DNA of 64,000 nucleotides from Patescibacteria group bacterium. GTDB taxonomy: Bacteria; Patescibacteriota; Minisyncoccia; Phycocordibacterales; Phycocordibacteraceae. The translations under genes and the position numbers were made by a program. This document shows positions 1 to 64,000 of this stretch, one piece after another. The stretch spans positions 307,026 to 371,025 of the forward strand of contig JAZJYZ010000001.1 of the NCBI GenBank assembly GCA_040390125.1. The letters run 5' to 3'. Every line of letters starts with the position of its first letter. The stretch's first letter is position 1. The notes beneath the pieces were generated by a model. The model was not told where the DNA came from. It did not search any database and saw only the letters and a list, made by a program, of their open reading frames with translations.

Positions 1-357
1 GAGAATGTCTCGAATGCACGTGCAAAAGCGATGGGTGCATCATCCGTTTCGGATCACGCACAGGCAGAAAACATGCTCACAGGAGCCTTGAAGAGTATCT
101 TCGCAATCGCAGAAGCGTATCCAGATTTGAAAGCCAATCAAAACTTCTTGGAACTTCAGCGTGAACTTTCTGACACTGAAAATAAAGTCATGGCATCTCG
201 TCGTTTCTACAATGCGAATGTTATGAGTCTCAACACTGCAATAGAGCAATTCCCAGGCAATCTCATTGCAGGTCCTTTCAAGTTTACCCAAATGGAACTC
301 TTCGAGCTCGCCGAAGGCGAGCAAGCTGCCCGCCAGCCTGTCGCAGTAAAGTTCTAA
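1..357 (+). CDS. lemA: LemA family protein, C-terminal part (5' end lies outside window)
   Basis: Frame is open from nt 1. Translation ENVSNARAKA...FYNANVMSLNTAIEQFPGNLIAGPFKF matches the LemA C-terminal region. It is followed by htpX, as in the common lemA-htpX pairing. Confidence 0.7.
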   Translation, partial: ENVSNARAKAMGASSVSDHAQAENMLTGALKSIFAIAEAYPDLKANQNFLELQRELSDTENKVMASRRFYNANVMSLNTAIEQFPGNLIAGPFKFTQMELFELAEGEQAARQPVAVKF

Positions 358-441
358 AGAGCAGGTTTCGGCTTTCGGCTTTCGGCTTTCGGCTTTTCAG
401 AAAGCTAGAACCTAGAACCTGAAAGCTGTAAGCTAATTAGT

Positions 442-1329
442 ATGTCCACCCTCTACCAAGATCAAGCATCGAATATCCGAAAGACATGGCTTCTCATGGG
501 TGTTTTCCTTATAGCCGTAATCGGCATCGGTTGGGGAGTTTCTTGGTATTACGACTCGCCAGCGATTCTCTACGTGGCGGTGGCTTTCTCGATTGTGATG
601 AACGTCGGTTCCTACTGGTTTTCGGATCGTGTAGTGCTCTCGATGACGCATGCAAAACCCGCTACTCGTGAGGAATTTTTTGACTTCTATACCGTTACCG
701 AGAATCTTGCCATCACGGCAGGGCTTCCATCGCCAAAACTGTACGTTATCAACGACCCCGCACCGAATGCTTTTGCAACCGGCAGGAACGAAAAGCATGC
801 CGTCGTCGCTGCGACGACGGGGCTGCTCTCGATGCTCACCCGTGCCGAGCTTGAGGGCGTCATCGGCCACGAGCTTTCTCACATTAAAAATAAAGACATG
901 CTTCTTATGACCGTGACGGTGGTCTTGGCTGGCTTTATTGCCATTCTCGCTGACATGTTTATACGGATGTCGTTTTTTGGTGGAGGGAATCGTGATAACG
1001 ACAGCAAGGCAGGAGTTATTATGGCGATCATCGGCATCGTTGCCGTGATTTTGGCTCCGATTGCAGCACAGCTCATCAAGATGGCGGTGTCGAGGAAGCG
1101 TGAGTTTCTTGCGGATGCATCTGGTGCACTTCTTACTCGCTACCCCGAAGGCTTAGCTTCAGCACTTCAGAAAATTAGCTCCTACGGTGCTCCAATGCGA
1201 AACGCAAATACGGCAACAGCACATCTTTTTATCGCAAACCCATTTGGTGCAGGTGCAATGAAAGGCGTTACCAAATTGTTTATGACGCACCCACCAGTAG
1301 AAGAGCGAATCAAGGCACTTCTCGATTGA
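442..1329 (+). CDS. htpX: M48-family zinc metalloprotease HtpX
   Basis: 295 aa with N-terminal TM helices, a HELSHIKNKD (HExxH) motif, additional TM helices and a conserved C-terminal region typical of HtpX. Confidence 0.85.
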   Translation: MSTLYQDQASNIRKTWLLMGVFLIAVIGIGWGVSWYYDSPAILYVAVAFSIVMNVGSYWFSDRVVLSMTHAKPATREEFFDFYTVTENLAITAGLPSPKLYVINDPAPNAFATGRNEKHAVVAATTGLLSMLTRAELEGVIGHELSHIKNKDMLLMTVTVVLAGFIAILADMFIRMSFFGGGNRDNDSKAGVIMAIIGIVAVILAPIAAQLIKMAVSRKREFLADASGALLTRYPEGLASALQKISSYGAPMRNANTATAHLFIANPFGAGAMKGVTKLFMTHPPVEERIKALLD

Positions 1330-1358
1330 GTTCCTTGATACCGTTTAGAGTTTTAAAT

Positions 1359-1382
1359 TGTGCAACACCTAGGTGTTGCACA
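1359..1382. repeat. 24-bp perfect palindrome TGTGCAACACC-TAG-GTGTTGCACA; a second copy is at 35743-35766
   Basis: The inverted repeat is read directly from the sequence. A near-identical palindrome (TGTGCAACATCCGGATGTTGCACA) occurs at 35743-35766. Confidence 0.6.
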
Positions 1383-1463
1383 GAAAGGGAGTTGATACAA
1401 AAAATACCCCTATGGGGCTTTGGTGCATACGAAAGGTGACCCTAAGGCTTTACTGCCTATAGG

Positions 1464-1598
1464 TTAAAAACCTACTAATTTTTTTAAAAGCTCTACAGCC
1501 ACCCCGGCTCCGATGTTGAGTCCCAGACTTTCTAGAATCGCACCGACTCCAGCGACTCCGACTGCACCCGCTGCCAATTTTTCTTTTTCAAATGCCAT
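1464..1598 (-). CDS. Tiny glycine-rich peptide ORF (44 aa, MAFEKEKLAAGAVGVAGVGAILESLGLNIGAGVAVELLKKLVGF)
   Basis: ATG-to-TAA ORF found by manual translation; it is below the ORF-track cutoff. A conserved ~35-nt upstream block is shared with the paralogous ORF at 1757-1912. Neither ORF has a recognised homolog. Confidence 0.25.
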   Translation of the reverse strand: MAFEKEKLAAGAVGVAGVGAILESLGLNIGAGVAVELLKKLVGF

Positions 1599-1756
1599 AG
1601 AGGTGAAAAATGAGCGTTAATAAAGTTCGACCCTTCACTCATTAAACTTCTATGAAGACAGGGAAGTTTCTTTTCTAAAATAAAAAATTCCCAGTCGGGA
1701 ACGTTAGTTGCACACACAACAAGCGAGTGCACCCGCTTGTTGTGCTGGATCGGTAG

Positions 1757-1912
1757 CTATGATCCGTGCTTCTCTCCGCCTATGAAACCGGAGGCGAAAG
1801 GAGCAATAGTCCAATGACCTGCTGTCTTTCCTCCCTCTGTGCTCCTACCGCTTGCGTATCCAAGACCACTTCGAACGCCCACTTCGCTCAAACTTCTTTC
1901 AAAGGATGCCAT
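1757..1912 (-). CDS. Tiny peptide ORF (51 aa, MASFERSLSEVGVRSGLGYASGRSTEGGKTAGHW...)
   Basis: Found by manual translation. Shares the MA(S)FE start and a conserved upstream block (cttcatagaagtttaat..ggtcgaa.ttt) with the 1464-1598 ORF. A 10-bp-stem hairpin at 1716-1745 lies immediately downstream. Confidence 0.25.
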   Translation of the reverse strand: MASFERSLSEVGVRSGLGYASGRSTEGGKTAGHWTIAPFASGFIGGEKHGS

Positions 1913-1994
1913 AGGGTTTTAAAATTTATTTTTTTATAAAATTTCGACCTTTCCATTATTAAACTTCTATGAAGCTCCATAGGTTACGAAAACG

Positions 1995-2201
1995 TTACCC
2001 GAAGGCAAGGTTAGGCTCCGTATTCTGCGGAAGTAAAGTTTCTTCTAGCCGTTCTTCTATTTCTCGAATCACCTCGTGTGCAACTCGTATTTCTACAACT
2101 AGCTTTCTAAAAACTACTTTTCCTTTTTCTGCAAGTTTGCGAGCTTTAGCTGTTGCTCGTCCTTCAGGTTTTTTCCTCAGCTCATGTCGCAGTAATCCCA
2201 T
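1995..2201 (-). CDS. Hypothetical basic/coiled small protein (68 aa)
   Basis: ORF with protein-like composition (RHELRKKPEGRATAKARKLAEKGK...EIEERLEE). The overlapping plus-strand ORF 1969-2274 is Ser/Arg-rich and low-complexity, so it is less plausible. Confidence 0.35.
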   Translation of the reverse strand: MGLLRHELRKKPEGRATAKARKLAEKGKVVFRKLVVEIRVAHEVIREIEERLEETLLPQNTEPNLAFG

Positions 2202-2480
2202 AGGAATGCAGATGCCTTTTACTATCCATCGCTTCGTTTTTTTGCTCGCTGTACTTCACCTAAAAAACCTATAGCGTCACTTCTGTGTCTTCTTGCGATG
2301 CTTTCTGATCGCCCAAGAATGTTGGCCGCTTCGCTGATTAGCGCTCGAACACGTCTCTTGTCTGCACCTCCTTCCATATGTACGTATTTTTTAAGCTAAT
2401 AAAACGATCTCTCTCTCGCTTATATAACTTTAGTAAAAGCATCACGGTTTCAAATATGTTATATAGAAGAACACGAGCTA

Positions 2481-2565
2481 GGAGGCGTCGGATAGCGGTT
2501 TATTCCACCACCTTGGAAAGGTGGCGTACCGAAAGGTACCGAGAGTTCGAATCTCTCCGCCTCCG
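2481..2565 (+). tRNA. tRNA-Ser (anticodon GGA), class II, no encoded CCA
   Basis: Acceptor GGAGGCG/CGCCTCC. Anticodon stem CCACC/GGTGG with loop TTGGAAA. Long variable arm GTACC-GAAA-GGTAC. T-arm GAGAG-TTCGAAT-CTCTC. Discriminator G. Confidence 0.9.
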
Positions 2566-2569
2566 CAAA

Positions 2570-2743
2570 ATAATGAGCCAAATGTGTGGACATTGGGCAA
2601 TTATATTTTTGCGAGAAGGCGGAGAGATTCGAATGGGAGTGCCGCAGTTTCCGCCGAGCACGGCGGACGGCACGAGCGTGGTCAGGCGGAGAGAGGAGCT
2701 GGCGACGAACGAGCGCTTGACCGAATCTCTCCGCCTCCGCAAA
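2570..2743 (+). mobile_element. tRNA-Ser-associated miniature element: ~155-bp insert bounded by a 21-nt direct repeat of the tRNA 3' end (2549-2569 and 2723-2743), with an inverted T-arm/acceptor copy at 2617-2631
   Basis: Exact 21-nt direct repeat gaatctctccgcctccgcaaa. The inverted copy 2617-2631 forms a perfect 15-bp helix with 2722-2736. An internal hairpin GTGCCG-(CAGTTT)-CCGCCG-AGCA-CGGCGG-A-CGGCAC is present. The same architecture recurs at four other tRNAs in this window. Confidence 0.45.
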
Positions 2744-2745
2744 GT

Positions 2746-2775
2746 AAAAACCGCCCTGCATGCAGGGCGGTTTTT
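2746..2775. terminator. Bidirectional rho-independent terminator (AAAAACCGCCCTGCA/TGCAGGGCGGTTTTT)
   Basis: A perfect GC-rich 13-bp stem flanked by an A-run and a T-run. It sits between the plus-strand tRNA-Ser locus and a minus-strand small ORF. Confidence 0.75.
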
Positions 2776-2794
2776 ACTTAAGGCACCGAGGGAG

Positions 2795-2962
2795 CTAGCC
2801 CAAAGCCTGCATGACGATCCAGAATGCTCCAGCCGTCAGTACAAACCATACGCCGAGACCAACAGGGGAGCCCCACGAAAACCAGGAGCCCCAACTTCGC
2901 CAATTGCGCATATGGTCGCGCATGAAGTCTTTTTCCTCGTCAGAATTCATTGATTCAACCAT
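2795..2962 (-). CDS. Hypothetical small membrane protein (55 aa, MVESMNSDEEKDFMRDHMRNWRSWGSWFSWGSPVGLGVWFVLTAGAFWIVMQALG)
   Basis: ORF found by manual translation; it is below the ORF-track cutoff. It has a C-terminal hydrophobic helix and ends just before the bidirectional terminator. Confidence 0.3.
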   Translation of the reverse strand: MVESMNSDEEKDFMRDHMRNWRSWGSWFSWGSPVGLGVWFVLTAGAFWIVMQALG

Positions 2963-3134
2963 AGAATTTGTTGATTAATAATGTGTACATTCGACCAGCT
3001 CTTTTGCGGGCAACCATCGCTCCTTGATGCAGGCCGAGCGGGCGTGCGGAGACAGTAAAGATGGGTTTATCGCTGATATTTAGTATACAACATTGTCGCT
3101 TTTCGAAAAATAACCCCTGCGGTATAATTGCATT

Positions 3135-3575
3135 ATGGCAATAATCAATCCTCATATTAACTTCAACGGCAATGCTGAAGAAGCATTCAATTTTTATAAA
3201 TCAGTCTTTGGGGGAGCGTTTGCAAATATTACACGCTTCAAAGACTTATCTAGTCCTGAATTCCCGGTAGCCGAAAGCGAGGCAAATAAAATAATGCACA
3301 TTGCTCTGCCAATCTATAAAAGTCATGTGCTAATGGGCAATGACGTTCCAGAAAGCATGGGGCGAACAAATGAAAACGAAAACAGATCTAAAATAATTAT
3401 TAGTGCAGAGAGTCGTGAAGAAGCCAGTAAATTATTCAACGGTCTTTCTGAGGGCGGAAAAATTGAAATGCCAATGGCTGACAGTCCTTGGGGTTCCTAT
3501 TTTGGAATGTTTAGAGACAAATATGGTATTGAATGGATGGTAGATTTTGATCCAAAATATAACGGGCAAAAGTAA
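3135..3575 (+). CDS. VOC/glyoxalase-superfamily protein, PhnB/YjdN-like (3-demethylubiquinone-9 3-methyltransferase domain)
   Basis: 146 aa. The motifs FNGNAEEAFNFYKSVFGG and MHIALPI...GND match the PhnB-like family. Confidence 0.65.
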   Translation: MAIINPHINFNGNAEEAFNFYKSVFGGAFANITRFKDLSSPEFPVAESEANKIMHIALPIYKSHVLMGNDVPESMGRTNENENRSKIIISAESREEASKLFNGLSEGGKIEMPMADSPWGSYFGMFRDKYGIEWMVDFDPKYNGQK

Positions 3576-3595
3576 ACTACTGAGGGGTTAGTTTT

Positions 3596-3799
3596 TTATT
3601 TCTTGTACTCCAAAATATCTCCCGGCTGACACTCCAATGCTTTGCAAATCGCTTCAAGCGTAGACAGTCGGACAGCTCTAGCTTTCCCGTTTTTCAAGAC
3701 GGAAATGTTGGCCATAGTGATGCCGACTTTCTCGGCAAGCTCGGTGACGCTCATTTTCCGCTTCGCCAGCATCACGTCGATGTTAATGATGATTGCCAT
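3596..3799 (-). CDS. XRE-family HTH transcriptional regulator (YozG-like)
   Basis: 67 aa containing an HTH (MSVTELAEKVGITMANISVLKNGK). It lies immediately downstream of a DUF2975 membrane protein, which is the canonical pairing. Confidence 0.85.
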   Translation of the reverse strand: MAIIINIDVMLAKRKMSVTELAEKVGITMANISVLKNGKARAVRLSTLEAICKALECQPGDILEYKK

Positions 3800-3804
3800 G
3801 ATGG

Positions 3805-4305
3805 TTAGACAGTTAAGTCGTTCTCGGCTTTTATATCCACTGCACTCTGCAAGATCCTCTCAAACATCGCCGCCGCCGCGGCAATGATTATAGAAGCGAA
3901 AATAATAAAAACACCTACCGCAACACCACCTGCCGCATCATCATTCCCATGGTTGAGCATTATGAAAATTTCTCCCCCCACAACAAAAGCAATAATGACT
4001 GTCGCGCAGTATTTTATAGTGCGGATAGTTTTCACAGCTTCTGATGAGAATATCTTATTTTGTCTGACGTATCCCAACACTTTAAATGCCCCATACAGTG
4101 CAAGAAATAATGGGATGGACGCAATATACGCATACACCAAGAATGGATCGTCGAAGTAAATTTCAAAAACGCTAGTGGCGTTCGCGTTGACACCCTCGAT
4201 GTGAGGTTCCCATAAGAGGAGAGCAAGAGCGCCGACGCCCAAAGCCACAATGACTACCTGAAGAAATATTGTCGAACCCTTTTTCATATGATTTAACGAA
4301 ATCAT
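3805..4305 (-). CDS. DUF2975-like membrane protein
   Basis: 166 aa with 4 predicted TM helices. It forms an operon with the downstream XRE regulator (6-nt gap). Confidence 0.55.
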   Translation of the reverse strand: MISLNHMKKGSTIFLQVVIVALGVGALALLLWEPHIEGVNANATSVFEIYFDDPFLVYAYIASIPLFLALYGAFKVLGYVRQNKIFSSEAVKTIRTIKYCATVIIAFVVGGEIFIMLNHGNDDAAGGVAVGVFIIFASIIIAAAAAMFERILQSAVDIKAENDLTV

Positions 4306-4480
4306 GTCGGTGCAACTGATCCTACGGGATCATGTCGCGTATCGTCCCTAAGACGCGACGCGAGCACCGACTGCTATTAATTATTCATAACCCCATCCTA
4401 ATTTAGGGTTTATCGTTTGTCAATATATATTTATCGTTATTTTTAACCTATATTCAGTGATGTTGGAGTGACGTCGAGAG

Positions 4481-5149
4481 CTAAATTTCTGCCATGTGCT
4501 CAGAATCACTCGCAAGGAGATCACGGTAAAAGTCGAACAATCGTTGTGTCTTAGCGTCTACTCGTATTTCCAGATTATGATTGAAATCGCTATGTTGTAA
4601 TCCGGGTATGTTGATATTTTGGGCATGAGGCACTCGGGTACGGCCTAGTCCTGCATACAGCATCACATTTGCCAGTCGCTGGTAGCTATCAGCGTCGGAG
4701 AAAACATTTATTACTCGAACAGAAGGTGGCACTTTTCTTTCGAATCTGAAATGCGGTGTTGCCACATACACGAGTAATTTTATAGGCAGGTGTGTATTTT
4801 GAGCCACTTTTGCGGCAACGGCTCCCCCGAGGCTTTTCGTGAATAAGAATATTTCTCGATCCGTATAGTGTAAGAGAACCCGTTCAAGTTCCTGTGCGGC
4901 TGTATGTATCGCAAATGGCGAGATACCGCCTGACCAATGGAACACCAAGGTTTCGGCGGGGATAGCCCTAAAACTCGTCTCCAGTGCTGGTAACCATGCA
5001 TCTTCTTCTACCTCTACTCCAAAGTGGGAATAGAATTTTTCTAATACCGCACTCAGTACAGGTATGCGACTTAACTTAGTCTTAGATCCAGGGACGATGA
5101 TTATGAGTTTTTTATTTGGCATGATCTGACTTGATTGTAGCAAGTGCAC
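4481..5149 (-). CDS. alpha/beta-hydrolase-fold protein (hypothetical)
   Basis: 222 aa with a nucleophile-elbow-like FTKSLGG and conserved His/Asp candidates. No closer assignment is possible. Confidence 0.45.
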   Translation of the reverse strand: MHLLQSSQIMPNKKLIIIVPGSKTKLSRIPVLSAVLEKFYSHFGVEVEEDAWLPALETSFRAIPAETLVFHWSGGISPFAIHTAAQELERVLLHYTDREIFLFTKSLGGAVAAKVAQNTHLPIKLLVYVATPHFRFERKVPPSVRVINVFSDADSYQRLANVMLYAGLGRTRVPHAQNINIPGLQHSDFNHNLEIRVDAKTQRLFDFYRDLLASDSEHMAEI

Positions 5150-5249
5150 CCGTATTTAGATTTGGGTATGACCATATCGATGTCTCGCTCGCTCAGAATC
5201 CGCATCAAAAAACAGTGCCCTAATGTGTCGAGCTTGATAGGCTGTATGT

Positions 5250-6389
5250 ATGGGCTTATTTAGCCGGCACCTTGCGAGTCATTTTTTTGGTCTTGCTGGA
5301 GCGCTATTTGTAAATCGTAGCGAGTCGAAGGTATTACCCTACACGTTACCGCCAATTTTAGGTTCGATAACGGAGGAAGAAGTGCGTGCATTGTTTCAGT
5401 ACGAAGTGTATGGGGTAATGCCGGAAACATTGCCGGATATGAGTGCAGGAGTTGTTGAGGAAGGGGAAGCTTTTAATGGCACTGCGAGCAGAAAACAAAT
5501 AGCCCTGACTTTATCTCGAGGCGGTAGGTCGGCGACACTTAATCTTCTCATTTACATACCTAAAGGGATGAAATCCTATCCGGCAATTCTCGCTTCGAAC
5601 TTTGATGGAAACTATTCCGTTTCTTCTGACGGAGCGGTGCTCGCGACACCGGTGTGGTCGAGGCGTTTCGCCGGGACGAAACGAGTGTTTCATGAAAGGA
5701 ACAGAAACAAACACGCAAATCGACTACCGGTTGAGGTCATATTGGAGCAGGGATATGCAGTGGTGACATTTTGTTATGGCGACGCAGATCCTGATTATGA
5801 TGATGGTTTTAAAAACGGAGTACATGCACTCTATCCAGAGCTCCAAAGTAGGGAAGATAATTGGGCGTCTGTAGGAGCCTGGGCGTGGAGTTTTTCTCGT
5901 GTGCTCGATTTTTTACAAACCGAAAAAGAAATTGATGCAAATCGAGTAGCGCTATACGGATTTTCGCGTCTTGGAAAAGCATCTCTGTGGGCGGGAGCAT
6001 GTGATTCAAGATTTGGGGCAATCCTATGTGAAGGGTCAGGTAAGGGAGGTGTGTCGCTTTCACGTCGAAATTTTGGTGAATCGCTACACCTTATCAATCT
6101 TCGTTTTCCGCACTGGTTTTCTAAGTCTTTCCACGGGTATGCACAAAGACCACAGAAACTTTTGGTAGATCAGCATATGCTCATGGCACTCATGGCACCT
6201 CGTCCGCTTCTTGTATCAGTTGGAAAAGATGACTGGTGGTCAGACCCTGAGGGTACGAAGCTCGCACTTCAAGCGGTTGAGGAGAAAGCAGGAAAGAGCA
6301 CATACCTCTATGAGCATGAAGGTACACATGAGCCTCGTCTGGTTGATTGGGGTCGGTATCTTGATTTTCTTGATGCCGAGATGTCTTAG
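5250..6389 (+). CDS. alpha/beta hydrolase, glucuronoyl-esterase-like (CE15-type G-x-S-R-x-G motif)
   Basis: 379 aa. GFSRLGK resembles the CE15 GCSRxGK catalytic motif. Length and position are consistent with a CE15 domain. Confidence 0.5.
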   Translation: MGLFSRHLASHFFGLAGALFVNRSESKVLPYTLPPILGSITEEEVRALFQYEVYGVMPETLPDMSAGVVEEGEAFNGTASRKQIALTLSRGGRSATLNLLIYIPKGMKSYPAILASNFDGNYSVSSDGAVLATPVWSRRFAGTKRVFHERNRNKHANRLPVEVILEQGYAVVTFCYGDADPDYDDGFKNGVHALYPELQSREDNWASVGAWAWSFSRVLDFLQTEKEIDANRVALYGFSRLGKASLWAGACDSRFGAILCEGSGKGGVSLSRRNFGESLHLINLRFPHWFSKSFHGYAQRPQKLLVDQHMLMALMAPRPLLVSVGKDDWWSDPEGTKLALQAVEEKAGKSTYLYEHEGTHEPRLVDWGRYLDFLDAEMS

Positions 6390-6517
6390 GTCAACAGCTG
6401 AACGGCGAGCACCACTAGTGCAACGACGAGAAGCGTATGAATAAAGCTACCTCCTACTTTAAAACTAAATCCAAAAAGCCAGAGGATAATTAATATAGCA
6501 GTAATGGTCCAGAGCAT
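6386..6517 (-). CDS. lmo0937-family small membrane protein (43 aa, MLWTITAILIILWLFGFSFKVGGSFIHTLLVVALVVLAVQLLT)
   Basis: Found by manual translation; it is below the ORF-track cutoff. Composition and length match the lmo0937/DUF5670 family. It has a 4-nt convergent overlap with the upstream gene. Confidence 0.5.
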   Translation of the reverse strand: MLWTITAILIILWLFGFSFKVGGSFIHTLLVVALVVLAVQLLT

Positions 6518-6569
6518 AGTTTTAGAATAATTATTATAACGTTATGTAAATTCCGTACGCTTTTTATTT

Positions 6570-7073
6570 TTATACAAAAAGTTTAAGTTTCTCGATTCCT
6601 CGATGTACTTGTACGGCAATAGTGTTTCTTGTCTGTCCCGTGAGATCTGAAATTTCTTTTAGCGACAGATCTTGTATGTAACGCATGCGAAGGATATTTC
6701 GGTAGGGTAGTGGAAGGCGTTGAATTAAAAGCAGTGCGGATTGTCCATCCAGAGCGTTCTGCATGTGCTCGGAGTCACCAGCACTTGGCTCGAACCCTTT
6801 TTCTAAAATAGCATCCAGAGATGTTGATTTGCGTTTTCGATATTCGTCAATGATTAAGTTATTGAGAATGTGATAAAGAAACGCCTTCATCACTTCAATG
6901 TTTCCACCCTTCACGAGATACTTCCATGTTTTCATAAAGGTGTCCTGCACTAAGTCTTGGCTCACTGCATGATCGCCTACTTTAAAAAATGCATGCGATG
7001 TAAGCCCCTTTTCGTAGTCGTGATGAGCAAGAGCGAGTGTCGCTTGCTGTGTTTGTTGTTTTAAGGTCATCAT
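6570..7073 (-). CDS. ECF (sigma-70 family) RNA polymerase sigma factor
   Basis: 167 aa. Region 2 (DLVQDTFMKTW) and region 4 (LPLPYRNILRMRYIQDLSLKEISDLTGQTRNTIAVQVHRG) are both recognisable. Confidence 0.85.
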   Translation of the reverse strand: MMTLKQQTQQATLALAHHDYEKGLTSHAFFKVGDHAVSQDLVQDTFMKTWKYLVKGGNIEVMKAFLYHILNNLIIDEYRKRKSTSLDAILEKGFEPSAGDSEHMQNALDGQSALLLIQRLPLPYRNILRMRYIQDLSLKEISDLTGQTRNTIAVQVHRGIEKLKLFV

Positions 7074-7285
7074 ACGTGAAATAAAACCGATAACTTTTCT
7101 TTCGTATTTTTATAAAAACAGTAACGACGACACCCTACAGATTTTCTGTGATGTCTTCGTAACTGTATGCATTACATCAGTCTTACGGTGAAGTTAGCAT
7201 GAAGCACATAATGCTGTGTCTACTTGGACAAAAGAGTCAGGTATCATGCGTCCAATTGCAATAATTCAATAGCCAGATCGGCTGT

Positions 7286-7867
7286 ATGATTATGAAAAGA
7301 AAAAATACTTCGAAGCAAGCTCTTCAATCAGAAGCAGGTTTTGTGAATACGGTATGGGAAAGTAGCTGGATCTATATCAAAGCTGTTGTTGATGTCGTAC
7401 GAGAGCCCGTATTAATTCTTGATACAGAGTTTCGAGTAATGACTGCAAATGAGTCTTTCTATCGAATGTTTCAGGTTGAACGAAGCGACACTGAAGGCAG
7501 GATCGTCTATGAACTTGGAAACGGCCAATGGAATATTCCCGCACTCCGTAAATTACTTGAGGATATCTTACCGCACAACACCTTTTTTAAAGGTTTTGAA
7601 GTTGTGCATGATTTTCCTTTCATCGGGCGCAAGATACTGATGCTGAATGCCCGTGAGATACATTCGACAGAAGATATAACAATAGGAACATTTCCTCCAA
7701 TCATATTGTTAGCTATGGAAGACGTGACAGAAATTATGGTGGTTGCCGAAACGTTTGCAAATCACGCCAATCAGGTTGGAGTAAAACTCACAGAACGTAC
7801 CGAAAGGCTGGAAGTTCATATTAGAAAGTTAGAAGCAGAGATTAGCGAGCTTAAAGCCCAGCTCTGA
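7286..7867 (+). CDS. PAS-domain protein with C-terminal coiled coil
   Basis: 193 aa. PAS-like core (REPVLILDTEFRVMTANESFYRMF ... ILMLNAREI). It is divergently transcribed from the ECF sigma gene. Confidence 0.55.
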   Translation: MIMKRKNTSKQALQSEAGFVNTVWESSWIYIKAVVDVVREPVLILDTEFRVMTANESFYRMFQVERSDTEGRIVYELGNGQWNIPALRKLLEDILPHNTFFKGFEVVHDFPFIGRKILMLNAREIHSTEDITIGTFPPIILLAMEDVTEIMVVAETFANHANQVGVKLTERTERLEVHIRKLEAEISELKAQL

Positions 7868-7957
7868 TAATGACTATTTGTATGGATCTGTAATGGAGGT
7901 ATCACTGTAACGTCTTGGTCTGCAGGCAGGTTTATTTTTTAAAAAAGTACGAGCTAT

Positions 7958-8317
7958 ATGGATTCATTTAATTCTGCAACAACTAAACCACTCTATCGAG
8001 GCACCCAGATTGTTTGGTACGTTCTTGGTCTCGTAGAAGTATTGTTGCTTTTTCGATTTGTACTAAAGCTACTCGGTGCAAACGTGGGCGCCGGATTTAC
8101 CAGCTTCATCTATGGAGTCACGAATGTTTTGGTGGCACCATTCCTTAGTGTATTTCGCATTATTTACGTTGAAGGAAGTATTTTCGAATGGACTACGCTT
8201 CTTGCGATGCTCGTGTATTGGATTATTGCTATAGGTATTATAAAATTGTTCTTGATGGGTAAAACCGTTTCTACTCCTGAGGCTGCGGTCAAATTAGACC
8301 AACAGGAGAGTAAGTAG
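7958..8317 (+). CDS. YggT-family membrane protein
   Basis: 119 aa. Two TM helices with a LLLFRFVLKLL-type motif typical of YggT. Confidence 0.5.
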   Translation: MDSFNSATTKPLYRGTQIVWYVLGLVEVLLLFRFVLKLLGANVGAGFTSFIYGVTNVLVAPFLSVFRIIYVEGSIFEWTTLLAMLVYWIIAIGIIKLFLMGKTVSTPEAAVKLDQQESK

Positions 8318-8353
8318 TCATTATTATTTAAAGTTTCTTCGCTAAAAACGCTT

Positions 8354-8605
8354 ATGGGAATCATTCTTTGGATTATCTTTGGTGCATTGGTGGGCTGGAT
8401 AGCCTCTCTTATTATGAAAACTGATGGGCAACAGGGTGCGGTGCTTAACATCGTAGTTGGGATTGTAGGGGCTGTCATTGGGGGCTGGCTTGTTAGCTTC
8501 TTTGGGGGGAGCAGTATAACTGGCTTCAATCTGTACAGTTTTGTTGTTGCTCTTCTTGGTGCAGTGGTATTTATTGCTATCGTCAAATTTCTACGACGTG
8601 CGTAA
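8354..8605 (+). CDS. GlsB/YeaQ/YmgE-family stress-response membrane protein
   Basis: 83 aa. [21 protein letters not shown]...[11 protein letters not shown] is a strong match to the transglycosylase-associated-protein family. Confidence 0.8.
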
Positions 8606-8733
8606 AGTAGGGTAAGGCCTACAGTCGAAATTCCAGAGTTTAGGTGAGCAGTGACGTTTTGAGATGGGTTCCGTAAGGAGTACCATATCCTAGGGAATAG
8701 GGTTATTACGTTACTACTATTTTTCTTATTTAT

Positions 8734-9147
8734 ATGGACATCACTATTAACTATTTTTCACTTTTTGTTGCAGCGTTTGTTGCCGTAGGCCTTGGTGTAG
8801 TTTGGTATTCGCCGTTTGTGTTTGGCAAGCAGTGGATGGCAGCCTCTGGTGTTTCTCCGGAAAAAATGGAGGAAGGGAAGAAGCGAATGCCACTCGGCAT
8901 TGTTGGTGGATTTATTTGCCAACTTGTTACTGCGTACGTGCTCGTGCATTTTGCTTCTTTGTTTGGCGTCGTAAAAATATCCGAAGCGCTTGCGCTTGCT
9001 TTCTGGGCGTGGCTTGGGTTTAGTGCAGCTACGTCACTCCATGCAGTTTTTTGGGAAGGAAAGCCTGCAGTCTACTGGGCAATAAATGCCGGGTACCAAC
9101 TCGCATCCTTCGGAGCTATGTCTTTGATTCTTATGTTATGGCGCTAG
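8734..9147 (+). CDS. DUF1761-family membrane protein
   Basis: 137 aa. The N-terminus MDITINYFSLFVAAFVAVGLGVVWYSP is typical of DUF1761. Confidence 0.6.
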   Translation: MDITINYFSLFVAAFVAVGLGVVWYSPFVFGKQWMAASGVSPEKMEEGKKRMPLGIVGGFICQLVTAYVLVHFASLFGVVKISEALALAFWAWLGFSAATSLHAVFWEGKPAVYWAINAGYQLASFGAMSLILMLWR

Positions 9148-9187
9148 CTGTCCCTAAGCACCGCATGTACTCTATTTATATATAGAG

Positions 9188-9217
9188 AAATATCCGCAGT
9201 TTTCACTGCGGATATTT
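9188..9217. terminator. Bidirectional terminator hairpin (AAATATCCGCAGT-TTTC-ACTGCGGATATTT)
   Basis: A perfect 13-bp stem sits between the 3' end of the DUF1761 gene (plus strand) and the 3' end of rnpB (minus strand). Confidence 0.75.
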
Positions 9218-9227
9218 CATCTGTGAT

Positions 9228-9575
9228 ACGTTTGCGCCGATAAGCCGAATTCTGTTGCACCGAGTTGGTGCAGACAATCATTTATCTGGGACGTACATTG
9301 CTGTACGACTCGAGCGGCACTCCTTGCTTTCGCAAGGCACGGCCTTGCACTCTGGTACGCATTTAGCCGTTGCACCCCTACCTTACGGCAGGGCTCACCC
9401 TGAATGAAATCATTCAGGGGCCATTGGCTTTCGCCTCCGGCGTTTCTGTTCGCAGCACTCACTCCTCGTATCAAGGAGTGTGCGGGCGTTACCCGCTACC
9501 ATTGTTTCCGCCTTGCGACGGATGAGTGTTCGGACTTTCCTCCCTTTTTAAAGAGCGATTGTCTGGCGCTTTCCG
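9228..9575 (-). ncRNA. rnpB: RNase P RNA, bacterial type A
   Basis: The minus strand carries GGAAAGCGCCAGACAAUCGC (P1/P2; cf. E. coli GAAGCUGACCAGACAGUCGC). It carries GGGAGGAAAGUCCGAAC (the P4 5' strand). It also carries GGUAACGCCCGC, CAAUGGCCC and ACAGAAUUCGGCUUAUCGGCGC (the P4 3' strand plus the 3' end). Confidence 0.85.
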
Positions 9576-9797
9576 CATTGTACAATATTTTTGCTATTAG
9601 TGCAATAAAAAATTGTTTTACTTAAAGATGGCAAGGCGATGCCTCGCCATTCAAGTGCCTTTTTGCTTTTTTAGATTCTTCTAATGGAGGAGTATAGGTT
9701 TTAATCCAAAATCTATAACTCATAACCTAAAAGCTATACGCTAGTTTATGGTACACTTTTCTCATACTTATTTATCATAAAGTTTATATTAGAACGT

Positions 9798-12128
9798 ATG
9801 CAGGATTCTACGAACCATGTCAGTCACACTCCTTCAATACTTGGCAGACTTTCAGGATACATTGTCACCGCTCTTGTGTTGTTATTGCCGATTTTCTTCA
9901 TTCCTAATGCTGCATTTCCGTTTCAGTTCTCGAAAGTCGCACTTGCGCTAGCAGTGGTTGTTGTACTCTGGTTCCTTTTTTCGATACAAACACTTCGAAA
10001 AGGTGTTTTGTCGTTTACGTGGGTCCACTTCATACTGGCACTTTTAATTTTACCGGTTGCCTATTTTGTTGCATCCATTTTTTCTCCCGTTCCGACAGTC
10101 TCTTTCTTTGGCTATCAACTTGATCAGGATACGTTTGGCTTCATGGCTCTTGCCAGCGCTCTTTCAATTGCAACAGTGCTTGCAGTCAGATCAGAAAAAC
10201 AAATTTTTTCGGCATTGTTTGGATTCTTAATTGCAGGATGGGCGGTCTTAGTATTTCAGTCGATTCAGCTCTTTTTCGGAGTTCCTTTATTGCCAGGTTT
10301 GTTTACCTCTTCAGCTGTTAATACCGTTGGTACGTGGAGTGATTTTGCGCTTTTCATAGCGCTTCTCTCATCACTCATTTTGCTCGCACTAGAGGCGTTG
10401 GTACTTTCGGTGCCTGCGCTTATCGTACTTTCAGTTACGCTCGCTCTGTCTTTGTTTGTGCTTGCGATTGCCAACTTTTCTCTCGCTTGGTATCTCCTTG
10501 GTGGTGTGGCGTTCGTGATGCTTCTGCTTACGTTTACACGTAATCGCAGTACGGCATCCGGTAGCACGCTCCGTGCCAGTGGTGTTGCAGCGTGTCTTAC
10601 TCTCGCAGTCGCTGTGTTTTTTGTGTTCTTCGGTTCAGGATTGAGTACGGCTCTCCAAGGCAATTTCAAGGTAGATTCTTTGGAAGTACGACCATCAGTA
10701 CAAGGGACACTCGGTGTTCTGGAACACGTGTATGAGAAGAATGCATTTTTAGGTTCCGGACCAAATACGTTTGCGCAGTCTTGGCTTGTTGCCCGTCAGC
10801 CAGCAATTGTAGCGACGCAGTTTTGGAATGTTGAATTTAACTCAGGATTCGGAGCTATTCCAACTGCGCTGATTACCGGAGGTATTCTTGTGGGTCTTGC
10901 GTGGTTGGTGTTTATCTGCTGGTTTTTGTACACAGCCACTCGAGCACTGCTTACGGTACCTGCTGGGGAAGATAGGTCCTATTTCCTGATAGCCGCAACC
11001 TCTCTTGCTTCAACATTCCTGATCATTGCTCATATATTTTATGTGCCAAGCCAAGGTCTCAGCTTGCTCTTATTCCTCTTCATAGGTCTCTTCGTTGCAT
11101 CTTTGAAAGGAAGTGCGCTTGCTCGTCCAGTACATGTTGTATTTTCGCAGAGTCCACGTCTCGGATTTCTCTCGGTTTTGGTGGTTGCAGTGACGTTGGT
11201 GTTCTCTCTGGTAGCTGCATACGGCACTGGCGCAGTGTACGCAAGTGTTCTACAAGAAGGGCAGACAATTGCTCGCTCGAACGCAGGTGACATCGATGGT
11301 GCGATAGCTTCGGCAGTTTCCGCAGTAACTCTTTCTCCTCAAGATCGTTATTATCGTATGCTTACTTCACTTGCCCTCGCTAAGTTAAATGCACTAGTAG
11401 AGAAGGGTGGCTCTGATAAGGCAACGCAAGATGCGTTCCAGGCAGGCTTGTCGGATGCGGTTACTGCCAGCACTGCAGCCGTGAATGCAAATCCGCTGAG
11501 TTTTTCTAACTGGATGTCACGAGCATCTGTGTATGAGGCAGTCGTTCCGCTTGGTATTGATGGCGCAGAGGATAAGGCGATAGAAGCTCTTGAGGAGGCA
11601 CGGAAACGCAACCCAGGAGGTCCCGAAGTTGATTATCACCTCGCAAGCTTGAAGGCTTTCAAGAAGGACACCGCAGGTGCACGGACCTTTGCGCTTGCAG
11701 CAGTTGCAAAGAAGGCCGATTACACCCCAGCAATTCTGTTGTTGGCACAGCTTTCGCTCAATGAAGGAAAGATTGAAGATGCTATTGCTTCAGTCAAGGC
11801 GGCGATTGTATTTACTCCTCAGGATTCTTCTTTGCTCTATCAACTTGGGCTTTTACAGCTCGAAGCAAAACACTATGAAGATGCCGCCTCCTCGTTTATG
11901 TCTGCGCTCGCCATTACCCCAGACTTTGCGAACGCAACGTTTTTCTTAGGGCAAGCTGATGTGCTCTTGGGTAAAACTGACGCGGCGCTCACTCTATTCA
12001 AAGGCTTGCAAGAAAAGAATCCCGATAACGCACCTCTGCGTCAGGTCATAGATGCACTCGAGAAAGGTGAGAATCCTTTTGAGGGCGGGACCGTTACACC
12101 AGCTGAACAAACTCCAGCCAGCACATAA
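9798..12128 (+). CDS. Polytopic membrane protein, O-antigen-ligase/Wzy_C-like, with C-terminal TPR repeats
   Basis: 776 aa. There are ~10 N-terminal TM helices, and the C-terminal ~250 aa are TPR-like (ALAITPDFANATFFLGQADVLLGK...). This architecture is common in CPR genomes. Confidence 0.5.
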   Translation: MQDSTNHVSHTPSILGRLSGYIVTALVLLLPIFFIPNAAFPFQFSKVALALAVVVVLWFLFSIQTLRKGVLSFTWVHFILALLILPVAYFVASIFSPVPTVSFFGYQLDQDTFGFMALASALSIATVLAVRSEKQIFSALFGFLIAGWAVLVFQSIQLFFGVPLLPGLFTSSAVNTVGTWSDFALFIALLSSLILLALEALVLSVPALIVLSVTLALSLFVLAIANFSLAWYLLGGVAFVMLLLTFTRNRSTASGSTLRASGVAACLTLAVAVFFVFFGSGLSTALQGNFKVDSLEVRPSVQGTLGVLEHVYEKNAFLGSGPNTFAQSWLVARQPAIVATQFWNVEFNSGFGAIPTALITGGILVGLAWLVFICWFLYTATRALLTVPAGEDRSYFLIAATSLASTFLIIAHIFYVPSQGLSLLLFLFIGLFVASLKGSALARPVHVVFSQSPRLGFLSVLVVAVTLVFSLVAAYGTGAVYASVLQEGQTIARSNAGDIDGAIASAVSAVTLSPQDRYYRMLTSLALAKLNALVEKGGSDKATQDAFQAGLSDAVTASTAAVNANPLSFSNWMSRASVYEAVVPLGIDGAEDKAIEALEEARKRNPGGPEVDYHLASLKAFKKDTAGARTFALAAVAKKADYTPAILLLAQLSLNEGKIEDAIASVKAAIVFTPQDSSLLYQLGLLQLEAKHYEDAASSFMSALAITPDFANATFFLGQADVLLGKTDAALTLFKGLQEKNPDNAPLRQVIDALEKGENPFEGGTVTPAEQTPAST

Positions 12129-12152
12129 GTCTGGAAGGGAACGGGTTTATCT

Positions 12153-13799
12153 ATGGTGCGCACTGTCCTCGGGGTGATGACCCGGCCAATTCGAGGCCTT
12201 CATGAAGCAGCGTATGTGCTTGCGGGTTTTTCTATACTCTCGCAGGTATTGGCACTCGTGCGAGATCGGACGTTTGCACATCTTTTTGGTGCAGGCCCCA
12301 CCTTAGATGCATATTTTGCGGCATTCAGGATTCCGGATCTTCTGTTTGCTTTCTTAACGCTTTTTGTTTCGTCCTTTGCTTTGGTGCCGCTTCTCTCAGG
12401 AAAGGATAAAGATGCTCAAGGAGTCATTGTGGGGAATGTTCTGCTTGCGTTTGGTGTAAGTGCGATTGTGGTGTGTGGCATTCTTTTCTTTGCGATGCCT
12501 ACAATCGTACCGTTTCTTTTTCCGGGGTTTCCTCCGGAGACTCTTGCAAGTACGATACTTCTTTCCCGCATCATGCTGGTTCAGCCGGTGCTATTGGGTC
12601 TTTCCTCAATAGCCACATCTGTAGTGCAGGTCCTCAGACAGTTCATCATATTTGCGCTTGCCCCGATTCTTTACAACGTCGGTATTATTGCGGGGGCACT
12701 CTTCCTATATCCGCAGTTCGGCATTACAGGTCTTGCGTGGGGCGTGGCACTTGGTGCGCTTTTGCATGTGTCTGCACAAATTATCCCGATACTCGGGCAC
12801 GCCAGGCACATCGTGCGCCCCTCATGGAATTCACTCCGTGCGTCTATTGTTGAAGTTGCCCTGCCTTCGATGCCCCGTGCGCTTGCACTTTCATCTCAGC
12901 AGGTATTGCTGTTAGTGTTTGCTTCGATTGCATCATTAACCGCAGCGGGTACCGTTTCAACACTTGCTTTTGCGTTTAATTTGCAATCAGTCCCGCTTAC
13001 CATCATTGGTGTTTCTTATGCTGCTGCAATTTTCCCAGCACTCTCCGCATTAATAGCAAAAGGCAATACGGAGCTTTTTATGCGAGAGGTATGGGCAGGC
13101 GTTCGACATATCGTCTTTTGGACATTCCCCGCCATTACGCTCATCATTGTTCTCCGTGCGCATATCGTGCGCATTATTCTTGGCACTGGAGCATTTTCAT
13201 GGGATGACACGAGGCTCACCGCTGCTGTGCTTGCGTGTTTTGCGTTTTCTCTGATCGCACAATCAGTTATACTCATATTTTCTCGGAGTTACTACGCTGC
13301 ACACTCGACCCTTGTTCCTATTGTGGTAAACGTAGGAGGCGCTATTGTTGCAGGTGCGGGTGCCTATATCGCTGTGGTGTGGCTTGCTTCAGCAGAAATG
13401 CCACGATTTTTTATTGAAGATCTCTTTCGGGTAGCAGATGTGCCAGGAACTGCCATCCTCATGATTCCTATTGTCTATTCTCTTGTAATGCTTATGGTTG
13501 CGTGCACTTTCGGCTATCTCTTCGCACGTCGTTTTGGCTTCGAGGCACGGGTGTGGCATACACTCGGCACATCTTTTGCAGCATCAGTGATAGCAGCCAC
13601 GGGTGCATACGGAGTGTTGCAGTTTTCGGCTCCGCTATTGCCGACGACTACATTCTTCGGTATCTTCACTCAAGGACTGAGTGCTGGCATTGTTGGAGGT
13701 CTCTTGTGGCTTCTTGTCCTTTTCGTTCTCAAAAGTCAGGAACTAAAGGAGATACATGGAGCGCTACTCCATTTCTTCAAGAAAGGATTGAAAGCGTAA
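12153..13799 (+). CDS. murJ: Lipid II flippase MurJ (MviN)
   Basis: 548 aa with 14 TM helices. The N-terminus GFSILSQVLALVRDRTFAHLFGAGPTLDAYFAAFRIPDLLF is diagnostic of MurJ. Confidence 0.85.
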   Translation: MVRTVLGVMTRPIRGLHEAAYVLAGFSILSQVLALVRDRTFAHLFGAGPTLDAYFAAFRIPDLLFAFLTLFVSSFALVPLLSGKDKDAQGVIVGNVLLAFGVSAIVVCGILFFAMPTIVPFLFPGFPPETLASTILLSRIMLVQPVLLGLSSIATSVVQVLRQFIIFALAPILYNVGIIAGALFLYPQFGITGLAWGVALGALLHVSAQIIPILGHARHIVRPSWNSLRASIVEVALPSMPRALALSSQQVLLLVFASIASLTAAGTVSTLAFAFNLQSVPLTIIGVSYAAAIFPALSALIAKGNTELFMREVWAGVRHIVFWTFPAITLIIVLRAHIVRIILGTGAFSWDDTRLTAAVLACFAFSLIAQSVILIFSRSYYAAHSTLVPIVVNVGGAIVAGAGAYIAVVWLASAEMPRFFIEDLFRVADVPGTAILMIPIVYSLVMLMVACTFGYLFARRFGFEARVWHTLGTSFAASVIAATGAYGVLQFSAPLLPTTTFFGIFTQGLSAGIVGGLLWLLVLFVLKSQELKEIHGALLHFFKKGLKA

Positions 13800-13845
13800 T
13801 GTCTCACGTTTCTCGCACACACTCTATACTTCAGAGCATTGCTTT

Positions 13846-15735
13846 ATGAAAAACATTCGTAACTTTTCTATCATTGCACATATTGATCATGGTAAAAGCA
13901 CCTTAGCTGATCGCATGCTTGAGGTTACTAATACCGTGCCCCAACGCAAGATGCGTGAGCAGGTTTTGGACCAAATGGATTTGGAGCGAGAACGTGGCAT
14001 TACTATAAAAATGCAACCTGTGAGGATGGAGTACCATCCAGAGCGTAGAGGGCAGAGCGTAGAGGGTAGAGGGGATTCAGACCTCCCTGAAAGCTCAAAG
14101 CTCAAAGCTGAAAGCTCAGATTCAAAATATATTTTGAATCTGATCGACACTCCTGGACATATAGATTTTGCATACGAAGTATCTCGTGCCCTTACTGCCG
14201 TTGAGGGAGTGCTCTTGTTAGTGGATTCGACACAAGGTATTCAGGCGCAAACGTTGGCGACCCTCGCAATGGCACGGGATGCTGGGTGCGTCATCATTCC
14301 TGTGTTGTCGAAAATCGATATGCCGGCGTCCAGAGTGCCAGAAGTTCGCTCTGCCCTTGCACGTCTGCTTGATGTTGATGAGGAACAGGTATTGTCAGTA
14401 TCTGGAAAAACTGGAGAAGGAGTGTCTGAATTGCTCGCCGCTATTGTGGAGCGAATACCGCCTCCGTCTACTTCTTATCAGGCCACAGGTCAGGGCGGGC
14501 GGGCACTTGTATTTGATTTTTCATATTCGGAACATCGAGGGGTTGTAGCGTATGTGCGTGTGACTGATGGTGAAGTTAGGACTAAAGACACAATTTCTTT
14601 CATGGCAGTTGGAAAAAAGATGACTGCTCTTGAGACTGGGTGGTTAGTGCCGGCTGAGTTTCCGATTCCTGCGCTTTCTGCAGGGGATATAGGATATATA
14701 GTGACCGGCATAAAGGAGCCTGGAGTTGCGCTCGTTGGCGATACTATAAAAGCAGGAAACTCCACCTTGCCCGCCTTTGAGGGCTACAGTACCCCTAAGG
14801 CGGTGGTGTGGGCTTCTTTGTACCCTGACAGCCAAGATGGCTTTACGCTTCTAAAGCAGGCACTCTCCAGGCTTAAGCTCTCAGACGCTGCACTTTCATT
14901 TGAGGAGGATGGTTCTTCTATTCTTGGTAAAGGCTTTCGGTGCGGTTTCTTGGGAATGCTTCATATGGAAATCGTGACTGAGCGTCTGACTCGAGAATTT
15001 TCAATTACACCCGTCATCACTACGCCGTCCATTATGTATGAAGTGACAGATACAAAAGGGAAGACAGAACAAATATATACGCCAACACAATTTCCTCCAC
15101 ACGGAATGATCGCATCCGTTCGGGAGCAGTGGGTAAACATATCCATCATCACTCCTCCAACGTATCTCTCACCCATGACACAACTTTTGTATGAGTATGA
15201 GGCGACGATACATTCAGCTGACCTTTTTGGTTTGTCGGGGTATGGAGACGACAGGCTTCTTATTAAAGCTGAAATGCCACTTCGTGAATTGATGCGAGGA
15301 TTTTTCGACCGATTGAAAAGTGTGTCTTCAGGTTTTGCCTCACTCTCCTATGAGTTTGGCGACTTCCGTTCTGCCGATGTTGCAAGGCTCGATATTTTAG
15401 TGGCCGAAGAATTAGTGCCGGCGTTCTCACGTATTGTATCGACGCGTCGAGTTGAAGAGGAGGCACGAGCGTTTGTTGAAAAACTCTCAAACACCCTTCC
15501 ACGTCAGCAATTTGTTTTGAAAATACAAGCGCAAGCCGGAGGACGCATTATTGCCTCACGTTCACTTTCGGCGATACGTAAAGATGTGACGAGTGGTTTG
15601 TATGGAGGCGATGTTTCGAGAAAGAAAAAAGTGCTTGAAAAGCAGAAGAGAGGAAAAGAACGTCGAGGAGGACACGCCAAGGTGCAAATTCCCCCGGAGG
15701 TTTTTCTCAGGATGGTAAAACCGGACTCGAATTAG
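13846..15735 (+). CDS. lepA: Elongation factor 4 (LepA), carrying a repeat-derived in-frame insertion
   Basis: 629 aa. Contains IIAHIDHGKST, DTPGH and the C-terminal LepA domain. An extra ~30 aa (HPERRGQSVEGRGDSDLPESSKLKAESSDSK) lies between beta strands of the G domain. Confidence 0.92.
   Translation: MKNIRNFSIIAHIDHGKSTLADRMLEVTNTVPQRKMREQVLDQMDLERERGITIKMQPVRMEYHPERRGQSVEGRGDSDLPESSKLKAESSDSKYILNLIDTPGHIDFAYEVSRALTAVEGVLLLVDSTQGIQAQTLATLAMARDAGCVIIPVLSKIDMPASRVPEVRSALARLLDVDEEQVLSVSGKTGEGVSELLAAIVERIPPPSTSYQATGQGGRALVFDFSYSEHRGVVAYVRVTDGEVRTKDTISFMAVGKKMTALETGWLVPAEFPIPALSAGDIGYIVTGIKEPGVALVGDTIKAGNSTLPAFEGYSTPKAVVWASLYPDSQDGFTLLKQALSRLKLSDAALSFEEDGSSILGKGFRCGFLGMLHMEIVTERLTREFSITPVITTPSIMYEVTDTKGKTEQIYTPTQFPPHGMIASVREQWVNISIITPPTYLSPMTQLLYEYEATIHSADLFGLSGYGDDRLLIKAEMPLRELMRGFFDRLKSVSSGFASLSYEFGDFRSADVARLDILVAEELVPAFSRIVSTRRVEEEARAFVEKLSNTLPRQQFVLKIQAQAGGRIIASRSLSAIRKDVTSGLYGGDVSRKKKVLEKQKRGKERRGGHAKVQIPPEVFLRMVKPDSN
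14035..14127 (+). repeat. In-frame repeat insertion inside lepA (tandem agagcgtagaggg x2 plus gaaagctcaaagctcaaagctgaaagctca, followed by palindrome gattcaaaatat/atattttgaatc)
   Basis: The DNA in this segment is built of the same AGCT-rich motifs that populate intergenic regions. Its length is a multiple of 3 and it contains no stop codon. Confidence 0.6.
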
Positions 15736-16024
15736 TTTAGAGTTCCTAGTTCCTAGTTTTTCAATCAACTCTGGACTCTAAACTCAGTACTCTGAACTAA
15801 TTTCAGTACTCTGGACTAATTAAAGACTGGGAAATAGAGCAAAATCATGCTCGCAATAACCAAGACCGCCACTACGCTCCACACTATTTGGACCTTCCCT
15901 TTGTGTTTTTTATCGAACAACATAGAGGCAGTATACAATACAGAAGCTTATAGGTTCCAGCTGTCAGGTTCCAGCTTTTAATTTCAAGCTGAAAGCCGGC
16001 AGCTGAAAGCTAGAAGCTCTCTCA

Positions 16025-16399
16025 ATGACTCCCAAACAATGGAAACGACTGTTCGCCCGAATCATACTCTGGGCAGGACTCTCAATAGGAGTCGTACTTC
16101 TGGTGTTTCTTGCACTGGCAACGTGGCGTATATATGGCAAAGAACGTGAAGCTAGTTTTCAGCATAAAGATGCCGTGCAGGCTCTCTCGGAGCTCGGAGA
16201 GCGTAAGGTAGCGTTGACTGAGGATTTAAAAAATCTCGAAACCTCACGTGGCATCGAAGAGGAGGTGCGGAAACGCTACCCCGTGGCAAAACCGGGGGAA
16301 GAAGAGATACGTCTTATTTCTCCAAAGTCAGCTCCAAAAGCAACAAGCACCCCCACTGAAGCTTTTTGGAAAGGGTTTTTTGGTTGGTTTCATTGGTGA
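16025..16399 (+). CDS. Septum formation initiator family protein (FtsB/DivIC-like)
   Basis: 124 aa. N-terminal TM helix and coiled coil. SRGIEEEVRKRYPVAKPGEEEIRL matches the FtsB C-terminal motif. Confidence 0.65.
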   Translation: MTPKQWKRLFARIILWAGLSIGVVLLVFLALATWRIYGKEREASFQHKDAVQALSELGERKVALTEDLKNLETSRGIEEEVRKRYPVAKPGEEEIRLISPKSAPKATSTPTEAFWKGFFGWFHW

Positions 16400-16455
16400 A
16401 AGCGTGTTGAGGTGGAAAGTTGACATAACTTAACAAAATATGTACAATATCAATC

Positions 16456-17859
16456 ATGGCAGAAAGGCATAGACCAACACCGGAAGAAGCTACAGAGCCA
16501 GATCTTGATTTTTCTGTGTTTTTAGAAGAGATGACCGCTCATTTTAGTACCTTTGAGAGCAGGGCAGCCGAAGTTGTTGCATCTCCTGAAGGAGCACCCC
16601 GCCTCAAAGCTGTAGAAGTGACGGCGGGTGAAATAGGTGGGGCAATGGATAAAGTGCAAAGTGGTGCAGGACAAGCCGAGCTTGATTGGGTTCTTGATCC
16701 CGCGAACTTTGCGGAAGCATCAGAGATGCTTCCGGGAGATTATTATTATTTCTTCCCGCACGCAACTGATGTGGGTGATAATCGGAGGGTTCCATATGTG
16801 CGCACTCGTGGCGCCTCGTTTGGAGGGAACTCCCTTCCTCGCTCCGACGAGTGGGGTGAGAATGACCGCATTGTCGTCTTCGATAAAGAAAGAAGTCCTG
16901 CGCAGAGTTCTTCTAAGAAATCATTCCTCTCGGCCGAGCGTGTTCGTCGGATTAAAGATTTTTTCCTAAAAAGAAAAGCAAAAAATGCATCAAAAGTTGA
17001 ATTTAAAGGCATACCACTCTCGCGGAGGAGACTTTTGCAGTTTGTTGCCCTTGGAGCAGCAAGTGCCGTCTCTAGGGATACGCCAGTTTTTTCTGAAAAC
17101 GGCCATTTTGGAGTACCACTAGAAGAGAAGCCTCCTACAGATCCTCACGAGCGAGTTCTTTTTGAGGTAGCTCGGGCTGAACGCCTTCTAAAAGCATCAG
17201 ATCCCCTCGAGATGCTCAAGAGTCCCTATCTGGTAAGTGCACTGTATTACTCGGATGAGTTCATAGCAAAGATCAAAGCAGAGGGAGCTGAGAATTCAGG
17301 GCAGACCATCATAACTACTCTTGCCTCACAAATAACTCCTTTAGTTCGAATGCGTTTTATTACTGCATTGGAAAAGAAAGCAAAGGCATCAGGCCATTCT
17401 TTATACCAACCGATGGTTACACCACTTGATGTCGCTCATCTCGATTATGGGAAAGGGGAAAATCATCCCAATGCCTTAGATATATTTGCTTCTGAAGGAA
17501 CGAAGGTCCGCTCTGTGTACCCTGGCATCGTAATCCTTGCGGAAGATGGGTGGAATAGCAAAGATTCATTCTCCACAAGTTCTTTCAAGGGTGGCAATGC
17601 TGTCATCGTGTTTAGTCCCTACCAGAATAGCTTTCTCCGCTATTGTCATCTTGATACAGTATCTGCGCATGTAGGAAAATTTATAGACGCAGGAACCATT
17701 ATCGGTACTGTAGGTAATACCGGCGAAAATGCATCTCTTCCAGGGCATGGCAAACACCTACACTTAGAAGAAAATCTCGTCTTTTCTGTGCGAGGTGAAA
17801 TGCATCCAAGGGGTGGAAAAGGGCTCCGCATGGACTTTGATGCGATTGAGGGCAAGTAA
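16456..17859 (+). CDS. M23-family (LytM domain) metallopeptidase
   Basis: 467 aa. The C-terminal HPNALD ... YCHLD ... GNTGENASLPGHGKHLHLE matches the HxxxD and HxH zinc-binding motifs of M23 peptidases. Confidence 0.7.
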   Translation: MAERHRPTPEEATEPDLDFSVFLEEMTAHFSTFESRAAEVVASPEGAPRLKAVEVTAGEIGGAMDKVQSGAGQAELDWVLDPANFAEASEMLPGDYYYFFPHATDVGDNRRVPYVRTRGASFGGNSLPRSDEWGENDRIVVFDKERSPAQSSSKKSFLSAERVRRIKDFFLKRKAKNASKVEFKGIPLSRRRLLQFVALGAASAVSRDTPVFSENGHFGVPLEEKPPTDPHERVLFEVARAERLLKASDPLEMLKSPYLVSALYYSDEFIAKIKAEGAENSGQTIITTLASQITPLVRMRFITALEKKAKASGHSLYQPMVTPLDVAHLDYGKGENHPNALDIFASEGTKVRSVYPGIVILAEDGWNSKDSFSTSSFKGGNAVIVFSPYQNSFLRYCHLDTVSAHVGKFIDAGTIIGTVGNTGENASLPGHGKHLHLEENLVFSVRGEMHPRGGKGLRMDFDAIEGK

Positions 17860-17967
17860 GTCTCGTTCATAAGTTATTGTATCTTCACGTTTTTAAGCTC
17901 GCAGAATAGCTTTACTTTTTTGTTTTAGTATTGGACTATTAAGGCTTTCTTACTATAATTTTTTTAT

Positions 17968-19094
17968 ATGCCTCCACAAACATTGGATCAGCACTACCCC
18001 CTCAGTCCTCGGAAATTTTGGAAGAAAATGCTTGAGAAGTTCCCAGCGGGATTGCTGTTGCTTTTCATAACAGGAGTCCCTTCGATTCTTGGATTATTTG
18101 CACTCCGCTTAGATGCCACGATAGCAGACGTGTTGTTGCCCGCTATGGTTATCGCTGTTTTGGTGTCTTTGGTGCTTGTGTTTTTGTATGCGTGGTACGT
18201 CAAAGCGTATATTCGTCGGTATTACTACGATGCCAATGAGAACTTTGTAACAATCAAAAAAGTGTTTTTGCACCGGCTGAGATTCATGTACAGTATTCTA
18301 AAATCCAAGATGTATATGTTGATCAGGACATTCTTGACCGCATCATGGGTTTGTACGACGTGCATATTGCGAGTGCAACAGCTGCTTCTGCAATAGAAGC
18401 CCATATTGATGGTGTTGAAAAGGTCGCTGCGGATGGCCTCAAAGATCTTCTTCTTGGAAAAATTCAAGGTATAGGTACTTCAACCTCTACCGCACCAATT
18501 CAAGGAAATACGCCGCAGGCCCCTTCTGTCGTGCATCTTGCTGAGGATGTATCAAGCAAGACGTACCCCATAGTCGGGCGATGGTTGTTTTTGCAAGCAA
18601 TAGGTTCGTTGTTCTTTTCGCTCTTTGTAAGTGGAGCTATCCTCGTGTATCTCGTAATTCCCGGTGAGCACTCTGAGGCTTCTATTCTCACTAGTCTTGG
18701 CTTTACTGGGGGCGAAGTGTTTGTGGCGTGGTTTGTCCTATTTCTCTTCTTGTATGCTTTTTCTTTCGTGTATCAAATTCTCTGGAGGAACACCTTCTCT
18801 TTTGCGTTTTTGCCAGAATATATAGTGCTCAGGAAGGGTGTGATAGCGAGACAAGAAACACATCTTCCGTACCGTTCAGTGCAAGATGTAGCCGTTTCTC
18901 AAGGGATTATCGAGCGTATGTTTGGTCTTGCGACTGTTCGTATTGAAAACGCAGCTGCTCCTCAAATGATAGGGAAGACAGTGGTAAGCAGTGGCCTCAG
19001 AATCCCAGGTCAAGCTCTTCTGAAAGCGAATACACTGAGCGAGATAGTCAGAAATATAACGCTCACTAAAAATTCTTCACAGACCGGTTTATAA
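17968..19094 (+). CDS. bPH_2 (YdbS/YdbT-like) membrane protein, interrupted by a 1-nt frameshift in an A6 tract (18256-18261)
   Basis: ORF 17968-18396 encodes RRYYYDANENFVTIKK. ORF 18345-19094, extended upstream in its own frame, encodes KSVFAPAEIHVQYSKIQDVYVDQDILDRIMGLYDVHIAS. Joined, these give the conserved bPH_2 motif, and the junction falls at the AAAAAA run. Confidence 0.55.
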
Positions 19095-19142
19095 TGGCTC
19101 TTTAGGCTTTAAAGGAGCCTATTTGCGGGATTAGTTTAGTGA

Positions 19143-19170
19143 AAGAAACATGAACTATTTCATGTTTCTT
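19143..19170 (+). terminator. Terminator hairpin (AAGAAACATGAA-CTAT-TTCATGTTTCTT)
   Basis: A perfect 12-bp stem with a T-rich 3' side, downstream of the bPH_2 gene. Confidence 0.6.
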
Positions 19171-19281
19171 CCGATTCCGTTTCGGAAATAGCCGATGCCG
19201 TTAGGCAGGCTATAGGAGGGACGAACGGGTGCATCACCTGAATTACATAAGTAATTCTCTCCAAGGTACACTCGGAAAGTA

Positions 19282-19352
19282 GCGGGTATGGTTTAGTGGC
19301 AGAACATCTGCTTCCCAAGCAGAGGACCCGGGTTCGATTCCCGGTACCCGCA
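19282..19352 (+). tRNA. tRNA-Gly (anticodon CCC), no encoded CCA
   Basis: Acceptor GCGGGTA/TACCCGC. Anticodon stem TCTGC/GCAGA with loop TTCCCAA. T-arm CCGGG-TTCGATT-CCCGG. Confidence 0.88.
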
Positions 19353-19358
19353 CATTTT

Positions 19359-19380
19359 GTTTCGATTCTCCCATCCCGCA
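19359..19380 (+). repeat. Degenerate direct copy of the tRNA-Gly 3' end (gtttcgattctcccatcccgca vs ggttcgattcccggtacccgca), 6 nt downstream of the tRNA
   Basis: 17 of 22 positions are identical. It is followed by the cactgagc..cgaag motif that is shared with other tRNA-associated elements in this window. Confidence 0.4.
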
Positions 19381-19489
19381 CTGAGCAAAGCGAAGGGGGA
19401 TGAGAATGCTCCCTGCGGAGCATTCGTAGGGGACTGTACGCTGAGTCAGGTGAAAGGGGCTATGTGTAGTGGTGCTGTACACTTGAGGC

Positions 19490-20221
19490 ATGCACACGAC
19501 GCTCGTATACAAGACGCCGTTTTGGAAAGAGGCCGTTATAGTGTTATGTGCGCTTGCATTCATCGGGGTTGGGGTATTAATTATGTATGCGGCCTACACA
19601 GACGGTAAGTGGATTGGGTATGTAATTGGACCAATCGGCATCCTGTTTGGTGTAATCGGTGCTGTTCTATCGGTCAGCAGTCGGACAGTACTGAGGCTCG
19701 ATGCCGGGGGTGTGTTCGTACAGCCACACTTCTTGTCAAAGCAAACAATCTCGTGGAGTAATATAGAGCGGTTTGAAAAGGTTGTTCAAACATTCAGCCA
19801 GAAGAGTCGTTTCGGGTTGAGCGAACACAAGATGGCGTACCTTGGAATTTATTTAAGACAGCCACGTGAAGCTGGTGTTGCATTCGAAGTTGCTCAGACA
19901 GTATTTGAAAAAATTGATGCAAAGAATGCCAAGGATCCGCTCATTGAAAAACAACGGCAAGGACACGTTTTTATTACCGGACTTCTTCTCCCGGGGAGCA
20001 TCGATACTGTGCTTCGTGAAGTACGTGAATATCATAGTCGTATGGTGGGGGATTCGGTTCACTATGAGCTGGCCGAAGTTTTACCAAGCACAAAGGGGTT
20101 GTTCAAACCATCAATCTACCTGATAGTGGCAGGAATTGTGACTGCTGCATTCCTTCTTCTGTTTCTGGCCTCATTCATAACTGGCATGACACCAGAGCAG
20201 TTGCTTAACTCAATTTTCTGA
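19490..20221 (+). CDS. Hypothetical membrane protein (2 N-terminal and 1 C-terminal TM helix)
   Basis: 243-aa ORF with no recognisable motifs. Confidence 0.45.
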   Translation: MHTTLVYKTPFWKEAVIVLCALAFIGVGVLIMYAAYTDGKWIGYVIGPIGILFGVIGAVLSVSSRTVLRLDAGGVFVQPHFLSKQTISWSNIERFEKVVQTFSQKSRFGLSEHKMAYLGIYLRQPREAGVAFEVAQTVFEKIDAKNAKDPLIEKQRQGHVFITGLLLPGSIDTVLREVREYHSRMVGDSVHYELAEVLPSTKGLFKPSIYLIVAGIVTAAFLLLFLASFITGMTPEQLLNSIF

Positions 20222-20395
20222 TGAATGTACAAGGCGTAAAAGCATAGTCTACTTTTGGGAAAATTTTGCGTGCCACCACATACAAGGCAATCGAATTTGT
20301 TGTCCACATGAATTGTATAAACAATATAATTGTGATATTGTCAAAATAAATTCGATTACCCTCGGATTTTTATATTTAAATCCAGTATCAAAAAT

Positions 20396-22324
20396 ATGTG
20401 GAAAGCTAAATTTTTTGTTCCAGTAATTGCGGTTCTTTTGTTTGCTGGCACAGTTGCCCCGGCTCAGGCAGCTTCGCTCTCCGAAGATCAGATTCAGTCG
20501 ATTCTCGGTCTTTTGAGTTCGTTCGGTGCTGACACTTCGGTTATCGGTAATGTAAGTGCTTCACTTCGTGGCCAGGCGACGAGTGTGGCAAGTGCACCCG
20601 TTTCCTCATCGTCAGTGTGTTCGTACGTATCCGGACTTTCGCAAACCCTCTACGAGGGTATTTCTGACGGGGCGACTGGCGGTCAAGTTACGATGCTCCA
20701 AAAGTTTCTTGCCGCTGATTCATCAATATATCCCGAGGGTTCCATCACTGGTTATTTTGGTCCCGCAACCGAACGTGCCGTGCAGCGCTGGCAAGTGCAG
20801 AATGGTGTCGTCTCATCGGGAAGTCCGGAGACAAATGGCTACGGCGTTGTCGGATCAATGACACGTGCAGCATTTGCAAAGCGATGTGGAAATACGTCGT
20901 CGCCATCGTATACGACACCGATGCCAACCAAGCCACTTCCTACTACTCCGACGACGAATCCGAAGACGAACACATGGCCGAGCATTACGTTTAGCTACAT
21001 TTCTTCGGGTAACGTGATTGGGTCATACGCCAATCTTCCTGCAAATTCGCAGATACGACTCGTTAATAGTTCGACAGGTCAAGCGTATACAGCACAGAAC
21101 ACATTGGTATGGTCTGGAGGAAGCGGATCGCTCAGCATTCCTATTCCGAACGATTTGCCAAACGGCTCGTATTATTTGCGCGTAACTGATTACTACAGCC
21201 CTTCAACAACGATACTGGAGAGTAAGGCATTCCAAACTGGCTCGGATGTGCAGACACAATCCGTCACGATTAGTCAATTCAGTGCCTCACCAACGACGGT
21301 GAGTGCAGGACAAGCGATACTGTTCACGTGGAGCTCAAACTTGAGCCAAAATGATATCTCTGTCTATGGAGGCGGATGCAACATTGAAGGCGTTACCCAA
21401 AATAACGTTGCACTCAATGTCACTTCAGGATTTGTAGGTGCAAGCGGCTCAGTCACGTATGTCGCACCAGCGACGGCGAAGTACACGCTCCTGTGTTCTT
21501 CAGGTGGGAAAGATGGTTCGTCAAGTGCATCAGCACAGGCAACGGTCTATGTAGGACAGCAGCAAACAAACTCAGTAGTGATTAATTCGTTCACTGCTTC
21601 GCAAACGTCGGTGTCATCTGGTCAGCCCATTGTGCTCTCGTGGAGTTCAAACCTCACAGACAACGACATTTCGTATTACGGTGGCGGGTGTGACATCTCG
21701 GCTTTGACAAGCTCCAATCAACAAATCCACCTCACCTCAGGTTCTACCAGTGGTGCAAGCGGTTCCATTAGCTATACGCCAGCTCTTACAGCGACATACA
21801 CTCTGACCTGTAGTGCTGGCGCCAAAGACGGATCGCCGATGAATACTAAACAAGTGACGGTATACCTTGAATCGTCCATCCGTGGGGTGACTGCAGTGGG
21901 CGTCTATGAAGGGTCATACCCTTCAGGCGTTCAGCATTCATATAACTTTCACCCCGAAGGGACGGTGAATGTGAAAGTGACTGGCGATACTGGGCAGAGT
22001 CGTGACCTTGTCCTCACCTCGTACGAGCCGGTCAATTGGGTGCTCTCGGTCCCGAGCAATGTAATCATCAGCAAAATAATCGTGACAGGCTATCATAAAT
22101 CGCGAGTCACGAATGTTCCGTCCGGTACGCAGGTTGAATATCACTCATATGATACCGATGGACAGTATTACTATGCTTATCAGAGCTCGGGTGAATCGTT
22201 TAACCAGATCAAGCAGTGGCTTACTGGGCTCTATAGGGCATCTGACGGAGAACTGTATGGTAATTTCGTATTTCCAGGCTACAGTGCTTCCTCTGTAGAA
22301 GTATATGTCGGATATAAGGGCTAA
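20396..22324 (+). CDS. Secreted protein with a peptidoglycan-binding domain (PG_binding_1-like) and two tandem ~100-aa Ig-like repeats
   Basis: Signal peptide MWKAKFFVPVIAVLLFAGTVAPAQA. QVTMLQKFLAADSSIYPEGSITGYFGPATERAVQRWQ is a PG-binding motif. The repeats run QSVTISQFSASPTTVSAGQAILFTWSSNLSQNDISVYGGGC... and NSVVINSFTASQTSVSSGQPIVLSWSSNLTDNDISYYGGGC... Confidence 0.55.
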   Translation: MWKAKFFVPVIAVLLFAGTVAPAQAASLSEDQIQSILGLLSSFGADTSVIGNVSASLRGQATSVASAPVSSSSVCSYVSGLSQTLYEGISDGATGGQVTMLQKFLAADSSIYPEGSITGYFGPATERAVQRWQVQNGVVSSGSPETNGYGVVGSMTRAAFAKRCGNTSSPSYTTPMPTKPLPTTPTTNPKTNTWPSITFSYISSGNVIGSYANLPANSQIRLVNSSTGQAYTAQNTLVWSGGSGSLSIPIPNDLPNGSYYLRVTDYYSPSTTILESKAFQTGSDVQTQSVTISQFSASPTTVSAGQAILFTWSSNLSQNDISVYGGGCNIEGVTQNNVALNVTSGFVGASGSVTYVAPATAKYTLLCSSGGKDGSSSASAQATVYVGQQQTNSVVINSFTASQTSVSSGQPIVLSWSSNLTDNDISYYGGGCDISALTSSNQQIHLTSGSTSGASGSISYTPALTATYTLTCSAGAKDGSPMNTKQVTVYLESSIRGVTAVGVYEGSYPSGVQHSYNFHPEGTVNVKVTGDTGQSRDLVLTSYEPVNWVLSVPSNVIISKIIVTGYHKSRVTNVPSGTQVEYHSYDTDGQYYYAYQSSGESFNQIKQWLTGLYRASDGELYGNFVFPGYSASSVEVYVGYKG

Positions 22325-22342
22325 CTAACGGTCTTTCTGAAC

Positions 22343-22376
22343 AAAAACATCGTCTGTGAAAGCAGACGATGTTTTT
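22343..22376 (+). terminator. Rho-independent terminator (AAAAACATCGTCTG-TGAAAG-CAGACGATGTTTTT)
   Basis: A perfect 11-bp stem followed by a T-run, immediately after the stop codon of the secreted protein gene. Confidence 0.8.
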
Positions 22377-22487
22377 GTTTAATAACCATAAGTACAATTT
22401 AGATTATCCGAATGATTTAGATACAAATAAAAAGTGGCGGGCTTTTTGATGAGTGCTATACTACTCAGACTTAAAAATAGAAAAATT

Positions 22488-22745
22488 ATGGATCAACCAA
22501 CACAGCAAAAGACCGTCGCTATATACTCAACGCCAACCTGCCATTTCTGCCAAATGACAAAGGATTTCTTTGCCGAGAAAGGTATAGAGTACACGAACTA
22601 CGATGTATCGAAGGACTTGGAAAAGAGACAAGAGATGTTCAGTATCACTAGCCAGATGGGCGTGCCCGTTACAGTAATAGGGGACGACGTTGTTATTGGT
22701 TTCGACAAAGAAAAGCTTTCAGAGCTCCTGAACATCACCGAGTAG
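22488..22745 (+). CDS. Glutaredoxin-like protein (CxxC = CHFC), NrdH/Grx family
   Basis: VAIYSTPTCHFCQMTKDFFAEKGIEYTNYDVSKD...VPVTVIGD has a thioredoxin fold. Start chosen at the in-frame MDQP, because ORF-track start 22434 adds an atypical 18-aa leader. Confidence 0.65.
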   Translation: MDQPTQQKTVAIYSTPTCHFCQMTKDFFAEKGIEYTNYDVSKDLEKRQEMFSITSQMGVPVTVIGDDVVIGFDKEKLSELLNITE

Positions 22746-22763
22746 TCCAAAAACCCGCCATAT

Positions 22764-22816
22764 GCTCCCGATTTTGTTAGTGCACAGCACTTAGAAAATC
22801 GCAGTCCCCTTGGGGG
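22764..22816. repeat. 53-nt palindromic interspersed element, copy 1 (gctcccgattttgttagtgcacagcacttagaaaatcgcagtccccttgggg), embedded in the loop of a terminator-like stem (aaacccgcc...ggcgggttttttt)
   Basis: Near-identical copies lie at 40911-40962 and 49256-49308 (the latter in reverse orientation). The internal imperfect 15-bp inverted repeat is CGATTTTGTTATTGC / GCAATTAGAAAATCG. Confidence 0.7.
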
Positions 22817-22840
22817 GCGGGTTTTTTTGTGCTTCGCTCG

Positions 22841-22890
22841 TGTGTTTACACTGAGCGAGTCTGCGAGTCGAAGTGTGGTCACGAATATTT
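22841..22890. repeat. tRNA-associated motif gtgtttacactgagcgagtctgcgagtcgaagtgtggtcacgaat (family shared with 56090-56150, 56282-56320 and 19376-19400)
   Basis: A 35/37-nt match to 56282-56318, which directly abuts tRNA-Leu(TAG). Here it lies 128 bp from tRNA-Arg. Confidence 0.5.
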
Positions 22891-23017
22891 TTCCTGACAG
22901 AAAAATTTCTCGACCCCGCCTCGCAGTTTTTGCCTTTCGTTCCACTCAAACAAAAACATTGCTGTGGCAGGCACAAAAGCAGAAAATCTTCCGCAGGGAA
23001 GATATTTCTGTCTTTTG

Positions 23018-23089
23018 TGCCCTCCTCAGGAGTCGAACCTGAATTTAAGGTTTAGGAAACCTCCGTTCTATCCATTGAACTAAGAGGGC
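23018..23089 (-). tRNA. tRNA-Arg (anticodon CCT), no encoded CCA
   Basis: Read on the reverse complement: acceptor GCCCTCT/GGAGGGC, D-arm GTTC-AATGGATA-GAAC, anticodon stem GAGGT/ACCTT with loop TTCCTAA, T-arm TCAGG-TTCGACT-CCTGA. Confidence 0.85.
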
Positions 23090-23139
23090 ATGTTAATTTG
23101 TTGCGTGCCCTAGTCTAACACGGTGCTATACTTTTTTGC

Positions 23140-23439
23140 ATGGACGAACAAAAATTGAGCGAAATGTACGACCTTACTAAGGAGAACAATAAGATGCTCA
23201 AAGCTATGCGTCGTGACGCATTTGTTGGAGGTATCGTTAAGTTTATTTTTTGGATTATTGTGTTTGTGGTTATACCGTACCTCACGTGGCTTTATGTCCA
23301 GCCCTACCTTCAAGGGTTCCTCGATACGTACCAGAAGGTTCAGCAGACGGCGGATAGTGTCAGCAGTAGCACGACTGCTGACTTCTCTCAGTTCCAAGAG
23401 TTTTTGAAGAAGTTTGGTATCAATCCAAGCGAAAAGTGA
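23140..23439 (+). CDS. Hypothetical small membrane protein (99 aa, one TM helix)
   Basis: ORF whose central hydrophobic helix is IVKFIFWIIVFVVIPYLTWLYV. No recognised family. Confidence 0.4.
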   Translation: MDEQKLSEMYDLTKENNKMLKAMRRDAFVGGIVKFIFWIIVFVVIPYLTWLYVQPYLQGFLDTYQKVQQTADSVSSSTTADFSQFQEFLKKFGINPSEK

Positions 23440-23481
23440 ATCCTAGATTTTAGTTAGAAATTCGGCTAGAATGCACAGATT

Positions 23482-23554
23482 GCTGGGATAGCTCAGTTGG
23501 TAGAGCGCTTCCCTGAAGAGGAATAGGTCCCCGGTTCGAGCCCGGGTCCCAGCA
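23482..23554 (+). tRNA. tRNA-Phe (anticodon GAA), no encoded CCA
   Basis: Acceptor GCTGGGA/TCCCAGC. D-arm GCTC-AGTTGGTA-GAGC. Anticodon loop CTGAAGA. T-arm CCCGG-TTCGAGC-CCGGG. Confidence 0.9.
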
Positions 23555-23588
23555 CACTTAAAAATTTGTTATAATTTTCCACATTGCT

Positions 23589-24191
23589 ATGGATTTTACT
23601 TTTGTACCAAAACACTACGCATCCCGTTCACACGAAAAGATGCAGGAAGTCTTGATGGATCCAAACGCTCCGGGGCCTTCGATTCACTACTACATGATTC
23701 GAGGTGGCTCTGACCAGCGTAATATTACCGTGTGGGAGCCAGGAACTATTGCGGGTGAATACATAAAAACATATGGCCATTACCACATTGGAGATCTCGA
23801 TGAAACCTACTGGATATTGTTTGGAGAGGGGGTAGCACTACTTCAAAAACTTGCTGTTGATGAGGCGGGAAATCCTATAGTTGACGTTGTTGAAGAATTC
23901 AAAGCTGTTGCAGTAAAAACTGGTGACAGCGTGTACATGCCTCCAGGGTATGGGCATTTGGTGGTGAACATAGGGAATACCTATTTTGCAACAGCAGACG
24001 ACAGTCCGGTGAATTTTGACGAAGCAAATCCTGTGTCTCTCCCTGGGCATGCAGACTATGAGATGGTGAAGACAATGCGAGGCTTTGCATATTACGTTAT
24101 TGAAAAAGATGGCAAGCCTGCACTCGTCAAAAACCCTCTCTATAAAGAAATCAAAAAAGCCGACTTCGGTGGACTTGAGTTAGTTGGGTAG
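23589..24191 (+). CDS. pgiA: Cupin-type glucose-6-phosphate isomerase (archaeal cPGI family)
   Basis: 200 aa. TYGHYH, YMPPGYGHLVVNIG and KNPLY align with Pyrococcus cPGI (TKGHFH, YVPPYWAHRTVNIG, DNPRW). Confidence 0.7.
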   Translation: MDFTFVPKHYASRSHEKMQEVLMDPNAPGPSIHYYMIRGGSDQRNITVWEPGTIAGEYIKTYGHYHIGDLDETYWILFGEGVALLQKLAVDEAGNPIVDVVEEFKAVAVKTGDSVYMPPGYGHLVVNIGNTYFATADDSPVNFDEANPVSLPGHADYEMVKTMRGFAYYVIEKDGKPALVKNPLYKEIKKADFGGLELVG

Positions 24192-24255
24192 AGATTATAG
24201 AGATAGTAGTTTTCCTACACTCTCTACCTTCTCTAGTATCTCTATCGTCTCTAAT

Positions 24256-24741
24256 CTAGTTTCCTTTGACTTTCAATTTCGTCTGTCGATTCTTGTTTAT
24301 TTTTGGAAGTTTGAGTGTAAGGAGACCATGTTTCTCGCTCGCTTCAGCTGAATCCACATCGATTTCCGCAGGCAGAACAACAGTTCGAGCAAATGCGCCC
24401 CAATAGAGCTCTCTGTATACGTATCCGTCTTCGCTGATTTCTTTCTGGTCAACACGCTTGCCTTGTATGGTTACCATGTCTCTCGTGATAGCGATATCTA
24501 AGTCCTCTGGACGAACTCCTGCAACCAGCGCACGGATAACTATATCTGCATCAGACTGGTATACGTCGACGGTAAGTTGTGCGGCACCCGGCTCTTCATG
24601 CTCTGGAATGCTCACGGGAGCGACGTCTTCGTCGTAGGATGTACCACCTCGCACCGACGCTGGTTTTTCTTCAAACGTATCAAAATCGTTATCGAAATTC
24701 GACCCAGTGAGTCGATCAAAGAATGAAGGTTTTTTTGCCAT
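24256..24741 (-). CDS. Hsp20/alpha-crystallin family small heat shock protein
   Basis: 161 aa. The alpha-crystallin domain runs DVYQSDADIVIRALVAGVRPEDLDIAI...ELYWGAFARTVVLPAEID. Confidence 0.85.
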   Translation of the reverse strand: MAKKPSFFDRLTGSNFDNDFDTFEEKPASVRGGTSYDEDVAPVSIPEHEEPGAAQLTVDVYQSDADIVIRALVAGVRPEDLDIAITRDMVTIQGKRVDQKEISEDGYVYRELYWGAFARTVVLPAEIDVDSAEASEKHGLLTLKLPKINKNRQTKLKVKGN

Positions 24742-24757
24742 TGCTTTTAAGATTTAA

Positions 24758-25492
24758 TTATTTGCTTCGTTTCATAAATATCTTTTCCCACCAGAGAGGT
24801 CGTCGTAAACCTTTGACACGCTCGAGTGCGAGAAGAACGAAAATGATACCAACCCAGACGCCCAAAAATACCGTGAGCGCACTTGAGGAGTCAGTGCTAA
24901 TTATAAGGAAGTTAAAGAGCGCATGCAATGTAATTGCGAGGATAACTCCAATACATCCATAAAAGATTTTCTCTGTCCGTTCTCGATAGTAGGCGAATGC
25001 GAGTGCTCCGCCGATAACTGCTGAAGAGAGTACGTGTACCAGTGTGGCGCCGATAAAGCGTAGGTTTCCCGCAAGTAGACTGTCGAAGAAATGCCCATCA
25101 ATAATGGGGCTAAATATAAAGAATGCGTTTTCAAGTGCTGCGAACCCTAGGGAAACGGTAATGAGATAAATTGGAAAATCAATAGGTTCGTCTACGTCAC
25201 GTTTTCGGAGAACCATTGTATAGGCTAAAAGAAACTTTATTACCTCCTCAATTGCCGCCCATACTAAAATGAGCAGAAATCCTATGTCTAGGTATGATGC
25301 GGCAACTTGTTGAAAGGGAAGGACGACGAGGACGGCCACCATGCCCGATAGGAATGCCAAAAAAATAAGCCCTCTAGGCTCTGGGCGTCTGGAGTCCTCA
25401 AAGAGCCAAAAGGCAAGCCATATGAGCACAGGCACAAGTCCGAATGCAAAAGCAACTAATGCTGATTCAGCCCCATGAAGGAAGGATGGCAT
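24758..25492 (-). CDS. PrsW-like intramembrane metalloprotease (CPBP/PrsW family)
   Basis: 244 aa with 6-7 TM helices. Contains the EEVIKF (EExxK) and GFAALEN motifs. Confidence 0.55.
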   Translation of the reverse strand: MPSFLHGAESALVAFAFGLVPVLIWLAFWLFEDSRRPEPRGLIFLAFLSGMVAVLVVLPFQQVAASYLDIGFLLILVWAAIEEVIKFLLAYTMVLRKRDVDEPIDFPIYLITVSLGFAALENAFFIFSPIIDGHFFDSLLAGNLRFIGATLVHVLSSAVIGGALAFAYYRERTEKIFYGCIGVILAITLHALFNFLIISTDSSSALTVFLGVWVGIIFVLLALERVKGLRRPLWWEKIFMKRSK

Positions 25493-25587
25493 TCCTGTAT
25501 TCTAACGCACGAGCAGGGGCTAGTGGTCAGCGTTTAGCGTTTAGTGTCTGAATTTCTGAAACTTCACTAAACCCTAGCCACTAAACA

Positions 25588-27858
25588 CTAACCCCTAGCT
25601 TCCGGCCAGGGAGCCACTAACAAAAGCTCAGTTTCTTTTTTTGGGAGGTACGTCCAGATTTCTTCCGTGACGAATGGCATGAATGGATGCAGAAGCTTCA
25701 GGAAAAGAGTCAGTATGTAATAGAGAAGTCTTTGTCGTGATGACTTGCTTCTGGCATCCTCTCCTTTAAGTATAGGCTTTGACTCTTCAAGTATTTCGTC
25801 TGCAAACCGGTGCCAGATAAAATGATACAGAAGATCGAACGCAATATCGATGCGGAATTTTTCTATATGTTCTGAAACGTGTTTGGCGAGTACGTCTGCT
25901 TCCCGAGCGAGTGCTTCGTCGGTTTCTGTGTACGGTGCATCTGTAGTGGTTCCTCCACCATTTTCAAGTACGAATCTAGAAATATTCCATATCTTGTTTG
26001 CAAAATTCTTGTATCCACGTATCTTCTCTTCCGAAATTTTACTGTCGGTGCCAGGTGCCATTCCGGCAATCAAAGAAACACGTACAGCGTCCATTCCGTA
26101 TTTCTCTGCCATATCAAGTGGATCAATGTTATTTCCAAGAGATTTTGAAATTTTTCGTCCCTGTCCGTCACGCACAAGCCCATGAAGGTACACCTTTTTG
26201 AAAGGAACTTCATCGAGGAGGAATCCGCTCATGAGTATCATGCGTGCCACCCAGAAGAAGATAATATCGTAGCCAGTTTCAAGAATCGAGGTGGGGTGGA
26301 AGGTTTTCAGATCTTTCGTCTCATCAGGCCAGCCGAGCGTAGAAAAGGTCCACAGTCCCGATGAGAACCATGTGTCTAAAGTGTCTGGATCTTGTTCCCA
26401 TCCTTCACCCTCCGGTTTTTCTATGCTTACGCACATTTCTTCTGCGTCAGTCTCCGTAGCATGATCCCTGCGGATCCGACCAGGGGTCGCCTGTTCACTG
26501 TCCACTGATTGCTGCCCACTATTTCGGTACCAAACCGGTATTCGGTGCCCAAACCAAATTTGTCTGGAGATGCACCAATCTCGAAGATTATTGACCCAAT
26601 TGAAGTACGTTTTTTCATATCTTTCAGGTGTAATTTCGACAGCATTGCTCTCAACAGCTTCTTGCATCATTTTTTTCAAAGTCGTTTTCTTTCCATTTTT
26701 TTCAAACTCCGTATTGACCCCAACAAACCACTGTTTTTTTATTTGAGGTTCAATGATTCCACCACCGCGGCTATTTGTGGCAATGTTGTGAATGTATTTC
26801 TCGTCTATCTTCTCAATAAGACCTTTTGCTTTGAGTTTTTCAATGATGAGCGGTCTCGCTTTCTTGATGTGTTGCCCTGCTAACTCACCTGCGATAGAGA
26901 GGAGGATGCCACGATCATCTATGACTTGTTCTATATCAAGGTTGTGACGTTTTGCGATTTCGAAGTCCACCTGTGAATGTGCAGGCGTGATGGTCATGAC
27001 GCCAGAGCCCATCTCCATATCGGCCGCGTCGTCTTTAATGATGGTTGCCGTGATGGGTCCGTTAATCCATTCAAGATCTATAGTTTGTCCGTGTTTCCAC
27101 TCTTTGTAACGAGCATCATCAGGATGCATGACGACGTATTTATCGCCAAATTTTGTCTCGGGACGCACGGTGCCTATAACAAAAGGGCCGTATTTGAAGT
27201 AATAGAAGGGAACAGACTCTTCGACGTAGTCCATCTCGTCGTCTGAAACGGTTGTTTGAAGTTTAGGATCCCAGTTCACAATCCGGCTACCTCTATAGAT
27301 GAGACCGGCGTTGTACATTCGCACAAAAGCCTCCATGACGGCGTGGTATCGGCGGTCATCCATGGTGTAGGCGTACCTCGAAAAATCGAGCGATGCTCCC
27401 ACATGCTTCATTTGCTCAACAATTGTTTTTTCACTTTCTTTCACGAAGGTATCTATTCGGCTTAAAAGCTCTTCTCGGCCAAGATCATGGCGGGTTTTCT
27501 TCTCTTTTTTGTAGAGCTCGCCTTCGACTTTTGCTTGAGTGGCGATAGCCGCCGAGTCAGTGCCAGGAATCCAAAGAGCACGCTTTCCTTGCATTCGTGC
27601 ATGACGCACTAATATGTCCTCAATAACGAGCATCAACGCAGAGCCCATGTGAAGGATGCCAGTGACGTTTGGTGGTGGTAGCACCATTGAAAATGCTTCC
27701 GTACGCTCTTTTTGACCTTCGGCGCCGTTCAGAGGGGGTAAGTTGTCAGGGTTGAAGTAGCCACTCTCTTCCCAGCGAGTATATATAGAAGGTTCGGCTT
27801 CTTTAGGGTTGTAGGGTTGTAGGAATTTAGGGTCCATAAATACGATATTACTCTCCAA
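25588..27858 (-). CDS. valS: Valyl-tRNA synthetase (short form lacking the C-terminal coiled coil), with a repeat-derived in-frame insertion
   Basis: 756 aa. HMGS (HIGH-like), KISKS (KMSKS), and WCISRQIWFGHRIPVWY, which is ValRS-specific. An inserted segment NSGQQSVDSEQATPGRIRRDHATETDAEE is encoded by repeat DNA at 26443-26532. Confidence 0.85.
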   Translation of the reverse strand: MESNIVFMDPKFLQPYNPKEAEPSIYTRWEESGYFNPDNLPPLNGAEGQKERTEAFSMVLPPPNVTGILHMGSALMLVIEDILVRHARMQGKRALWIPGTDSAAIATQAKVEGELYKKEKKTRHDLGREELLSRIDTFVKESEKTIVEQMKHVGASLDFSRYAYTMDDRRYHAVMEAFVRMYNAGLIYRGSRIVNWDPKLQTTVSDDEMDYVEESVPFYYFKYGPFVIGTVRPETKFGDKYVVMHPDDARYKEWKHGQTIDLEWINGPITATIIKDDAADMEMGSGVMTITPAHSQVDFEIAKRHNLDIEQVIDDRGILLSIAGELAGQHIKKARPLIIEKLKAKGLIEKIDEKYIHNIATNSRGGGIIEPQIKKQWFVGVNTEFEKNGKKTTLKKMMQEAVESNAVEITPERYEKTYFNWVNNLRDWCISRQIWFGHRIPVWYRNSGQQSVDSEQATPGRIRRDHATETDAEEMCVSIEKPEGEGWEQDPDTLDTWFSSGLWTFSTLGWPDETKDLKTFHPTSILETGYDIIFFWVARMILMSGFLLDEVPFKKVYLHGLVRDGQGRKISKSLGNNIDPLDMAEKYGMDAVRVSLIAGMAPGTDSKISEEKIRGYKNFANKIWNISRFVLENGGGTTTDAPYTETDEALAREADVLAKHVSEHIEKFRIDIAFDLLYHFIWHRFADEILEESKPILKGEDARSKSSRQRLLYYILTLFLKLLHPFMPFVTEEIWTYLPKKETELLLVAPWPEARG
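26461..26526. repeat. Intragenic copy of the two-hairpin element (atgatccctgcggatccgaccaggggtcgcc) plus a cactgtccactg motif, in frame within valS
   Basis: The same element occurs intergenically at 43113-43142, 35796-35848, 42228-42258 and 53925-53955. The second hairpin shows compensatory changes between copies (cgacc/ggtcg vs cgatg/catcg vs cgacg/cgtcg). Confidence 0.65.
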
Positions 27859-29065
27859 GCTTTAAATTCCCAAGTGCAGACAAGTCACTCGTTTTGCTCA
27901 TGCCTCCAGCATGCCGGAGATATCCTGCAACGCCAATCATGATGGCATTGTCCCCAGTGAGACTAGAGTCGGGGAAGGCGAGAGTGACTTCTCCAAAGGA
28001 GTCATTTACTAACTCTGTAAGCGCACGTCTGATTTCTCTGTTAGCAGAGACTCCACCTCCTACCGCAAGAATTTTTGGTTTAGTTATTTCAAGTGCACGC
28101 TTTGTTTTTATGACTACAACGTCTCGTGCTGCATTTTCAAATGCTTCCGCAATCTGCTCTTTGTCGTGTTCCTCTAACTTATCCATACTGCGGAGTTTAT
28201 AGAGCACTGCCGTTTTAAGTCCTGAGAAAGAGAAATCGCACGTGTCATCGTGTGCCATGGGTCGGGGAAACGTAATCCCACTGTCTTCGCCTCTCTCTCT
28301 AGCCCGCAGTGCTGATGCGGCGATCTCCGGGCCACCCGGGTAGGGAAGCTCGAGTAAGCGTGCCACTTTGTCGAACGCTTCGCCGATGGCATCATCTTTT
28401 GTTGCTCCTACGTGTTCATAGACGAACGGTTCTTTCATCAGTACAAATTCTGTGTGTCCACCTGAAATCAAAAGAGCCAAGATGGGGAAGTGTACAGTGT
28501 TTAGTGTATAGCGTTTAGGTTGAAGAAGGACTTCGGATTTTTCTGTCCACTGTCCACTGTCCACTATTCCCTTTCCCAGTAAGGCTGACACAATATGTCC
28601 TTCCATATGATCAATACCTAGAACCGGAATATTCCAGGCTCGTCCTAGGCTTTCTGCAAAGTTAATTCCAGTCCACAGCGCAGGCTCAAGCCCTGGCCCT
28701 CTCGTTACTGCAATGAGTGCGACATCGGGCTTTTCAGTAGCGTTTAGAAAAGTTCTTACGTCATTTCTGAATGCTTCATCACGGATGTTTTTGAGAGAAT
28801 TTTCATATGTAGAAGTGTCGTCTGTTTTCTTGTTCAGTAGTCCAGATGCCTTTAGGACTTGTGTCGCAAGTGGTGCAAGGTTGCCCTGGTGCTCCCGTTT
28901 TGCAAGGTTGGGGTAAACTCCACCGTATGGAGCATGAAGCGGTGCTTGAGAGTACAAAGCATCTCCAAGAACAGTAAATGTTGCTTCTTTGAAATCGCCC
29001 TCAGCCTCAATAATGGCTACCGCCGTTTCATCGCAACTGGTTTCTATAGAGAGTATTTTCACCAT
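27848..29065 (-). CDS. tsaD: tRNA N6-adenosine threonylcarbamoyltransferase TsaD (Kae1/Gcp), carrying repeat-derived in-frame insertions
   Basis: 405 aa (typical length ~340). Contains the IETSCDET, HMEGH and GGVSAN motifs. ~22 extra aa (IVDSGQWTEKSEVLLQPKRYTLNT) lie between HMEGH and FPILALLISGGHT and are encoded by repeat DNA at 28489-28563 (tccactg x3, gtgtttagtgt, gaagtccttcttc). Confidence 0.85.
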   Translation of the reverse strand: MVKILSIETSCDETAVAIIEAEGDFKEATFTVLGDALYSQAPLHAPYGGVYPNLAKREHQGNLAPLATQVLKASGLLNKKTDDTSTYENSLKNIRDEAFRNDVRTFLNATEKPDVALIAVTRGPGLEPALWTGINFAESLGRAWNIPVLGIDHMEGHIVSALLGKGIVDSGQWTEKSEVLLQPKRYTLNTVHFPILALLISGGHTEFVLMKEPFVYEHVGATKDDAIGEAFDKVARLLELPYPGGPEIAASALRARERGEDSGITFPRPMAHDDTCDFSFSGLKTAVLYKLRSMDKLEEHDKEQIAEAFENAARDVVVIKTKRALEITKPKILAVGGGVSANREIRRALTELVNDSFGEVTLAFPDSSLTGDNAIMIGVAGYLRHAGGMSKTSDLSALGNLKLGE

Positions 29066-29088
29066 GATTTTGAGGTATTATAACGTAA

Positions 29089-29643
29089 ATGCAAAGAAAC
29101 GACTTACTTGTTTGGATTGACCTTGAAATGACGTCCCTTCGGGATGTCACGAAGGACAGTATTATTGAAATTGCTGTGGTCATAACCGATGCCAACCTTG
29201 CCCTTGTGGCAGAAGGGCCTGACATCATCATTCATGCTGCCCAAACTGCGTTTGAAGGTATACCAAAAGACGCACTCGAAATTCACACAAAAAGTGGAAT
29301 TATCAATGAATCGGTTGCAAGCACCATAGCAATTCAGGATGCCGAAAAAGAAGTATTGGTATTTATTGAAGAGTACGTATCGCCTCAATCAAGTCCACTG
29401 TGTGGCAACTCAATACACATGGACAGAATGTTTTTGCGCATCCAGATGCCAACACTTGACTCGTATCTTCACTACCGTTGCATTGATGTGTCGACCTTGA
29501 AAGGCCTTGCAGAGCGTTGGAAGCCAGAGGTGTACGAGGGTTGGAGATCGGCACGAGGTCTAAAGAAACATCGTGCAAAAGATGACATTCTTCAGTCCAT
29601 AGAGGAGTTAAAATTTTATCGTAAACATTTTCTGAAAATATAA
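29089..29643 (+). CDS. orn: Oligoribonuclease (DEDDh 3'-5' exonuclease)
   Basis: 184 aa. Contains WIDLEMTSL, IIEIAVVITD, the HxxxD motif and the characteristic C-terminus. Confidence 0.85.
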   Translation: MQRNDLLVWIDLEMTSLRDVTKDSIIEIAVVITDANLALVAEGPDIIIHAAQTAFEGIPKDALEIHTKSGIINESVASTIAIQDAEKEVLVFIEEYVSPQSSPLCGNSIHMDRMFLRIQMPTLDSYLHYRCIDVSTLKGLAERWKPEVYEGWRSARGLKKHRAKDDILQSIEELKFYRKHFLKI

Positions 29644-29722
29644 ACATATACTTCTCCCCGCTACCCCGATTAATCGGGGTAGCGCTAACCACTTACTACC
29701 CGCTACTTTCTACCCACTCATT

Positions 29723-31501
29723 ATGAAATCAATCTGGCGTGAAGATTTTCCAAAAGATACGAACCCGTTTCACTTTTTTCTTTTCTGCTCGAAGCCGTAT
29801 TGGAAGCCTGCGACGGTGGCTCTTATTGCGGTTATTGTTGCGGGTTCGTTTTCAGCCTCGATTGCCTACGTATTTAAATTGATAGCAAATGCTGCCGCAG
29901 ATCTTACAGTTGGTGGTTCGTATGAGGCGTTGGCGTGGGCCTGTGCAATGTATGTTCTTTTTCTTCTTGCTGCAAAAGCGTCGTGGCGGGTTTCCGGGTT
30001 TGCGGGTATGCGGTGGGCAACGGGCGCTCGTGCCACAGCTCGTCAGACTTTGACGTCATACGTAACACTCCATAGTCGTGCCTATTTTTCTGATAGGTTT
30101 GCAGGCTCCATCGCTAACAAAATAAGCCACGCAGGGGGTGGCATGTTGGAGATAGTCGAGAAAATCCTGTGGGATTTTCTCGAGCTCATTGTCGCTGCGA
30201 TAGTGAGCCTCATCATTGCGTTTTTTGTTTCTCCCGCAATTGCGTGGATTCTTCTCTTCTGGCTTTTCACTGTTGTAATCATCAATGTGTATTTTGCACG
30301 CAAGCGTCGTCCGCTTTCAATGCACGCTCAAGCACTTGAGACCAAACTTACGGGTATGACCGTAGACCTTCTTTCTAACATCACCACAATGCAGGAGTAT
30401 GCCAGGCGTGAATTTGAAATGGATAATTTTAAGGATGCAATAATGGAACGCCGAGTGGCGGGATTGAAAAATTGGGGTTTCAGTGAATACGTACTTGTTT
30501 TTAATAATATTCTCCAGTTCATTTTCGGCAGTGCAATGCTTTTTATTGCGGTGACGCTTATGCATAGTGGCGTTATATCGTTGGGAGACATTATTCTTGT
30601 CATCGTGATCATATTCAGGATAGAAGGTCACTTGCAGAGTCTGGGGAACAATATAAATAGAATGTCCAACACCTGGGGCGAAGTTGAGGAGAGTCTTCAG
30701 GAGATAGTTGCACCTCACGAGATTGCCGACTCGGCCGATGCAAGTACCTGTAGCATTTCTGTCGGTGAGATACGTCTTGTGGACGTCGGCTTCAATTATG
30801 ACGATGTGCCTATATTCGAGAAATTGAATCTTTTTATACCTGCAGGACAGCGTGTTGGCATAGTAGGGAGGAGTGGTGCAGGTAAGTCGACATTAATGCG
30901 AATCCTTCTTCGTCACCATGAGCTTCATAGCGGGGCGGTTATGATTGACGGCACCGACATTGCACAGGTAACGCAAGACTCACTTCGTTGTGGCATATCA
31001 GTCGTACCTCAAGAGCCGTTGCTCTTTCATCGCTCTATCAGTGCCAATATTGCGTATGGAAAGCCTGATGCAACTCAGGCAGAGATAGAGGAGGCAGCAC
31101 GCCTTGCACAGGCTCACGATTTTATTCAAAGACTTTCCGAAGGGTATGAATCGCTTGTGGGGGAACGCGGGGTAAAGCTTTCAGGTGGTGAGCGTCAACG
31201 CATCGCCATCGCTCGTGCCATCCTTAAAAATGCCCCTATTCTTCTTATGGATGAGGCTACGGCGTCCTTAGATAGCGAGAGCGAAGTTGCTATTCAAAAC
31301 GCACTTCGAGAGCTTATGAAAGGTAAGACAGTTATTGCTATCGCACATCGTCTTTCAACCCTTCGAGAGATGGATCGCATTATTGTTATGGACAGAGGGA
31401 AAATAATTGAGGAAGGAACTCATGACGAATTAGTGAAAACGGGAGGTACGTATTCAGAACTTTGGAATCACCAAGCGGGAGGCTTTTTGCAGGACACATA
31501 G
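29723..31501 (+). CDS. ABC transporter, fused permease/ATP-binding exporter (MsbA-like)
   Basis: 592 aa with 6 TM helices. Walker A GRSGAGKST, the signature LSGGERQR and Walker B LLMDEATASLD are all present. Confidence 0.85.
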   Translation: MKSIWREDFPKDTNPFHFFLFCSKPYWKPATVALIAVIVAGSFSASIAYVFKLIANAAADLTVGGSYEALAWACAMYVLFLLAAKASWRVSGFAGMRWATGARATARQTLTSYVTLHSRAYFSDRFAGSIANKISHAGGGMLEIVEKILWDFLELIVAAIVSLIIAFFVSPAIAWILLFWLFTVVIINVYFARKRRPLSMHAQALETKLTGMTVDLLSNITTMQEYARREFEMDNFKDAIMERRVAGLKNWGFSEYVLVFNNILQFIFGSAMLFIAVTLMHSGVISLGDIILVIVIIFRIEGHLQSLGNNINRMSNTWGEVEESLQEIVAPHEIADSADASTCSISVGEIRLVDVGFNYDDVPIFEKLNLFIPAGQRVGIVGRSGAGKSTLMRILLRHHELHSGAVMIDGTDIAQVTQDSLRCGISVVPQEPLLFHRSISANIAYGKPDATQAEIEEAARLAQAHDFIQRLSEGYESLVGERGVKLSGGERQRIAIARAILKNAPILLMDEATASLDSESEVAIQNALRELMKGKTVIAIAHRLSTLREMDRIIVMDRGKIIEEGTHDELVKTGGTYSELWNHQAGGFLQDT

Positions 31502-31653
31502 ACTTCTTTGTTAGTTCGAGTCATTGCGCAAGCTTGAAAAAGCTCTTGAAACGAGCTATTCTCTCCCGTACCGTGCGGTGAGCAGAGGCTTTACTGCAGA
31601 GGTATAGAGAAAGAGTGCTCATGCAGAATATGCATTAACCTCTTTAGGGTTTT

Positions 31654-31726
31654 GCGCGGTTAGCTCAGTTGGTAGAGCGCGTCATTGACGTTGACGATGT
31701 CGGGGGTTCGAATCCCTCACCGCGCA
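31654..31726 (+). tRNA. tRNA-Val (anticodon GAC), no encoded CCA
   Basis: Acceptor GCGCGGT/ACCGCGC. D-arm GCTC-AGTTGGTA-GAGC. Anticodon stem CGTCA/TGACG with loop TTGACGT. T-arm GGGGG-TTCGAAT-CCCTC. Confidence 0.9.
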
Positions 31727-31986
31727 CTTGAGAGAGCTTCTTGCGAACGAGAGTGTGCAGTGAGCGAAACGCCTGCGCGTTTTGCGTAGGGATTCGAAGG
31801 GAATTTTTATGTTTTTTCAGCAGGAAAAACTAAAATTCCGGGGTCGAGGAGGGAGAATGCGACGGCACTCTCCCGAGGTGACCGAATCCTTCGCTCGTAT
31901 GAGGGATTCGAGTGAATCGTGCCGAGAGGCTTCAGGAAATTTTTCTGTTGTAAAATTATCCGTGACCGAATTCCTCATCGCACACC
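31727..31986 (+). mobile_element. tRNA-Val-associated element (~260 bp). It has an inverted T-arm copy (gggattcgaa), two degenerate direct copies of the tRNA 3' end (31878-31897 and 31966-31986), and the shared block aaaattatccgtgaccga
   Basis: The blocks gggattcgaagg, ggggtcgagga and aaaattatccgtgaccga are shared with the tRNA-Lys element at 56629-56814. The terminal copy accgaattcctcatcgcacac resembles the tRNA 3' end gttcgaatccctcaccgcgcac. Confidence 0.4.
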
Positions 31987-32023
31987 AGGTCTAGGAATTA
32001 GTGGTCCTCTTCTAATTTTTCTT

Positions 32024-32608
32024 ATGAATCCAATCGACATTTTAGCCAACGGGGGAATCGTGCTTTATCCAACCGATACTCTGTACGGGCTCGGAGTGGA
32101 TGCTGTGAATAGTGATGCACTCAAGAAACTGCGAGTGCTTAAAGGTAGGGAAGAGGGCAAGCCGATTTCTATTGTTGTTTCTGATATGAAGATGGCGGAA
32201 GAGCATGCGGAAGTGACACCGCTTGCATTGAAACTTGCCGAAGCATTTCTTCCAGGAAAGCTCACGCTTATTTTGAAAGCGAAGGACAACCTACCTCTCG
32301 AACTTACGGCTGGTACAGGCACTGTAGGGATACGCATACCTAATCACATTCTTTGTTTGAATTTGGCACGAGAGCTTGGTCGCCCTTACACTGCCACCTC
32401 TGCCAACGTGAGTGATATGGAACCTAAAAGCTCCGTGCCTGCCATACTTGCGCAATTCGGCTCGGCGAGCAGCCTCATTGATCGAACTATTGATGTAGGG
32501 GAGCTCTTGGAATCTCTTCCCTCAACTGTGGTCGACGCACGTGGAGCACTACCGCATATTATCCGTGAAGGCGCAGTTTCTAGGCAAGATATAGAAAATC
32601 TAAATTAA
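32024..32608 (+). CDS. tsaC: L-threonylcarbamoyladenylate synthase TsaC (YrdC/Sua5 family)
   Basis: Contains GGIVLYPTDTLYGLGVDA, IRIPNH and TATSAN. Start moved to the in-frame MNPIDIL at 32024, because the upstream part of ORF 31919 overlaps the tRNA-Val repeat element. Confidence 0.8.
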   Translation: MNPIDILANGGIVLYPTDTLYGLGVDAVNSDALKKLRVLKGREEGKPISIVVSDMKMAEEHAEVTPLALKLAEAFLPGKLTLILKAKDNLPLELTAGTGTVGIRIPNHILCLNLARELGRPYTATSANVSDMEPKSSVPAILAQFGSASSLIDRTIDVGELLESLPSTVVDARGALPHIIREGAVSRQDIENLN

Positions 32609-32687
32609 CCTCATTCTAGTGTTTTGCAAAACGTTGGAATGAAGTCGGCTTTTTGTATCCTTAATTATATGGCTATAGTATCAAGTC

Positions 32688-32729
32688 CGATATAGTATAA
32701 AAGTGCGACCGCACTTTTATACTATATCG
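32688..32729. repeat. 42-bp perfect palindrome cgatatagtataaaagtgcgaccgcacttttatactatatcg (copy 1; copy 2 at 35653-35694)
   Basis: The two copies differ at a single position (A/G). Together they bracket a 2.9-kb segment holding two tRNAs, an unknown HEPN-like protein gene and an alkA-like gene. Confidence 0.7.
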
Positions 32730-32772
32730 ACACTGTAGGTTGGAGTGCTAGTTTTTTACGGCAACTATTAGG

Positions 32773-32802
32773 ATCTTCAGATTACTGAAGATTAATTTTT
32801 TT
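32773..32802 (+). terminator. Terminator hairpin ATCTTCAG-ATTA-CTGAAGAT followed by TAATTTTTTT
   Basis: An 8-bp stem plus a T-run downstream of tsaC. Confidence 0.55.
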
Positions 32803-32808
32803 CTGTAT

Positions 32809-33651
32809 TTATTTTGGAAACACATCTACAAGTTCGTCAGAGTAGTAGAAAAGTGCTCCAAGTTCTCCGAATAAATACGTTTTTCCTCCTGTTTGAATAG
32901 CTGCACCTCCGGTAACAGGTGATGGGTTAGGGTTCGATTTTTGAAAACCGATATTAAAGAGTGTGCCGACCACATCTGGATTTTGCGTTATGTCGTAGCC
33001 TGCTCTCTTCCACTGTGCTTGAATTTCTTTTATATAGAGTGCTGTATAGAGGTATGAGTAGTAATGGTCTTTGGGGTCGGTGAGCCGTCTATAGAGCTCC
33101 ACGTCGTGCTCAACCCCTGCTGGGTATGCAATAAGGGCTTGCATTGCGGATCCGGGGTAAAAAGGAGATGAGGAATCCTGTGCATTAAGTTCAATCATGT
33201 TGGCGGTTTCTTGCTTGATTCCTGAAACGCCTAAGGAAAATTGCGAGAGGGAACCAAGGATTTTCAATGGTTCAAAATAGCTTTTAAACACTTCGCGTTC
33301 CGAGGTGAAGAATCGAATTTGCTCAGGGATTACCACCGTTGCAATCATACGTTTTGATACTCCGGTTTCTGACGATACCCGTGCAATTATCTCTGTATCT
33401 TTGAGGAGACCTCCTTTGACCGTCTCCCACTCAGGAGTTTTATTCCAAACGCACTCTGGGCGGTTCATATCGAGGCAGGGGATGGCGTCTGGTTTTTTCC
33501 CGAAGAATGCGTTTCTTTCATCAACTGCTCCACGCACATTCAAAAGTCCAAATTGCATGGCCACAAAGACCCCACTAAAAAGCACCCCAATAAGGGCGAA
33601 GATACCGATAAGTACAAAAAAAATTCTTTTGAAGATTTTATTACTATTCAT
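32809..33651 (-). CDS. Hypothetical secreted/membrane-anchored protein (280 aa, N-terminal TM/signal)
   Basis: ORF with N-terminal hydrophobic segment IFFVLIGIFALIGVLFSGVFVAM. No recognised domain. Confidence 0.45.
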   Translation of the reverse strand: MNSNKIFKRIFFVLIGIFALIGVLFSGVFVAMQFGLLNVRGAVDERNAFFGKKPDAIPCLDMNRPECVWNKTPEWETVKGGLLKDTEIIARVSSETGVSKRMIATVVIPEQIRFFTSEREVFKSYFEPLKILGSLSQFSLGVSGIKQETANMIELNAQDSSSPFYPGSAMQALIAYPAGVEHDVELYRRLTDPKDHYYSYLYTALYIKEIQAQWKRAGYDITQNPDVVGTLFNIGFQKSNPNPSPVTGGAAIQTGGKTYLFGELGALFYYSDELVDVFPK

Positions 33652-33704
33652 AGAGATTTACATGTCCAAAAATAGTCCCGCATTAAACGGGTTATTTTTC
33701 GACA

Positions 33705-33776
33705 TGACCCCACCGGGAATCGAACCCGGGTTCCAAGCTTGAAAAGCTTGTGTCCTAACCGTTAGACGATGGGGCC
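33705..33776 (-). tRNA. tRNA-Glu (anticodon TTC)
   Basis: Read on the reverse complement: acceptor GGCCCCA/TGGGGTC (one G-U pair), anticodon stem CAAGC/GCTTG with loop TTTTCAA, T-arm CCGGG-TTCGATT-CCCGG. A palindromic terminator lies downstream at 33661-33704. Confidence 0.85.
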
Positions 33777-33998
33777 GAACGAGAAGGAAAATGAATTTCA
33801 AGATTCATTTTCTTCGAGAGAGGCCCCGCTTAGCCGAAGGCGACTGGGGCCGAAGCAGAAAATATAGCATTTCCAACAAAAAATGCTAGAATCTCCAAGT
33901 TCTGCAAGGATTTTTGAAGAATAAGAGAATTGGAAAACTAGCTGGTTTATGGAAGTAAGTAATTTTACCTCCCTATACGGCTGACATAGTAAACATAC

Positions 33999-34085
33999 GG
34001 AGAGGTGGCTGAGTGGTCGAAAGCACCGGTTTCGAAAACCGGCAGAGGTGAAAGCTTCTCGGGAGTTCGAATCTCCCCCTCTCCG
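33999..34085 (+). tRNA. tRNA-Ser (anticodon CGA), class II
   Basis: Acceptor GGAGAGG/CCTCTCC. Anticodon stem CCGGT/ACCGG with loop TTCGAAA. Long variable arm. T-arm GGGAG-TTCGAAT-CTCCC. Discriminator G. Confidence 0.85.
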
Positions 34086-34128
34086 CCCGAAGAAAAAAGT
34101 ATCGTAGGTATGTTGAGACCTTGGTCTT

Positions 34129-34896
34129 ATGGAAAAAATTACCCGAGCAAAACAGCTTATTGATGAGCTCCAGATAAAAGTCACGGCTTATTTTGCAGCT
34201 GATCCATATAAAATTGGAACAAAAAAGGACCCAGTTAATGGGCGTCTTATTTATTACATTCAGGAAATTAAAGACCTTCCTGTTGAAATCAAAACAATAA
34301 CGGGAGATGTGATACAAAATCTAAGAAGTGCCCTTGATCAATTGGCTTATAGTCTTTTTATAAAAGCAGGTGGGGCGCCCGCAGATGCGAGACATGTTTA
34401 TTTTCCTATCGTTGAAAGTGAAATAAAATTCAAAGAGGCAAACACGCAAAAGAAAATAGCAGGCCTATCTCAGATAGCGGTGAATGCGATTATTGCAGTT
34501 AGGCCCTATAAAGAAGGGAATATAAGACTTTGGCAACTACATGAGCTGAATAACCTTGATAAACACCGACTTCTTATAACGGCCGGATCTTCTTTCGGAA
34601 GTATGGATATTGCATCGCATGCCTTGAGATTGTTGTCAGCAGGCATTCCTGGTATGGAAAATATTTCTATGCCGCCCGTATTTATAAAGCCCGCAGACAA
34701 TCTATTTCCTTTAAAGCAAGGAGACGAACTCTTTATTGATGGCCCAGAAGCCACTCCAAATCCTAAAATAAGTTTTAATATTCAGCTCGTTCTCAATGAA
34801 ACGGGTATCGCAGAGGGACAGCCCCTGATGCCTTTTCTTAGGGGAATGGCTGATGAGGTAGAAACTACTTTTAACGTTTTTAAGCCTTTGTTGTAA
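34129..34896 (+). CDS. Hypothetical protein (255 aa) with a possible HEPN-like Rx4H motif (RLWQLH); candidate defence/abortive-infection-type gene next to a tRNA
   Basis: No clear family match. The Rx4-6H motif is present once (NIRLWQLHELNNLDKHR). The gene lies 43 bp after tRNA-Ser(CGA), inside the segment bracketed by the 42-bp palindromes. Confidence 0.4.
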   Translation: MEKITRAKQLIDELQIKVTAYFAADPYKIGTKKDPVNGRLIYYIQEIKDLPVEIKTITGDVIQNLRSALDQLAYSLFIKAGGAPADARHVYFPIVESEIKFKEANTQKKIAGLSQIAVNAIIAVRPYKEGNIRLWQLHELNNLDKHRLLITAGSSFGSMDIASHALRLLSAGIPGMENISMPPVFIKPADNLFPLKQGDELFIDGPEATPNPKISFNIQLVLNETGIAEGQPLMPFLRGMADEVETTFNVFKPLL

Positions 34897-34975
34897 GGAT
34901 AGAATCACCAAGTCATCCTCGCTGTCGAGGTCTCGGCATGCCGTCCGAAAAGACGCTAGAATATCCTTATGGTGC

Positions 34976-35629
34976 TTGCAGTGGTGGATGCTAACTGTAA
35001 GTGGCCCGCCAGCAATGAATTCAACGAATCTAATGGTCGCTCTTAAGTATCTTTCCAAGGACACACACTTAGGAAAGGTGGTTAAGAAGGGTCCAAAGCC
35101 TGACTTTAAGCCTGCACGGAATGTCTATGAAGCGCTGGTGCGCTCTATTGTGTATCAACAACTCTCTGGGAAGGCAGCTGGGACAATACTTCGAAGATTT
35201 CTCGCTCTGTTTCCAGGAACTGGATATCCAAAGCCGGAAGCAGTGTTAAAAATGAGTATCGCAAAAATGCGAAGCGCAGGTCTTTCCGGGCAGAAGACTG
35301 CGTATATAAAAGACCTTTCGGCAAAATTCTTAGACGGCACTATAGAACCGAGGAAATTTAAGGTGATGACTGACGAAGAGATACGTACGCATTTAATTGC
35401 GGTGAAGGGTATTGGCAGGTGGAGTGCAGACATGTTCTTGATGTTTGCGTTAAACAGACCAGACGTGCTTCCAACCGGGGACTTGGGTATCCGCAAGGGA
35501 TTTCAAGAACTTTTTAAACTGAAAAACTTGCCCGATGCAAAGAAAATGGAGCGTTTCGCTGAGCCGTGGAAGCCATACCGCACTGTTGCCTCATGGTACC
35601 TGTGGCGGATTGCGGATTCACTAAAGTAA
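34976..35629 (+). CDS. DNA-3-methyladenine glycosylase II-like (AlkA C-terminal domain, HhH-GPD superfamily)
   Basis: VKGIGRWSADMFLMFALNRPDVLPTGDLGIRKG is the HhH-GPD motif with the catalytic Asp. The true start may be an internal Met. Confidence 0.7.
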   Translation: MQWWMLTVSGPPAMNSTNLMVALKYLSKDTHLGKVVKKGPKPDFKPARNVYEALVRSIVYQQLSGKAAGTILRRFLALFPGTGYPKPEAVLKMSIAKMRSAGLSGQKTAYIKDLSAKFLDGTIEPRKFKVMTDEEIRTHLIAVKGIGRWSADMFLMFALNRPDVLPTGDLGIRKGFQELFKLKNLPDAKKMERFAEPWKPYRTVASWYLWRIADSLK

Positions 35630-35652
35630 TTTCCAAAAAACTCCCGAGGAGT

Positions 35653-35694
35653 CGATATAGTATAAAGGTGCGACCGCACTTTTATACTATATCG
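35653..35694. repeat. 42-bp palindrome, copy 2 (cgatatagtataaaggtgcgaccgcacttttatactatatcg)
   Basis: Matches copy 1 at 32688-32729 except for one G/A difference. Confidence 0.7.
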
Positions 35695-35742
35695 TTGTAT
35701 ACGTCACTATTGCGCCGACACTTTAAGATTAATGGAATAATT

Positions 35743-35766
35743 TGTGCAACATCCGGATGTTGCACA
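35743..35766. repeat. Palindrome TGTGCAACATCCGGATGTTGCACA (second copy of the 1359-1382 palindrome family)
   Basis: Read directly from the sequence. Confidence 0.6.
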
Positions 35767-35795
35767 ATTTGGTAGCACAAATTCCTATTTCGTTT

Positions 35796-35848
35796 CGTAT
35801 TATCCTCTCGGATCCGATGAGGCATTTTGGTCCCTGCGGACACGATGA
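35796..35848. repeat. Two-hairpin element, duplicated/degenerate copy (ctcggatccgatgaggcat + ggtccctgcggacacgatgaagcatcgcc), followed by the AGCT-rich repeat
   Basis: Homologous to 43113-43142. Confidence 0.5.
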
Positions 35849-35889
35849 AGCATCGCCTAAAAGCTGAAAGCTAGCACCTAGAACCTAAT

Positions 35890-37146
35890 TCAGGTTCCTT
35901 CTTCCCAGCTTGAAAGGTATTTCTTTTGTTCGTCTGTGAGTGTGTCAACGTAGATGCCCATAGAGGCGAGCTTCAAGTTAGCAACACGAACTTCTATTTC
36001 TGGATCAATTTCATAGACTCCAGGTTTTAAATTTGCTTTGTTTGCGACAACCCATGAGGAAGCAAGTGCTTGCGTTGCAAAGCTCATGTCCATCACGGAT
36101 GCTGGATGTCCTTCAGCGGCGGCAAGGTTTACCAAGCGCCCCTCTCCGATGACGTACAATCTTTTTCCTCCAACTAAGTATTCATCAACATTTTTACGTA
36201 CATCTTTTGTGACTTTTTCAGCCATTGCCTCTAGAGCCTTGAGGTTTATTTCAACATCAAAGTGTCCCGAGTTACAGAGAATGGCTCCATCTTTCATGGC
36301 AGGGAAGTGTGCTTTATCAATGACGTTGATGTCGCCAGTCAAGGTACAGAAGATATCGCCAATTTTAGCGGCCTCTTTCATAGGCATGACCTCAAAACCA
36401 TCCATAACAGCTTCCAGAGCTTTGATTGAATCGACTTCAGTAACTACTGTGCGTGCTCCCATGCCACGTGCTCGCATTGCGAATCCTCGTCCGCACCAGC
36501 CGTATCCTCCGACTACCACGACCTTGCCTGCAATGAGCGCATCAGTTGCACGGATGATGCCGTCTAGCGTTGATTGCCCGGTACCATATCGGTTGTCAAA
36601 AAGATTTTTTGTCTTTGCATCGTTTACGGCAACAACAGGAATTTTTAGTGCACCGTCTTTTGCCATAGCCCTGAGGCGAATGACGCCGGTCGTTGTTTCT
36701 TCCATGCTTCCCATTATTTGCGTTGCTTTTTCAGGATGGTCACGATGAATAGTGGTGATGAGGTCTGCTCCATCATCCATAGTGATTACCGGGTTATGGG
36801 CAATTGCGGATTCAATGTGTGAGAAAAATGTTTCTTTATTCTCGGCTCGTATTGCAAACACGGGAATGCCGTAGTCGACAACTAACGATGCGGCAACATC
36901 GTCTTGTGTGGAGAGAGGGTTAGAGGCAACGAGAAGCACATTAGCACCGCCAGCTTTCAGTGTACGCATGAGGTTTGCGGTTTCAGCGGTGACATGTAGG
37001 CAGGCTGAAAAATTCATACCTTTGAATGGCTGTTCTTTTTCAAATTGTGCACGTACATCACGCAACACTGGCATGTCACGCTCTGCCCATTCAATTCTTT
37101 TCTTACCTTCGGGAGCAAGTGCTTTGTCTTTAATGTCGAATTCCAT
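35890..37146 (-). CDS. ahcY: Adenosylhomocysteinase (S-adenosyl-L-homocysteine hydrolase)
   Basis: 418 aa. Contains the NAD-binding [15 protein letters not shown] and conserved substrate-binding residues throughout. Confidence 0.9.
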
Positions 37147-37154
37147 AGTGATAG

Positions 37155-38093
37155 TTATGAGGGTAATGTTTCTTTAAAATTTTCCTTGTAGCGAGCGGCA
37201 AGGCTCACTGGGTTGAAAATGTGTGTCTGAGTACCTCGAAGCTCAACAGTATAACAAGCGACGAGTCCTGCAAGTTTTCCTATTGTTTCGAGTGGCCAAC
37301 CTTTGAGGAGTCCGTGCATGAAGCCTGCACGATAGGCATCGCCGGCACCTGTTGGGTCAATAGTGTTTTTTGGAGTCCCTGCGGGCACTTTGATAATCAT
37401 GTTGCCTTTTCGTATTTCTGAGCCGTTTGCACCAAACGTAGTAACGAGAATTTCTGTATGCGTGAGCATGTCTTCTGCACTCCACCCCGTTTTTTTTGTA
37501 ATCAGTGCACGTTCATAGTCGTTTACGATGCACACTTTCGCACCCTCCATTCCTTTTTTAATGTCCTCATCTGAGATATTGCCAATTTGTTGGCCTGGGT
37601 CAAACATAAAAGGAATGCCGTGTGTGCGACAAAACTCAGGAATTGCACGCATGTCTTCCGGGTTACCAGGACCAACAATCACGAAGGCATCACGGTCGAT
37701 AGTACGTTCGCTCAAAGCGTAGGGGAGTTGCATGGCGCCTGGATAGAAAGCGCTGATTTGGTTGTATTTCTGGTCTGTCATCACGGTAGCGAAAGCGGTG
37801 CGGACATTTCCGTTGATGCGTATGCGTCCGGTATCAATATGACGGGATTGTAGCCAATTTTGATACGGTTCAAAATCATTGCCAGCGTTGGCAACTATGA
37901 CGGCATCGTCACCCAAGAGGGCAAGGGTGTAGGCAATGTTGCCCGCAGTGCCTCCATATGACTCTTCCAATGAGTCGACATAGAAGCTCACGTTTATGTC
38001 GTGGATTTTTTCAGGCAGGATATGATCACCAAACAGACCCTTGTAGTCCAAGATGCGGTCGTAAGCGAGAGAGCCGGAGATGAAGATACGCAT
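37155..38093 (-). CDS. PfkB-family carbohydrate/nucleoside kinase (likely adenosine kinase)
   Basis: 312 aa. [13 protein letters not shown] is the PfkB signature 2. Adjacency to ahcY suggests adenosine salvage. Confidence 0.75.
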
Positions 38094-38229
38094 AGTGAAA
38101 TAGCTTTCAGCTTTCAGGTTCCGGCTTTCAGCTTCGAATTCAGAAAAGCTGAAACCTGACAGCTGGCACCTGAAAGCTTATTCGAGCAGTTTACCTCGTG
38201 GGTTGAAAAAATAAAAGAAATCAAAGTAC

Positions 38230-39153
38230 CTACTTTGTCTTTAAGTGAACATAGATGTCCTCAAGGGCTTTTACTGCGTCTCCCGCAGCGATGTTGTTTT
38301 GGTGGTACAAGCTACTTGTGCAGTCGCCCGCAGCCCAAATTCCTGTGCGTGAAGTTTTTTGCGTTTTGTGGTCAATAACGATGCGTCTGTACTGGTCAAG
38401 CTCCACAAGGCCGTCAACAAATTCAGTTGAAGGAACCATACCTATTTCCACGAATATACCCGAAACAGCAAGGCTAGTCTCAGCGCCGGTGGTCCGGTCT
38501 TTGTAGGTGAGTCCGTTCACAAATTTGTCTCCTGTGATGAGGCTGGTTTCAGCATTTAAGACTCCACGCATATTGGGGTGTGCAAGAACTTTCTCAACCG
38601 TTACAGGGTCGGCAGAATATTGGGCACCACGGTGCAGTAGAGTGACGCTCTTTGCGTAGGCGAGAAGCTGTGCCGCAGTCTCAAATCCGGCGTTGCCTCC
38701 ACCAATCACTACAACGTCACTACCTCCGAACAAGGGCCCGTCGCACGATGCACAGTAGGTGACTCCTTTGTTGTCGAATGTATCAGCACCGGGAACATTC
38801 AGCTTCCTTCTTGAGCCTCCAGCGGTTACGAGTACGGTTTTTGCACTGTATGATTTTCCACTTTTTGTAGTAAGGATGAAATGATCATCCTCTGCCACAA
38901 CCTTGAGCACTCGTTCTCCCTTAATGATGTCGACGACATCCCCCGCATACGCACGTACGTGTGCCTCTAAATTTTTTGCCAATTCTTCACCTGAGATTGC
39001 TGGCGTACCTATCCAATTTTGTATTTCTGCAGAAACAACGCTTTGTCCACCAAAAAGGTCAGTGATGAGCACTGTTTTTAAGAGTTTACGTGCGGCGTAC
39101 ACTGCGGCTGCTGAGCCTCCAGGGCCTCCTCCAATTATTGCAACGTCGAACAT
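38230..39153 (-). CDS. trxB: Thioredoxin-disulfide reductase
   Basis: 307 aa. Contains IIGGGPGG (FAD binding), redox-active CASCDG and the GGGNAGFETA NADPH site. Confidence 0.88.
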   Translation of the reverse strand: MFDVAIIGGGPGGSAAAVYAARKLLKTVLITDLFGGQSVVSAEIQNWIGTPAISGEELAKNLEAHVRAYAGDVVDIIKGERVLKVVAEDDHFILTTKSGKSYSAKTVLVTAGGSRRKLNVPGADTFDNKGVTYCASCDGPLFGGSDVVVIGGGNAGFETAAQLLAYAKSVTLLHRGAQYSADPVTVEKVLAHPNMRGVLNAETSLITGDKFVNGLTYKDRTTGAETSLAVSGIFVEIGMVPSTEFVDGLVELDQYRRIVIDHKTQKTSRTGIWAAGDCTSSLYHQNNIAAGDAVKALEDIYVHLKTK

Positions 39154-39288
39154 AAAAAGCTTCTAGCTTCTAGCTTATAGCTTTTAGCTTTAAACAGCAA
39201 GAAAAAAGAAATCCCCACTCTCTAATAAAAAAAGAAAGCCGGAACGTGCGTCATAATTCAGTTCAAAAATCTTTTTAAGAAAATCTTA

Positions 39289-39324
39289 CCCCCAACCCCT
39301 TTAGTTAACTAAAGGGGTTGGGGG
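39289..39324. terminator. 36-bp perfect palindrome CCCCCAACCCCTTTAGTTAACTAAAGGGGTTGGGGG; likely terminator for the minus-strand gene ending at 39379
   Basis: A perfect 17-bp stem. Confidence 0.55.
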
Positions 39325-39378
39325 GGGAGAAGTAAAGAAAAAAGCCGGAAATTTCCGACTTTCTTGATTCTTCAAGCT

Positions 39379-39591
39379 TTATTCAACGAAGGCACCCATA
39401 TTAACCCAAGAGTGTTTTAGTTTAGGCTGTCCTTCAGTCACTCGTACCTTTAGTTTCATACCGAAAGTTTTGAGGTGTACTGCTCGCGAGCCATCTGGAA
39501 GTCGTCTAGCGAACATAACATCCAATAGTCCGCCTGCGAAGTTCATTTTCTCGCCAGGCTTTACACCCTCCCAGTTTTTTGGACCCATCAT
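39379..39591 (-). CDS. Hypothetical small protein (70 aa) starting 1 nt after the ftsZ stop
   Basis: ORF 39379-39714 was trimmed to the in-frame ATG at 39591, because its upstream part overlaps the conserved ftsZ C-terminus. Sequence MMGPKNWEGVKPGEKMNFAGGLLDVMFARRLPDG... has no recognised family. Confidence 0.3.
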   Translation of the reverse strand: MMGPKNWEGVKPGEKMNFAGGLLDVMFARRLPDGSRAVHLKTFGMKLKVRVTEGQPKLKHSWVNMGAFVE

Positions 39592-39592
39592 G

Positions 39593-40777
39593 CTAGTTCT
39601 TACGGTTTCTGCGCAAAAATGCAGGAACTGCAGCCCATTCATCGTCTTCTTCGGCTGGTTTTGGGGCTGGCATGTCACGCCGTAGGGGAGGAACTGCTTC
39701 CTCATCGAGCTCACGATTTGCTGGCATCACCGTGTTGTATATCTTTCCCATTGGTTCTTCCTCTTTCTTTTCCTTCTTTACGCCGAGCTGGAAGAGAGGC
39801 TGACCTGTGTGGCCCCCTGTTTCCTCAGGAAAACCTGTTGCAATGACAGTGACACGAACTTCACCCTTCTTCAGACGCTCGTCCTTCGAAGTACCAAAGA
39901 TAACTTTTGCATTCTTGTCGATTGACTCCGTAACGATATGCGCAGCTGCTTGTACTTCAAGGAGTCCGAGGTCTTCTCCGCCAGCAATTGAAAGCAGTAC
40001 GCCTTTTGCACCATTGATAGAGATATCGAGAAGTGGGGAATTGATAGCCATGCGAGCAGCTTCTTCAGCACGCTTATCTCCCTGAGCAATACCAACACCC
40101 ATGAGTGCTGAACCTGCGTCCTCCATAATTGATTTGATGTCGGCGAAGTCGAGATTGATATTGCCTGGCGTGGTGATGAGGTCAGACACACCTTCGACTG
40201 CTTGTCGCAATACCTCGTCGCAGAGTGCGAATGCACTTCTAACCGTTGTGTTTTGATCAACAACAGCGAGCAAGCGGTCGTTTGGAATAACAATTAATGC
40301 GTCTACTTCTTTGCGAAGTTCATCGAGCCCTTGCTCTGCGAGGCGCATGCGCTGTTGACCTTCAAATGAGAACGGTTTTGTGACAACGGCAACGGTGAGT
40401 GCACCAGTTTCTTTTGCAATTTTTGCAACCACAGGTGCGGCGCCGGTGCAGGTGCCTCCACCCATACCTCCTGCGATGAAGACCATGTCGGAACCACGAA
40501 GTGCATCTTGTATTTCAGATTGTGTTTCTTCAGCGGCACGTTTTCCAACTGCAGGGTTCATTCCTGCGCCAAGTCCTCGTGTAAGGTTTTTACCAATATG
40601 AATTTTTGCTTTTGCAGATGACTGTTGAAGGTCTTGTGCGTCTGTGTTTATGACGATGAAATCAACCCCTTTCACTTTTGAGGTGACCATGTGATTGATG
40701 GCGTTCTTACCGGAACCGCCGATACCGACGACACGAATGCGGGCTGATGACTCCATTTCTGAATGTACCTGTGGCAT
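39593..40777 (-). CDS. ftsZ: Cell division protein FtsZ
   Basis: 394 aa. Contains GGGTGTG (tubulin signature), the T7 loop and the C-terminal PAFLRR FtsA-binding peptide. Confidence 0.95.
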   Translation of the reverse strand: MPQVHSEMESSARIRVVGIGGSGKNAINHMVTSKVKGVDFIVINTDAQDLQQSSAKAKIHIGKNLTRGLGAGMNPAVGKRAAEETQSEIQDALRGSDMVFIAGGMGGGTCTGAAPVVAKIAKETGALTVAVVTKPFSFEGQQRMRLAEQGLDELRKEVDALIVIPNDRLLAVVDQNTTVRSAFALCDEVLRQAVEGVSDLITTPGNINLDFADIKSIMEDAGSALMGVGIAQGDKRAEEAARMAINSPLLDISINGAKGVLLSIAGGEDLGLLEVQAAAHIVTESIDKNAKVIFGTSKDERLKKGEVRVTVIATGFPEETGGHTGQPLFQLGVKKEKKEEEPMGKIYNTVMPANRELDEEAVPPLRRDMPAPKPAEEDDEWAAVPAFLRRNRKN

Positions 40778-40910
40778 GGTTTTTTTGAGAGGTTATTAAC
40801 TAGTTGCCTCATCATAGAGAAAATGAACTCTCGTTGCAACATTTGACTTTCTTTTCTTTTTGTATCTAAAAACTAGAGACTATCTTAAGCTTCCAGGTGT
40901 CAGCTGCCAG

Positions 40911-40962
40911 GCTCCCGGTTTTGTTATTGCATAGCAATTAGAAAATCGCAGTCCCCTTGGGG
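40911..40962. repeat. 53-nt palindromic element, copy 2 (between ftsA and ftsZ)
   Basis: gctcccggttttgttattgcatagcaattagaaaatcgcagtccccttgggg, flanked by AGCT-rich repeats. Confidence 0.7.
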
Positions 40963-41018
40963 AGTTTCAGTTTTTCTGAATTAAAGCTGAAAGCCGAAAG
41001 CTGGCAGCTAAAACCTGC

Positions 41019-42191
41019 CTAAGGTAAAAATTGTCGCAAAAACCCAAGAGCGGAATTTCCAATGTCTTTGAGTGCGATGCCTGCGGCGGGCCTGGCAAAA
41101 TTGTCACCAGTGAGCCCCCATACGGTAAGACCGTACGCTACTGCCCATGATGAATCTTTTATTTTGGCGTCGGATGCAATATTAAGTGAAGCTATTTTTG
41201 AATGAAGTTTCAACGCTGATTCAGCGATTTCTTTTATGGGTCCAATACCTGAGCCACCACCTGAAAGCACAATGCCTGCCGGTAAGAGCTGATCTTTGCC
41301 GAGTTTTTTTAAATGCCCGTCAATAAGTTCGAAGATGTCGATGAGGCGTGCGGTAAGAATGTCATCGAATTTTTTCTTCGAATACGAGGCGTTTGTAATG
41401 GCACCCAATTTTAATTGTTCTGCTTCGTCCAAGGAGATACGAAGTCCGAGCGCAATGTCTTTGGTGATGTCCATTGAGCCAATGCGAAACACTTTGAGTG
41501 AGACTGGCATGCCGTTATCAAAGACCACAATGGAAACTGTTTCAGCGCCGATGTTTGCAAGAACGCACCCAGCTTTTTTCTCTGCGTTTGAAAGTGTGAT
41601 GATGGAACCTGCCAAGGGGGAGGCCATCGTGTCGGCAACTGCAATTTCTGCTCGCTCAACGGACTCGATTAAATCGTTTACATGCTGTTCAAGGCAGGTA
41701 ATGAAAAGAGTCTCAACAGAGAGCTTTGTTCCTTTCATGCCGTGCGGACGACCCAAGACTTCTGTTCCGTCTATAGAGAAGGTGAGGGGAACGGTGTGGA
41801 GAATCTTTCTATTCACGAGTCTTCCGGAAACGTTTTCACGTGACGCATCTATGGCTTTTTCTATATCGAGGTCAGTTACTTCAGCGTCTGCTCGTGCGAT
41901 GATTGCGTCGCCACGGCCTCGCACTTCATCAAGTCCGATGCCACCAATAGAAAGGAATGCTGTCTTTATTTTTACGCCGGCAAAATCTGCGGCTTGAGCG
42001 GCGGCAATTCTGATTGAGCGTGCGACGTCGTCTGCATTCACTATATAGCCATGGCGGAGTCCTTTTGATTCTGCGTAGCCCGTGCCTATGATTTTCGGAA
42101 ACAGTGATGCACGATCTGCGGATTCACGTGCAATAACAACACGCACCTGGTAGGTTCCGACGTCTATGCCAACTGCAATTCGGGAGGCCAT
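41019..42191 (-). CDS. ftsA: Cell division protein FtsA
   Basis: 390 aa with an actin-like ATPase fold. Contains GIDVGTYQVRVVIAR and LSGGGSGI, and sits directly upstream of ftsZ. Confidence 0.9.
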   Translation of the reverse strand: MASRIAVGIDVGTYQVRVVIARESADRASLFPKIIGTGYAESKGLRHGYIVNADDVARSIRIAAAQAADFAGVKIKTAFLSIGGIGLDEVRGRGDAIIARADAEVTDLDIEKAIDASRENVSGRLVNRKILHTVPLTFSIDGTEVLGRPHGMKGTKLSVETLFITCLEQHVNDLIESVERAEIAVADTMASPLAGSIITLSNAEKKAGCVLANIGAETVSIVVFDNGMPVSLKVFRIGSMDITKDIALGLRISLDEAEQLKLGAITNASYSKKKFDDILTARLIDIFELIDGHLKKLGKDQLLPAGIVLSGGGSGIGPIKEIAESALKLHSKIASLNIASDAKIKDSSWAVAYGLTVWGLTGDNFARPAAGIALKDIGNSALGFLRQFLP

Positions 42192-42227
42192 TTTAGCTAG
42201 GGGGTAGGGGTTAGCGATTAGGGGATA

Positions 42228-42258
42228 GGCGACGCTTCGTCGGATCCGAAGGGATCAT
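42228..42258. repeat. Two-hairpin element, reverse orientation (ggcgacgcttcgtcggatccgaagggatcat)
   Basis: The reverse complement atgatcccttcggatccgacgaagcgtcgcc matches the family. Here hairpin 1 has loop CTTC and hairpin 2 is cgacg/cgtcg. Confidence 0.6.
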
Positions 42259-42306
42259 GTGGTTTTTACCACAAAACGTTGTCGTCAAACTTATCCTATC
42301 ACGCAC

Positions 42307-42699
42307 TCAGCTATACGGGGTGGGGATTTTCAGTGTTTTGCAGAACTTTTTTTCGAGAGTTTCCATTTTTTTGCCATGGTCGTGCCCTTGCAAGTGGAGC
42401 ATGCCGTGGATGAAAAGGAAGGATAGGTAATTGTGAGAGTTCATTCCAAATTCTGGTGCTTTTTTTTTCACCATGCTCATGCAGATATAGAGTTCGCCAG
42501 TTTTTTTACTCAGAGGGAAGGCAAGGATGTCGGTTGCAGAGTCCTTACGGCGGTACTGACGATTAAGTGCTTGCATTTTTTGTGGCGGAATGAATACAAG
42601 CGAGAGCTCGTACGTTTTACCAAGCACTTTCTCTTTCATCTTCAAAAAAGGCACTCTAGGAGTAGAGTGCCGTGCCGTATTTGCGATTACGAAATTCAT
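42307..42699 (-). CDS. ybeY: rRNA maturation endoribonuclease YbeY
   Basis: 130 aa. HGMLHLQGHDH is the H3xH5xH zinc motif. Confidence 0.85.
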   Translation of the reverse strand: MNFVIANTARHSTPRVPFLKMKEKVLGKTYELSLVFIPPQKMQALNRQYRRKDSATDILAFPLSKKTGELYICMSMVKKKAPEFGMNSHNYLSFLFIHGMLHLQGHDHGKKMETLEKKFCKTLKIPTPYS

Positions 42700-42754
42700 T
42701 GCTGTGGATCCTCCCTAAAAGCTTACAGTTGAAACCTGAAAGCTACGAGCCTTT

Positions 42755-43006
42755 CTATCTTCCTCTTTTCTGAACTCGTGCTTTAGGGTCAACAAGACCG
42801 AGACGCTCTAAATTCGCTGTCTTTTCACGCTTGGTGATACGACGGAGTGCTGATGCACGACGCTTACTCTTTGAGAGATCACGAATTCTATAGCGGTTGT
42901 CTTTAACTCGGCGGATGATACCAGCACCAAGAACACGCTTTGAGAAGCGACGCACCAAACCCATCGTGTTTTCGGTCCCGGTCTTTGTTACTGAAACGTT
43001 AATCAT
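42755..43006 (-). CDS. rpsU: 30S ribosomal protein S21-like (bS21)
   Basis: Basic ~83-aa protein (GLVRRFSKRVLGAGIIRRVK...KSKRRASALRRITKRE) consistent with the bS21 pattern. Start trimmed to the internal ATG at 43006. Confidence 0.55.
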   Translation of the reverse strand: MINVSVTKTGTENTMGLVRRFSKRVLGAGIIRRVKDNRYRIRDLSKSKRRASALRRITKREKTANLERLGLVDPKARVQKRGR

Positions 43007-43112
43007 TGTGTTGTGTATTAAAGCACGGCTTAGAAGAAGCCGCAACTGAATGAAAGGTTCTAGGTGCTAGGTTCTAGCTTTAATTAAATTTTCAGAAAAG
43101 CTGTAAGCTAGC

Positions 43113-43142
43113 TGATCCCTGCGGATCCGATGAGGCATCGCC
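43113..43142. repeat. Two-hairpin element, canonical copy (tgatccctgcggatccgatgaggcatcgcc)
   Basis: Hairpin 1 is GATCC-CTGC-GGATC and hairpin 2 is CGATG-AGG-CATCG. It is flanked by AGCT-rich repeats at 43045-43110. Confidence 0.65.
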
Positions 43143-44308
43143 TAACTTCGGTGTCCTCGTGTCACGTAGTTTCCAAGTTTGTCTAAAGGTATGGTCGTCT
43201 GCACTTGGGTGGCGACGGAGCGGACTATTGCCGTGTTATCCAATGCTTCACGTTGTCCAATAATCGCAATGTATTTGGTGCCTGATGCTGTCCCTTTCTC
43301 TACTTGATCACGAAGGTTATCTGTCATAAGCGCTTGTCCTACTGCCACGTGAGCACGCCAAAGAGCCTCTAGGAGTGCGAAGGATCGAAGTTTCGCAGCA
43401 TCTCCGACGTGGACTATAAAGCAAGCTGGTTCGTCTTCGAGCGATTCAACATCGATACGTCCTTGCATTTCAATACTCATTGCTACGGCGGGCTCTGCGT
43501 GGGCGCCTCGGGCGCGCTTGGCGTATTCGTCGTAACGCCCGCCGGTTGCTATGCGCACACGTTCACCTTTTTTGTCTGTTCCTTCAATGGCAAAGAGCAG
43601 TTCTGATTCCACCCCAGGTTCTGCAATGAGGCGTGACTGAATAGAATAGGCAATACCCACTGATTCAAAAAGTGACAGCGTTGCGAGCATGGTTTTTCGG
43701 GAACTCTCTGAAAGGTAATCAATAGAGCGTGGCATCTGTTCCACTACGGGATCTTTTCGTTCGAGCATGGTGCGGTAGGCAAGATCAGGGTCGTGCGGAA
43801 CGATTGCTTTCAAATCTTCAGGTATTGCGTCGTTTCGTTTTTTGAAGAAGTTGCCGAGTTCACGTGTGAATCGTTTTCGTGATTCTGCATCTCCTACGGA
43901 GGACACCAGTACAGAAAGATCACTGAAGCCCGCCACCTCTGATATGGAGAGAGCGGTTTTTACAACTATTGCGGGTGCAATAGCGTGGCGTGTTGAGAAA
44001 ATCCCAAATGAAACTAGCGTGCCTGAACCTTTACGTGATACTCCCCAGGTTTGTATAGGGCCTTTACCACTCTCTGCAATGTTCACCAGTGCACTTGAAG
44101 CTGAAGTTTTTGCGTTAGCTCCATTACTGGCAGTTGCGAGTGCTCGTTTAGAAATGTTTGCGGGTGAACTAGTGAATCCGTATGCATAAGCAATACGTCC
44201 GATTGATTGTTCCAAAGATTCGTTCTGTTTTCCTTTTTCAAGTGAGCGCATATTTAGTAAGTAGTGAGTAGTAAGTGGAGGGTCGTGAAGAAAGAGGATG
44301 AAAAGCAA
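43142..44308 (-). CDS. Histidyl-tRNA synthetase-like protein (HisS/HisZ family, divergent N-terminal motifs)
   Basis: Contains IATGGRYDEY (HisRS motif 3) and a C-terminal anticodon-binding domain (YIAIIGQREALDNTAIVRSV). Motifs 1 and 2 are degenerate or low-complexity. The real start is probably an internal Met. Confidence 0.55.
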   Translation of the reverse strand: MLFILFLHDPPLTTHYLLNMRSLEKGKQNESLEQSIGRIAYAYGFTSSPANISKRALATASNGANAKTSASSALVNIAESGKGPIQTWGVSRKGSGTLVSFGIFSTRHAIAPAIVVKTALSISEVAGFSDLSVLVSSVGDAESRKRFTRELGNFFKKRNDAIPEDLKAIVPHDPDLAYRTMLERKDPVVEQMPRSIDYLSESSRKTMLATLSLFESVGIAYSIQSRLIAEPGVESELLFAIEGTDKKGERVRIATGGRYDEYAKRARGAHAEPAVAMSIEMQGRIDVESLEDEPACFIVHVGDAAKLRSFALLEALWRAHVAVGQALMTDNLRDQVEKGTASGTKYIAIIGQREALDNTAIVRSVATQVQTTIPLDKLGNYVTRGHRS

Positions 44309-44358
44309 GAATTTTGTTTTTGACTATCTTCTACATACGACATTCTACTTTCCATACT

Positions 44359-44973
44359 TTATTGTTGTAATGAAATGGTGCCGGGGAATAGGCCAATCTC
44401 GGATGGTGGAAAGAGTCGGACGAATGGGCGACCAACAATATCCTCACGTGGAAGATTGCCCCAGGAGCGAGAGTCAGAACTTTCGTTGCGGTTATCGCCC
44501 ATGACAAAGTATTCGTCGCTTCCTAGTGTGTAGACCTTGTATTCGTCTCGCATGCGGGATGGATCGATGAACGATTGGTCGAGCGTGATAGATTTTGCGT
44601 CTTTGCCACCACTAATAATAATGCGTTTACCCTGCATCTCTACTGTTTCGTTTGGTAAACCTATAATTCGTTTTATAAAAAATGTTTTTGGATCTTTTGG
44701 ATATCGCATTATGATGACATCGCCACGTTTTGGCTCTTCAAAACGGTAGGTTACTTGGTCAACGATGAGGTATTCGTTATTGTGGAATGTTGGCACCATT
44801 GAAGCACCTCGCACAATGAACGGTTGAGCAACGAACCAGCGGATAGGAACGACGATGAGGAGTGCGATGAGTGCGAATTTGATTGTGTCACTAACAAGTT
44901 CATTTCGCTCTTCATTCATGCAAAGAATTGTACGCCTGCGAGTCATTGCACGCAAGGTTTTTTTGTTGTGCAA
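44359..44973 (-). CDS. lepB: Signal peptidase I (S26 family)
   Basis: 204 aa. Contains GASMVPT (catalytic Ser), the catalytic Lys box RGDVIIM and GDNRNESSDSRSWG. Confidence 0.88.
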   Translation of the reverse strand: MHNKKTLRAMTRRRTILCMNEERNELVSDTIKFALIALLIVVPIRWFVAQPFIVRGASMVPTFHNNEYLIVDQVTYRFEEPKRGDVIIMRYPKDPKTFFIKRIIGLPNETVEMQGKRIIISGGKDAKSITLDQSFIDPSRMRDEYKVYTLGSDEYFVMGDNRNESSDSRSWGNLPREDIVGRPFVRLFPPSEIGLFPGTISLQQ

Positions 44974-45097
44974 TGTTATTCATGCAAAAATATTTTTTTC
45001 GTATACACTTTAAGGAGCTTCCAGGTTTCAGCTGTCAGGTTCCAGCTTGAATTTAAAAAGCTGAAAGCCGGTAGCTGACAGCTGAAAGCTCTGCATC

Positions 45098-45685
45098 ATG
45101 CATATCATTGTTGGTTTAGGAAATCCTGGAGAAAAATACGAGAACACTCGTCATAATATTGGGCGCACTACCCTCGATTGGTTTAGGAAGAAGTATGATT
45201 TTTCCGATTGGGAGTTTAATAAAAAAATAAATGCACATACTGCGGAGGGGAAGGTAGGAAAAGTGAAGGCACTTTTAATTATTCCTGACACTTTCATGAA
45301 TAATTCAGGTAAATCCGTCGCAGGATTAGTGAAATCAAAAAAGGCTGCGTCAGAACTGCTCGTTGTTTATGACGATTTAGATATTCCTTTTGGGTCTTTA
45401 AAGATTTCGTACGGAAGAAGTTCAGGGGGGCACAATGGTCTTGAGTCGATTATCCGTGCGGTTAAGACTAAAGATTTTCCACGGATACGCATGGGCGTGT
45501 CGCCGAGTACTCCGTCAGGGAAATTACGGAAACCTGCCGGCGAGAAGAAAGTGCTTGATTTTCTGTTGGGAGAATTTTCAAAAAAAGAGCGGGAAGTGAT
45601 GTCAAAGTTTTTGAAACAGGCAGGGGAGGCGATTGAGGTCGCCATTGCCGAGGGCTACCAGATGGCGATGAACAAGTGTAATTGA
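45098..45685 (+). CDS. pth: Peptidyl-tRNA hydrolase
   Basis: 195 aa. Contains MHIIVGLGNPGEKYENTRHNIG and the catalytic His20. Confidence 0.9.
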   Translation: MHIIVGLGNPGEKYENTRHNIGRTTLDWFRKKYDFSDWEFNKKINAHTAEGKVGKVKALLIIPDTFMNNSGKSVAGLVKSKKAASELLVVYDDLDIPFGSLKISYGRSSGGHNGLESIIRAVKTKDFPRIRMGVSPSTPSGKLRKPAGEKKVLDFLLGEFSKKEREVMSKFLKQAGEAIEVAIAEGYQMAMNKCN

Positions 45686-45915
45686 TTGCTATGTCAAAAA
45701 GTTATGAGGCGGAAGAGATTGATACTCCAACGTCTCTTAATAGAGAAGAACAACAGTGGCAAGAACTTCATGATGAGGCGATGGTGGAAGCACAGCGTCG
45801 AGGTTTAACGGGGGATCTATTGCGAGCGTGGATTGATGAAACTACTTCTGCATATGTAAATGCAATGCGTTCTATTGCTGAGAGACGTAAGCGTGTCAAT
45901 AAGAAACGACATTAG
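45682..45915 (+). CDS. Hypothetical small protein (77 aa), overlapping the pth stop by 4 nt
   Basis: ORF only, acidic/helical. A GC-rich hairpin (agtgctccgccc-ctttg-ggggcggagcact, at 45936-45966) lies downstream. Confidence 0.3.
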   Translation: MIAMSKSYEAEEIDTPTSLNREEQQWQELHDEAMVEAQRRGLTGDLLRAWIDETTSAYVNAMRSIAERRKRVNKKRH

Positions 45916-46327
45916 GGTTTTACTGGCGGACGCCAGAGTGCTCCGCCCCTTTGGGGGCGGAGCACTTGGACGGGTGACCCTTTTTACGAGAGGTATACTG
46001 AATTGTAGCTATGGTGAGACGAGATTATGAGGGCCACCACACTGAAAACATACTGGCTGCTTTAGAGGGTTTGAAAGTGAATGAAAGTTCCTGGTCTCCA
46101 ATGTTGCGTCGTGCGGAAGAAGGACGGAGTGCCGGGACTTCTTCTGATGAGAATCTTGAATTTGTGAAGCGTATTATATGTGACGATTTTAAACAGGTCG
46201 TGCAACTCCGAAAAACTCTTCAAGGAAAACTGAATTGAAATCTCAAATGCAGGGAAGATGCAAAGATAGGGTTTCAGAATTCAAAAAACACCTCGACATA
46301 CGTCGAGGTGTTTTTTATGCAAGAAGT

Positions 46328-47425
46328 TTATTTCTTCGTCTTCACAAACGAGAGCGTCATGCGGTGCTCTTTTGGTTCGAAAAGCGTAATCTTGAATGGA
46401 TATGTTTTCCCGAGGCCCAATGTTTCTCGGAGTTCAGCTTCTGAAGCGAACTCGGAGACGTGTACTAAGCCTGCAACACCTTCTTCGATAGAAGCCAATG
46501 CGCCGTATTTATTGTATTTGATGATTGCAGCGTTCACCTCGTCTTCTTTCTTGTACTTAGCAGCTGCGATAACCCATGGATCTTCCTGAAGTTGTTTCAA
46601 GGAGAGAGAAATCTTTCCGTCTTTGATGTCAATGATCTTTACTTTAATTGCCTCGTTCACTTTTGCGAATGCACGTGGATCCTCAACGAGACCCCAATCG
46701 ATTTCAGAAATATGCACCAAGCCCTCTAGACCGTCTTCAACTTTCACGAAGATGCCGAAGTCAACGACGCCAGTGACAACTCCGTCAACGACGTCGCCCA
46801 CTGCATAGCGGTCGACAAGTGTTCCCCTAGTTTCCTTTGAGGTACCTCGCTCCGAGAAGATGAGCTTTCCTTCACGAGGATCTGCAGTGATGATAGAAAC
46901 CGACATGTTGGTGCCGATGAGTTTCTTCAACTCATCCAAGATGAGTTGCTTTTCACCGTTTGCTACTCGTGGATAGTGTTCAGGTTTCAGCTGTGAGGCA
47001 GGAAGGAAGCCTTGAATACTCTGCCATGCAATGATCAGTCCACCTTTGTTTGCGTCTTTAACAGGAAGTTCAAAGACGGTTCCGGCGGCAATTGCTTTTT
47101 CAGCATCCGACCAAATCATCGCTTGACGTGCTTCCTTGAGTGAGAGTTCTATGTAGCCTTCTTTGTTGTGGCTTCCGACAATCTTTGCAGATACTGTGTC
47201 GCCCAGAGCGACTTTGCGTAGAACATCACGAGCGGAAAGATATTCACGTCCGTAAATGATGCCCGTTCCGAAAGGTGGAAGGTCTATGTAGATCTTTCCT
47301 GAACCAATGAAAATAACCGGTCCTTCGACCGTATCTCCTTCTGCTGGTGGAATGGCACTTTCAAGGAGAAGTTTCTCCATGGCCTCATTCACCACTGGCA
47401 CTACTATTTCTTTTTTCTTAGACAT
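46328..47425 (-). CDS. rpsA: 30S ribosomal protein S1 (short form, four S1 domains)
   Basis: 365 aa with repeated S1 OB-fold motifs (GTVVDGVVTGVVDFGIFVKVEDGLEGLVHISEI...). Confidence 0.85.
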   Translation of the reverse strand: MSKKKEIVVPVVNEAMEKLLLESAIPPAEGDTVEGPVIFIGSGKIYIDLPPFGTGIIYGREYLSARDVLRKVALGDTVSAKIVGSHNKEGYIELSLKEARQAMIWSDAEKAIAAGTVFELPVKDANKGGLIIAWQSIQGFLPASQLKPEHYPRVANGEKQLILDELKKLIGTNMSVSIITADPREGKLIFSERGTSKETRGTLVDRYAVGDVVDGVVTGVVDFGIFVKVEDGLEGLVHISEIDWGLVEDPRAFAKVNEAIKVKIIDIKDGKISLSLKQLQEDPWVIAAAKYKKEDEVNAAIIKYNKYGALASIEEGVAGLVHVSEFASEAELRETLGLGKTYPFKITLFEPKEHRMTLSFVKTKK

Positions 47426-47711
47426 TTAATCAGTAATCCGGCAAGCTACTTGCCGGAGAAGGTAGTAGGTAGTGGGTAGTAGGTAGTTATAAAGCTACTT
47501 ACCACTTTCTATCTTCTACATTCCGGACAAGGGTTAATCTTGTCAGAAGTGATATTAAAAAAGCTCGAAGGCTTTATGGGGGCTAGAGTATCAAAATAGA
47601 GCCCCAAACGCAAGTCTGGTTATTGCCCATTGAAATATATAGAATTGATATTCCTTGACTTTTCATAAAAAATTACTTACTCTGATTTTTAGTTATTTTT
47701 TAAATTTTTAT

Positions 47712-47921
47712 ATGACCACTACGCCAGAAGGTACACGAGTACTTACGCCAGAAGATCGCAAATTGGCTGAGGATTTTTTAAGATTCATAGCAGCTCCTAA
47801 TCTGGGTGCCCGTATAGCGGAAGCTCAGAAATGGGTGAGTGTTGGGGAAGGGATCTCACGGGTTTCTCGTGAGCTTAGGGGACCGGACACATTTCCTGAT
47901 AACTACGACCCTGAAGCCTAG
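47712..47921 (+). CDS. Hypothetical small protein, paralog A (69 aa, MTTTPEGTRVL...)
   Basis: ORF 47655 trimmed to the ATG that begins a ~39-nt block shared with paralog B (ttaaatttttatATGaccactacgccagaaggtaca). Confidence 0.4.
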   Translation: MTTTPEGTRVLTPEDRKLAEDFLRFIAAPNLGARIAEAQKWVSVGEGISRVSRELRGPDTFPDNYDPEA

Positions 47922-47948
47922 TAACTATAGTCATTGTTAAATTTTTAT

Positions 47949-48173
47949 ATGGGCACTACACCAGAAGGCACAATAGAACGAAGGCATCGGGACCGCCTAA
48001 AAGAGGATATGGATATGTTAGCTGACTGGGTGGATACTTCTGAGGCTATGGGTGAGGATATGAGTCGGGCTGATACTGTTTTGGGGTTACAATTAATCAG
48101 GGGATTTATTTTTGATGACTTAGATGCCGCAGGCATCCCTCCTCCTAGAAAGTTTCCTCCCTCTAAGCTCTAA
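47949..48173 (+). CDS. Hypothetical small protein, paralog B (74 aa, MGTTPEGTIERR...)
   Basis: Shares its 5' UTR and first 8 codons (33 of 39 nt) with paralog A. The remainder is unrelated. Confidence 0.4.
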   Translation: MGTTPEGTIERRHRDRLKEDMDMLADWVDTSEAMGEDMSRADTVLGLQLIRGFIFDDLDAAGIPPPRKFPPSKL

Positions 48174-48314
48174 GCTCTAAGCTCTAAGCTAAAAGCCCGA
48201 GGTGAGTGGGATGAAGGTGTGGGTGAAGATTGATTTTTCTCTCAACTCTAAACTAGGAACTCAGAACTCCCTCCAGTCTGTTCACTGTTCACTGTTTGCT
48301 GTACACTTGTCGGA

Positions 48315-48938
48315 ATGGTTATTCAACGTGCAGGCGGGTATTGTTTTAAAATTTCTTCAGGCGACACTACTATCGCTCTCAATCCTCCATCCTCGAAGAG
48401 CAAACATAAGGTTTCAAAATTTGGCTCAGACGTGGTCGTTATTTCCGTACCTCACCAAGATTGGAACGGAGCAGAGCAAGCAACGCACAATGGCAAAGAG
48501 CCTTTTGTTGTTTCAGGCCCTGGTGCATATGAGGTAGGAGACATAATTATTACCGGGTATGCAACACCTGGAACCTATGGTGATGTGATGTCGGATGTCG
48601 GCAATACTGTCTATATAATAGAGATGGATGGTATTCGTGTTCTTGCACTCGGTGCCCTTTCGGCCACAAAACTTCCTGCAGAAGTCAGAAGTGAGATTGA
48701 TAATATTGGCATTGTGCTTGTGCCGGTTGGTGGTGACACCCTTGATGCGAAAGCGGCACATGACTTGGTAAACACGATTGAACCGAAAGCGATTATTCCT
48801 TACGCTATTGAAAAGGATGATGCCTTGAAAGCATTCTTGAAAGCAGAAGGAGCTACGGATGTGAAGGCTACTGATAAATTTACCGTTCGTGCGAAAGAGC
48901 TTTCTGTTATGGATGGGGCAGTGGTGCTTCTCTCCTAA
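48315..48938 (+). CDS. MBL-fold metallo-hydrolase (beta-lactamase-fold Zn-dependent hydrolase)
   Basis: 207 aa. The SGDTTIALNPP ... VISVPHQD pattern and overall beta-lactamase-like fold signature are present. Confidence 0.55.
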   Translation: MVIQRAGGYCFKISSGDTTIALNPPSSKSKHKVSKFGSDVVVISVPHQDWNGAEQATHNGKEPFVVSGPGAYEVGDIIITGYATPGTYGDVMSDVGNTVYIIEMDGIRVLALGALSATKLPAEVRSEIDNIGIVLVPVGGDTLDAKAAHDLVNTIEPKAIIPYAIEKDDALKAFLKAEGATDVKATDKFTVRAKELSVMDGAVVLLS

Positions 48939-48940
48939 GT

Positions 48941-49198
48941 TTGCCGAGTAAGGCATCAAAAACTCAGAGTATGTTTAAGACTCTTGCAAAATTACGTCGT
49001 GCTCCAAACGAAGTACGTCAGAATTTTACTGCGTTCATTACGGTTATTATTGTTGCCTGCATTACTCTTATATGGTTTTTCTTTTTCATCACGTCACTTT
49101 TTTCTACTGATTTTTCTAAAGGGCTCGTTCCAGCAGTTGTAGATACTCCAGCCCCCGAGACTCCAGCCCCCGCACTTGAAGCACCATTTGCAAATTAG
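48941..49198 (+). CDS. Hypothetical small membrane protein with a Pro/Ala/Thr-rich tail
   Basis: ORF with one TM helix (FITVIIVACITLIWFFFFI). Confidence 0.3.
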   Translation: MPSKASKTQSMFKTLAKLRRAPNEVRQNFTAFITVIIVACITLIWFFFFITSLFSTDFSKGLVPAVVDTPAPETPAPALEAPFAN

Positions 49199-49255
49199 CT
49201 GTTAGGTTTTAGGTGTGAGGTTTGCTGTTAAAAGCTGACAGCTGACAGCTGGAAT

Positions 49256-49308
49256 CCCCCAAGGGGACTGCGATTTTCTAATTGCTACGCAATAACAAAA
49301 TCGGGAGC
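49256..49308. repeat. 53-nt palindromic element, copy 3 (reverse orientation), upstream of gyrA
   Basis: The reverse complement gctcccgattttgttattgcgtagcaattagaaaatcgcagtccccttggggg matches copies 1 and 2. It is flanked by cagctgacagctg AGCT-rich repeats. Confidence 0.7.
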
Positions 49309-49357
49309 CTGACAGCTGGAACCCAGAGTCTTTGAATGTTATTATAGAAGCTAAATC

Positions 49358-51826
49358 ATGGCTCGAAAGAAAGTGCAAACAGCACCTGAAGATAGCGCTC
49401 CGAAGGCCGACATGGGCCTTCGTGTCATTTCACATTCAATCGTTACTGAAATGCGTGAGTCGTACCTCGACTACGCAATGTCTGTTATTACCTCTCGTGC
49501 CTTGCCTGATGTGCGTGATGGTTTGAAGCCCGTGCATCGTCGCATTCTCTACACCATGCATCGCATGGGACTTACCGCTACATCAAAACCTCGAAAGTCT
49601 GCGGCGGTGGTTGGAGATGTCTTGGGTAAATACCATCCGCATGGCGACAGTGCTGTGTATGAAGCAATGGTAAAGATGGCGCAGAACTTCACCATGCGCT
49701 ACCCGCTTATTATCGGACAAGGAAACTTCGGTTCTATCGATGGCGACTCTGCAGCTGCTATGCGTTACACCGAAGCGAAGATGTCAAAACTTTCTGCTGA
49801 TCTTCTTTCTGACCTCGATAAAGACACCGTTGAATGGCGTCCAAACTACGATGGTACCCAAAAGGAACCTAACGTTCTTCCCGCAGGAGTTCCCAATATT
49901 CTTTTGAATGGAACCTTGGGTATTGCGGTGGGTATGGCAACGAATGTGCCTCCCCACAACCTTGGCGAAGTGGTAGATGCCACCGTGCATCTTATTGATA
50001 ATCCTGATGCATCGGTTGATGAGCTTTTGCAATTTGTTCAAGGGCCTGATTTCCCGATCGGAGGCATTGCATTTAACTCGAAAGATATTGCACACGCATA
50101 CGCAACAGGTCGTGGGCCTGTGGTTGTGCGAGGTAACGCAGAAATTACTGAAGACAAGAAAGGTAACAACATCATTCTTATTACGTCTATTCCGTATCGT
50201 GTAAACAAAGCCGACCTCATCATAAACATCGCAGACTTGGTGCGTGATAAAAAACTCGAAGGGGTGCGAGACCTCCGTGATGAATCAACCACCGACATTC
50301 GTGTTGTCGTGGAGTTGAAAAATAACGCCCAGCCGCAGCAGGTGTTGAATTATCTCTACAAACACACCCAGCTTGAGGATGCTTTTCACTACAACATGGT
50401 GCTTTTGGTGGATGGCGTTCCTGAAACACTTTCACTCTCGGCGGTTCTTTCACACTTCATCGAGCACAGAAAGGTTGTTGTAAAACGACGCACGGAGTTT
50501 GATTTGAGACGTGCCCAAGAGCGAGAGCATATTTTGCTCGGACTTAAAAAAGCACTTGATCATATCGATGAAATCATCAAAGTAATTAAGGCTGCAAAAG
50601 ATGTGCAGGGTGCACATGCTGACCTTCAAAAGAAGTTCAAATTCTCTGAGCGCCAAGCTACAGCAATTCTTGAAATGCGTCTGCAAAAACTTGCGGGCTT
50701 GGAGCGGAAGAAAATTGAGGATGAATTAAAGGAGATACAGGCACTCATCAAGGAGTTAGAAGAGATACTTTCTTCAACAAAGAAGATAATGAAGGTCGTT
50801 AAGACCGAACTTTTGGCACTTCGTGAAAAGTATGCGGATGAGAGACGCACCAAAATTGTGAAGGGTGGCATTAAAAATATGTCAGATGAAGATTTGATTC
50901 CTGACGAAGCAGCGATGCTCACTCTTACTTCTACTGGTTACGTAAAGCGCACATCCCCAAGCGAATATAAGAAGCAAAATCGAGGCGGTGTGGGCGTGAT
51001 TGATTTGAATACAAAAGAAGAAGACTTCGTTACTCGGTTCTTAGAGGGCTCGACACATGATTCAGTGCTCTTTTTCTCAGACAGGGGAAAGGTGTACCGA
51101 ACACGCATGTATGAAGTGCCTGAAGGTAGGCGTGCCACCAAGGGTAAATCAATAATGAATGTGCTCCCGCTATCTGCTGAAGAGCGTATTACGTCTATCG
51201 TTGCGTTGACTAAAAAATCCGCAACTTCTTCTTTCATGTTGGTGACCGAAAAAGGTGCAGCAAAGAAAGTGAAGGCGGATCAGTTTGAAGATGTACGTCG
51301 TTCAGGAATTATTGCGATGTCGCTCCAGACGGGGGACAGTTTGATTGCGGTGTTGCCCGTAGAGAAAGGAGATAGCGTTATTTTGGTAACCGCAGGAGGG
51401 CAGGCAATTCGGTTTAAAGAGTCTGACATTCGTGAGATGGGACGAACGGCTGGGGGAGTGCGGGGAATGAAGTTTGGTACCAAAGACAAAATAATCGCTG
51501 CCGATGTGATTAAGAGCGAGAAGGAGAGTGAAATACTCGTTCTTGCTGATATGGGCTATGGCAAGCGTACACCTGCGAAGGAATACAAAATACAAAAGCG
51601 TGGTGGCTCGGGTATTAAGACAGGAAAAGTAACACCAAAAACTGGCAGTATCATCGCCGCTCGTGTAGTTACTCCAGAGATGGCAGAAATAATTGTTGCC
51701 TCAAAAAATGGACAAGTGATTCGAACTGAACTTTCACAAGTGCCGACGCTTTCACGCGCAACACAAGGAGTTCGTATCATGAAGCTTCGTGAGGGAGATA
51801 AAATTGCGGCGTTCACTGCGTTTTAG
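49358..51826 (+). CDS. gyrA: DNA gyrase subunit A
   Basis: 822 aa. The N-terminus [26 protein letters not shown] and the active-site region AAMRYTE are present. The C-terminal beta-pinwheel carries a GyrA-box-like QNRGGVG. Confidence 0.93.
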
Positions 51827-52008
51827 CTTCCAGCTGTCAGGTTCCAGCTTTCAGCTGCCAGCTTCTGAATTCCGAGTTTCAGAAAAGCTGAAAGCTGAAA
51901 GCTGAAAGCCGACAGCTGGCAGCTGAAAGCTTTTAGAAATCAAAGCCAAAAGCCAGTTTTCTCCCCACCTACGCTTTCACTGTTAGGTAAAGCCTATATA
52001 ATGAAAAT

Positions 52009-52530
52009 GTGTTCTTAAATCCACGAGATATTCTTTCGCATCTTCCAATCACAGCACACTCAAAAGTGGGAGATTTTGGGGTGGGTGCAGGACACTATGC
52101 ATTTGCCTTGGCTGAAAAACTCGGGGCGGAAGGGAGCGTGTATGCATTTGATGTGTTTGGACCCGCCCTCGACACTATTCGCCGTGGAGGAGAGAAATAC
52201 CCTGCGGAGTTTCATACATTGCATTCTGATTTGAATGAACATATACCGCTTCGTGAAAATTTGTTGAATATAGCTGTTGTTGCAAACATACTTCATCAGA
52301 TTAATGAGCGTGAACGCTTTGTAGGAGAGGTGGCTCGGGTGCTACGCCCTGGGGGCACAGCGCTCGTCGTTGATTGGATGTCATCGTTCCGGAATATGGG
52401 GCCTGTGTCCGACTCGGTGCTGGCTCCCGGAGAAGCAGTACGATTGTTTAGACAGGCAGGTTTTGAAACTGGAGAGATGCTTCCTGCGGGAACACATCAT
52501 TTTGCATTTCTTGCCACTCTTGGCGACTAG
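52009..52530 (+). CDS. Class I SAM-dependent methyltransferase
   Basis: 173 aa. Motif I is VGDFGVGAGHYA and motif post-I/II is VYAFDV...LRPGGTALVVDW. Confidence 0.7.
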   Translation: MFLNPRDILSHLPITAHSKVGDFGVGAGHYAFALAEKLGAEGSVYAFDVFGPALDTIRRGGEKYPAEFHTLHSDLNEHIPLRENLLNIAVVANILHQINERERFVGEVARVLRPGGTALVVDWMSSFRNMGPVSDSVLAPGEAVRLFRQAGFETGEMLPAGTHHFAFLATLGD

Positions 52531-52587
52531 CCTCATGTTTGGAGAAAACTTGCAGGTTAGAGTGAATAGAGACGTTATACTATTCAG

Positions 52588-53880
52588 ATGAAACTCTTTC
52601 ATGTCATTGTGCTTGGTATTTTTCTTGCACTTGCCGTAGGTGCGGTAATTATTTTTGCTACATTTACTTCTCTTAATAAAAATAGTGTTGGCAGTGTTTC
52701 CATTTGGGGCTCTATACCACAAGCAACCTTCGACACATTGCTGGTGAGTATCAAAGAGGGGAATACTACATATGACGGCGTGTCGTATCGTTCAATTCCC
52801 GAGGGTGAGCTTATTCCCGCACTTGTTGAAGCGATCGCTGCGGGCCAGGGGCCTGACTTAGTAGTGTTCCCTGCGGAAAATCTTATATCTCAAAGTGACA
52901 AGCTCACCACTATCCCTTACAGCAATATCAGTCGTCGTGATTTTCAAAATACATTCATACAAGCAGGGGAGGTTTTTCTTGTTGAGAGCGGTTTAAAGGC
53001 GATCCCGTTTAGCGTTGATCCGCTCGTCATGTATTGGAACCGTACGTTGTTTGCAAATGCGGGTATTGCACAGCCACCAAGGTTTTGGGATGAGCTCTCC
53101 GACATGGCAACTCGCCTCACAAAAGCACAAGACAACGGTACGTTGACTCAAAATGCCGTTGCCTTGGGTACGTGGGACAACGTGGATCACGCAAAGGCCA
53201 TTTTTCTCACGCTTGCCTACCAGCTTGGAAACAGTGTTGTAGTAAGGAGTGGCCAAGGTTTGTATGTTTCAGTAATGAAAGACACTGCGGGCGGTAGTGG
53301 GGTACCTTCAGTTGATTCTGCACTTCGCTTCTACACAGATTTTGCGGACCCGGTAAAACCGATTTATTCATGGAATCGCTCACAGCCTGAATCACGTAGT
53401 GCGTTTTTGGGAGAGAAGCTAGGTGTATATTTTGGTTCCGCAAGCGAACTTGTAGGGATACGTGAAGCAAATCCGAATTTGAATTTTGATGTAGCACCTG
53501 TGCCGACTATTCGTGGAAATAATGGAGGAGTAGCGGCCGAACTTACCGGGCTTGCAATTCCTCGGGGAAGCAGGAATCCCGGAGGAGCACTGTTAATAGC
53601 AGAACTACTTACGAGCCCCGATTTGCAGGCATCTCTGCTCTCACTCATGTCTTTGCCATCGGTGCGACGTGATTCCGTTGGCACGTCTCCAAATGATCCT
53701 TACGGCACGATGTTTGAGAACGCAGCACTTCTTTCGTTTGCATTTCTTGATCCTGACCCAACAGCCACTGATTCAATTTTTAAACGTATGGTGGAGGGTG
53801 TTTCTTCGGGTAAACTGCAGGTGAGCGAGGCTACGGGTGGGGCTAACGATGAATTACAAGCACTTTTAGGGACACCTTAG
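52588..53880 (+). CDS. ABC transporter extracellular solute-binding protein (family 1, sugar-type)
   Basis: 430 aa with an N-terminal TM anchor and a periplasmic binding-protein-like fold. The AIPFSVDPLVMYWNRTLFANAGI motif is present. Confidence 0.65.
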   Translation: MKLFHVIVLGIFLALAVGAVIIFATFTSLNKNSVGSVSIWGSIPQATFDTLLVSIKEGNTTYDGVSYRSIPEGELIPALVEAIAAGQGPDLVVFPAENLISQSDKLTTIPYSNISRRDFQNTFIQAGEVFLVESGLKAIPFSVDPLVMYWNRTLFANAGIAQPPRFWDELSDMATRLTKAQDNGTLTQNAVALGTWDNVDHAKAIFLTLAYQLGNSVVVRSGQGLYVSVMKDTAGGSGVPSVDSALRFYTDFADPVKPIYSWNRSQPESRSAFLGEKLGVYFGSASELVGIREANPNLNFDVAPVPTIRGNNGGVAAELTGLAIPRGSRNPGGALLIAELLTSPDLQASLLSLMSLPSVRRDSVGTSPNDPYGTMFENAALLSFAFLDPDPTATDSIFKRMVEGVSSGKLQVSEATGGANDELQALLGTP

Positions 53881-53924
53881 TAGGGTACAATGGGAAACAG
53901 CCAGCTTTCAGGTTACAGCTTTTA

Positions 53925-53955
53925 GGCGACGTTTCGTCGGATCCGCAGGGATCAT
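53925..53955. repeat. Two-hairpin element, reverse orientation (ggcgacgtttcgtcggatccgcagggatcat)
   Basis: The reverse complement atgatccctgcggatccgacgaaacgtcgcc matches the family. Hairpin 2 is cgacg-AAA-cgtcg. Confidence 0.6.
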
Positions 53956-53981
53956 AGGAAAATACAAAGAAAATAAAAATC

Positions 53982-54347
53982 ATGAAAAAAACATTTGCTC
54001 GAGTCATCCCGCTTGCATTGCCATTTTTTCTTCCGCTAGCGGTTTTTGCTGCAGGTTGTGAAGGAGGGACGGCAGGGGGTCTCTGTAATCCTCTTGGATA
54101 TGACTCGTTGTGGACTTTTTTGGAAAGGATACTTAAGTTGATAGTCGAAATAGGCTTTCCCGTCATTGTGCTGTACATCGTATTCATAGGTTTCAAATTC
54201 ATCACCGCTTCAGGAAAGCCCGAGGAACTTGCAAAAGTCAGGAGCCTCTTTTTCTGGGCGATTATTGGTGCTCTAGTAGTACTTGGTGCTCAAGCCCTTG
54301 CTTTGGCAATCCAGGCTACAGTTAATGATATTCAACAAGGAATCTAA
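53982..54347 (+). CDS. T4SS-pilin-like small membrane protein (TrbC/VirB2-like architecture), paralog 1
   Basis: 121 aa: signal peptide (ALPFFLPLAVFAAG) followed by two hydrophobic helices separated by a short polar loop (ASGKPEELAKVRS). Confidence 0.5.
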   Translation: MKKTFARVIPLALPFFLPLAVFAAGCEGGTAGGLCNPLGYDSLWTFLERILKLIVEIGFPVIVLYIVFIGFKFITASGKPEELAKVRSLFFWAIIGALVVLGAQALALAIQATVNDIQQGI

Positions 54348-54365
54348 TTTCCTCGGTATGCAGGT

Positions 54366-54815
54366 ATGACACTCACTTCAATTATCAATACGATGACCGA
54401 GGTTGTGTTGTTAGCAGTTCCGTGGGGGTTTTTATTCTTGCTGTTCTATTGGAATATTTACAAGCTTATTACCGAGTCAGACAATGCAGAAAAACGAAAG
54501 CAGGCCGTTCCTCGTCTTGTGTGGAGCATCGTTGCACTTGCGGTAGTCTTTTCTATAGGAGGAATTGTTAATATTCTCAGCAATACGCTTCTTGGTTCAA
54601 ACAATTCAACGTTTGCACCCACAGATTCCACTCCCGTCACTCCTTTCACTCCTCGCACCTCGCCCGAAGATGGACCGAAAACTGAAACTCCAGCAACTCC
54701 TTCTGGTTCTTCTGTGAGCCCTGGCACTTCGCCTTTCAACCCGGATATCAACGACCCTGGTTTTGAAAGAGTTCCTCCAACATCAAGTGACCCTAATCCA
54801 ATACAGAATATTTAA
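54366..54815 (+). CDS. T4SS-pilin-like small membrane protein, paralog 2 (with Pro/Thr/Ser-rich C-terminal tail)
   Basis: 149 aa. Two hydrophobic helices flank ESDNAEKRKQAVPR. The tail is TPVTPFTPRTSPEDGPKTETPATPSGSS. Confidence 0.5.
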   Translation: MTLTSIINTMTEVVLLAVPWGFLFLLFYWNIYKLITESDNAEKRKQAVPRLVWSIVALAVVFSIGGIVNILSNTLLGSNNSTFAPTDSTPVTPFTPRTSPEDGPKTETPATPSGSSVSPGTSPFNPDINDPGFERVPPTSSDPNPIQNI

Positions 54816-54831
54816 AAAATTATTTGAATAT

Positions 54832-55185
54832 ATGAAAAAAATAATACGTATAAGTTTTATGAGCGCAGTCACATTAATGCCACTTTCGGCATTTGCAGCT
54901 GCTACCACCATCCAGGATGTCTTGCGCAATCTTGCAGACCCTATCCGCATGGCAACGATTACCGTTGTCTCGCTCGCACTCCTCGCATTCTTTTGGGGTT
55001 TGGCGATGTATGTTTTTGGCTCTTCAAACGATGAGAAGCGAAAAAAAGGCATCCCCATAATGATTTGGGGTATTGTGGCAATTTTTGTCATGCTTTCCAT
55101 AGCTGGCATTGTAAATATGCTCCAAGCAACTTTTGAAGTGGGTCCGGGCAATCTCCAAATCCCAACCATACGCAAAGCACAGTAG
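54832..55185 (+). CDS. T4SS-pilin-like small membrane protein, paralog 3
   Basis: Signal peptide MKKIIRISFMSAVTLMPLSAFAAA, then LALLAFFWGLAMYVFGSSNDEKRKKGIPIMIWGIVAIFVMLSIAGIV. Start set at the MKK just after the upstream stop codon. Confidence 0.55.
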   Translation: MKKIIRISFMSAVTLMPLSAFAAATTIQDVLRNLADPIRMATITVVSLALLAFFWGLAMYVFGSSNDEKRKKGIPIMIWGIVAIFVMLSIAGIVNMLQATFEVGPGNLQIPTIRKAQ

Positions 55186-55303
55186 TCTGGCTTAATCCAC
55201 ACACGCTTCGTATAGTGCCCCTTGAAACAAGGGAAATGGTACAATGAGCGGGCAATTATTATTCAACCTATTTATCCCTTAGCTTTAAAAGGCTTTTAAT
55301 TAT

Positions 55304-55672
55304 ATGAAAGGATTTTTAAAAACAAGTATTGCGACTGTAGTAGCGTTCGCTCCTCTTGCGGTGTTTGCTGCTGATGCTCAAAATGCCCTGTCAAAGATTG
55401 GTGCCCTCATAACACAAGCAACGCCAATCGTTGTAGCGCTCGCACTGCTCGCATTCTTCTGGGGCTTGGTTACTTACATCTTTGGCTCTTCAAATGATGA
55501 TAAGCGAAAGAAGGGTATTCACATTATGATTTGGGGTATCATCGCTCTTTTCGTGATGCTTTCAGTGTTCGGTATCATTAGAGCTCTTCAAAGCACTTTG
55601 GAACTCGATACGAGCGGAAGTATTAATATTCCTAAGGTTAATACTTCCGGAGGCGGTAGTGTCTCACAGTAA
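55304..55672 (+). CDS. T4SS-pilin-like small membrane protein, paralog 4
   Basis: 122 aa. Signal peptide, then LALLAFFWGLVTYIFGSSNDDKRKKGIHIMIWGIIALFVMLSVFGII, which is ~75% identical to paralog 3 across the core. Confidence 0.55.
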   Translation: MKGFLKTSIATVVAFAPLAVFAADAQNALSKIGALITQATPIVVALALLAFFWGLVTYIFGSSNDDKRKKGIHIMIWGIIALFVMLSVFGIIRALQSTLELDTSGSINIPKVNTSGGGSVSQ

Positions 55673-55775
55673 AAGTTCTTAGATTGTTCTGTAGTGACAA
55701 AACATCAGCGACAAAACTAACGTCGCTGATGTTTTGTCCGACTTTTCTCTCAAGGTATTGAAAGTAGAATAAGTT

Positions 55776-56033
55776 ATGGATGTTCTTTCTAACTTCATAG
55801 GTAAGATTGTCGAGCTCATACTCACGCCCATAATGGCGCTCCTTTTTGCCTTGGCGATGTTTTACTTCATCAACGGCTTGATTACATTCATCGCACAGGC
55901 AGACAATGCGGCAGAGAGAGCAAAAGGGACGAGGCACCTTTTCTGGGGGCTCATTGGTTTCTTTATAATGGTGTGTGTGATTGGAATTCTTACCGCTGTA
56001 ACTGGAACCTTCGGGGTGAGTTTACCGAAATGA
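55776..56033 (+). CDS. T4SS-pilin-like small membrane protein, paralog 5 (no signal peptide)
   Basis: 85 aa. Two hydrophobic helices flank QADNAAERAKGTRH. Followed by a terminator. Confidence 0.5.
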   Translation: MDVLSNFIGKIVELILTPIMALLFALAMFYFINGLITFIAQADNAAERAKGTRHLFWGLIGFFIMVCVIGILTAVTGTFGVSLPK

Positions 56034-56047
56034 GTTAACGAGAGAAA

Positions 56048-56073
56048 CAAAAACCCCGATTGATCGGGGTTTT
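56048..56073 (+). terminator. Rho-independent terminator (AAAAACCCCGAT-TGAT-CGGGGTTTTT)
   Basis: A GC stem with flanking A and T runs, immediately after the last gene of the pilin array. Confidence 0.8.
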
Positions 56074-56089
56074 TGTATTTGAAGTGTCT

Positions 56090-56313
56090 GCACTGAGTGA
56101 GTCATCGAATCGAAGTCTGGGCGAAGAAGGACTTGGTCACGAGTTACTAAGCATTTTGCTCCGTGTTTACTCCAAGTGAGTCTTTGGATTAAGTGCCCTT
56201 CGACTACTCTCACCCTTCGATTAAACTCAGGGTTTCGCTTCGCTCAGGGTACTTCGTCTCTCTTGCTCACATTTGCCCAGTGTTTACACTGAGCGAGCTT
56301 GCGAGTCGAAGTG
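56090..56313 (-). mobile_element. tRNA-Leu(TAG)-associated element. It holds a direct copy of the tRNA 3' end (tgggcgaagaaggacttgg, 56118-56136), the shared cgtgaccaa block, and two copies of the cactgagcgag...cgaagtg motif (56090-56117 and 56289-56313)
   Basis: In the tRNA orientation the layout is tRNA 3' end, then cacttcgactcgcaagctcgctcagtg, then a ~170-bp spacer, then cgtgacca, then agtccttcttcgccca, then gacttcgattcgatgactcactcagtg. This is the same architecture as the Ser, Lys and Val loci. Confidence 0.4.
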
Positions 56314-56395
56314 TGGGCGGAAGAGGACTTGAACCTCCACCCCTTGCGGGACTAGCTCCTAAGGCTAGCGCGTCTGCCAATTTCGCCATCCGCCC
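56314..56395 (-). tRNA. tRNA-Leu (anticodon TAG), class II
   Basis: Read on the reverse complement: acceptor GGGCGGA/TCCGCCC, anticodon stem CTAGC/GCTAG with loop CTTAGGA, long variable arm, T-arm GGAGG-TTCAAGT-CCTCT. Confidence 0.85.
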
Positions 56396-56553
56396 AATCC
56401 TCGAACAGTATCATTAGACGCAGTTCTATTCAAAGATTTACGCTTTTAAAATGTTCTTATTTCTGTTAGAGTTTCCGAATCCGCCCGTAAGCATAGCTTT
56501 CGGGCGCTTCATTCGAAGATAATGAAAATTAATTTTCATTATCCTTCTCATTC

Positions 56554-56626
56554 GCGCCCGTAGCTCAGTTGGTAGAGCGACTCCCTCTTAAGGAGACGGT
56601 CGTAGGTTCGAGCCCTACCGGGCGCA
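56554..56626 (+). tRNA. tRNA-Lys (anticodon CTT), no encoded CCA
   Basis: Acceptor GCGCCCG/CGGGCGC. D-arm GCTC-AGTTGGTA-GAGC. Anticodon stem ACTCC/GGAGA with loop CTCTTAA. T-arm GTAGG-TTCGAGC-CCTAC. Confidence 0.9.
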
Positions 56627-56628
56627 CA

Positions 56629-56814
56629 ATATAAAAACAGCACACAGGTGCTGTTTTTATATTGTGCGCCCGAGCAAGCGAATAGTTTCGCTTGCGTGTG
56701 GGACTCGAAAAGTGGAGTGTTACTTTCTGTTTCAGAAAGTCACGAGCTGGGGTCGAGGAAATTTACGAACGTAGGTGAGAAAATTATCCGTGACCGAGCC
56801 CTACCGGGCGCACA
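56629..56814 (+). mobile_element. tRNA-Lys-associated miniature element (166 bp), bounded by an exact 20-nt direct repeat of the tRNA 3' end (cgagccctaccgggcgcaca at 56609-56628 and 56795-56814)
   Basis: It contains a terminator hairpin (56634-56658). It contains an inverted T-arm copy (gggactcgaa). It contains the blocks ggggtcgagga and aaaattatccgtgaccga, which are shared with the tRNA-Val element. Confidence 0.45.
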
Positions 56815-56817
56815 TAT

Positions 56818-57375
56818 TTAAAACTCATACACATAGAGTTTATGTGGGTGTTTGCCAGTTCCCACAATTACCATCTCTATAGGTTCTTTTGTTTTGAAAG
56901 GGAAGTCGCACGAAACAACACGAGTTCCTTTTTTCAATTCCGCTTCGAACTTTGGTAACAGCTTCTGTACGACGTCAGGAAAGAGATACATGTAGATATG
57001 TGTCGCATTGTGGAGTGGCACACGTGAGAAATTTCTAAATAGAGTTTTTACGTTTTTGAGAGGTTTAAACCAGAAACGAATTTGGGTGAAGGTGTAGGGT
57101 AGTGGTGCTTTCTCAACGCCTGTCGCAAAAGCATCTGGGTACGCTGTGCCCATTGTTGCAATGACACGCCCATCTCCAGAGCCAAGATCATAGAATTGAT
57201 CGCCCGCTTTCATGGGGAGTAACCGTTTTACCTCATCAACTACATACTGAGGTATTGGTACGTACGGGACTCTCGTTGTTACGATTCCGTAGCTCATGAA
57301 GACTAAGAAGATGAAACAAATGAACCATATAAGAGTGAGCACTGCGTAGAGTGTCAGAATGAGAAACATAGTCAT
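56818..57375 (-). CDS. Class I SAM-dependent methyltransferase with N-terminal TM helix
   Basis: 185 aa. Contains YDLGSGDGRV (motif I) and an acidic motif II candidate. Confidence 0.55.
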   Translation of the reverse strand: MTMFLILTLYAVLTLIWFICFIFLVFMSYGIVTTRVPYVPIPQYVVDEVKRLLPMKAGDQFYDLGSGDGRVIATMGTAYPDAFATGVEKAPLPYTFTQIRFWFKPLKNVKTLFRNFSRVPLHNATHIYMYLFPDVVQKLLPKFEAELKKGTRVVSCDFPFKTKEPIEMVIVGTGKHPHKLYVYEF

Positions 57376-57409
57376 ATATGCGAGGTAGTATAGCTTATCT
57401 TTTTCTTAG

Positions 57410-57491
57410 TGCCCGGGGTGAGACTCGAACTCACACTCCTTACGGAACTCGATCTTAAGTCGAGCGCGGCTACCGATTACGCCACCCGGGC
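57410..57491 (-). tRNA. tRNA-Leu (anticodon TAA), class II
   Basis: Read on the reverse complement: acceptor GCCCGGG/CCCGGGC, anticodon stem CTCGA/TCGAG with loop CTTAAGA, long variable arm, T-arm GTGAG-TTCGAGT-CTCAC. Confidence 0.85.
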
Positions 57492-57959
57492 AGGTTTCTT
57501 ATTTTTACCACGATGAGTTGGTTTCAAGCTATGGCAGTTGGGGCAAAGCACTCTGAGGTTACTAAGTCTATTGTCCCTACTGTCTCCATTGATATGGTCC
57601 AACTCAAGAGGAATTCTACCGTCATCAGAGGTTTTTGCCCATCCGCATTCTTCACAACACTTTTCTTTTAAATTTGCTTTATAGAGTCTTCTTTTAAGTT
57701 TAAAGCTTTGAAAATCGACATTTTTTCTTAGGAGTTCTTTAAGTGGTCGTTCGTTGGTATGTGGTCGCTTAATACCTTTTAACCACCCTTTCCCCGTGAA
57801 ATGTTGTGTAGATATTTTTAGGTCTCTAATTCGTTTCTGTATTTGGACGTAGTTGCCACCTGCTGGAATTAGACTTAGACATTTCAAAACAGCTCGAATG
57901 CTTCGCGATTCACGTACCGCTTGTTTTAATTGGGCGTCATTCCAAGATTTTCTTCGCAT
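57477..57959 (-). CDS. Free-standing HNH endonuclease (homing-endonuclease-like)
   Basis: 160 aa. LELDHINGDSRDNRLSNLRVLCPNCH is the HNH motif with a CxxC...CxxC zinc finger. Its 3' end overlaps the first 15 nt of tRNA-Leu(TAA). Confidence 0.7.
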   Translation of the reverse strand: MRRKSWNDAQLKQAVRESRSIRAVLKCLSLIPAGGNYVQIQKRIRDLKISTQHFTGKGWLKGIKRPHTNERPLKELLRKNVDFQSFKLKRRLYKANLKEKCCEECGWAKTSDDGRIPLELDHINGDSRDNRLSNLRVLCPNCHSLKPTHRGKNKKPARVA

Positions 57960-58046
57960 TATTGTATAAAAGTATCATATTAAGGTAGACGCTCCATTAC
58001 TTATAAACACAAAATCATCTATAAAACCAAAGAAAATTATAACTGG

Positions 58047-58119
58047 AGGCCACGGCGGGAATCGAACCCGCGCAATATCGGTTTTGCAAACCGCTGCGTT
58101 TCCACTTCGCCACGTGGCC
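58047..58119 (-). tRNA. tRNA-Cys (anticodon GCA); CCA appears encoded (58044-58046)
   Basis: Read on the reverse complement: acceptor GGCCACG/CGTGGCC, anticodon loop TTGCAAA, T-arm GCGGG-TTCGATT-CCCGC, discriminator U followed by CCA. Confidence 0.85.
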
Positions 58120-58207
58120 TATGTGACTACAATACTACACTGACAAGCGAGAAAGAAGGAATGTGTTTACACATTTCTTTTTCGAGTGCCGTCAGTGAAA
58201 GCTCTGC

Positions 58208-58534
58208 TTAGGCTTGAGAGCTTCCCTCAACGCTCTCACCCATGTCAGGGTCAGGAAGAAAAGTGACTCTCGGGATGGTGTGTAATCGTGCTTGTGTCTT
58301 TAAGAATGCAAGAAACTCTTGTCGTTGGCGTGATAGGAAATCTGCAACGGCGTGTGTCTGGTCTTTTGGCATCACACTTACAAAGATGCGTGCCATTTTC
58401 CCGCCATCGGCAATTTGTACTTTTGTGACGGTAACGAGCGAACGCCGGTTTGATTCACGGTTGATAAAGTTTGCCGCTGCCGCACTTAATGCTGAAACAA
58501 AGCGCTCGTCTCTATGAATCTGGTCTCGTGGCAT
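58208..58534 (-). CDS. rbfA: Ribosome-binding factor A
   Basis: 108 aa. The KH-like fold motif INRESNRRSLVTVTKVQIADGGKMARIFVSV is present, and the gene lies directly downstream of infB. Confidence 0.8.
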   Translation of the reverse strand: MPRDQIHRDERFVSALSAAAANFINRESNRRSLVTVTKVQIADGGKMARIFVSVMPKDQTHAVADFLSRQRQEFLAFLKTQARLHTIPRVTFLPDPDMGESVEGSSQA

Positions 58535-58537
58535 GCT

Positions 58538-60037
58538 TCAGGATTTTTTGTGCATTGCACTTATGGTGTCACCAGAAACGATATCGGCTTTTGATTCCAC
58601 CTGTGCACCGAACTCCATTCCCTCGGGAACTGAATCAACGTCGGCACGTTGCATTTGAAGGTTGGTAATCTTGCCGGCTCCCACTTCAATGCCACGGCGA
58701 ATGATCATAACTTGATCTTTCAAATGAACGACGCCGGTCAATACTTTCCCGCCAACGACATGCTTTGCGCCTGCGCTTGAGAAGTGTTTTATGATGTGTG
58801 CGGTTCCAGAAATAGCATCTCCTTCCACTTCTGGTTTGTATTGCTTGATTTCTTCTTTCAACCAGTCACCGAGTTCGTAGATGATCGAACGGGTTTCAAG
58901 TGTGATGTGCTGTCTCTCTGCGAGATCTTTAGCAGAGGTGTCTGCTTTCACGTTAAAGCCAAGGACAATGGCAGGGGAGAATCCAATAAACGGCCTAATG
59001 TCATTATCAGAAATAGGCCCTACGTTTGCCGAGACGACATGCAGTTCAATGCCTTCTTCGGAGACTTTTGCGAGTTCATGTTCTAAGGCTTCGAGAGAGC
59101 CAGCAGTATCTGCTTTGAGGGCGAGGCGAATGAGAGTTCGTTTTTCAGGGGCGTCTCCCGTAGCTCCTTCTCTTGGTTTTGCCTGGGTCGGTCGTTTTGC
59201 TTCGTCTACAAATCTTTCTGCCTCTTTCTTTGTTTTGACCAGAATGAGTGTGGTTCCTACACGTGGTTCTGAATCAAATCCGGTAATGCGTGCTGGTTTA
59301 CCGCAAGAAATTTCTTTTACCTTTGCTCCAGTGAAGTCTTCTAGCGTGCGTAGTGGTGCCATTGCGCTTCCTGCCACGGCAAAGCCTCCAAGGGTTACTG
59401 TGCCCGCACGGATGATGACGGTGGCACTGATGCCTGCTTTTGGATCACGAGCAGATTCAAGCACTACGGCCTCAACGTCTTTTGTCTTGTCGCAGGTAAT
59501 GTTATGGAGGTCTGAAACGAGTCCAATGAGATCGAGAAGTTCAGGTACGCCAGCTCCTGTTTTCCCAGAAACTCCCACAAAAGGAATTTCACCCCCTAGG
59601 CCTTCGAGGTAGATACCGTTCTTCATTACGCTTTCTTTTGCACGCTCCAACGTGGCAGTGTCTTTATCAATTTTTGTGAAGGCGACAATAAAAGGAATAC
59701 CTGCCGCAAGTATTGCTTTGTGAGCTTCAAGTGTCTGGGGTTTTACACCGTCGTCAGCTGCAACAATAAGAATAGCGATGTCAGCGGAAGCACCAGCTCG
59801 AGCTCGCATCTTTTGGAACGCTTCATGGCCCGGAGTATCAATGAAGGTAATGTTGCGTACCCCCTCAGCCCCAGTATGAGTGACTTCATATGCGGAGACT
59901 CGTTGAGTAATTCCTCCTGTCTCTTTTGCAGCAACTGATGATTTGCGTATGTAGTCTAAAAGCGTCGTCTTTCCATGGTCAATGTGTCCCACAATGGCGA
60001 CGACTGGTTGTTTGCAGATGTTTGAGGTATCGGACAT
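58538..60037 (-). CDS. infB: Translation initiation factor IF-2 (short form without the N-terminal extension)
   Basis: 499 aa. Contains [17 protein letters not shown] and the NKID G-domain motifs, plus domain II/C1/C2 (beta-barrel) segments. Confidence 0.92.
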
Positions 60038-60135
60038 CTGCGAAGAATGCCACGAAATCTTTAAATTTTCAATATTTTAAGCCTCAATTTTCAAACTGAC
60101 AGTATCAGTGAAAATTGTACATTGAACCTTAAAAA

Positions 60136-60642
60136 TTATGTTTTAACTTTAAGATTATTTTTCGCTTCTTCGATTGCTCCCTTTTCTTCTTCAGACAGCT
60201 CACGTTCGGATACAAATTTTTTCACCGCTTTGGCGTATACACGTACTCCGTCTCTCGCATGAATGCCCGAAAGTACGGTGCCATCTCCTTGCTCATTAAG
60301 TAGTGCAACAATGAAGCTCTGCTGACCGCCTTCTCCGCCAAATGGGTCGAATCGTCGAACCGCTATTCCACGGATAGATTTTTCTAGACGCGCATCAATG
60401 TTGTCGAATGCGGTGGCTGATTTGAGTGCATGTGCTTCAAGTTCCCCGACACGTTCCTGTAATTTTCGAATAGTACCCTCAAGTGTTTTTCCATCGCCAC
60501 CACGCACCAATCGTCTGAGTCTCCGAAATAGAAAGAAATCTTGAATGAGAGCCCACACTACAAGAATAGTGAGTCCTGAAAGCACAGGATTTCCTTCAAT
60601 TGCTTCGATGATGTGTTGCACGACGATATCAGCACCTTCCAT
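60136..60642 (-). CDS. DUF4446-family protein
   Basis: 168 aa. N-terminal TM helix, then ...RFDPFGGEGGQQSFIVALLNEQGDGTVLSGIHARDGVRVYAKAV, consistent with DUF4446. Confidence 0.5.
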   Translation of the reverse strand: MEGADIVVQHIIEAIEGNPVLSGLTILVVWALIQDFFLFRRLRRLVRGGDGKTLEGTIRKLQERVGELEAHALKSATAFDNIDARLEKSIRGIAVRRFDPFGGEGGQQSFIVALLNEQGDGTVLSGIHARDGVRVYAKAVKKFVSERELSEEEKGAIEEAKNNLKVKT

Positions 60643-60715
60643 ATAGTGTAAAAGTATACCTTATGAAAATTGAAAATTTCGTACTCTGCTTTCTCGAGTT
60701 ATTATAGTAAAAGCT

Positions 60716-61936
60716 ATGTCCGATAATCATCGCATCTATCTCGATAACGCCTCCTCGACGCCAGTGCATCCAAAAGTTGCGAGAGCGGTGTATATGGCAC
60801 TTGAAGACATTTCAGGTAACCCGAGTGCCCCAAACACGGAAGGCCGAAAGGCGTATGAAGCAATAGAAAGAGCTCGCAAACAAATCGCTGACAGTCTCAA
60901 AGTTAAATCAGAAGAACTTCTGTTTACTTCAGGTGGCACTGAATCAAATAATCTTGCGATTCTTGGGCTTGCTGAAGCATTGCATTCAAAAGGGATCGAG
61001 TATTCGAAAATTCACATAGTGACGAGCACCGTTGAGCACAGCTCCATTTTGAAGACGCTCGAGATTCTGGAGTCTAGAGGAGTCCTCGTGATCTATGTCG
61101 ACCCTGATTTCGATGGGATTGTTCGTGCGGATTCTATTGTGGGTGCCATTACTCCTCAAACGGCTCTGGTAACTCTGGCACATGTGAACAGCGAAACAGG
61201 CATCATTCAGCCTCTCTCTGACATCAGTACGGAAATACTTCGATGGAAAGGTCGAGAAATAAGTGCATTTAAAAACTTGGTACCGGAGGCGTCCTTTCCG
61301 ATATTTCATATCGATGCCGCACAGTCACCACTGTACTTGGATGCAAGCCCCCATGCCTTTCGTGGAGATTTAGTTTCATATGATGCGCAAAAGTTGCGTG
61401 GCCCCAAAGGTATTGGTGTTTTGTTTCGTGATTTTTCCGTGCCACTTGTGCCAGTGTGGGGTGGAGGTACGCAAGAGAGAGGTATTCGTCCCGGAACTGA
61501 AAACGTTGCTGGAATCGTTGGTGCAGGAGTTGCATTTTCACTTGCGAAAGAAGGAAGAGCCGAGAGGGAAGTTCGTATTCGGGAACTCCGTGATTACTTA
61601 ATTGAATTGGTACTCCATGCTGTGCCGGACGCTGAATTAATCGGGCATCCAAAACGTCGCATTGCATCAAATGCGCTTTTTACGATTCCTGGAGCGGATG
61701 GCGATTATCTTTCGGTTCTCATGGATGAGGCAGGTGTGGCAGTTTCTCCACGGAGCGCCTGTGTTGGTACTGGTGGAAATATATCGCATGTAGTCATGGC
61801 GTTAACGGGCGATGAAAAAAAAGCAAAAGGAACTATACGTTTCTCCCTTGGAGTGGATACAACAAAAATTGACATTGAGCACGCCGTTTCTGCCCTCAAA
61901 GCTGTCCTCACCGTCGCCCGGTCGGGTCTCCACTAA
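60716..61936 (+). CDS. Cysteine desulfurase (aminotransferase class V, IscS/NifS-like)
   Basis: 406 aa. Contains FTSGGTESNN, the PLP-lysine region HIDAAQS, and the active-site Cys loop SPRSACVGTGGNISHV. Confidence 0.8.
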   Translation: MSDNHRIYLDNASSTPVHPKVARAVYMALEDISGNPSAPNTEGRKAYEAIERARKQIADSLKVKSEELLFTSGGTESNNLAILGLAEALHSKGIEYSKIHIVTSTVEHSSILKTLEILESRGVLVIYVDPDFDGIVRADSIVGAITPQTALVTLAHVNSETGIIQPLSDISTEILRWKGREISAFKNLVPEASFPIFHIDAAQSPLYLDASPHAFRGDLVSYDAQKLRGPKGIGVLFRDFSVPLVPVWGGGTQERGIRPGTENVAGIVGAGVAFSLAKEGRAEREVRIRELRDYLIELVLHAVPDAELIGHPKRRIASNALFTIPGADGDYLSVLMDEAGVAVSPRSACVGTGGNISHVVMALTGDEKKAKGTIRFSLGVDTTKIDIEHAVSALKAVLTVARSGLH

Positions 61937-62003
61937 TCTTTCACTCGCATTACTTGTTGTTCAAAGCTGAAAGCTGTAAGCTGAAAGCTAGAAGCTTCTG
62001 CAT

Positions 62004-62840
62004 ATGGATATCGAAGAGCTAACAAAATTTCAAATCGTCCTCCTCGTTCTTTTGGTGTCGTTCGTCACATCAATAGCGACTGGTATTGTGACTGTGTCAT
62101 TGCTTGCACAGGCGCCTCCAGGGGTGACACAAACTATCAATCAAGTTGTTGAGAGAACTATAGAAACGATAGTGCCTACAAATACAACGAATCCTGGTAC
62201 TACGAAAGAAACTACGGTTGTAGTGAAAGAGGATGACCTTATCACCGCTTCTATTTCACAGTCCCTCGGAAAGACTGGACGTGTCTTTGCTGGAATTTCT
62301 ACTACCACTCCAATTGTTGGTCTCGCTGCACAAATTGGACCTGCACTTTTTATTACGGATTCAAGTATCGTCGAGAAGGATCATCTTGTAGTTGTTGGTG
62401 CCACAACCGCAGTGTTTACGGTGTCACAGCGATTTCCTGAAATTGGTATTGCGACTCTTGTGCCAAAAACTTCCACGACCACTTTGGGAGCATCGTTCAA
62501 GATTGGTGATGTTGGTGCACTAAAGCTCGGAGCAACGACAGTAGCATTAGTAAGTGTCACTCAGGAGCGTGTTGCTATTGGTGCAGTAGCTTCCCGAACT
62601 GCCTCTACCGATGTTATTCCCGCAAAAGGTGTGGCACCAGTTTCAGTCAGGAATATAGACACCAACATAAATACAGCTCTTGTCTCAGGAACACCACTAG
62701 TGAATATTTTCGGAGATTTAGTCGGTATTCAAACGGGTGTCTCGCAACTTTCCGGAGGGGGCACCTTTATCGCTGTCAGTGATATCTTGGCACTTTTGAA
62801 AGCTTCTCAGGCGAGTTCCACACCAAAAGCTAGCTTCTAG
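62004..62840 (+). CDS. Membrane-anchored trypsin-like (S1C/HtrA-like) serine peptidase, divergent
   Basis: 278 aa. N-terminal TM helix. The C-terminal LVSGTPLVNIFGDLVGIQTG resembles GxSGGPLVN...G.IGINT around the catalytic Ser. Confidence 0.4.
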   Translation: MDIEELTKFQIVLLVLLVSFVTSIATGIVTVSLLAQAPPGVTQTINQVVERTIETIVPTNTTNPGTTKETTVVVKEDDLITASISQSLGKTGRVFAGISTTTPIVGLAAQIGPALFITDSSIVEKDHLVVVGATTAVFTVSQRFPEIGIATLVPKTSTTTLGASFKIGDVGALKLGATTVALVSVTQERVAIGAVASRTASTDVIPAKGVAPVSVRNIDTNINTALVSGTPLVNIFGDLVGIQTGVSQLSGGGTFIAVSDILALLKASQASSTPKASF

Positions 62841-62941
62841 CTTTTGGTGTGGGGCTGCTAGCTTTAATTTCAGAAAAGCTAGCACCTAGAAGCTTTTTCA
62901 TGTTTGTAACAAAATAATTACCCGAGTGGTATAATAGGCAT

Positions 62942-64000
62942 ATGCCTCCTCCATTCGGAAACTTCACAACGAAAGCAAAAGAAGCAGTACGCAAAGCCCA
63001 CGAGCTGGCTATTGAGCGTGGACAAAATCACGTAAGCTCACTGCACTTGGTGGGTGCTCTCGTGATGCAGGAAGAGTCAATTGTTCTGGCTATCTTAGAG
63101 CGACTCGACGTTGACACCGTTCTTTTTACGGATTCTGTTATCGAACTTCTTGAAGTTCCTCCAACTGGCTCAGTGTTGTCACCGTCGTATCAGTTGTATC
63201 TAACTCCCGATTTAGCACAAGCGCTCGAGTCTGCGGTCAAGATTGCCGGCTCATTCAACGAATCATTTGTCTCTGTCGAACACCTCTTCCTCGGTATCCT
63301 CGAACATCCAGGACCTGCTGCTGAGATTTTTAATCGGTTTCGCATTGATCGCAATGCGGTTGTTTCTGTCATGCAGGAATTTCGTGCAGGACGTACCACT
63401 GAAAGCGAAGCTCCGAAGAAAATGCGCGCCTTGGGAAAATACACTCGCAACCTTACAAAATTAGCGGCCGACAATAAGCTTGATCCTGTTATTGGTCGTG
63501 ACATTGAAATCAATCGAGTTATTCAAATTTTGTCCCGTCGTACAAAAAATAACCCGATTCTCATCGGAGAAGCGGGTGTTGGTAAAACTGCAATTGCGGA
63601 AGGGTTAGCTAGTCGTATGGCAGTAAATGATGTGCCGGAATCTCTGAAGGGGAAAGAACTTTTAATGCTTGATCTTGGTATGTTGATTGCTGGCACGAAG
63701 TACCGTGGCGAGTTCGAGGAACGCTTGAAGACCATAATGAAAGAAGTTGAAAAAGCCGATGGAAAAGTGATTTTGTTTGTTGATGAAATTCATACACTGG
63801 TTGGTGCCGGTGCCGCTGAAGGTGCAATGGATGCATCCAACATGCTCAAACCTGCATTAGCGCGTGGTGATTTCCGAGTAATTGGTGCTACGACACTGAA
63901 GGAGTACCAACAACACATTGAACGTGATCCTGCACTCACTCGGCGTTTCCAACCCGTGTTTGTCCAAGAGCCATCCGTTGAAGATGCTATTGCTATCCTT
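62942..64000 (+). CDS. clpB: ClpB/ClpC-type AAA+ chaperone, N-terminal part (runs off the window)
   Basis: Manual translation gives Clp_N repeats, then Walker [16 protein letters not shown], and Walker [15 protein letters not shown]. There is no stop codon before the window end. Confidence 0.88.

Follow-up and report, generated by a model that had tools for sequence, protein, structure and literature searches.

In the 64-kb window analyzed here (the whole stretch of Patescibacteria DNA under study), several tRNA genes are followed by a further copy of their own 3' end, which raises the question of what lies between gene and copy and how such an arrangement arises. A sequence-only reading of the window had proposed a new family of miniature elements that integrate into tRNA 3' ends and are mobilized in trans by a tyrosine integrase. 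The interpretation that we favor, with a probability of about one half, is that a Patescibacteria-wide family of small, non-coding, high-turnover insertion elements occupies tRNA and tmRNA 3' trailers and encodes a structured RNA.

Elements behind the tRNA genes of the window

ARAGORN and Rfam identify 11 tRNA genes in the window. A small non-coding element with a conserved RNA fold is present 3' of six or seven of them, and its parts include both an inverted and a direct copy of the 3' end of the host tRNA itself. In a test with 500 shuffles of the 300 nt downstream of each gene, the direct match is reached in 0-1 of 500 shuffles for tRNA-Ser(GGA), tRNA-Lys, tRNA-Val, tRNA-Leu(TAG) and tRNA-Gly, and in 85-500 of 500 for the remaining six. 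The former are the five loci, among 11 tRNAs, for which a 3'-end copy had been claimed, and all five are reproduced. The original list of elements stands for these loci but had missed a sixth, behind tRNA-Arg(CCT). This element was first exposed by pattern searches with shared internal blocks. The features are listed below, where R1 is the covariance model built in this work.

2481..2566, + strand: host gene tRNA-Ser(GGA) (ARAGORN; Rfam tRNA, 51.5 bits)
2567..2747, + strand: Ser element, a GC-rich divergent member (repeats; R1 17.6 bits, E 0.002; fold)
2742..2779, + strand: perfect 19-bp palindrome with flanking A and T runs, directly after the Ser distal copy
19361..19440, + strand: Gly remnant, no intact core (R1 13.9 bits, E 0.03)
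22868..23016, - strand: Arg element behind tRNA-Arg(CCT) (R1 66.5 bits, E 2e-19)
31728..31896, + strand: Val element 1 (R1 40.6 bits; repeats)
31899..31985, + strand: Val element 2, in tandem with Val element 1 (R1 28.8 bits; repeats)
56083..56312, - strand: Leu(TAG) element, highly divergent (repeats; undetected by R1)
56628..56824, + strand: Lys element, the best copy (repeats; fold; R1 77.4 bits, E 5e-23)

At the tRNA-Ser(GGA) locus, a trailer hairpin is followed by an inverted copy (2605-2633; 29 nt, 83% complementary), the core (R1 match at 2620-2733) and a direct copy that starts from C56 (2722-2747). The direct repeat (2548-2573 and 2722-2747, spacing 174), described earlier as 21 nt, is exact over 22 nt and 96% identical over 26 nt. 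The inverted T-arm copy and the perfect 15-bp helix that had been reported for this locus are also recovered, the helix pairing 2617-2631 with 2722-2736. The palindrome that follows is probably the native terminator of the tRNA-Ser unit.

The Lys element begins with a perfect 25-nt palindrome (56619-56643 and 56648-56672) that starts within the acceptor 3' strand and has a terminator-like apex, followed by an inserted hairpin, the T-arm complement, the core (56696-56806) and the direct copy, which starts from C56. Its direct repeat (56609-56638 and 56795-56824, spacing 186) is exact over 20 nt, precisely as first noted, and extends to 30 nt at 87%. In the Arg element, a terminator-like hairpin likewise begins in the acceptor 3' strand, and a canonical core comes next (R1 match at 22868-22983, minus strand). 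The junction of this element is GTGAC followed by CAC (the 'CAC' class described below), and the downstream flank repeats only 'CAC' and not the T arm.

Behind tRNA-Val, where degenerate copies had been reported, three copies are found with spacings of 174 and 84. In Val element 1, a hairpin splits the inverted copy, the core is complete (31785-31894), and the direct copy that follows GTGAC has decayed to 10 identical positions out of 19. In Val element 2, the T arm has a perfect 12-nt inverted copy (31900-31911), the core is missing P1, and 16 of the 19 positions of the direct copy are identical. The Leu(TAG) element, which ends in CTCGTGAC followed by CAAGTCC, is too divergent for R1. The repeat claimed at this locus is present at a spacing of 196, but its length is not 19 nt: it spans 53 nt at 77% identity, of which 34 nt belong to the trailer and the rest to the tRNA 3' end. 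At the Gly locus, only a decayed remnant is left, and, as had been observed, a degenerate copy of the tRNA-Gly 3' end lies 6 nt after the gene. This copy, 21 nt in length, is 76% identical to the adjoining gene and fully identical to the tRNA-Gly(TCC) end in locus L193, and it is followed by GGGGGATGAGAA and then by a hairpin with a CUGC loop. The repeats commonly extend 4-35 nt past the tRNA end into the trailer. The internal blocks said to be shared between loci are indeed overrepresented in pattern searches: GGGGTCGAGGA has 5 matches versus 0.5 expected, and AAAATTATCCGTGACCGA has 2 versus 0.04 expected.

The open reading frames of the window encode housekeeping proteins (gyrA, a class I tRNA synthetase, ftsZ, ftsA, IF-2, lepA, murJ and tsaD). 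Among the scanned ORFs of at least 108 aa in the 64-kb window, no integrase, transposase, reverse transcriptase or TnpB is found. For the 185-aa ORF adjoining tRNA-Lys, the exact protein is not on record.

Common anatomy and junction

The elements are approximately 110-230 bp long and non-coding, and on the tRNA strand they share one order: the tRNA gene, a spacer or hairpin, the inverted copy A', a conserved core of approximately 85-110 nt and the direct copy A. With A as the tRNA 3' end and B as the trailer, the layout is (A, B) - loop - (B'A') - core - (A, often with B). The spacer is frequently a long hairpin begun in the acceptor 3' strand, the apex of which can resemble a bidirectional terminator. 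In many copies, A' is split by an extra hairpin exactly between the acceptor and T-stem complements. The loop of this hairpin is often AACUGCUU, a motif that occurs at most 150 nt upstream of 42 regex-defined cores versus approximately 6 expected.

The direct copy A begins at the T-loop base C56, immediately after ...YCGUGAC. Among the matches listed, 56 of the 60 scored loci have C56 as the left boundary of the repeat, which has a median length of 19 nt (range 8-39). In a second junction class, at C72/A73, only C72-A73-C and the trailer are repeated (the 'CAC' or 'GAC' class). The T-loop-class junction in the tRNA is always preceded by GTT (G53-T55).

These features resemble those of a guide RNA. 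Some CRISPR-associated transposons home to tRNA genes, and PAM or TAM flanks mark the targets of such systems. In a TnpB/Cas12-type reading, the core would be the scaffold, the 19-22-nt 3' copy would be a guide to the tRNA gene and GTT would be the PAM/TAM-like flank. A scaffold followed by a 3' target match of approximately 16-24 nt is present, the boundary between the two is razor-sharp directly after the P2 hairpin, the median match is of guide-like length, and GTT precedes every T-loop-class site. However, the 'CAC'/'GAC' class has no GTT flank, the match often runs far into the trailer (up to 53 nt), and no nuclease gene is present in the window or adjoining the elements in approximately 200 loci. 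We consider this reading very improbable, and the fold and the decay of the distal copies, described below, count further against it.

Fold and covariation of the core

When 76 cores are aligned, a three-way junction emerges. In helix P0, A' pairs with A; covariation is seen at each of the 11 pairs counted, and the paired fraction of cells is 67-74%. P0 is followed by a GAAAG-type linker, P1, GG and P2. P1 has an internal loop, C[GGA]G / C[GA]G, and is paired in 97-99% of cells, with one pair, for example, occurring as GC 29, CG 27 and AU 14 times. P2 has the form GGUC[GA]G... / ...C[GU]GACC, in which the last base is C56 of the copied tRNA end; it is paired in 99% of cells and has 8 covarying pairs. 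The supposed guide is thus not single-stranded but pairs with the inverted copy to form P0 in the conserved fold.

Because the 76 cores had been chosen by sequence pattern, R1 was applied to independently collected loci. In the resulting set of 55 model-aligned matches (E <=1e-4, the window's own copies included), 31 of 32 pairs change on both sides, in an alignment that is model-fitted and therefore leans towards structure, and 86% of cells pair versus approximately 40% when the partners are slid by 1-3 columns. G.U exceeds A.C in P1+P2 by 26:5 and 82:9. Such an excess is expected for an RNA read on the tRNA strand; the opposite strand would show the reverse. This base-pair bias points to a core that encodes an RNA read on the tRNA strand.

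The distal 'direct repeat' doubles as the 3' strand of the closing helix of the RNA fold. It had been considered at the outset that the repeats might be parts of one RNA rather than the scars of insertion; this alternative is half borne out, in that the distal repeat does belong to the closing helix.

Rfam 15 at gathering thresholds yields only tRNA matches in the window, and at E up to 10 it yields nothing relevant, and no intron match, in 56000-56900. Other known folds were also considered and rejected. A degenerate second tRNA in tandem, with the core in its T loop, is incompatible with a segment that complements the 3' strand even at a G.U pair (L240 Leu-TAA) and that runs on into the trailer complement. 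Hammerhead, kink-turn and C/D-box readings, compared by eye, misfit in linker lengths and conserved bases.

Distribution across Patescibacteria

A two-block motif scan of 185,579 species genomes, one genome per species, yields at least 119 loci, of which at least 87 have a full Patescibacteria-type core; the other matches listed are chance hits in GC-rich coding DNA. Cores occur in Saccharibacteria, Nomura-, Morani-, Taylor-, Kaiser-, Wolfe-, Vogel- and Yanofskybacteria and in Paceibacterota. A co-oriented tRNA or tmRNA gene lies within 450 nt upstream in 60 of the 87 Patescibacteria-type loci listed, and most of the others are at the edge of the fetched stretch. In approximately 30 loci, the bases after GTGAC repeat the host gene's own 3' end with 20-24 of 24 positions identical. 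In all, the hosts of this one core family comprise at least 19 tRNA species and tmRNA.

An independent set of 80 metagenome loci, chosen only for encoding a relative of the window's IF-2, was searched with R1. This search gives 66 matches at E <=0.01, of which 63 lie within 330 nt downstream of a co-oriented tRNA gene, and approximately one quarter of the tRNA genes in these loci are occupied by an element. The search of metagenomes with a covariance model that had been suggested is thereby realized, and the expectation of a single homologous family with further copies is confirmed by both collections. The stricter motif pattern has no match in 2.9 million viral contigs, and no circular or free form of the element is seen. 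Matches of viral contigs to the loose pattern GGGGTCGAG...CGTGACC are chance matches in GC-rich ORFs.

A non-mobile RNA of benefit to the host would also display, as observed here, a covarying core that is conserved deeply among the phyla of Patescibacteria and a strict co-orientation with the tRNA (63/66). Such an RNA could be a tRNA-cotranscribed module for processing or termination, a mimic of the acceptor and T arm for RNase P, RNase Z or the CCA-adding enzyme, or a decoy or sponge, with the tRNA-derived arms supplying tRNA-like ends. Additionally, at the Ser and Leu(TAG) loci, a strong terminator is present only after the distal copy, and the extra hairpin stands exactly at the boundary of acceptor and T stem, as in tRNA topology. 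On the other hand, the closing helix extends past the discriminator into the trailer, so that no clean acceptor-stem mimic is formed, and at several loci a terminator-like hairpin separates the tRNA from the core. A host function of this kind is judged unlikely, also in view of the turnover described below.

Turnover at the tRNA loci

Gene order around IF-2 is conserved (IF-2, tRNA-Cys, tRNA-Leu(TAA), tRNA-Lys, tRNA-Leu(TAG)), and the occupancy of these genes varies. The Cys locus is filled in L240, L244 and L246 and empty in the window, L241, L242, L243, L248 and L254. The Leu(TAA) locus is filled in L240 (twice), L248 and L254 and empty in the window, L241, L242, L244 and L246. Empty sites in syntenic relatives, which had been named as a test of the insertion model, therefore exist for both the Cys and the Leu(TAA) loci. 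Such patchiness at the same tRNA among close relatives does not favor a non-mobile host RNA, nor do the tandem duplicates (L121, L149, L169, L198, L240 and the Val locus of the window), which are common, and the frequent decay, which includes the loss of P1 in Val element 2, the Gly remnant, the Leu(TAG) element that the model does not recognize and the eroded distal copies.

The cleanest pair of filled and empty sites is provided by L240 and L241, which are 91-96% identical over approximately 20 kb, with differences that cluster at tRNA loci. At Leu(TAA) in L241 and in the window, the tRNA is followed directly by the conserved flank. In L240, approximately 390 bp, corresponding to two elements, lie between T55 and a fossil tRNA end, and this fossil end and its flank match the tRNA end and flank at the empty site of L241. 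However, the whole tRNA and an upstream gene also differ between L240 and L241 at Leu-TAA, and the difference could be explained by block replacement, i.e., homologous recombination between tRNA genes, with no site-specific insertion. For this reason, our confidence in true site-specific mobility is only moderate.

The distal copies also bear a record of decay. The proximal and distal copies are identical in 29 of 46 T-loop-class loci; where they differ, A' is nearer to the tRNA copy in 11 loci and nearer to the distal copy in 1, with 5 ties. Erosion of the distal copy is mostly in the acceptor part. Decay from the 3' side, together with the L240 copy, which is an ancestral displaced gene end joined to its native flank, speaks against a guide function of this segment. 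Within L240, a P2 module of approximately 75 nt is 96% identical between the Cys and Lys elements, with P0 and P1 differing, which indicates that elements at different tRNAs exchange modules by transfer or conversion. Identity is 61% between copies on the same contig and 58% between copies on different contigs; the former are no closer, and there is thus no sign of a recent burst.

Possible insertion by a recombinase

A tyrosine recombinase encoded elsewhere, possibly a housekeeping Xer protein, might recombine a small circle that carries a tRNA 3'-end copy with the T loop or 3' end, which would make the elements CIME-like miniature integrase-dependent elements. Their fold would then be that of a single-stranded DNA substrate. 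Folded single-stranded DNA serves as a recombination substrate in integron attC sites and the CTX phage attP. Consistent with such insertion are the regenerated gene and displaced 3' fragment, the clear-cut boundary at C56 or at the end of the acceptor, and the fact that tmRNA is used as well. A Campbell-type insertion of an A-B-loop-B'-A'-core circle would give exactly the observed order, and the distal copy is contiguous with the native flank (L240 compared with the empty L241). A regenerated gene with a displaced 3' fragment is the signature by which integrase-borne islands are mapped (Islander; PMC4383910).

The evidence nevertheless makes this alternative doubtful. No integrase is encoded in the window, and none stands consistently beside the elements in approximately 200 loci, where housekeeping genes and additional tRNAs are the neighbors. 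Because a single core family is associated with at least 19 tRNA species, attP cannot have a fixed identity. The bias of G.U over A.C, like the unpaired nucleotides that are conserved, is more in keeping with RNA than with DNA. The tyrosine-integrase model of the sequence-only reading is thus supported by the single homologous family with many copies, by the filled and empty loci and by a duplicated segment whose left boundary is sharp, whether it falls within the T loop or at the end of the acceptor, but it is at odds with the missing integrase in the window, the at least 19 tRNA species that each supply their own arms, and the RNA-type conserved interior.

Two candidate enzymes were considered and set aside. 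The sole Xer recombinase beside an element, in L158, looks like an intein-bearing housekeeping copy. The gene for an HNH endonuclease between tRNA-Cys and tRNA-Leu(TAA) is tightly linked to tRNA-Leu(TAA) phylum-wide, but not to the elements.

Proposed mechanism and significance

In the favored interpretation, that of a high-turnover insertion element encoding a structured RNA, the element would enter a tRNA or tmRNA gene at T-loop position 55/56 or, in the second class, at C72/A73. Insertion would leave a complete gene proximally and a copy of the displaced 3' terminus distally, joined to the old flank and terminator. This same core follows genes for at least 19 tRNA species, and its direct and inverted arms invariably carry the sequence of the gene next to them. 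This implies that the arms are made from the target, either during insertion or later; matching arms at so many hosts are not explained by a fixed attachment site. Copying may occur by fold-back synthesis, template-switch synthesis or quasipalindrome correction. Either the Campbell-type insertion of the circle or fold-back synthesis on the displaced 3' fragment would reproduce the layout. The element would then be transcribed together with the tRNA, and selection would preserve the fold, most likely because the insertion or copying step requires it. A host recombinase, nuclease or polymerase, or the RNA itself, may be the catalyst.

Several observations weigh against this interpretation. The deep conservation of the core would fit a host function equally well, copies within a contig are no more alike than copies between contigs, and the L240/L241 pair at Leu-TAA fits block replacement. 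Additionally, neither the circular or free form nor a viral match was encountered in the searches described above.

A bolder and less probable proposal, which we offer tentatively, is a new class of mobile element in which the exposed T loop or 3' end of tRNA-type genes is the homing site of a three-way-junction RNA of approximately 100 nt or of its folded single strand. Its insertion would be independent of proteins or use host enzymes only, and its arms would be self-built from the target in both orientations, so that any tRNA or tmRNA gene could be colonized harmlessly. If true, no known self-targeting mobile element would be more compact, and the element would have a large part in shaping the tRNA loci of the streamlined Patescibacteria genomes.

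Patescibacteria have some of the smallest bacterial genomes, and despite this streamlining the element sits on approximately one quarter of the tRNA genes near IF-2 and on more than half of those in the window. Should the element be mobile, none of the models tested explains its target-derived arms, and a new chemistry of insertion, directed at the T loop that is conserved universally, might come to light. Should it instead be a host RNA, Patescibacteria, whose RNA biology has hardly been explored, would possess a tRNA-linked ncRNA that is present in multiple copies throughout the phylum. In either reading, the element accounts for 'orphan' tRNA 3' fragments in Patescibacteria genomes, which mislead tRNA annotation and island finders that use displaced tRNA ends as landmarks, and R1 is a covariance model ready for annotation. 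The suggestion that the family had not been described before stands, in that it has no Rfam match and no description of the element was found in the literature searched. Because the element lacks at least one defining feature of every family that could be tested, we regard it as an element of a new kind or, at the minimum, as a new family of RNAs whose genomic behavior is without precedent.

Comparison with known systems

Integrase-borne islands, including prophages, and CIMEs in tRNA and tmRNA genes are among the closest known systems. In these islands, as in the present elements, the target is kept intact by element-side sequence and a displaced 3'-end copy marks the far boundary (PMC4383910). 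The tmRNA gene is also targeted in both, and the breakpoint in the T loop or at the extreme 3' end is a canonical one. Integrases reportedly act in tRNA and tmRNA genes at the anticodon loop, the T loop or the extreme 3' end, a list attributed to Williams 2002. Unlike the islands, the element is 110-230 bp long and gene-less, with no integrase gene within it, in the window or nearby, and in place of a single attachment sequence and few targets it has at least 19 tRNA species and tmRNA as hosts. It also adds an inverted copy of the target end and an RNA-type fold, and it matches its own host across these tRNA species.

The elements resemble bacterial MITEs, Correia, REP/BIME and RUP sequences in that they are small, non-coding, multi-copy and patchy among strains, have inverted arms, sit beside terminators and, like many small repeats, would often be co-transcribed. 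The MITE-like terminal inverted repeat that had been proposed does not hold, however. The inverted arms are copies of the neighboring tRNA and hence locus-specific, not family-conserved ends; only the internal core, a three-way junction, is conserved, and the window contains no transposase. The duplication of 8-53 nt has a fixed left and a variable right edge in contrast to a short target-site duplication of fixed length, and the elements are confined to tRNA and tmRNA 3' ends.

Mobile self-splicing introns of tRNA and tmRNA genes, among them group I introns and the introns of the tmRNA T loop, are likewise structured RNAs in a loop of a tRNA-type gene, with an internal exon complement and, in many cases, no protein gene. 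Patescibacteria are rich in self-splicing tRNA introns, and those surveyed are group I introns at 35/36 in the anticodon loop (PMC13011429). The present element differs in having approximately 100 nt, no group I core (P3-P9) and no Rfam intron match even at E = 10. The gene is also uninterrupted, with the full tRNA 3' end preceding the element, and the site is 55/56 and not 35/36.

Finally, TnpB/Cas12 guides and type V-K CAST crRNAs share with the element a structured scaffold, a match of approximately 20 nt to the tRNA 3' end at the 3' side and a GTT-flanked target. Unlike these RNAs, the element has no effector and its match is paired within the fold. In CAST, the match is at the far end of a large transposon, whereas that of the element is 100-200 bp from the target, and its distal copy behaves not as a guide but as decaying displaced DNA.

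tRNA 3' ends and the flank of the Arg element

Among the 11 tRNA genes of the window, only tRNA-Cys encodes CCA; in eight of the others, A-C comes right after the acceptor stem ("CAC"). This same C72-A73-C is the exact starting point of the element's second junction class.

A block of approximately 35 nt, reading CACTGAGCGAG..TGCGAGTCGAAGTG on the plus strand, is present in three copies in the window:

56279-56313, copy of the ~35-nt block
56083-56117, copy of the ~35-nt block
22849-22880, copy of the ~35-nt block

In this order, the copies are located in the tRNA-Leu(TAG) trailer, in the distal repeat of the Leu(TAG) element and directly past the junction of the Arg element; the downstream flank of the Arg element therefore resembles the trailer of tRNA-Leu(TAG) and not that of tRNA-Arg.

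Rearrangements in two close relatives

A comparison of the closely related loci L240 and L241 reveals that tRNA-Cys (11824-11900 and 11815-11891, respectively) is 100% identical yet inverted, with dissimilar immediate flanks; elsewhere, the two loci are 91-96% identical. This inversion is a local rearrangement at the tRNA locus. A second scaffold end, CTCGTGAC followed by CACAAAA, is observed just beyond the Lys element's decayed distal copy (L240 13690-13720, L241 13750-13790). It resembles the final 8 nt of an earlier "CAC"-class element that has been almost entirely deleted, and suggests nested insertion and deletion.

Genes and tRNA sequences near the elements

The tRNA-Leu(UAA) gene of the window adjoins an endonuclease gene that is also present in the compared loci L321, L331, L333 and L334:

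57477-57959 (-), HNH endonuclease ORF, 160 aa

In all five contexts examined, the two genes are co-oriented, and the 5' end of the tRNA lies 0-6 nt past the end of the ORF or is overlapped by it; the remaining neighbours of the pair vary. Homologues of the HNH protein number more than 3,000; the best among the matches listed share 54-69% identity with it and are named after Patescibacteria lineages. No element is found at the tRNA-Leu(UAA) copies adjoining the ORF in these five loci, and the ORF is missing from L240, where two elements occupy the tRNA-Leu(UAA) site.

In another locus, L158, a Xer gene is immediately followed by a hairpin with a AACUGCUU loop and then by an element that has no tRNA upstream of it:

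L158 3303-5570, Xer-type tyrosine recombinase, 755 aa

By eye, the translation appears to contain an intein.

In the oriented locus L232, a tRNA 3' half (..GGTCGCAGGTTCGAATCCTGCTCGCGGAGCA) is located approximately 250 nt upstream of the element, and ARAGORN calls no whole tRNA gene there. This half may come from a tRNA-Asn gene interrupted by an intron, of the type that PMC13011429 describes.

Follow-up and report, generated by a model that had tools for sequence, protein, structure and literature searches.

In-frame segments of lepA, valS and tsaD in a Patescibacteria genome are probably insertions of dispersed heptanucleotide hairpin repeats

Three essential genes of this tiny Patescibacteria genome, lepA, valS and tsaD, encode proteins with extra residues, which raises the question of where these residues came from. 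An earlier note had proposed that selfish palindromic repeats inserted into the reading frames, in analogy to the Rickettsia palindromic elements (RPEs). The question was addressed in a window of 64 kb (i.e. the whole stretch of DNA analyzed) and in related genomes, the closest of which share about 75% DNA identity. The products of lepA (elongation factor 4), valS (valine-tRNA ligase) and tsaD each scored above their own NCBIfam equivalog cut-off. Compared with the closest relative, L001 (GCA_004322365.1), lepA carries 25, valS 26, and tsaD 15 additional codons (75, 78, and 45 nt, respectively; Table 1). Among about 17 orthologous proteins (approximately 5,000 aligned residues), these segments were the sole indels of at least 4 aa. 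As had been claimed, all three are in frame and free of stop codons, and the alignments bore out their position between conserved motifs. Each is missing in at least one close relative. The encoded peptides are mutually unrelated.

Table 1. Coordinates of host genes, inserted segments and repeat copies in the 64-kb window
Feature	Coordinates	Strand	Sequence or detail	Evidence
lepA, host gene	13846..15735	+	elongation factor 4	TIGR01393 687.6 bits; PDB EF4 alignment
lepA insertion	14035..14109	+	25 codons, HPERRGQSVEGRGDSDLPESSKLKA by gap placement	without counterpart in L001, L005, L007
lepA 5′ junction hairpin	14024..14039	+	GGATGG-AGTA-CCATCC	folding; cross-lineage architecture
lepA left heptamer array	14039..14075	+	CAGAGCG TAGAGGG CAGAGCG TAGAGGG TAGAGGG	period-7 score 22/28; AG phase run of 5
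lepA right heptamer array	14084..14122	+	CCTCCCT G AAAGCTC AAAGCTC AAAGCTG AAAGCTC	period-7 score 23/28
lepA 3′ junction palindrome	14116..14143	+	perfect, 28 nt, TCAGATTCAAAATA/TATTTTGAATCTGA	inspection; covariation across inserts
valS, host gene	25588..27858	-	valine-tRNA ligase	NF004349 857.6 bits; PDB 1GAX alignment
valS insertion	26446..26523	-	26 codons, NSGQQSVDSEQATPGRIRRDHATETD	without counterpart in L001, L007
valS heptamer array	26487..26521	-	TAGTGGG CAGCAAT CAGTGGA CAGTGAA CAGGCGA (sense strand)	AG-phase scan
valS two-hairpin module copy	26462..26493	-	CAG-GCGACC-CCT-GGTCG + GATCC-GCAG-GGATC-A	module alignment
tsaD, host gene	27848..29065	-		TIGR03723 318.5 bits; PDB alignments
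tsaD expanded loop	28489..28575	-	40 aa between HMEGH and SGGHT	most relatives 24-25 aa
tsaD insertion	28526..28570	-	15 codons, gap versus L001	pairwise alignment with L001
tsaD arm 1 array	28539..28573	-	AAGGGAA TAGTGGA CAGTGGA CAGTGGA CAGAAAA (sense strand)	period-7 score 23/28; AG-phase scan
tsaD arm 2	28488..28530	+	6-unit NAG-N4 array read on antisense strand	AG-phase scan; imperfect hairpin partner of arm 1
Reference intergenic copy	53920..53955	+	array + two-hairpin module	module alignment
Further intergenic module copies	42223-42258(+), 43112-43147(-), 35827-35862(-)			module alignment
Typical intergenic heptamer-array hairpin	51821..51934	+	begins at gyrA TAG stop codon	fold z = -10.1
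Other heptamer-array hairpins	15942-16024, 38092-38179, 40885-41018, 45013-45093, 25514-25597, 48153-48308, 61950-61999

The window contains a repeat family with two components. The first consists of degenerate heptanucleotide arrays, in this clade of the form N-A-G plus four variable bases, which usually constitute the arms of long intergenic hairpins. The second is a conserved two-hairpin module, found in five near-identical copies in the 64 kb (one of them within valS) and in further copies in sister genomes; in its alignment (A2), 98.6% of cells were paired and three pairs were compensatory. Self-similarity within the window was detected for 75 positions at lag 7 and for none at lags 5, 6, and 8-13. 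Similarly, 28 runs of at least five AG spaced by 7 nt were found (none at spacing 6 or 8), as well as 41 runs of at least four, mostly intergenic. Across 1.8 Mb of related loci, 99 arrays had period 7, compared with 0-10 for other periods. Perfect hairpins with arms of at least 12 numbered 17 in the window, with none in 30 shuffles, and the hairpin at 15940-16024 folded with z = -4.5. An Rfam scan of the window returned tRNAs alone and no family covering the repeats. Many arrays finish 3-6 nt 5′ of the next start codon; relative to the stop codon, arrays lie in phase for five genes and in other phases for five others. Four-unit AG runs at 13293-13320 (murJ), 46974-47002 (rpsA), and 61548-61576 were rejected, their number equalling the chance expectation; the rpsA run, which encodes LPASQLKPE in an S1-like protein, is probably ordinary coding sequence and not an insert.

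At lepA, the expanded loop extends over 14035-14127, and the insertion falls between residues 70 and 74 of Thermus thermophilus EF4 in the PDB EF4 alignment. AlphaFold assigned a pLDDT below 50 to LepA residues 70-91, located between strands 57-63 and 95-102, and the model predicts a disordered loop at the tip of a beta-hairpin. The sequences quoted previously for this gene were all recovered: agagcgtagaggg occurs in two tandem copies (14040 and 14054) followed by a degenerate third unit, AAGCTCA/AAGCTGA heptamers in four copies (14090-14118), and the palindrome is longer than had been claimed. Two further copies of agagcgtagaggg with one mismatch (25370 and 58224) were discarded as isolated 13-mers within normal coding sequence. 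In the left array, the in-frame unit is CAG and TAG is confined to out-of-frame positions; none of the coding inserts reads an in-frame NAG unit as TAG. The right array matches intergenic arrays at 51884, 61963, 42710, and 48156 (BLAST scores 17-20 versus a control maximum of 16), and its units resemble the inverted host heptamer AGATTCA. For the inserts as wholes, the best off-site BLAST scores were 20 (lepA) and 21 (valS), compared with 16 or less for 300 out of 300 random coding 90-mers. The lepA insert also folded more stably than expected (z = -4.45, with none of 200 shuffles as stable). Both of its ends are tied to the host sequence. In the 5′ hairpin, host R-M codons form the left arm; the right arm reverse-complements these codons and codes for the 'HP' which opens the insert. 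In the 3′ palindrome, the right arm comprises the host Y-I-L-N-L codons and the left arm codes for S-D-S-K-Y, with which the insert closes.

Orthologues of ValS and TsaD were obtained together with the lepA loci (tblastn matches in about 40 loci), from which 13 ValS and 35 TsaD loops could be parsed. The ValS loop comprises 48 aa here and 21-25 aa in 12 of the 13 related sequences. The exception is L027, whose cysteine-rich loop of 47 aa may be a zinc-binding segment. The valS insert consists of an array and the two-hairpin module, arranged in sequence as in four intergenic copies, with both stems kept through compensatory changes. The presence of the module in valS had been proposed before, and its element gatccctgcggatccgaccaggggtcgcc was indeed located at 26463-26491. 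At the position where six out of six intergenic copies read TAG, the valS copy has an in-frame CAG; the in-frame units of the array are likewise CAG, and the array shares 91.7% identity over 24 nt with an intergenic one (48278-48301). As a whole, the insert did not fold significantly beyond shuffles (z = -0.18); covariation was seen in its two small hairpins. The insert is bordered by a repeat of 5 nt, GAAAT.

The tsaD segment differs in age. A homologous insert, evolving like coding sequence, is present in the sister genome L007, and the tsaD insertion is therefore older and not specific to this genome. The loop falls between residues 121 and 124 of Escherichia coli TsaD, where the E. coli and Patescibacteria proteins differ. 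We also considered the L001 loop as a different heptamer insertion (AGCTTTC units) but rejected this, as its 25 aa are the normal class length. The state in this genome and in L007 is therefore the insertion, and the short resemblance of the L001 loop to heptamer units may be due to chance or may be a remnant. The best off-site BLAST score of the tsaD insert was 14, i.e. the 95th percentile of the 300 coding controls and not significant, and its fold was weak and not significantly beyond shuffles (z = -1.69). Derivation from intergenic repeat material, put forward for all three genes, is thus borne out for lepA and valS by matches above all controls; for tsaD, what appears to tie the segment to the other repeats is its periodicity and not its best hit. 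cactgtccactg is present in both valS (26496) and tsaD (28548). The unit reported in tsaD as three copies of TCCACTG is in fact GTCCACT in three copies (TCCACTG twice and TCCACTA once). gaagtccttcttc, supposed to link tsaD to a tRNA-Leu element, has a single match with one mismatch (56123), approximately as expected by chance. In L027, TsaD carries three arrays.

The lepA site is a hotspot, filled in dozens of Paceibacteria lineages, either independently or by rapid turnover. A frame-blind scan for the DNA pattern detected inserts at this site in 52 metagenome contigs, and the frame was open from GITIK to DTPGH in all 52, which argues for translation. A lag-7 peak was present in 40 of the 41 distinct inserts. 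Presence was patchy: the 222 LepA sequences compared imply at least 34 gains or losses, and all 15 LepA relatives nearest to this genome were without the insert. A second LepA site, in the domain-II loop, was filled in at least eight lineages. In other lineages, arrays at the first site comprise units without the conserved AG (e.g. CGAAATC and CATTCAG); a single common motif is absent, and the 7-nt period is the only trait common to the arrays of different lineages. Within one genome, arrays at different genes or sites have a genome-specific unit in common, as for site 1 versus site 2 of L108 and for L071, L090, and L096.

The lepA inserts share a common architecture, which runs from the host flank through its inverted copy, a heptamer hairpin, and the inverted copy of the other flank to that flank itself. 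Stems of 7-14 bp at the 5′ junction were found in 14 of 41 lineages, compared with 2.2 expected by permutation, and follow each host's own codons. Across 40 distinct inserts, the 3′ palindrome pair was GA/TC in 33, AA/TT in three, AG/CT in one, GG/CC in one, and G.T in two, with no mismatch beyond these two G.T pairs. The insert of this genome is most similar to that of a distant lineage. Relative to L003, third-position identity is 77-80% within the insert and about 0.25-0.30 in the remaining gene. The alternative of ancestral loops, with homologous protein segments encoded by unrelated DNA at the same site, was named in the earlier note; instead, the lepA segments of other lineages proved to be 7-nt-periodic hairpin DNA as well, with patchy presence.

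We consider it probable that hairpin-repeat DNA dispersed in this lineage inserted in frame and is translated as the three segments, and that 7-nt slippage and template switching or copying between repeats, filtered for permissive loops, gave rise to them; this assessment applies to origin and mechanism jointly. Heptanucleotide simple sequence repeats (SSRs) are over-represented in prokaryotes, with polymerase slippage as the proposed cause (PMC4679880, PMC4692102), and template switching homogenizes the arms of inverted repeats (PMC8604942, PMC7202029). Arrays would lengthen and shorten through replication slippage in steps of 7 nt. Hairpin DNA would promote template switching, with either the adjacent strand (in a fold-back) or another repeat being copied, which would both seed new copies and maintain the complementarity of the arms. 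Copies within genes would persist where (i) their length is a multiple of three; (ii) the in-frame N-A-G is CAG or AAG and not TAG; and (iii) they extend the tip of a surface loop, a position that presumably tolerates about 25 hydrophilic and disordered residues. Such a filter, perhaps together with a structural target preference, could generate the recurrent hotspots at the LepA beta2-beta3 turn, the LepA domain-II loop, and the TsaD loop after HMEGH. That the lepA inserts end in reverse complements of their host flanks favors template switching or selection on structure over cut-and-paste. On the other hand, covariation in the junction hairpins is equally expected from selection on RNA or DNA structure. 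The third-position identity with L003 requires horizontal transfer or selection at the nucleotide level; such identity is not predicted by simple local slippage.

Such selection would be expected if the hairpins and NAG-N4 arrays were functional RNA elements, i.e. protein sites of the HutP/TRAP type or structures for processing or translation coupling, and the coding copies served, under selection, to regulate the lepA, valS, and tsaD mRNAs. Arrays 3′ of the lepA and valS stops in this genome, L001, and L007 maintain a TAG at 7-nt intervals, in phase with the TAG stop codon, with wholly different 4-nt spacers, which looks like selection on the motif rather than pure mutation. This reading could also accommodate the synonymous-site conservation of the lepA insert between this genome and L003, the compensatory changes in the junction hairpins and the two-hairpin module, and the placement of arrays at stop codons (in phase at five genes) and shortly before start codons. 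Moreover, XAG triplets with 4-nt spacers are bound by HutP (PMC2425495), and a regulatory role has been proposed for heptamer arrays (TAACTGA) located at stop and start codons (PMC4679880). We nevertheless regard RNA function as unlikely. The HutP-type pattern fits the arrays of this clade only, the lepA units of other lineages being without the conserved AG, and the inserts come and go (at least 34 changes) and are missing in the nearest relatives. The scan of 30 ORFs revealed neither a HutP-like protein nor another candidate for binding, no Rfam family matched, and covariation of the arms would likewise result from template switching.

Less likely still is a non-autonomous MITE- or REP-like transposable element, mobilized in trans by a transposase elsewhere and preferring hairpin-prone targets. 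Its dispersed family with near-identical modules in the window and in sister genomes would fit such an element, as would the finding of homologous arrays at two sites within the same gene and in separate genes of a genome, and the similarity of this lepA insert to that of a distant lineage. However, a Pfam scan of 30 of the approximately 65 ORFs in the 64-kb window returned housekeeping genes and no transposase or other mobilizing enzyme, and inspection of the alignments revealed neither terminal inverted repeats nor a clear and consistent target-site duplication, apart from the 5-nt GAAAT at valS. The notion of a selfish element that inserts is not upheld by these results. In addition, the ends copy the host flanks and pair with them and not with each other, there are no fixed termini, and nothing in the sequences except the 7-nt period is conserved across lineages. 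We consider it very improbable that the segments are ordinary ancestral variable loops or triplet-compatible expansions under protein selection, with coincidental repeat likeness, or else assembly artefacts. The loops do vary in length across bacteria: the ValRS of T. thermophilus carries its own CxxC segment at the valS insertion position (PDB 1GAX alignment), the TsaD loop differs between E. coli and Patescibacteria, and the tsaD insert is common to L007 with coding-like evolution. Against this, the DNA has period 7 and not 3, sister genomes lack inserts, the lepA insert combines third-position conservation with stem covariation, and repeat similarity above all controls already contradicts such an origin for lepA and valS. 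An artefact is ruled out by the same lepA architecture in more than 50 independent assemblies. An intron or intein was rejected as well, given no Rfam match save tRNAs, insert sizes of 15-26 aa, and a universally open frame.

Insertion of the lineage's own repeats thus remains our preferred explanation. A bolder reading, which we put forward tentatively and at somewhat less than even probability, is that Paceibacteria carry an undescribed self-propagating palindromic DNA, whose 7-nt-periodic hairpins recolonize the same codons of essential genes (the LepA beta2-beta3 turn, the LepA domain-II loop, and the TsaD loop). These hairpins would be welded in by a reverse-complement copy of the flanking host codons, always translated, maintained at the nucleotide level, and occasionally exchanged between distant lineages. 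Nucleotide-level maintenance is suggested here by stem covariation, which ties a non-synonymous insert codon to synonymous host sites. If true, this would represent a new mechanism for protein insertions from hairpin DNA, or a new class of structured element in coding mRNA.

Unexplained insertions in proteins and rRNA are common in the Candidate Phyla Radiation (CPR), and selfish DNA inside protein-coding genes, known mainly from Rickettsia, would with these findings extend to this group. Every sizeable difference in protein length from the nearest relatives (approximately 5,000 aligned residues) consisted of repeat DNA and not of point mutation, and the genes affected, encoding a translational GTPase, an aminoacyl-tRNA synthetase, and a t6A synthase, belong to the most highly conserved of all life. 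The lepA site amounts to a natural experiment on the growth of hairpin DNA, the preference for 7 nt, and arm covariation through template switching versus RNA function. In practice, repeat inserts can cause errors in gene calling and in alignment-based phylogenies of CPR genomes.

Several known systems resemble these elements in part. Template-switch mutation at quasipalindromes renders imperfect inverted-repeat arms complementary and yields multinucleotide coding changes (PMC7202029, PMC8604942); such arm correction fits the host-templated junction hairpins of lepA. The known cases, however, are small corrections of existing inverted repeats and not translated insertions of 75-150 nt, and recurrence at a single site throughout a bacterial class is not known for them. 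The tandem repeats of Borgs (PMC9879509) are also fast-evolving, arise independently, and add disordered hydrophilic protein segments, but they are direct repeats instead of hairpins and belong to an archaeal extrachromosomal element. Heptanucleotide SSRs (cyanobacterial tandem repeats, GGGAATC of Xanthomonas, and TAACTGA of Beggiatoaceae; PMC4692102, PMC4679880) share the 7-nt unit in strong excess over other periods, the mostly intergenic location, overlap with stop codons, ends a few bases before starts, and rapid turnover of length and sequence at the same sites between close relatives. In contrast to their single near-perfect unit, the units here are degenerate (two to three conserved and about four free bases), form inverted hairpin arms accompanied by a separate structured module, and occur inside the conserved cores of essential proteins, whereas TAACTGA in ORFs is found mainly at protein termini. 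Enterobacterial REP/BIME elements are similar as mosaics of short hairpin modules in variable combinations, located in intergenic regions beside housekeeping genes. REPs are extragenic by definition, however, and to our knowledge lack arms with a 7-nt period; a RAYT-type transposase was absent among the 30 ORFs scanned here.

The closest counterpart may be the RPEs (Ogata et al. 2000, summarized in PMC10969869). These, too, form a dispersed palindromic family, both intergenic and within unrelated housekeeping genes, at in-frame, stop-free, and fold-compatible sites, with presence differing among related genomes and no transposase known. The inserts described here are shorter (75-78 nt for lepA and valS versus roughly 100-150 bp) and consist of degenerate 7-nt tandem units with neither a fixed consensus nor a conserved peptide; the same lepA codon positions are filled in dozens of lineages, with ends that reverse-complement the host flanks. 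Furthermore, the host belongs to the Patescibacteria and not to Rickettsia, and the comparison is one of features rather than of RPE sequences. As the segments are in frame, made of repeats, and the sole sizeable indels, the analogy proposed in the earlier note is therefore apt in a functional sense (i.e. dispersed, in-frame, and patchy repeats) and not as membership.

Three genes of the window, lepA (elongation factor 4, EF4), valS (valine-tRNA ligase, ValRS) and tsaD (t6A synthase), carry translated, frame-preserving insertions of dispersed repeat DNA. Repeat-derived in-frame insertions in these genes had been described in an earlier note, and the sequence strings quoted there were found in place. 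As a reference, the nearest public genomes were taken, i.e. the Patescibacteria (Paceibacteria) MAGs L001 (GCA_004322365.1), L007 ('Greene0714_7') and L005. DNA identity was about 75% between the window (WIN) and these genomes and 87.5% between L001 and L007, which gave the topology (WIN,(L001,(L007,L005))). The gene order lepA -> valS-tsaD is kept between WIN and its relatives. When about 17 orthologous proteins were compared without bias, over about 5,000 aligned residues, no indels of at least 4 aa came up besides the three segments. In all three inserts the in-frame N-A-G triplet is always CAG or AAG, and TAG is confined to frames 1 and 2.

Coordinates of host genes, inserts, repeats and further features in the window
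Feature	Position	Strand	Remark
lepA	13846-15735	+	above NCBIfam equivalog cut-off
valS	25588-27858	-	above NCBIfam equivalog cut-off
tsaD	27848-29065	-	above NCBIfam equivalog cut-off
lepA insert	14035-14109		+25 codons vs closest genomes; best off-site BLAST score 20 (intergenic arrays 51884, 61963, 42710, 48156)
valS insert	26446-26523		+26 codons vs closest genomes; best off-site BLAST score 21 (module copies 42227, 53936, 43113; array 48278)
tsaD insert	28526-28570		+15 codons vs L001; best off-site BLAST score 14 (95th percentile of controls; not significant)
Second extra TsaD segment	28726-28834		residues 78-113
Palindrome 3' of lepA arrays	14116-14143		perfect, 28 nt; arms TCAGATTCAAAATA and TATTTTGAATCTGA
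Arrays at stop codons	15733-15761, 25563-25597, 49196-49224, 51824-51866, 24256 region		
Intergenic array hairpin	15940-16024		fold z = -4.5
Intergenic array hairpin	51821-51934		-66.8 kcal/mol, z = -10.1
Two-hairpin module preceded by array	53920, 42223, 43147(-), 35862(-)		also in L001, L007
Third dispersed module, ~53 nt	22764-22816, 40911-40962, 49256-49308		3 copies, ~92% identity
Intergenic perfect palindromes	56619-56672; 32688-32729 and 35653-35694; 2742-2779; 39289-39324		arms 18-25 nt
37-nt repeat family	22842-22878, 56084-56120, 56280-56316		3 copies
T4SS-pilin ORFs	53982-55672		three paralogous small ORFs
Direct repeat, 146 nt	54952/55418		
tRNA-Ser(GGA) 3' end and its repeat	2540-2566, 2714-2740		174 nt downstream, 81% identity
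Adjacent small ORFs	47655-47921, 47934-48173		

The first component of the repeats is heptamer arrays, degenerate 7-nt tandem units that in WIN's clade combine N-A-G with four variable bases (e.g. CAGCTTT, TAGCTTC, AAGCTGA, CAGTGGA, and TAGTGTT), so that AG every 7 nt is the constant feature. Lag-7 self-similarity of at least 22/28 was found at 75 window positions and at none for lags 5, 6, and 8-13; likewise, 28 runs of at least five AG occur at 7-nt spacing, whereas spacings of 6 or 8 gave none. Intergenic arrays are usually paired, the two forming the arms of one long hairpin. As a second component, the family includes a module of two hairpins, TAG-GCGAYG-YYT-CRTCG-GATCC-GMAG-GGATC-A. In an alignment of seven copies, 98.6% of cells were paired, with compensatory double changes at three pairs, and this was equalled by 1/500 shuffles. 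In total, the window holds 17 perfect hairpins with arms of at least 12 (0 in shuffles). The repeats are flanked by ordinary housekeeping genes; a scan of 30 of the roughly 65 ORFs in the 64-kb window revealed no transposase, RAYT, or HutP-like protein, and no Rfam family matched the repeats.

We also noted a third dispersed module (GCTCCCGATTTTGTTAGTGCACAGCACTTAGAAAATCGCAGTCCCCTTGGGGG) with internal hairpins, which sits between heptamer arrays, and long intergenic palindromes, one adjoining tRNA-Lys and one, of 42 nt, present twice about 3 kb apart. The tRNA-Leu element that the earlier note linked to motifs of the tsaD insert belongs to the 37-nt family, two copies of which adjoin tRNA-Leu(TAG), and is unrelated to heptamer arrays. 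Further features include a group of small paralogous ORFs carrying T4SS-pilin (TrbC/VirB2-like) domains, a 146-nt direct repeat, a neighbouring pair of small ORFs alike in their 5' regions and without a Pfam match, and a recurring tRNA-Ser(GGA) 3' end, a pattern typical of mobile-element integration sites.

The proposed similarity of the inserts to dispersed repeats was borne out for lepA and valS, whose BLAST scores exceeded the maximum of 16 among 300 random coding 90-mers (mean 12), but not for tsaD. Within the coding sequence of the window, strong period-7 was confined to the two arrays of lepA and that of tsaD, and the valS insert contains a 5-unit AG-phase run. In lepA, the left array (CAGAGCG TAGAGGG CAGAGCG TAGAGGG TAGAGGG) is followed by ATTCAGA CCTCCCT G and then by AAAGCTC AAAGCTC AAAGCTG AAAGCTC. 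The valS insert repeats the order and orientation of the intergenic elements (array, hairpin 2, hairpin 1); in its module copy both stems are preserved, with a unique flip from G-C to C-G, and CAG stands in frame precisely where 6/6 intergenic copies show TAG.

Lineage specificity applies to the lepA and valS segments, which are missing from the closest genomes, and not to tsaD. A homologous TsaD loop of 39-40 aa is common to WIN and L007, whereas the loop measures 24-25 aa in L001 and in most Patescibacteria. With the topology given above, the insert is either older than the split of WIN and L007, with a loss in L001, or was exchanged. The first arm of the insert, degenerate in L007, consists in WIN of perfect (CAGTGGA)x3, and the structure signal of the insert is weak (z = -1.69). 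Elsewhere in TsaD, about 34 aa (NKKTDDTSTYENSLKNIRDEAFRNDVRTFLNATEKP) form a second addition relative to the E. coli protein; this segment is not obviously repeat-encoded and, being present in L001 too, is older.

Insertion at the lepA site forms a hotspot. Of the 120 best LepA homologues, about 30% show loop expansion at the exact WIN position, with loops 12-47 aa long. A metagenome scan with a DNA pattern for the 3' junction, in which two purines and two pyrimidines were left free, returned 52 contigs, all of them (52/52) lepA with an insert. The frame is open from GITIK to DTPGH in 52/52, the pattern placing no constraint on the upstream frame. In 40/41 distinct inserts the strongest DNA autocorrelation was at lag 7, although the units are lineage-specific (e.g. 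CGAAATC, CATTCAG, CACATTC, and AAATTGA).

Each lepA insert comprises three hairpins, and those at the junctions are templated by the host gene and show compensatory changes. At the 5' junction, host V-R-M-x-Y/W codons pair with their own reverse complement at the insert start (GGATGG/CCATCC in WIN; perfect 14-bp stems in L071, L085, L116, and L133). Stems of at least 7 bp occurred in 14/41 inserts, with 2.2 expected by permutation. The central hairpin is built from heptamer arrays, whose right-arm units are often similar to AGATTCA, the inverted host heptamer. The right arm of the 3' palindrome is formed by host Y-I-L-N-L codons. In 40 distinct sequences, collected by means of a pattern in which the remainder of the stem is fixed, the two free pairs were GA/TC (33), AA/TT (3), AG/CT (1), GG/CC (1), or GA/TT with a G.T pair (2), and no other combination was present. 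Thus, a non-synonymous insert codon (K, E, G or R) changes together with synonymous positions in the host Ile and Leu codons. The loop of one homologue, P0040 (HSGGPEQSEGQVRMPYTHSGGPEHSEGQEY), has the appearance of a host VRMxY strand duplicated in tandem, along with a short GC-rich insert, which would be another route of expansion.

Insertion recurs at a few loops, and repeat units are shared within genomes. On a crude neighbour-joining tree of 222 LepA sequences with the loop removed, expansion required at least 34 changes, and all 15 nearest LepA relatives of WIN lack the insert. A second LepA hotspot in domain II, from VGDT to LPGY (about aa 300-345), is empty in WIN and heptamer-filled in at least eight lineages (L087, L091, L103, L108/L121, L111/L134, L124, L126, and L135). 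In L108/L121 it contains the units of that gene's first site (in L108 the two sites encode MPNAKCQMLNEKGPFSIQHSSFNIS and MPNAKCQMPNEKQQFSIHHSAFIIQHSSFSIT), and in L071, L090, and L096 one unit is common to lepA and another ORF, which indicates copying between sites. TsaD of L027 has three arrays, one in WIN's insert loop. Overall, 1.8 Mb of related loci contained 99 period-7 arrays (0-10 for other periods); in a sample biased towards lepA, 60/97 classified arrays lay inside long ORFs.

At the DNA level, WIN and L003 have homologous lepA inserts; the LepA protein of L003 is 63% identical to that of WIN, and its locus has 62% GC. Between the two genes, third-position identity reached 0.77-0.80 within the insert and 0.47 over the 57 codons that follow, compared with 0.24-0.30 elsewhere. 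The raised identity of the insert points either to transfer of the element or gene segment or to nucleotide-level constraint. Since other high-GC genomes reach 0.30-0.33 downstream of the insert, the value of 0.47 hints at a recombination tract (codons 93-150) that carried the insert between lineages.

Aligned to the structure of Thermus thermophilus EF4, the LepA insert falls between residues 70 and 74, in the inter-strand turn before DTPGH. In the AlphaFold model, residues 70-91 have pLDDT <50 between strands 57-63 and 95-102, which indicates a predicted disordered excursion at the tip of a beta-hairpin; the G domain is elsewhere mostly of high confidence, with residues 13-16, 44-46, and 51-54 also <50. 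By sequence alignment, the insert of TsaD maps between residues 121 and 124 of the E. coli protein, past HMEGH, and that of ValRS to the variable segment from IPxWY to DTWFSS, where T. thermophilus ValRS has its own CxxC...CxxC segment.

Probably, the inserts arise by 7-nt replication slippage and by template switching at hairpins, with selection filtering for reading frame, absence of in-frame TAG, and loop position. Replication slippage has been proposed as the cause of the general excess of heptanucleotide SSRs across prokaryotes (cited in PMC4679880 and PMC4692102); template switching is a known way in which the arms of inverted repeats become homogenised (PMC8604942, PMC7202029). The hairpins may instead be functional RNA structures. 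In favor of this, heptamer arrays start exactly at, and stay in phase with, the TAG stop in five genes, including lepA, valS, and gyrA. Downstream of the lepA and valS stops, stop-phased TAG every 7 nt is kept in WIN, L001, and L007 while the 4-nt spacers are wholly different, suggesting selection on the motif, e.g. as a binding site or as stops in all three frames. Many arrays also stop 3-6 nt short of the next start codon.

We found no earlier description of such elements in Patescibacteria in the open-access literature. The analogy to Rickettsia palindromic elements (RPEs) (PMC10969869) stands in functional terms, but membership fails on size, fixed consensus, and conserved peptide. The stop-codon-phased arrays resemble the TAACTGA arrays of Beggiatoaceae, and heptanucleotide SSRs (such as the TAACTGA and GGGAATC arrays) have similar building blocks. 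In contrast to these, the WIN repeats have degenerate units, are arranged as hairpin arms, and lie within essential-protein cores.

Follow-up and report, generated by a model that had tools for sequence, protein, structure and literature searches.

Elhai et al. are said to have described, in 2008, the Nostocaceae repeats SDR1-8, which are 21–27 nt long, together with STRR heptamer arrays. According to two later accounts, SDRs were found only in Nostocaceae (PMC5861425; PMC4390886). REPINs, by their published definition, are inverted pairs of REPs at a fixed spacing, and the cognate RAYT is flanked by REPINs (PMC3116915). Our full-text literature searches returned no account of REP-like repeats in Patescibacteria/CPR, nor of the module sequence described below. 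That module is a short two-hairpin element which a sequence-only reading had singled out, and called REP-like, in the 64-kb stretch of bacterial DNA analysed here (64,000 nucleotides; the window). We find that it lies outside every named family and is best filed with small dispersed hairpin repeats in general. The interpretation that we put forward, with about even confidence, is that it is a non-autonomous REP/SDR-like dispersed DNA element, selfish or domesticated, whose hairpins are recognised in DNA by a trans-acting protein.

The module, its copies and its hosts

The repeat unit is a 28-nt module in which two 5-bp hairpins, the first with a 4-nt and the second with a 3-nt loop, directly abut. 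Its consensus is T-GATCC-CTKC-GGATC-CGAYG-ARG-CRTCG, after which comes a near-invariant CCTR. With up to three mismatches allowed, the 17-nt core GATCCCTGCGGATCCGA matches the window five times against 0.11 matches expected, and none of 100 shuffles reached five. The element is present at all five sites where it had been reported, and the hairpin sequences quoted for it, including a CTTC loop, are correct. A covariance model built from 24 copies and run on the whole window with filters off scored these five copies at 42–63 bits (E = 1e-17 to 1e-26) and returned no further convincing copy except one weak relative. The copies and their parts are as follows.

43113–43144, plus strand: full copy with its leading T (56.6 bits)
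43114–43127, plus strand: hairpin 1 of this copy, GATCC-CTGC-GGATC
43128–43140, plus strand: hairpin 2 of this copy, CGATG-AGG-CATCG
43141–43144, plus strand: CCTA of this copy
42226–42257, minus strand: full copy with loop CTTC and hairpin 2 CGACG-AAG-CGTCG (62.8 bits)
53923–53954, minus strand: full copy with hairpin 2 CGACG-AAA-CGTCG (58.3 bits)
26462–26493, plus strand: full copy with hairpin 2 CGACC-AGG-GGTCG (57 bits)
35828–35859, plus strand: degenerate full copy, GGTCC-CTGC-GGACA, then CGATG-AAG-CATCG, then CCTA (41.8 bits)
35801–35825, plus strand: 5' partial copy, TATCC-TCTC-GGATC-CGATG-AGG-CAT, fused head-to-tail to the 35828–35859 copy
19405–19441, plus strand: weak relative with hairpin 1 only, ATGCTCC-CTGC-GGAGCAT, of uncertain family membership (15.1 bits, E = 1e-4)

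The CTA at 43142–43144 is at the same time the TAG stop of a minus-strand gene for a class-II aaRS-like protein (43142–44251). The 42226 copy lies between ybeY (42307–42699, minus) and ftsA (41019–42191, minus) and is sense to transcription; its hairpin 2 (42230–42242) is a fourth variant, beyond the three listed earlier. The 53923 copy is antisense to its neighbours, a solute-binding-protein gene (52588–53880, plus) and a T4SS pilin gene (53982–54347, plus). The 26462 copy is inside valS (25588–27837, minus), antisense and in frame, where it encodes ATPGRIRRDH. The degenerate copy at 35828 sits between convergent genes for an HhH-GPD glycosylase (plus) and an AdoHcy hydrolase (minus), and its hairpin 1 (GGTCC/GGACA) has one pair compensated and one broken. 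The sequence-only reading had rightly placed the element here, but its range of 35796–35848 actually covers the partial copy and a full copy that ends only at 35859. Besides this one, partial head-to-tail duplications occur at the related loci L125, L131 and L090. The weak relative at 19405 lies 3' of a tRNA-Gly gene and has C:G in place of the hairpin-1 A:T. As for location, the description of copies at operon boundaries and between convergent genes is only partly right: of the five window copies, one is flanked by convergent genes and three by co-directional ones, and the fifth is intragenic.

The genes of the window make up the housekeeping set of a reduced genome, including a short ValRS of 749 aa and 11 tRNAs, along with TsaD, FtsZ, FtsA, GyrA, IF-2, LepA, Pth and S1. 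A small HNH endonuclease is encoded among the tRNA genes (57477–57959), with no evident link to the module.

How far does the family extend? An exact-pattern scan for the hairpin-1 core in 185,579 species genomes (596 Gb) gave at least 117 loci. Among the matches listed, about 95 are single matches in unrelated phyla, none of them with hairpin 2; such lone matches outside Patescibacteria are as expected of a chance 17-mer in 596 Gb. In contrast, all 22 of the listed matches in Patescibacteria MAGs have both hairpin 2 and CCT. The carrier MAGs among the matches listed are JAGOSG01, VMHB01, JBBAAE01, SCTS01, CAYNOO01 and CAYGDK01. Several carrier loci are syntenic with the window at 72–86% nucleotide identity, which makes the organism of the window a member of the Paceibacterota, related to SO_2017_GW3_33 and FW305_bin.14. 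The label 'Saccharibacteria' on two carrier MAGs looks loose, because one locus (L029) has a protein 94% identical to one in a Paceibacterota MAG.

A metagenome scan, in which the four inner pairs of hairpin 1 were left free and all four Y/R combinations were used at pair 4 of hairpin 2, returned only 17 stretches from three sample sets; in one of these sets, some of the loci repeat those of JBBAAE01 and some show synteny with the window. The viral-contig scan for the module gave no matches. The public MAGs and metagenomes together gave 41 distinct copies from at least seven related Paceibacterota genomes. The module family is thus real but phylogenetically narrow, confined as far as sampled to related Paceibacterota.

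Stem pairing and the level at which it acts

Duplicate removal left an alignment of 41 distinct copies with 410 stem cells. Standard pairs fill 98.8% of these cells, a figure to be read with the mutual relatedness of the copies, and with retrieval patterns that fixed parts of the element. Altogether 28 cells are compensated, 5 are broken and 4 are wobbles, so that non-compensatory changes are far from being as frequent as compensatory ones. None of 500 shuffles matched the observed covariation score or the count of doubly changed cells, and when the 3' partners were slid by 1–3 columns as a control, pairing fell to 20–41%. Moreover, RNAalifold predicted the same two hairpins de novo. Variation in the stems is concentrated in three covarying pairs.

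Hairpin 1, pair 2: A:T in 31 copies, T:A in 5, G:C in 4 and A:C in 1 (and C:G in the weak 19405 copy)
Hairpin 2, pair 4: C:G in 21 copies, T:A in 16, T:G in 3 and C:A in 1
Hairpin 2, pair 5: G:C in 37 copies, C:G in 2, T:A in 1 and G:T in 1

Covariation is significant by Fisher tests at pair 2 of hairpin 1 (p = 3e-8) and at pair 4 of hairpin 2 (p = 1e-7). These two pairs and the K base of the loop, taken as three variable sites, are seen in 16 combinations, indicating that the covariation does not simply reflect two clonal subfamilies; all six combinations of hairpin-1 type with hairpin-2 type are present. Orthologous copies that differ by compensated pairs are found as well (L043 against L130, L001 against L118), whereas the window 42226 copy and its L125 ortholog differ by a single uncompensated, one-sided change (A:C). 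Both hairpins have therefore been retained through Watson–Crick covariation, and the earlier proposal of a structure conserved by compensatory change is borne out. Every change to hairpin 2 within the window keeps complementarity, and hairpin 1, which had been taken as invariant, covaries too. Template-switch correction of quasipalindromes could also produce compensated stems without selection.

The variants of hairpin 1 decide one further matter. Within the consensus, TCGGATCCGA is a perfect 10-bp palindrome, and there are also a BamHI site (GGATCC) and two GATC sites; the module could accordingly be a double-stranded DNA site, centred on that palindrome, which is recognised by a dimeric protein or used in a restriction-modification/Dam system. 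Yet none of these sites survives in 9 of the 41 copies (GTTCC/GGAAC or GGTCC/GGACC), in which the hairpin still pairs; it follows that pairing is what is kept. We rejected a dimer or methylation site on these variants, and since the covariation pattern effectively refutes it, we regard it as very improbable.

The next question is whether the structure acts in DNA or in RNA, both of which the sequence-only reading had allowed (RNA or ssDNA). Relative to their flanking genes, 13 copies are antisense, 12 are sense (in co-directional spacers), 7 are convergent and 4 divergent, and both strands fold equally well (−9 to −13 kcal/mol as RNA, −6 to −8 as DNA). Wobbles are rare: G:T occurs in 4 of the 410 cells, against 5 non-pairing cells, two of which are A:C or C:A; typical structured RNAs differ from this. 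Random orientation, rare G:T and equal folding of both strands favour a structure at the level of DNA (or of both strands), and we infer that the structure more likely acts there than in a strand-specific RNA. A strand assignment from the counts of G:T and A:C (4 against 2) was tried and dropped as too weak.

The same evidence bears on the idea of a cis element in the 3' or 5' UTRs of mRNAs, serving as a stabiliser, terminator, processing site or protein-binding site. Most copies do lie 0–100 nt from gene ends, both hairpins survive in minimum-free-energy folds of native intergenic transcripts, and the covariation resembles that of structured RNAs. Sense and antisense copies are nevertheless equally frequent, G:U makes up about 1% of cells and is not commoner than mismatches, and three of the four copies that carry G:T would read as an A:C mismatch in the likely transcript. 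The stems are just 5 bp long, with a total of about −9 to −13 kcal/mol for the module. Rfam found only tRNAs in the whole window at gathering threshold, and nothing relevant around two copies at E up to 10. No U-tract follows the module, and a loose terminator scan passed one of the five window copies, for its antisense hairpin 1 only and owing to a fortuitous flank; an intrinsic terminator was rejected on these grounds. Altogether, an RNA-level element appears rather unlikely, and it is the DNA half of the original suggestion that the data favour.

Turnover of copies and the heptamer arrays

Comparison of orthologous sites revealed that copies differ in presence even between close relatives. 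The copy inside valS is part of a larger insertion.

26446–26523: 78-nt (26-aa) in-frame insertion in ValRS, consisting of the module and flanking heptamers (CTGTTCA, CTGTCCA and similar)

These 26 residues are missing from the ValRS of L104, which is 88% identical to that of the window. Just downstream of its valS, L104 carries a copy; at that place the window shows heptamer arrays only. The 43113 copy is missing from the orthologous spacer in L125, which retains the same C-terminus and TAG stop; consequently, the CTA of its CCTA is part of the flank. Conversely, a copy at 8135 of L125, near the pth gene, is absent from the window, whereas the 42226 copy is retained at the orthologous L125 site, where an extra partial tandem copy accompanies it.

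The unit is defined by two clean pairs of filled and empty sites. In L117 relative to L076, 28 nt (TGATCC...CGTCG) replace the AAA(C), 3–4 nt, of one heptamer, and the pre-existing CCTGACAGC then follows. In L132 relative to L069, 34 nt are inserted into a heptamer between its CTAA and CCA. Copies have thus been gained and lost at orthologous sites. As to the junctions, the replacement of 3–4 nt of a heptamer in L117/L076 is not clean cut-and-paste and counts against our interpretation.

A second in-frame case was found in the ArgRS gene of L110, from a different MAG. This copy shares with the valS copy the rare CC...GG variant of hairpin 2, the flanking CTGTTCA heptamers, the frame and the peptide TPGRIRRDH. 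Among 44 covariance-model matches, 39 were called outside ORFs and 5 inside; of the latter, the valS (window) and ArgRS (L110) copies are confirmed in-frame intragenic insertions. Loop sequence also varies by lineage, as CTGC occurs in 7 of 9 copies from the window and SCTS lineages and in 5 of 32 elsewhere (p = 0.001), which suggests lineage-specific amplification.

Nearly all copies are flanked by tandem heptamer arrays, with the module lying within an array or at its margin and in phase with the heptamers. At the 3' side, CCT is present in 39 of 42 copies and CCTR in 37, with a strict 7-nt CT periodicity, so that CT appears again at +9/+10 in 36 of the 42. At the 5' side, CT is found at −6/−5 and −13/−12, and CTR lies 0 or 2 nt before the element in 27 of 42 copies. 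The flanking CTR and CCTR may reflect a preferred target, a target duplication or simply the phase of the array; CTR recurs every 7 nt in both flanking arrays, and neither clean empty site is consistent with a simple duplication. About 30 period-7 arrays are present in the 64-kb window; most spacers are filled by them, and many are arranged as inverted arrays. One of them directly adjoins a copy.

42198–42229: tandem heptamer array of TAGGGGT, 4.6 repeats, adjoining the 42226 copy at its 3' (CCTA) end

Because heptamers flank almost every copy, dispersal could be due to ectopic recombination between arrays rather than to transposition. Taken to its end, this leads to the view that the module is a passive by-product of ectopic recombination or gene conversion between heptamer arrays, combined with template-switch repair of the stems, with no protein recognition or selection. 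The in-phase heptamers and the ubiquity of the arrays would suit such a view, and so would the partial tandem duplications of the module. Entire intergenic arrays have been exchanged between orthologous sites, and heptamers enter genes without the module, as in the 15-aa TsaD insert at (CTGTCCA)3. On the other hand, the unpaired C9, T10, C12 and leading T vary as little as the stems do among genomes that share just 75–85% identity, which indicates either recognition of the sequence itself or a very recent spread from master copies, and the enrichment of the CTGC loop by lineage also speaks against passive origin. We therefore consider a purely passive by-product unlikely and keep to a DNA element whose hairpins a protein recognises. 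Under that interpretation, new copies of the module would arise mostly in intergenic heptamer arrays and now and then, in frame, within genes; the two hairpins would form in DNA, either single-stranded or as a cruciform; and a trans-acting protein would recognise them, with propagation or retention of the module depending on them.

Mobilisation and comparison with known systems

We infer active copying, and a putative mobilising enzyme behind it. Our searches for candidate enzymes gave little: Pfam found no transposase of any kind among about 60 window ORFs, and in 359 kb comprising the window and the loci around about 40 copies, a scan for the HUH...Y motif had 0 matches, while phmmer with E. 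coli RayT against six-frame ORFs reached a best E of 0.78. Genes between close pairs of copies encode a LOG-family protein, pilins and CysRS, and no transposases. The negative enzyme searches, like the lack of terminal inverted repeats, weigh against our own interpretation.

These results bear directly on the proposal, made from the sequence alone, that the module is the target of a RAYT/HUH-type enzyme, that is, a REP mobilised by a Y1 tyrosine transposase which binds single-stranded DNA hairpins and cuts and pastes the module, after the manner of E. coli REP/BIME or IS200/IS605 ends. HUH single-strand transposition, as in IS608/ISDra2, has a strong lagging-strand bias. Overall, copies split 23 to 19 in orientation relative to local GC skew, and 15 to 16 when only sites with |skew| > 0.03 are counted; by cumulative skew the window is one replichore, and its copies are three on the plus strand and two on the minus. 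This lack of bias counts mildly against a RAYT. So do the failure to find a RayT/Y1 homologue in these 359 kb, the lack of an unpaired GTAG or CGTC tag and the absence of REPIN-style inverted doublets. It is true that hairpins kept on DNA whatever the direction of transcription are what such an enzyme would act on, and that on the reverse strand copies nearly always follow directly after YAGG, resembling the target choice of IS200/IS605, with no obligatory target duplication. Even so, the sequence covered gave no support for a RAYT, and we consider the proposal quite unlikely.

CPR/Patescibacteria have genomes of about 1 Mb and, to our knowledge, are regarded as poor in repetitive or selfish DNA. 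Against this background, we tentatively entertain a broader possibility, which at present we doubt more than we believe: that the module and the heptamer arrays form an unrecognised mobile system of CPR, protein-less or with a novel enzyme, which rebuilds intergenic regions and enters essential proteins. In-frame inserts of the module, of heptamers or of both are found in three essential proteins, ValRS, ArgRS and TsaD. If such a system exists, it would be a major unstudied driver of sequence change in minimal CPR genomes, convergent with the SDR/STRR of Nostoc. Turnover of the module between close relatives would offer a handle on minimal-genome evolution, and the module could be used as a strain-typing marker. 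If it is merely a decaying selfish repeat, it becomes a routine entry in the catalogue of REPs and MITEs.

Several known classes can be set aside. DNA-uptake sequences (DUS/USS) occur about once per 1–2 kb, and one copy per 13–26 kb is too low a density for one. Nor does a CRISPR-like solo repeat fit, since spacer arrays are absent and the units of a 48-nt tandem in L090 are separated by heptamers only. The terminal inverted repeats of MITEs are lacking, as the TGATCC... and ...CRTCG(CC) ends are not complementary.

The REP/BIME repeats of Proteobacteria (PMC3733652) resemble the module in being short (20–40 nt) G+C-rich hairpin repeats, present roughly once per 10–25 kb, mainly extragenic and occasionally intragenic, with compensatory stem changes and with presence that varies between relatives. 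The module is dispersed similarly (5 copies per 64 kb; 39 of 44 matches outside ORFs; at least seven genomes). 'REP-like', as the sequence-only reading put it, is hence a fair functional analogy for a dispersed element that lies mostly outside genes and has been gained or lost among relatives. In structure the two differ. A REP is a single imperfect palindrome of 20–40 bp, whereas the module has two separate, abutting 5-bp hairpins. It also has no unpaired GTAG/CGTC end: its 5' end is T and its 3' flank CCTR (YAGG on the other strand), GTAG can be read in one copy (CCTAC), and CGTC is confined to the hairpin-2 stem, where some variants have it. Furthermore, the module avoids divergent intergenic regions only weakly, and its host is a member of the CPR.

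REPIN–RAYT systems (PMC3116915) likewise involve a non-autonomous hairpin element amplified within a genome, as proposed here. Unlike REPINs, which are inverted pairs at a short fixed distance, copies of the module stand alone or in direct, partial tandems; a single inverted pair was seen, in L118, with the LOG-family gene between its members and a spacing of about 780 nt. No RAYT is found near about 40 copies. The ends of IS200/IS605 elements share with the module sub-terminal DNA hairpins and insertion beside a fixed tetranucleotide with no necessary target duplication; the module differs in having no cargo, no TnpA, no replication strand bias and two dissimilar hairpins that directly abut.

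Rickettsia RPE and intragenic small mobile sequences (PMC2229807, PMC3184786) are also found in frame within essential genes, non-destructively. However, RPE measure 100–150 bp and encode a longer peptide, whereas here a 28-nt module and its heptamers add up to 26 aa in total.

SDRs, too, are reported to be hairpin units of fewer than 30 nt that insert precisely into otherwise conserved sequence and are embedded in tandem heptamers, with no encoded protein and no known mobilising enzyme. The module conforms to this pattern as a dispersed 28-nt hairpin unit with filled and empty sites in conserved sequence. Differences are the phylum and the sequence, a slightly longer unit, and the target, which is CCTR or a heptamer for the module and reportedly HIP1 for SDRs. 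The SDR/STRR of Nostocaceae is the closest analogue in architecture and context, and at most an analogue. On that footing, the module would represent a second, phylogenetically remote case of the Nostoc syndrome of a tiny hairpin module plus a heptamer array, and with two such cases comparative genomics could approach what mobilises elements of this kind.

Heptamers and the module within protein genes

An in-frame heptamer array, (CTGTCCA)x3.3, occupies positions 28543-28572 of the window, within the following gene:

27848-29065, minus strand, tsaD with in-frame heptamer array

The array corresponds to a 15-aa insert in TsaD (GIVDSGQWTEKSEVL); the orthologue in L104, a locus retrieved from related Paceibacterota, is 75% identical and lacks the insert. 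It follows that heptamer arrays by themselves can lengthen essential proteins. CysRS in L131 (2613-4079), another of the retrieved loci, has an SSSGQS-type stretch that may originate from heptamers. The two-hairpin module is also found in coding sequence: the ArgRS gene of another MAG (L110, 895-933) holds the sub-variant present in the window valS, and this copy shares both the reading frame and the peptide (STPGRIRRDH) with the valS copy.

A hairpin upstream of the module

In L117, one of the related loci, a hairpin precedes the module (~5745-5775; CACCCGCTCATTTCTGAGTGGGTG); the orthologous hairpin in L076 reads CACCCGTCCACTTCTGGACGGGTG. The differences between these orthologues are compensatory, and the hairpin may be a genuine terminator.

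Other repeats and genes

Further repeats occur in the window.

Copies of the further repeats
22764-22816, 40887-40970 and 49249-49332: 52-84-nt family (GCTCCCGATTTTGTTAGTGCACAGCACTTAGAAAATCGCAGTCCCCTTGGGG...), 86-92% identity, one copy inverted
32688-32731 and 35651-35694: 44-nt perfect palindrome (CGATATAGTATAAAAGTGCGACCGCACTTTTATACTATATCG), copies 2.9 kb apart
22842-22878, 56084-56120 and 56280-56316: 37-nt repeat (GTGTTTACACTGAGCGAGTCTGCGAGTCGAAGTGTGG), all copies adjoining tRNA genes

Three consecutive paralogous genes for small T4SS pilins (PF18895) lie at 53982-55672, and their row contains a 146-nt direct repeat (54952-55097 and 55418-55563). The window also encodes an HNH endonuclease, with no evident link to the two-hairpin module:

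57477-57959, minus strand, free-standing HNH endonuclease ORF of 160 aa, flanked by tRNA-Leu and tRNA-Cys

The population represented by the window is also present in a public run, SRR26324623 (Logan contigs L137 and L138), where short-read assembly of it yields contigs of just 2-10 kb, consistent with assembly fragmentation by repeats in these genomes.

Heptamer arrays in intergenic spacers

Most intergenic spacers of the window are occupied by tandem heptamer arrays, with ~30 period-7 arrays per 64 kb and unit types that include AAAGCTG, TTTCGGC, CTAAACG, TAGGGGT and CTGTCCA.

Examples of heptamer arrays
First half of the window: 366-396, 14040-14118, 15944-16018, 25520-25591
Second half of the window: 38096-38179, 39158-39190, 45013-45090, 48161-48190, 51821-51931, 61963-61996

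A frequent layout is a pair of inverted arrays that would form long hairpins on folding. In orthologous spacers of related genomes, both the type and the length of the array are completely different. We found no literature report of heptamer arrays in CPR; similar arrays are known from Cyanobacteria, Beggiatoaceae and Bacteroidetes (PMC4679880).
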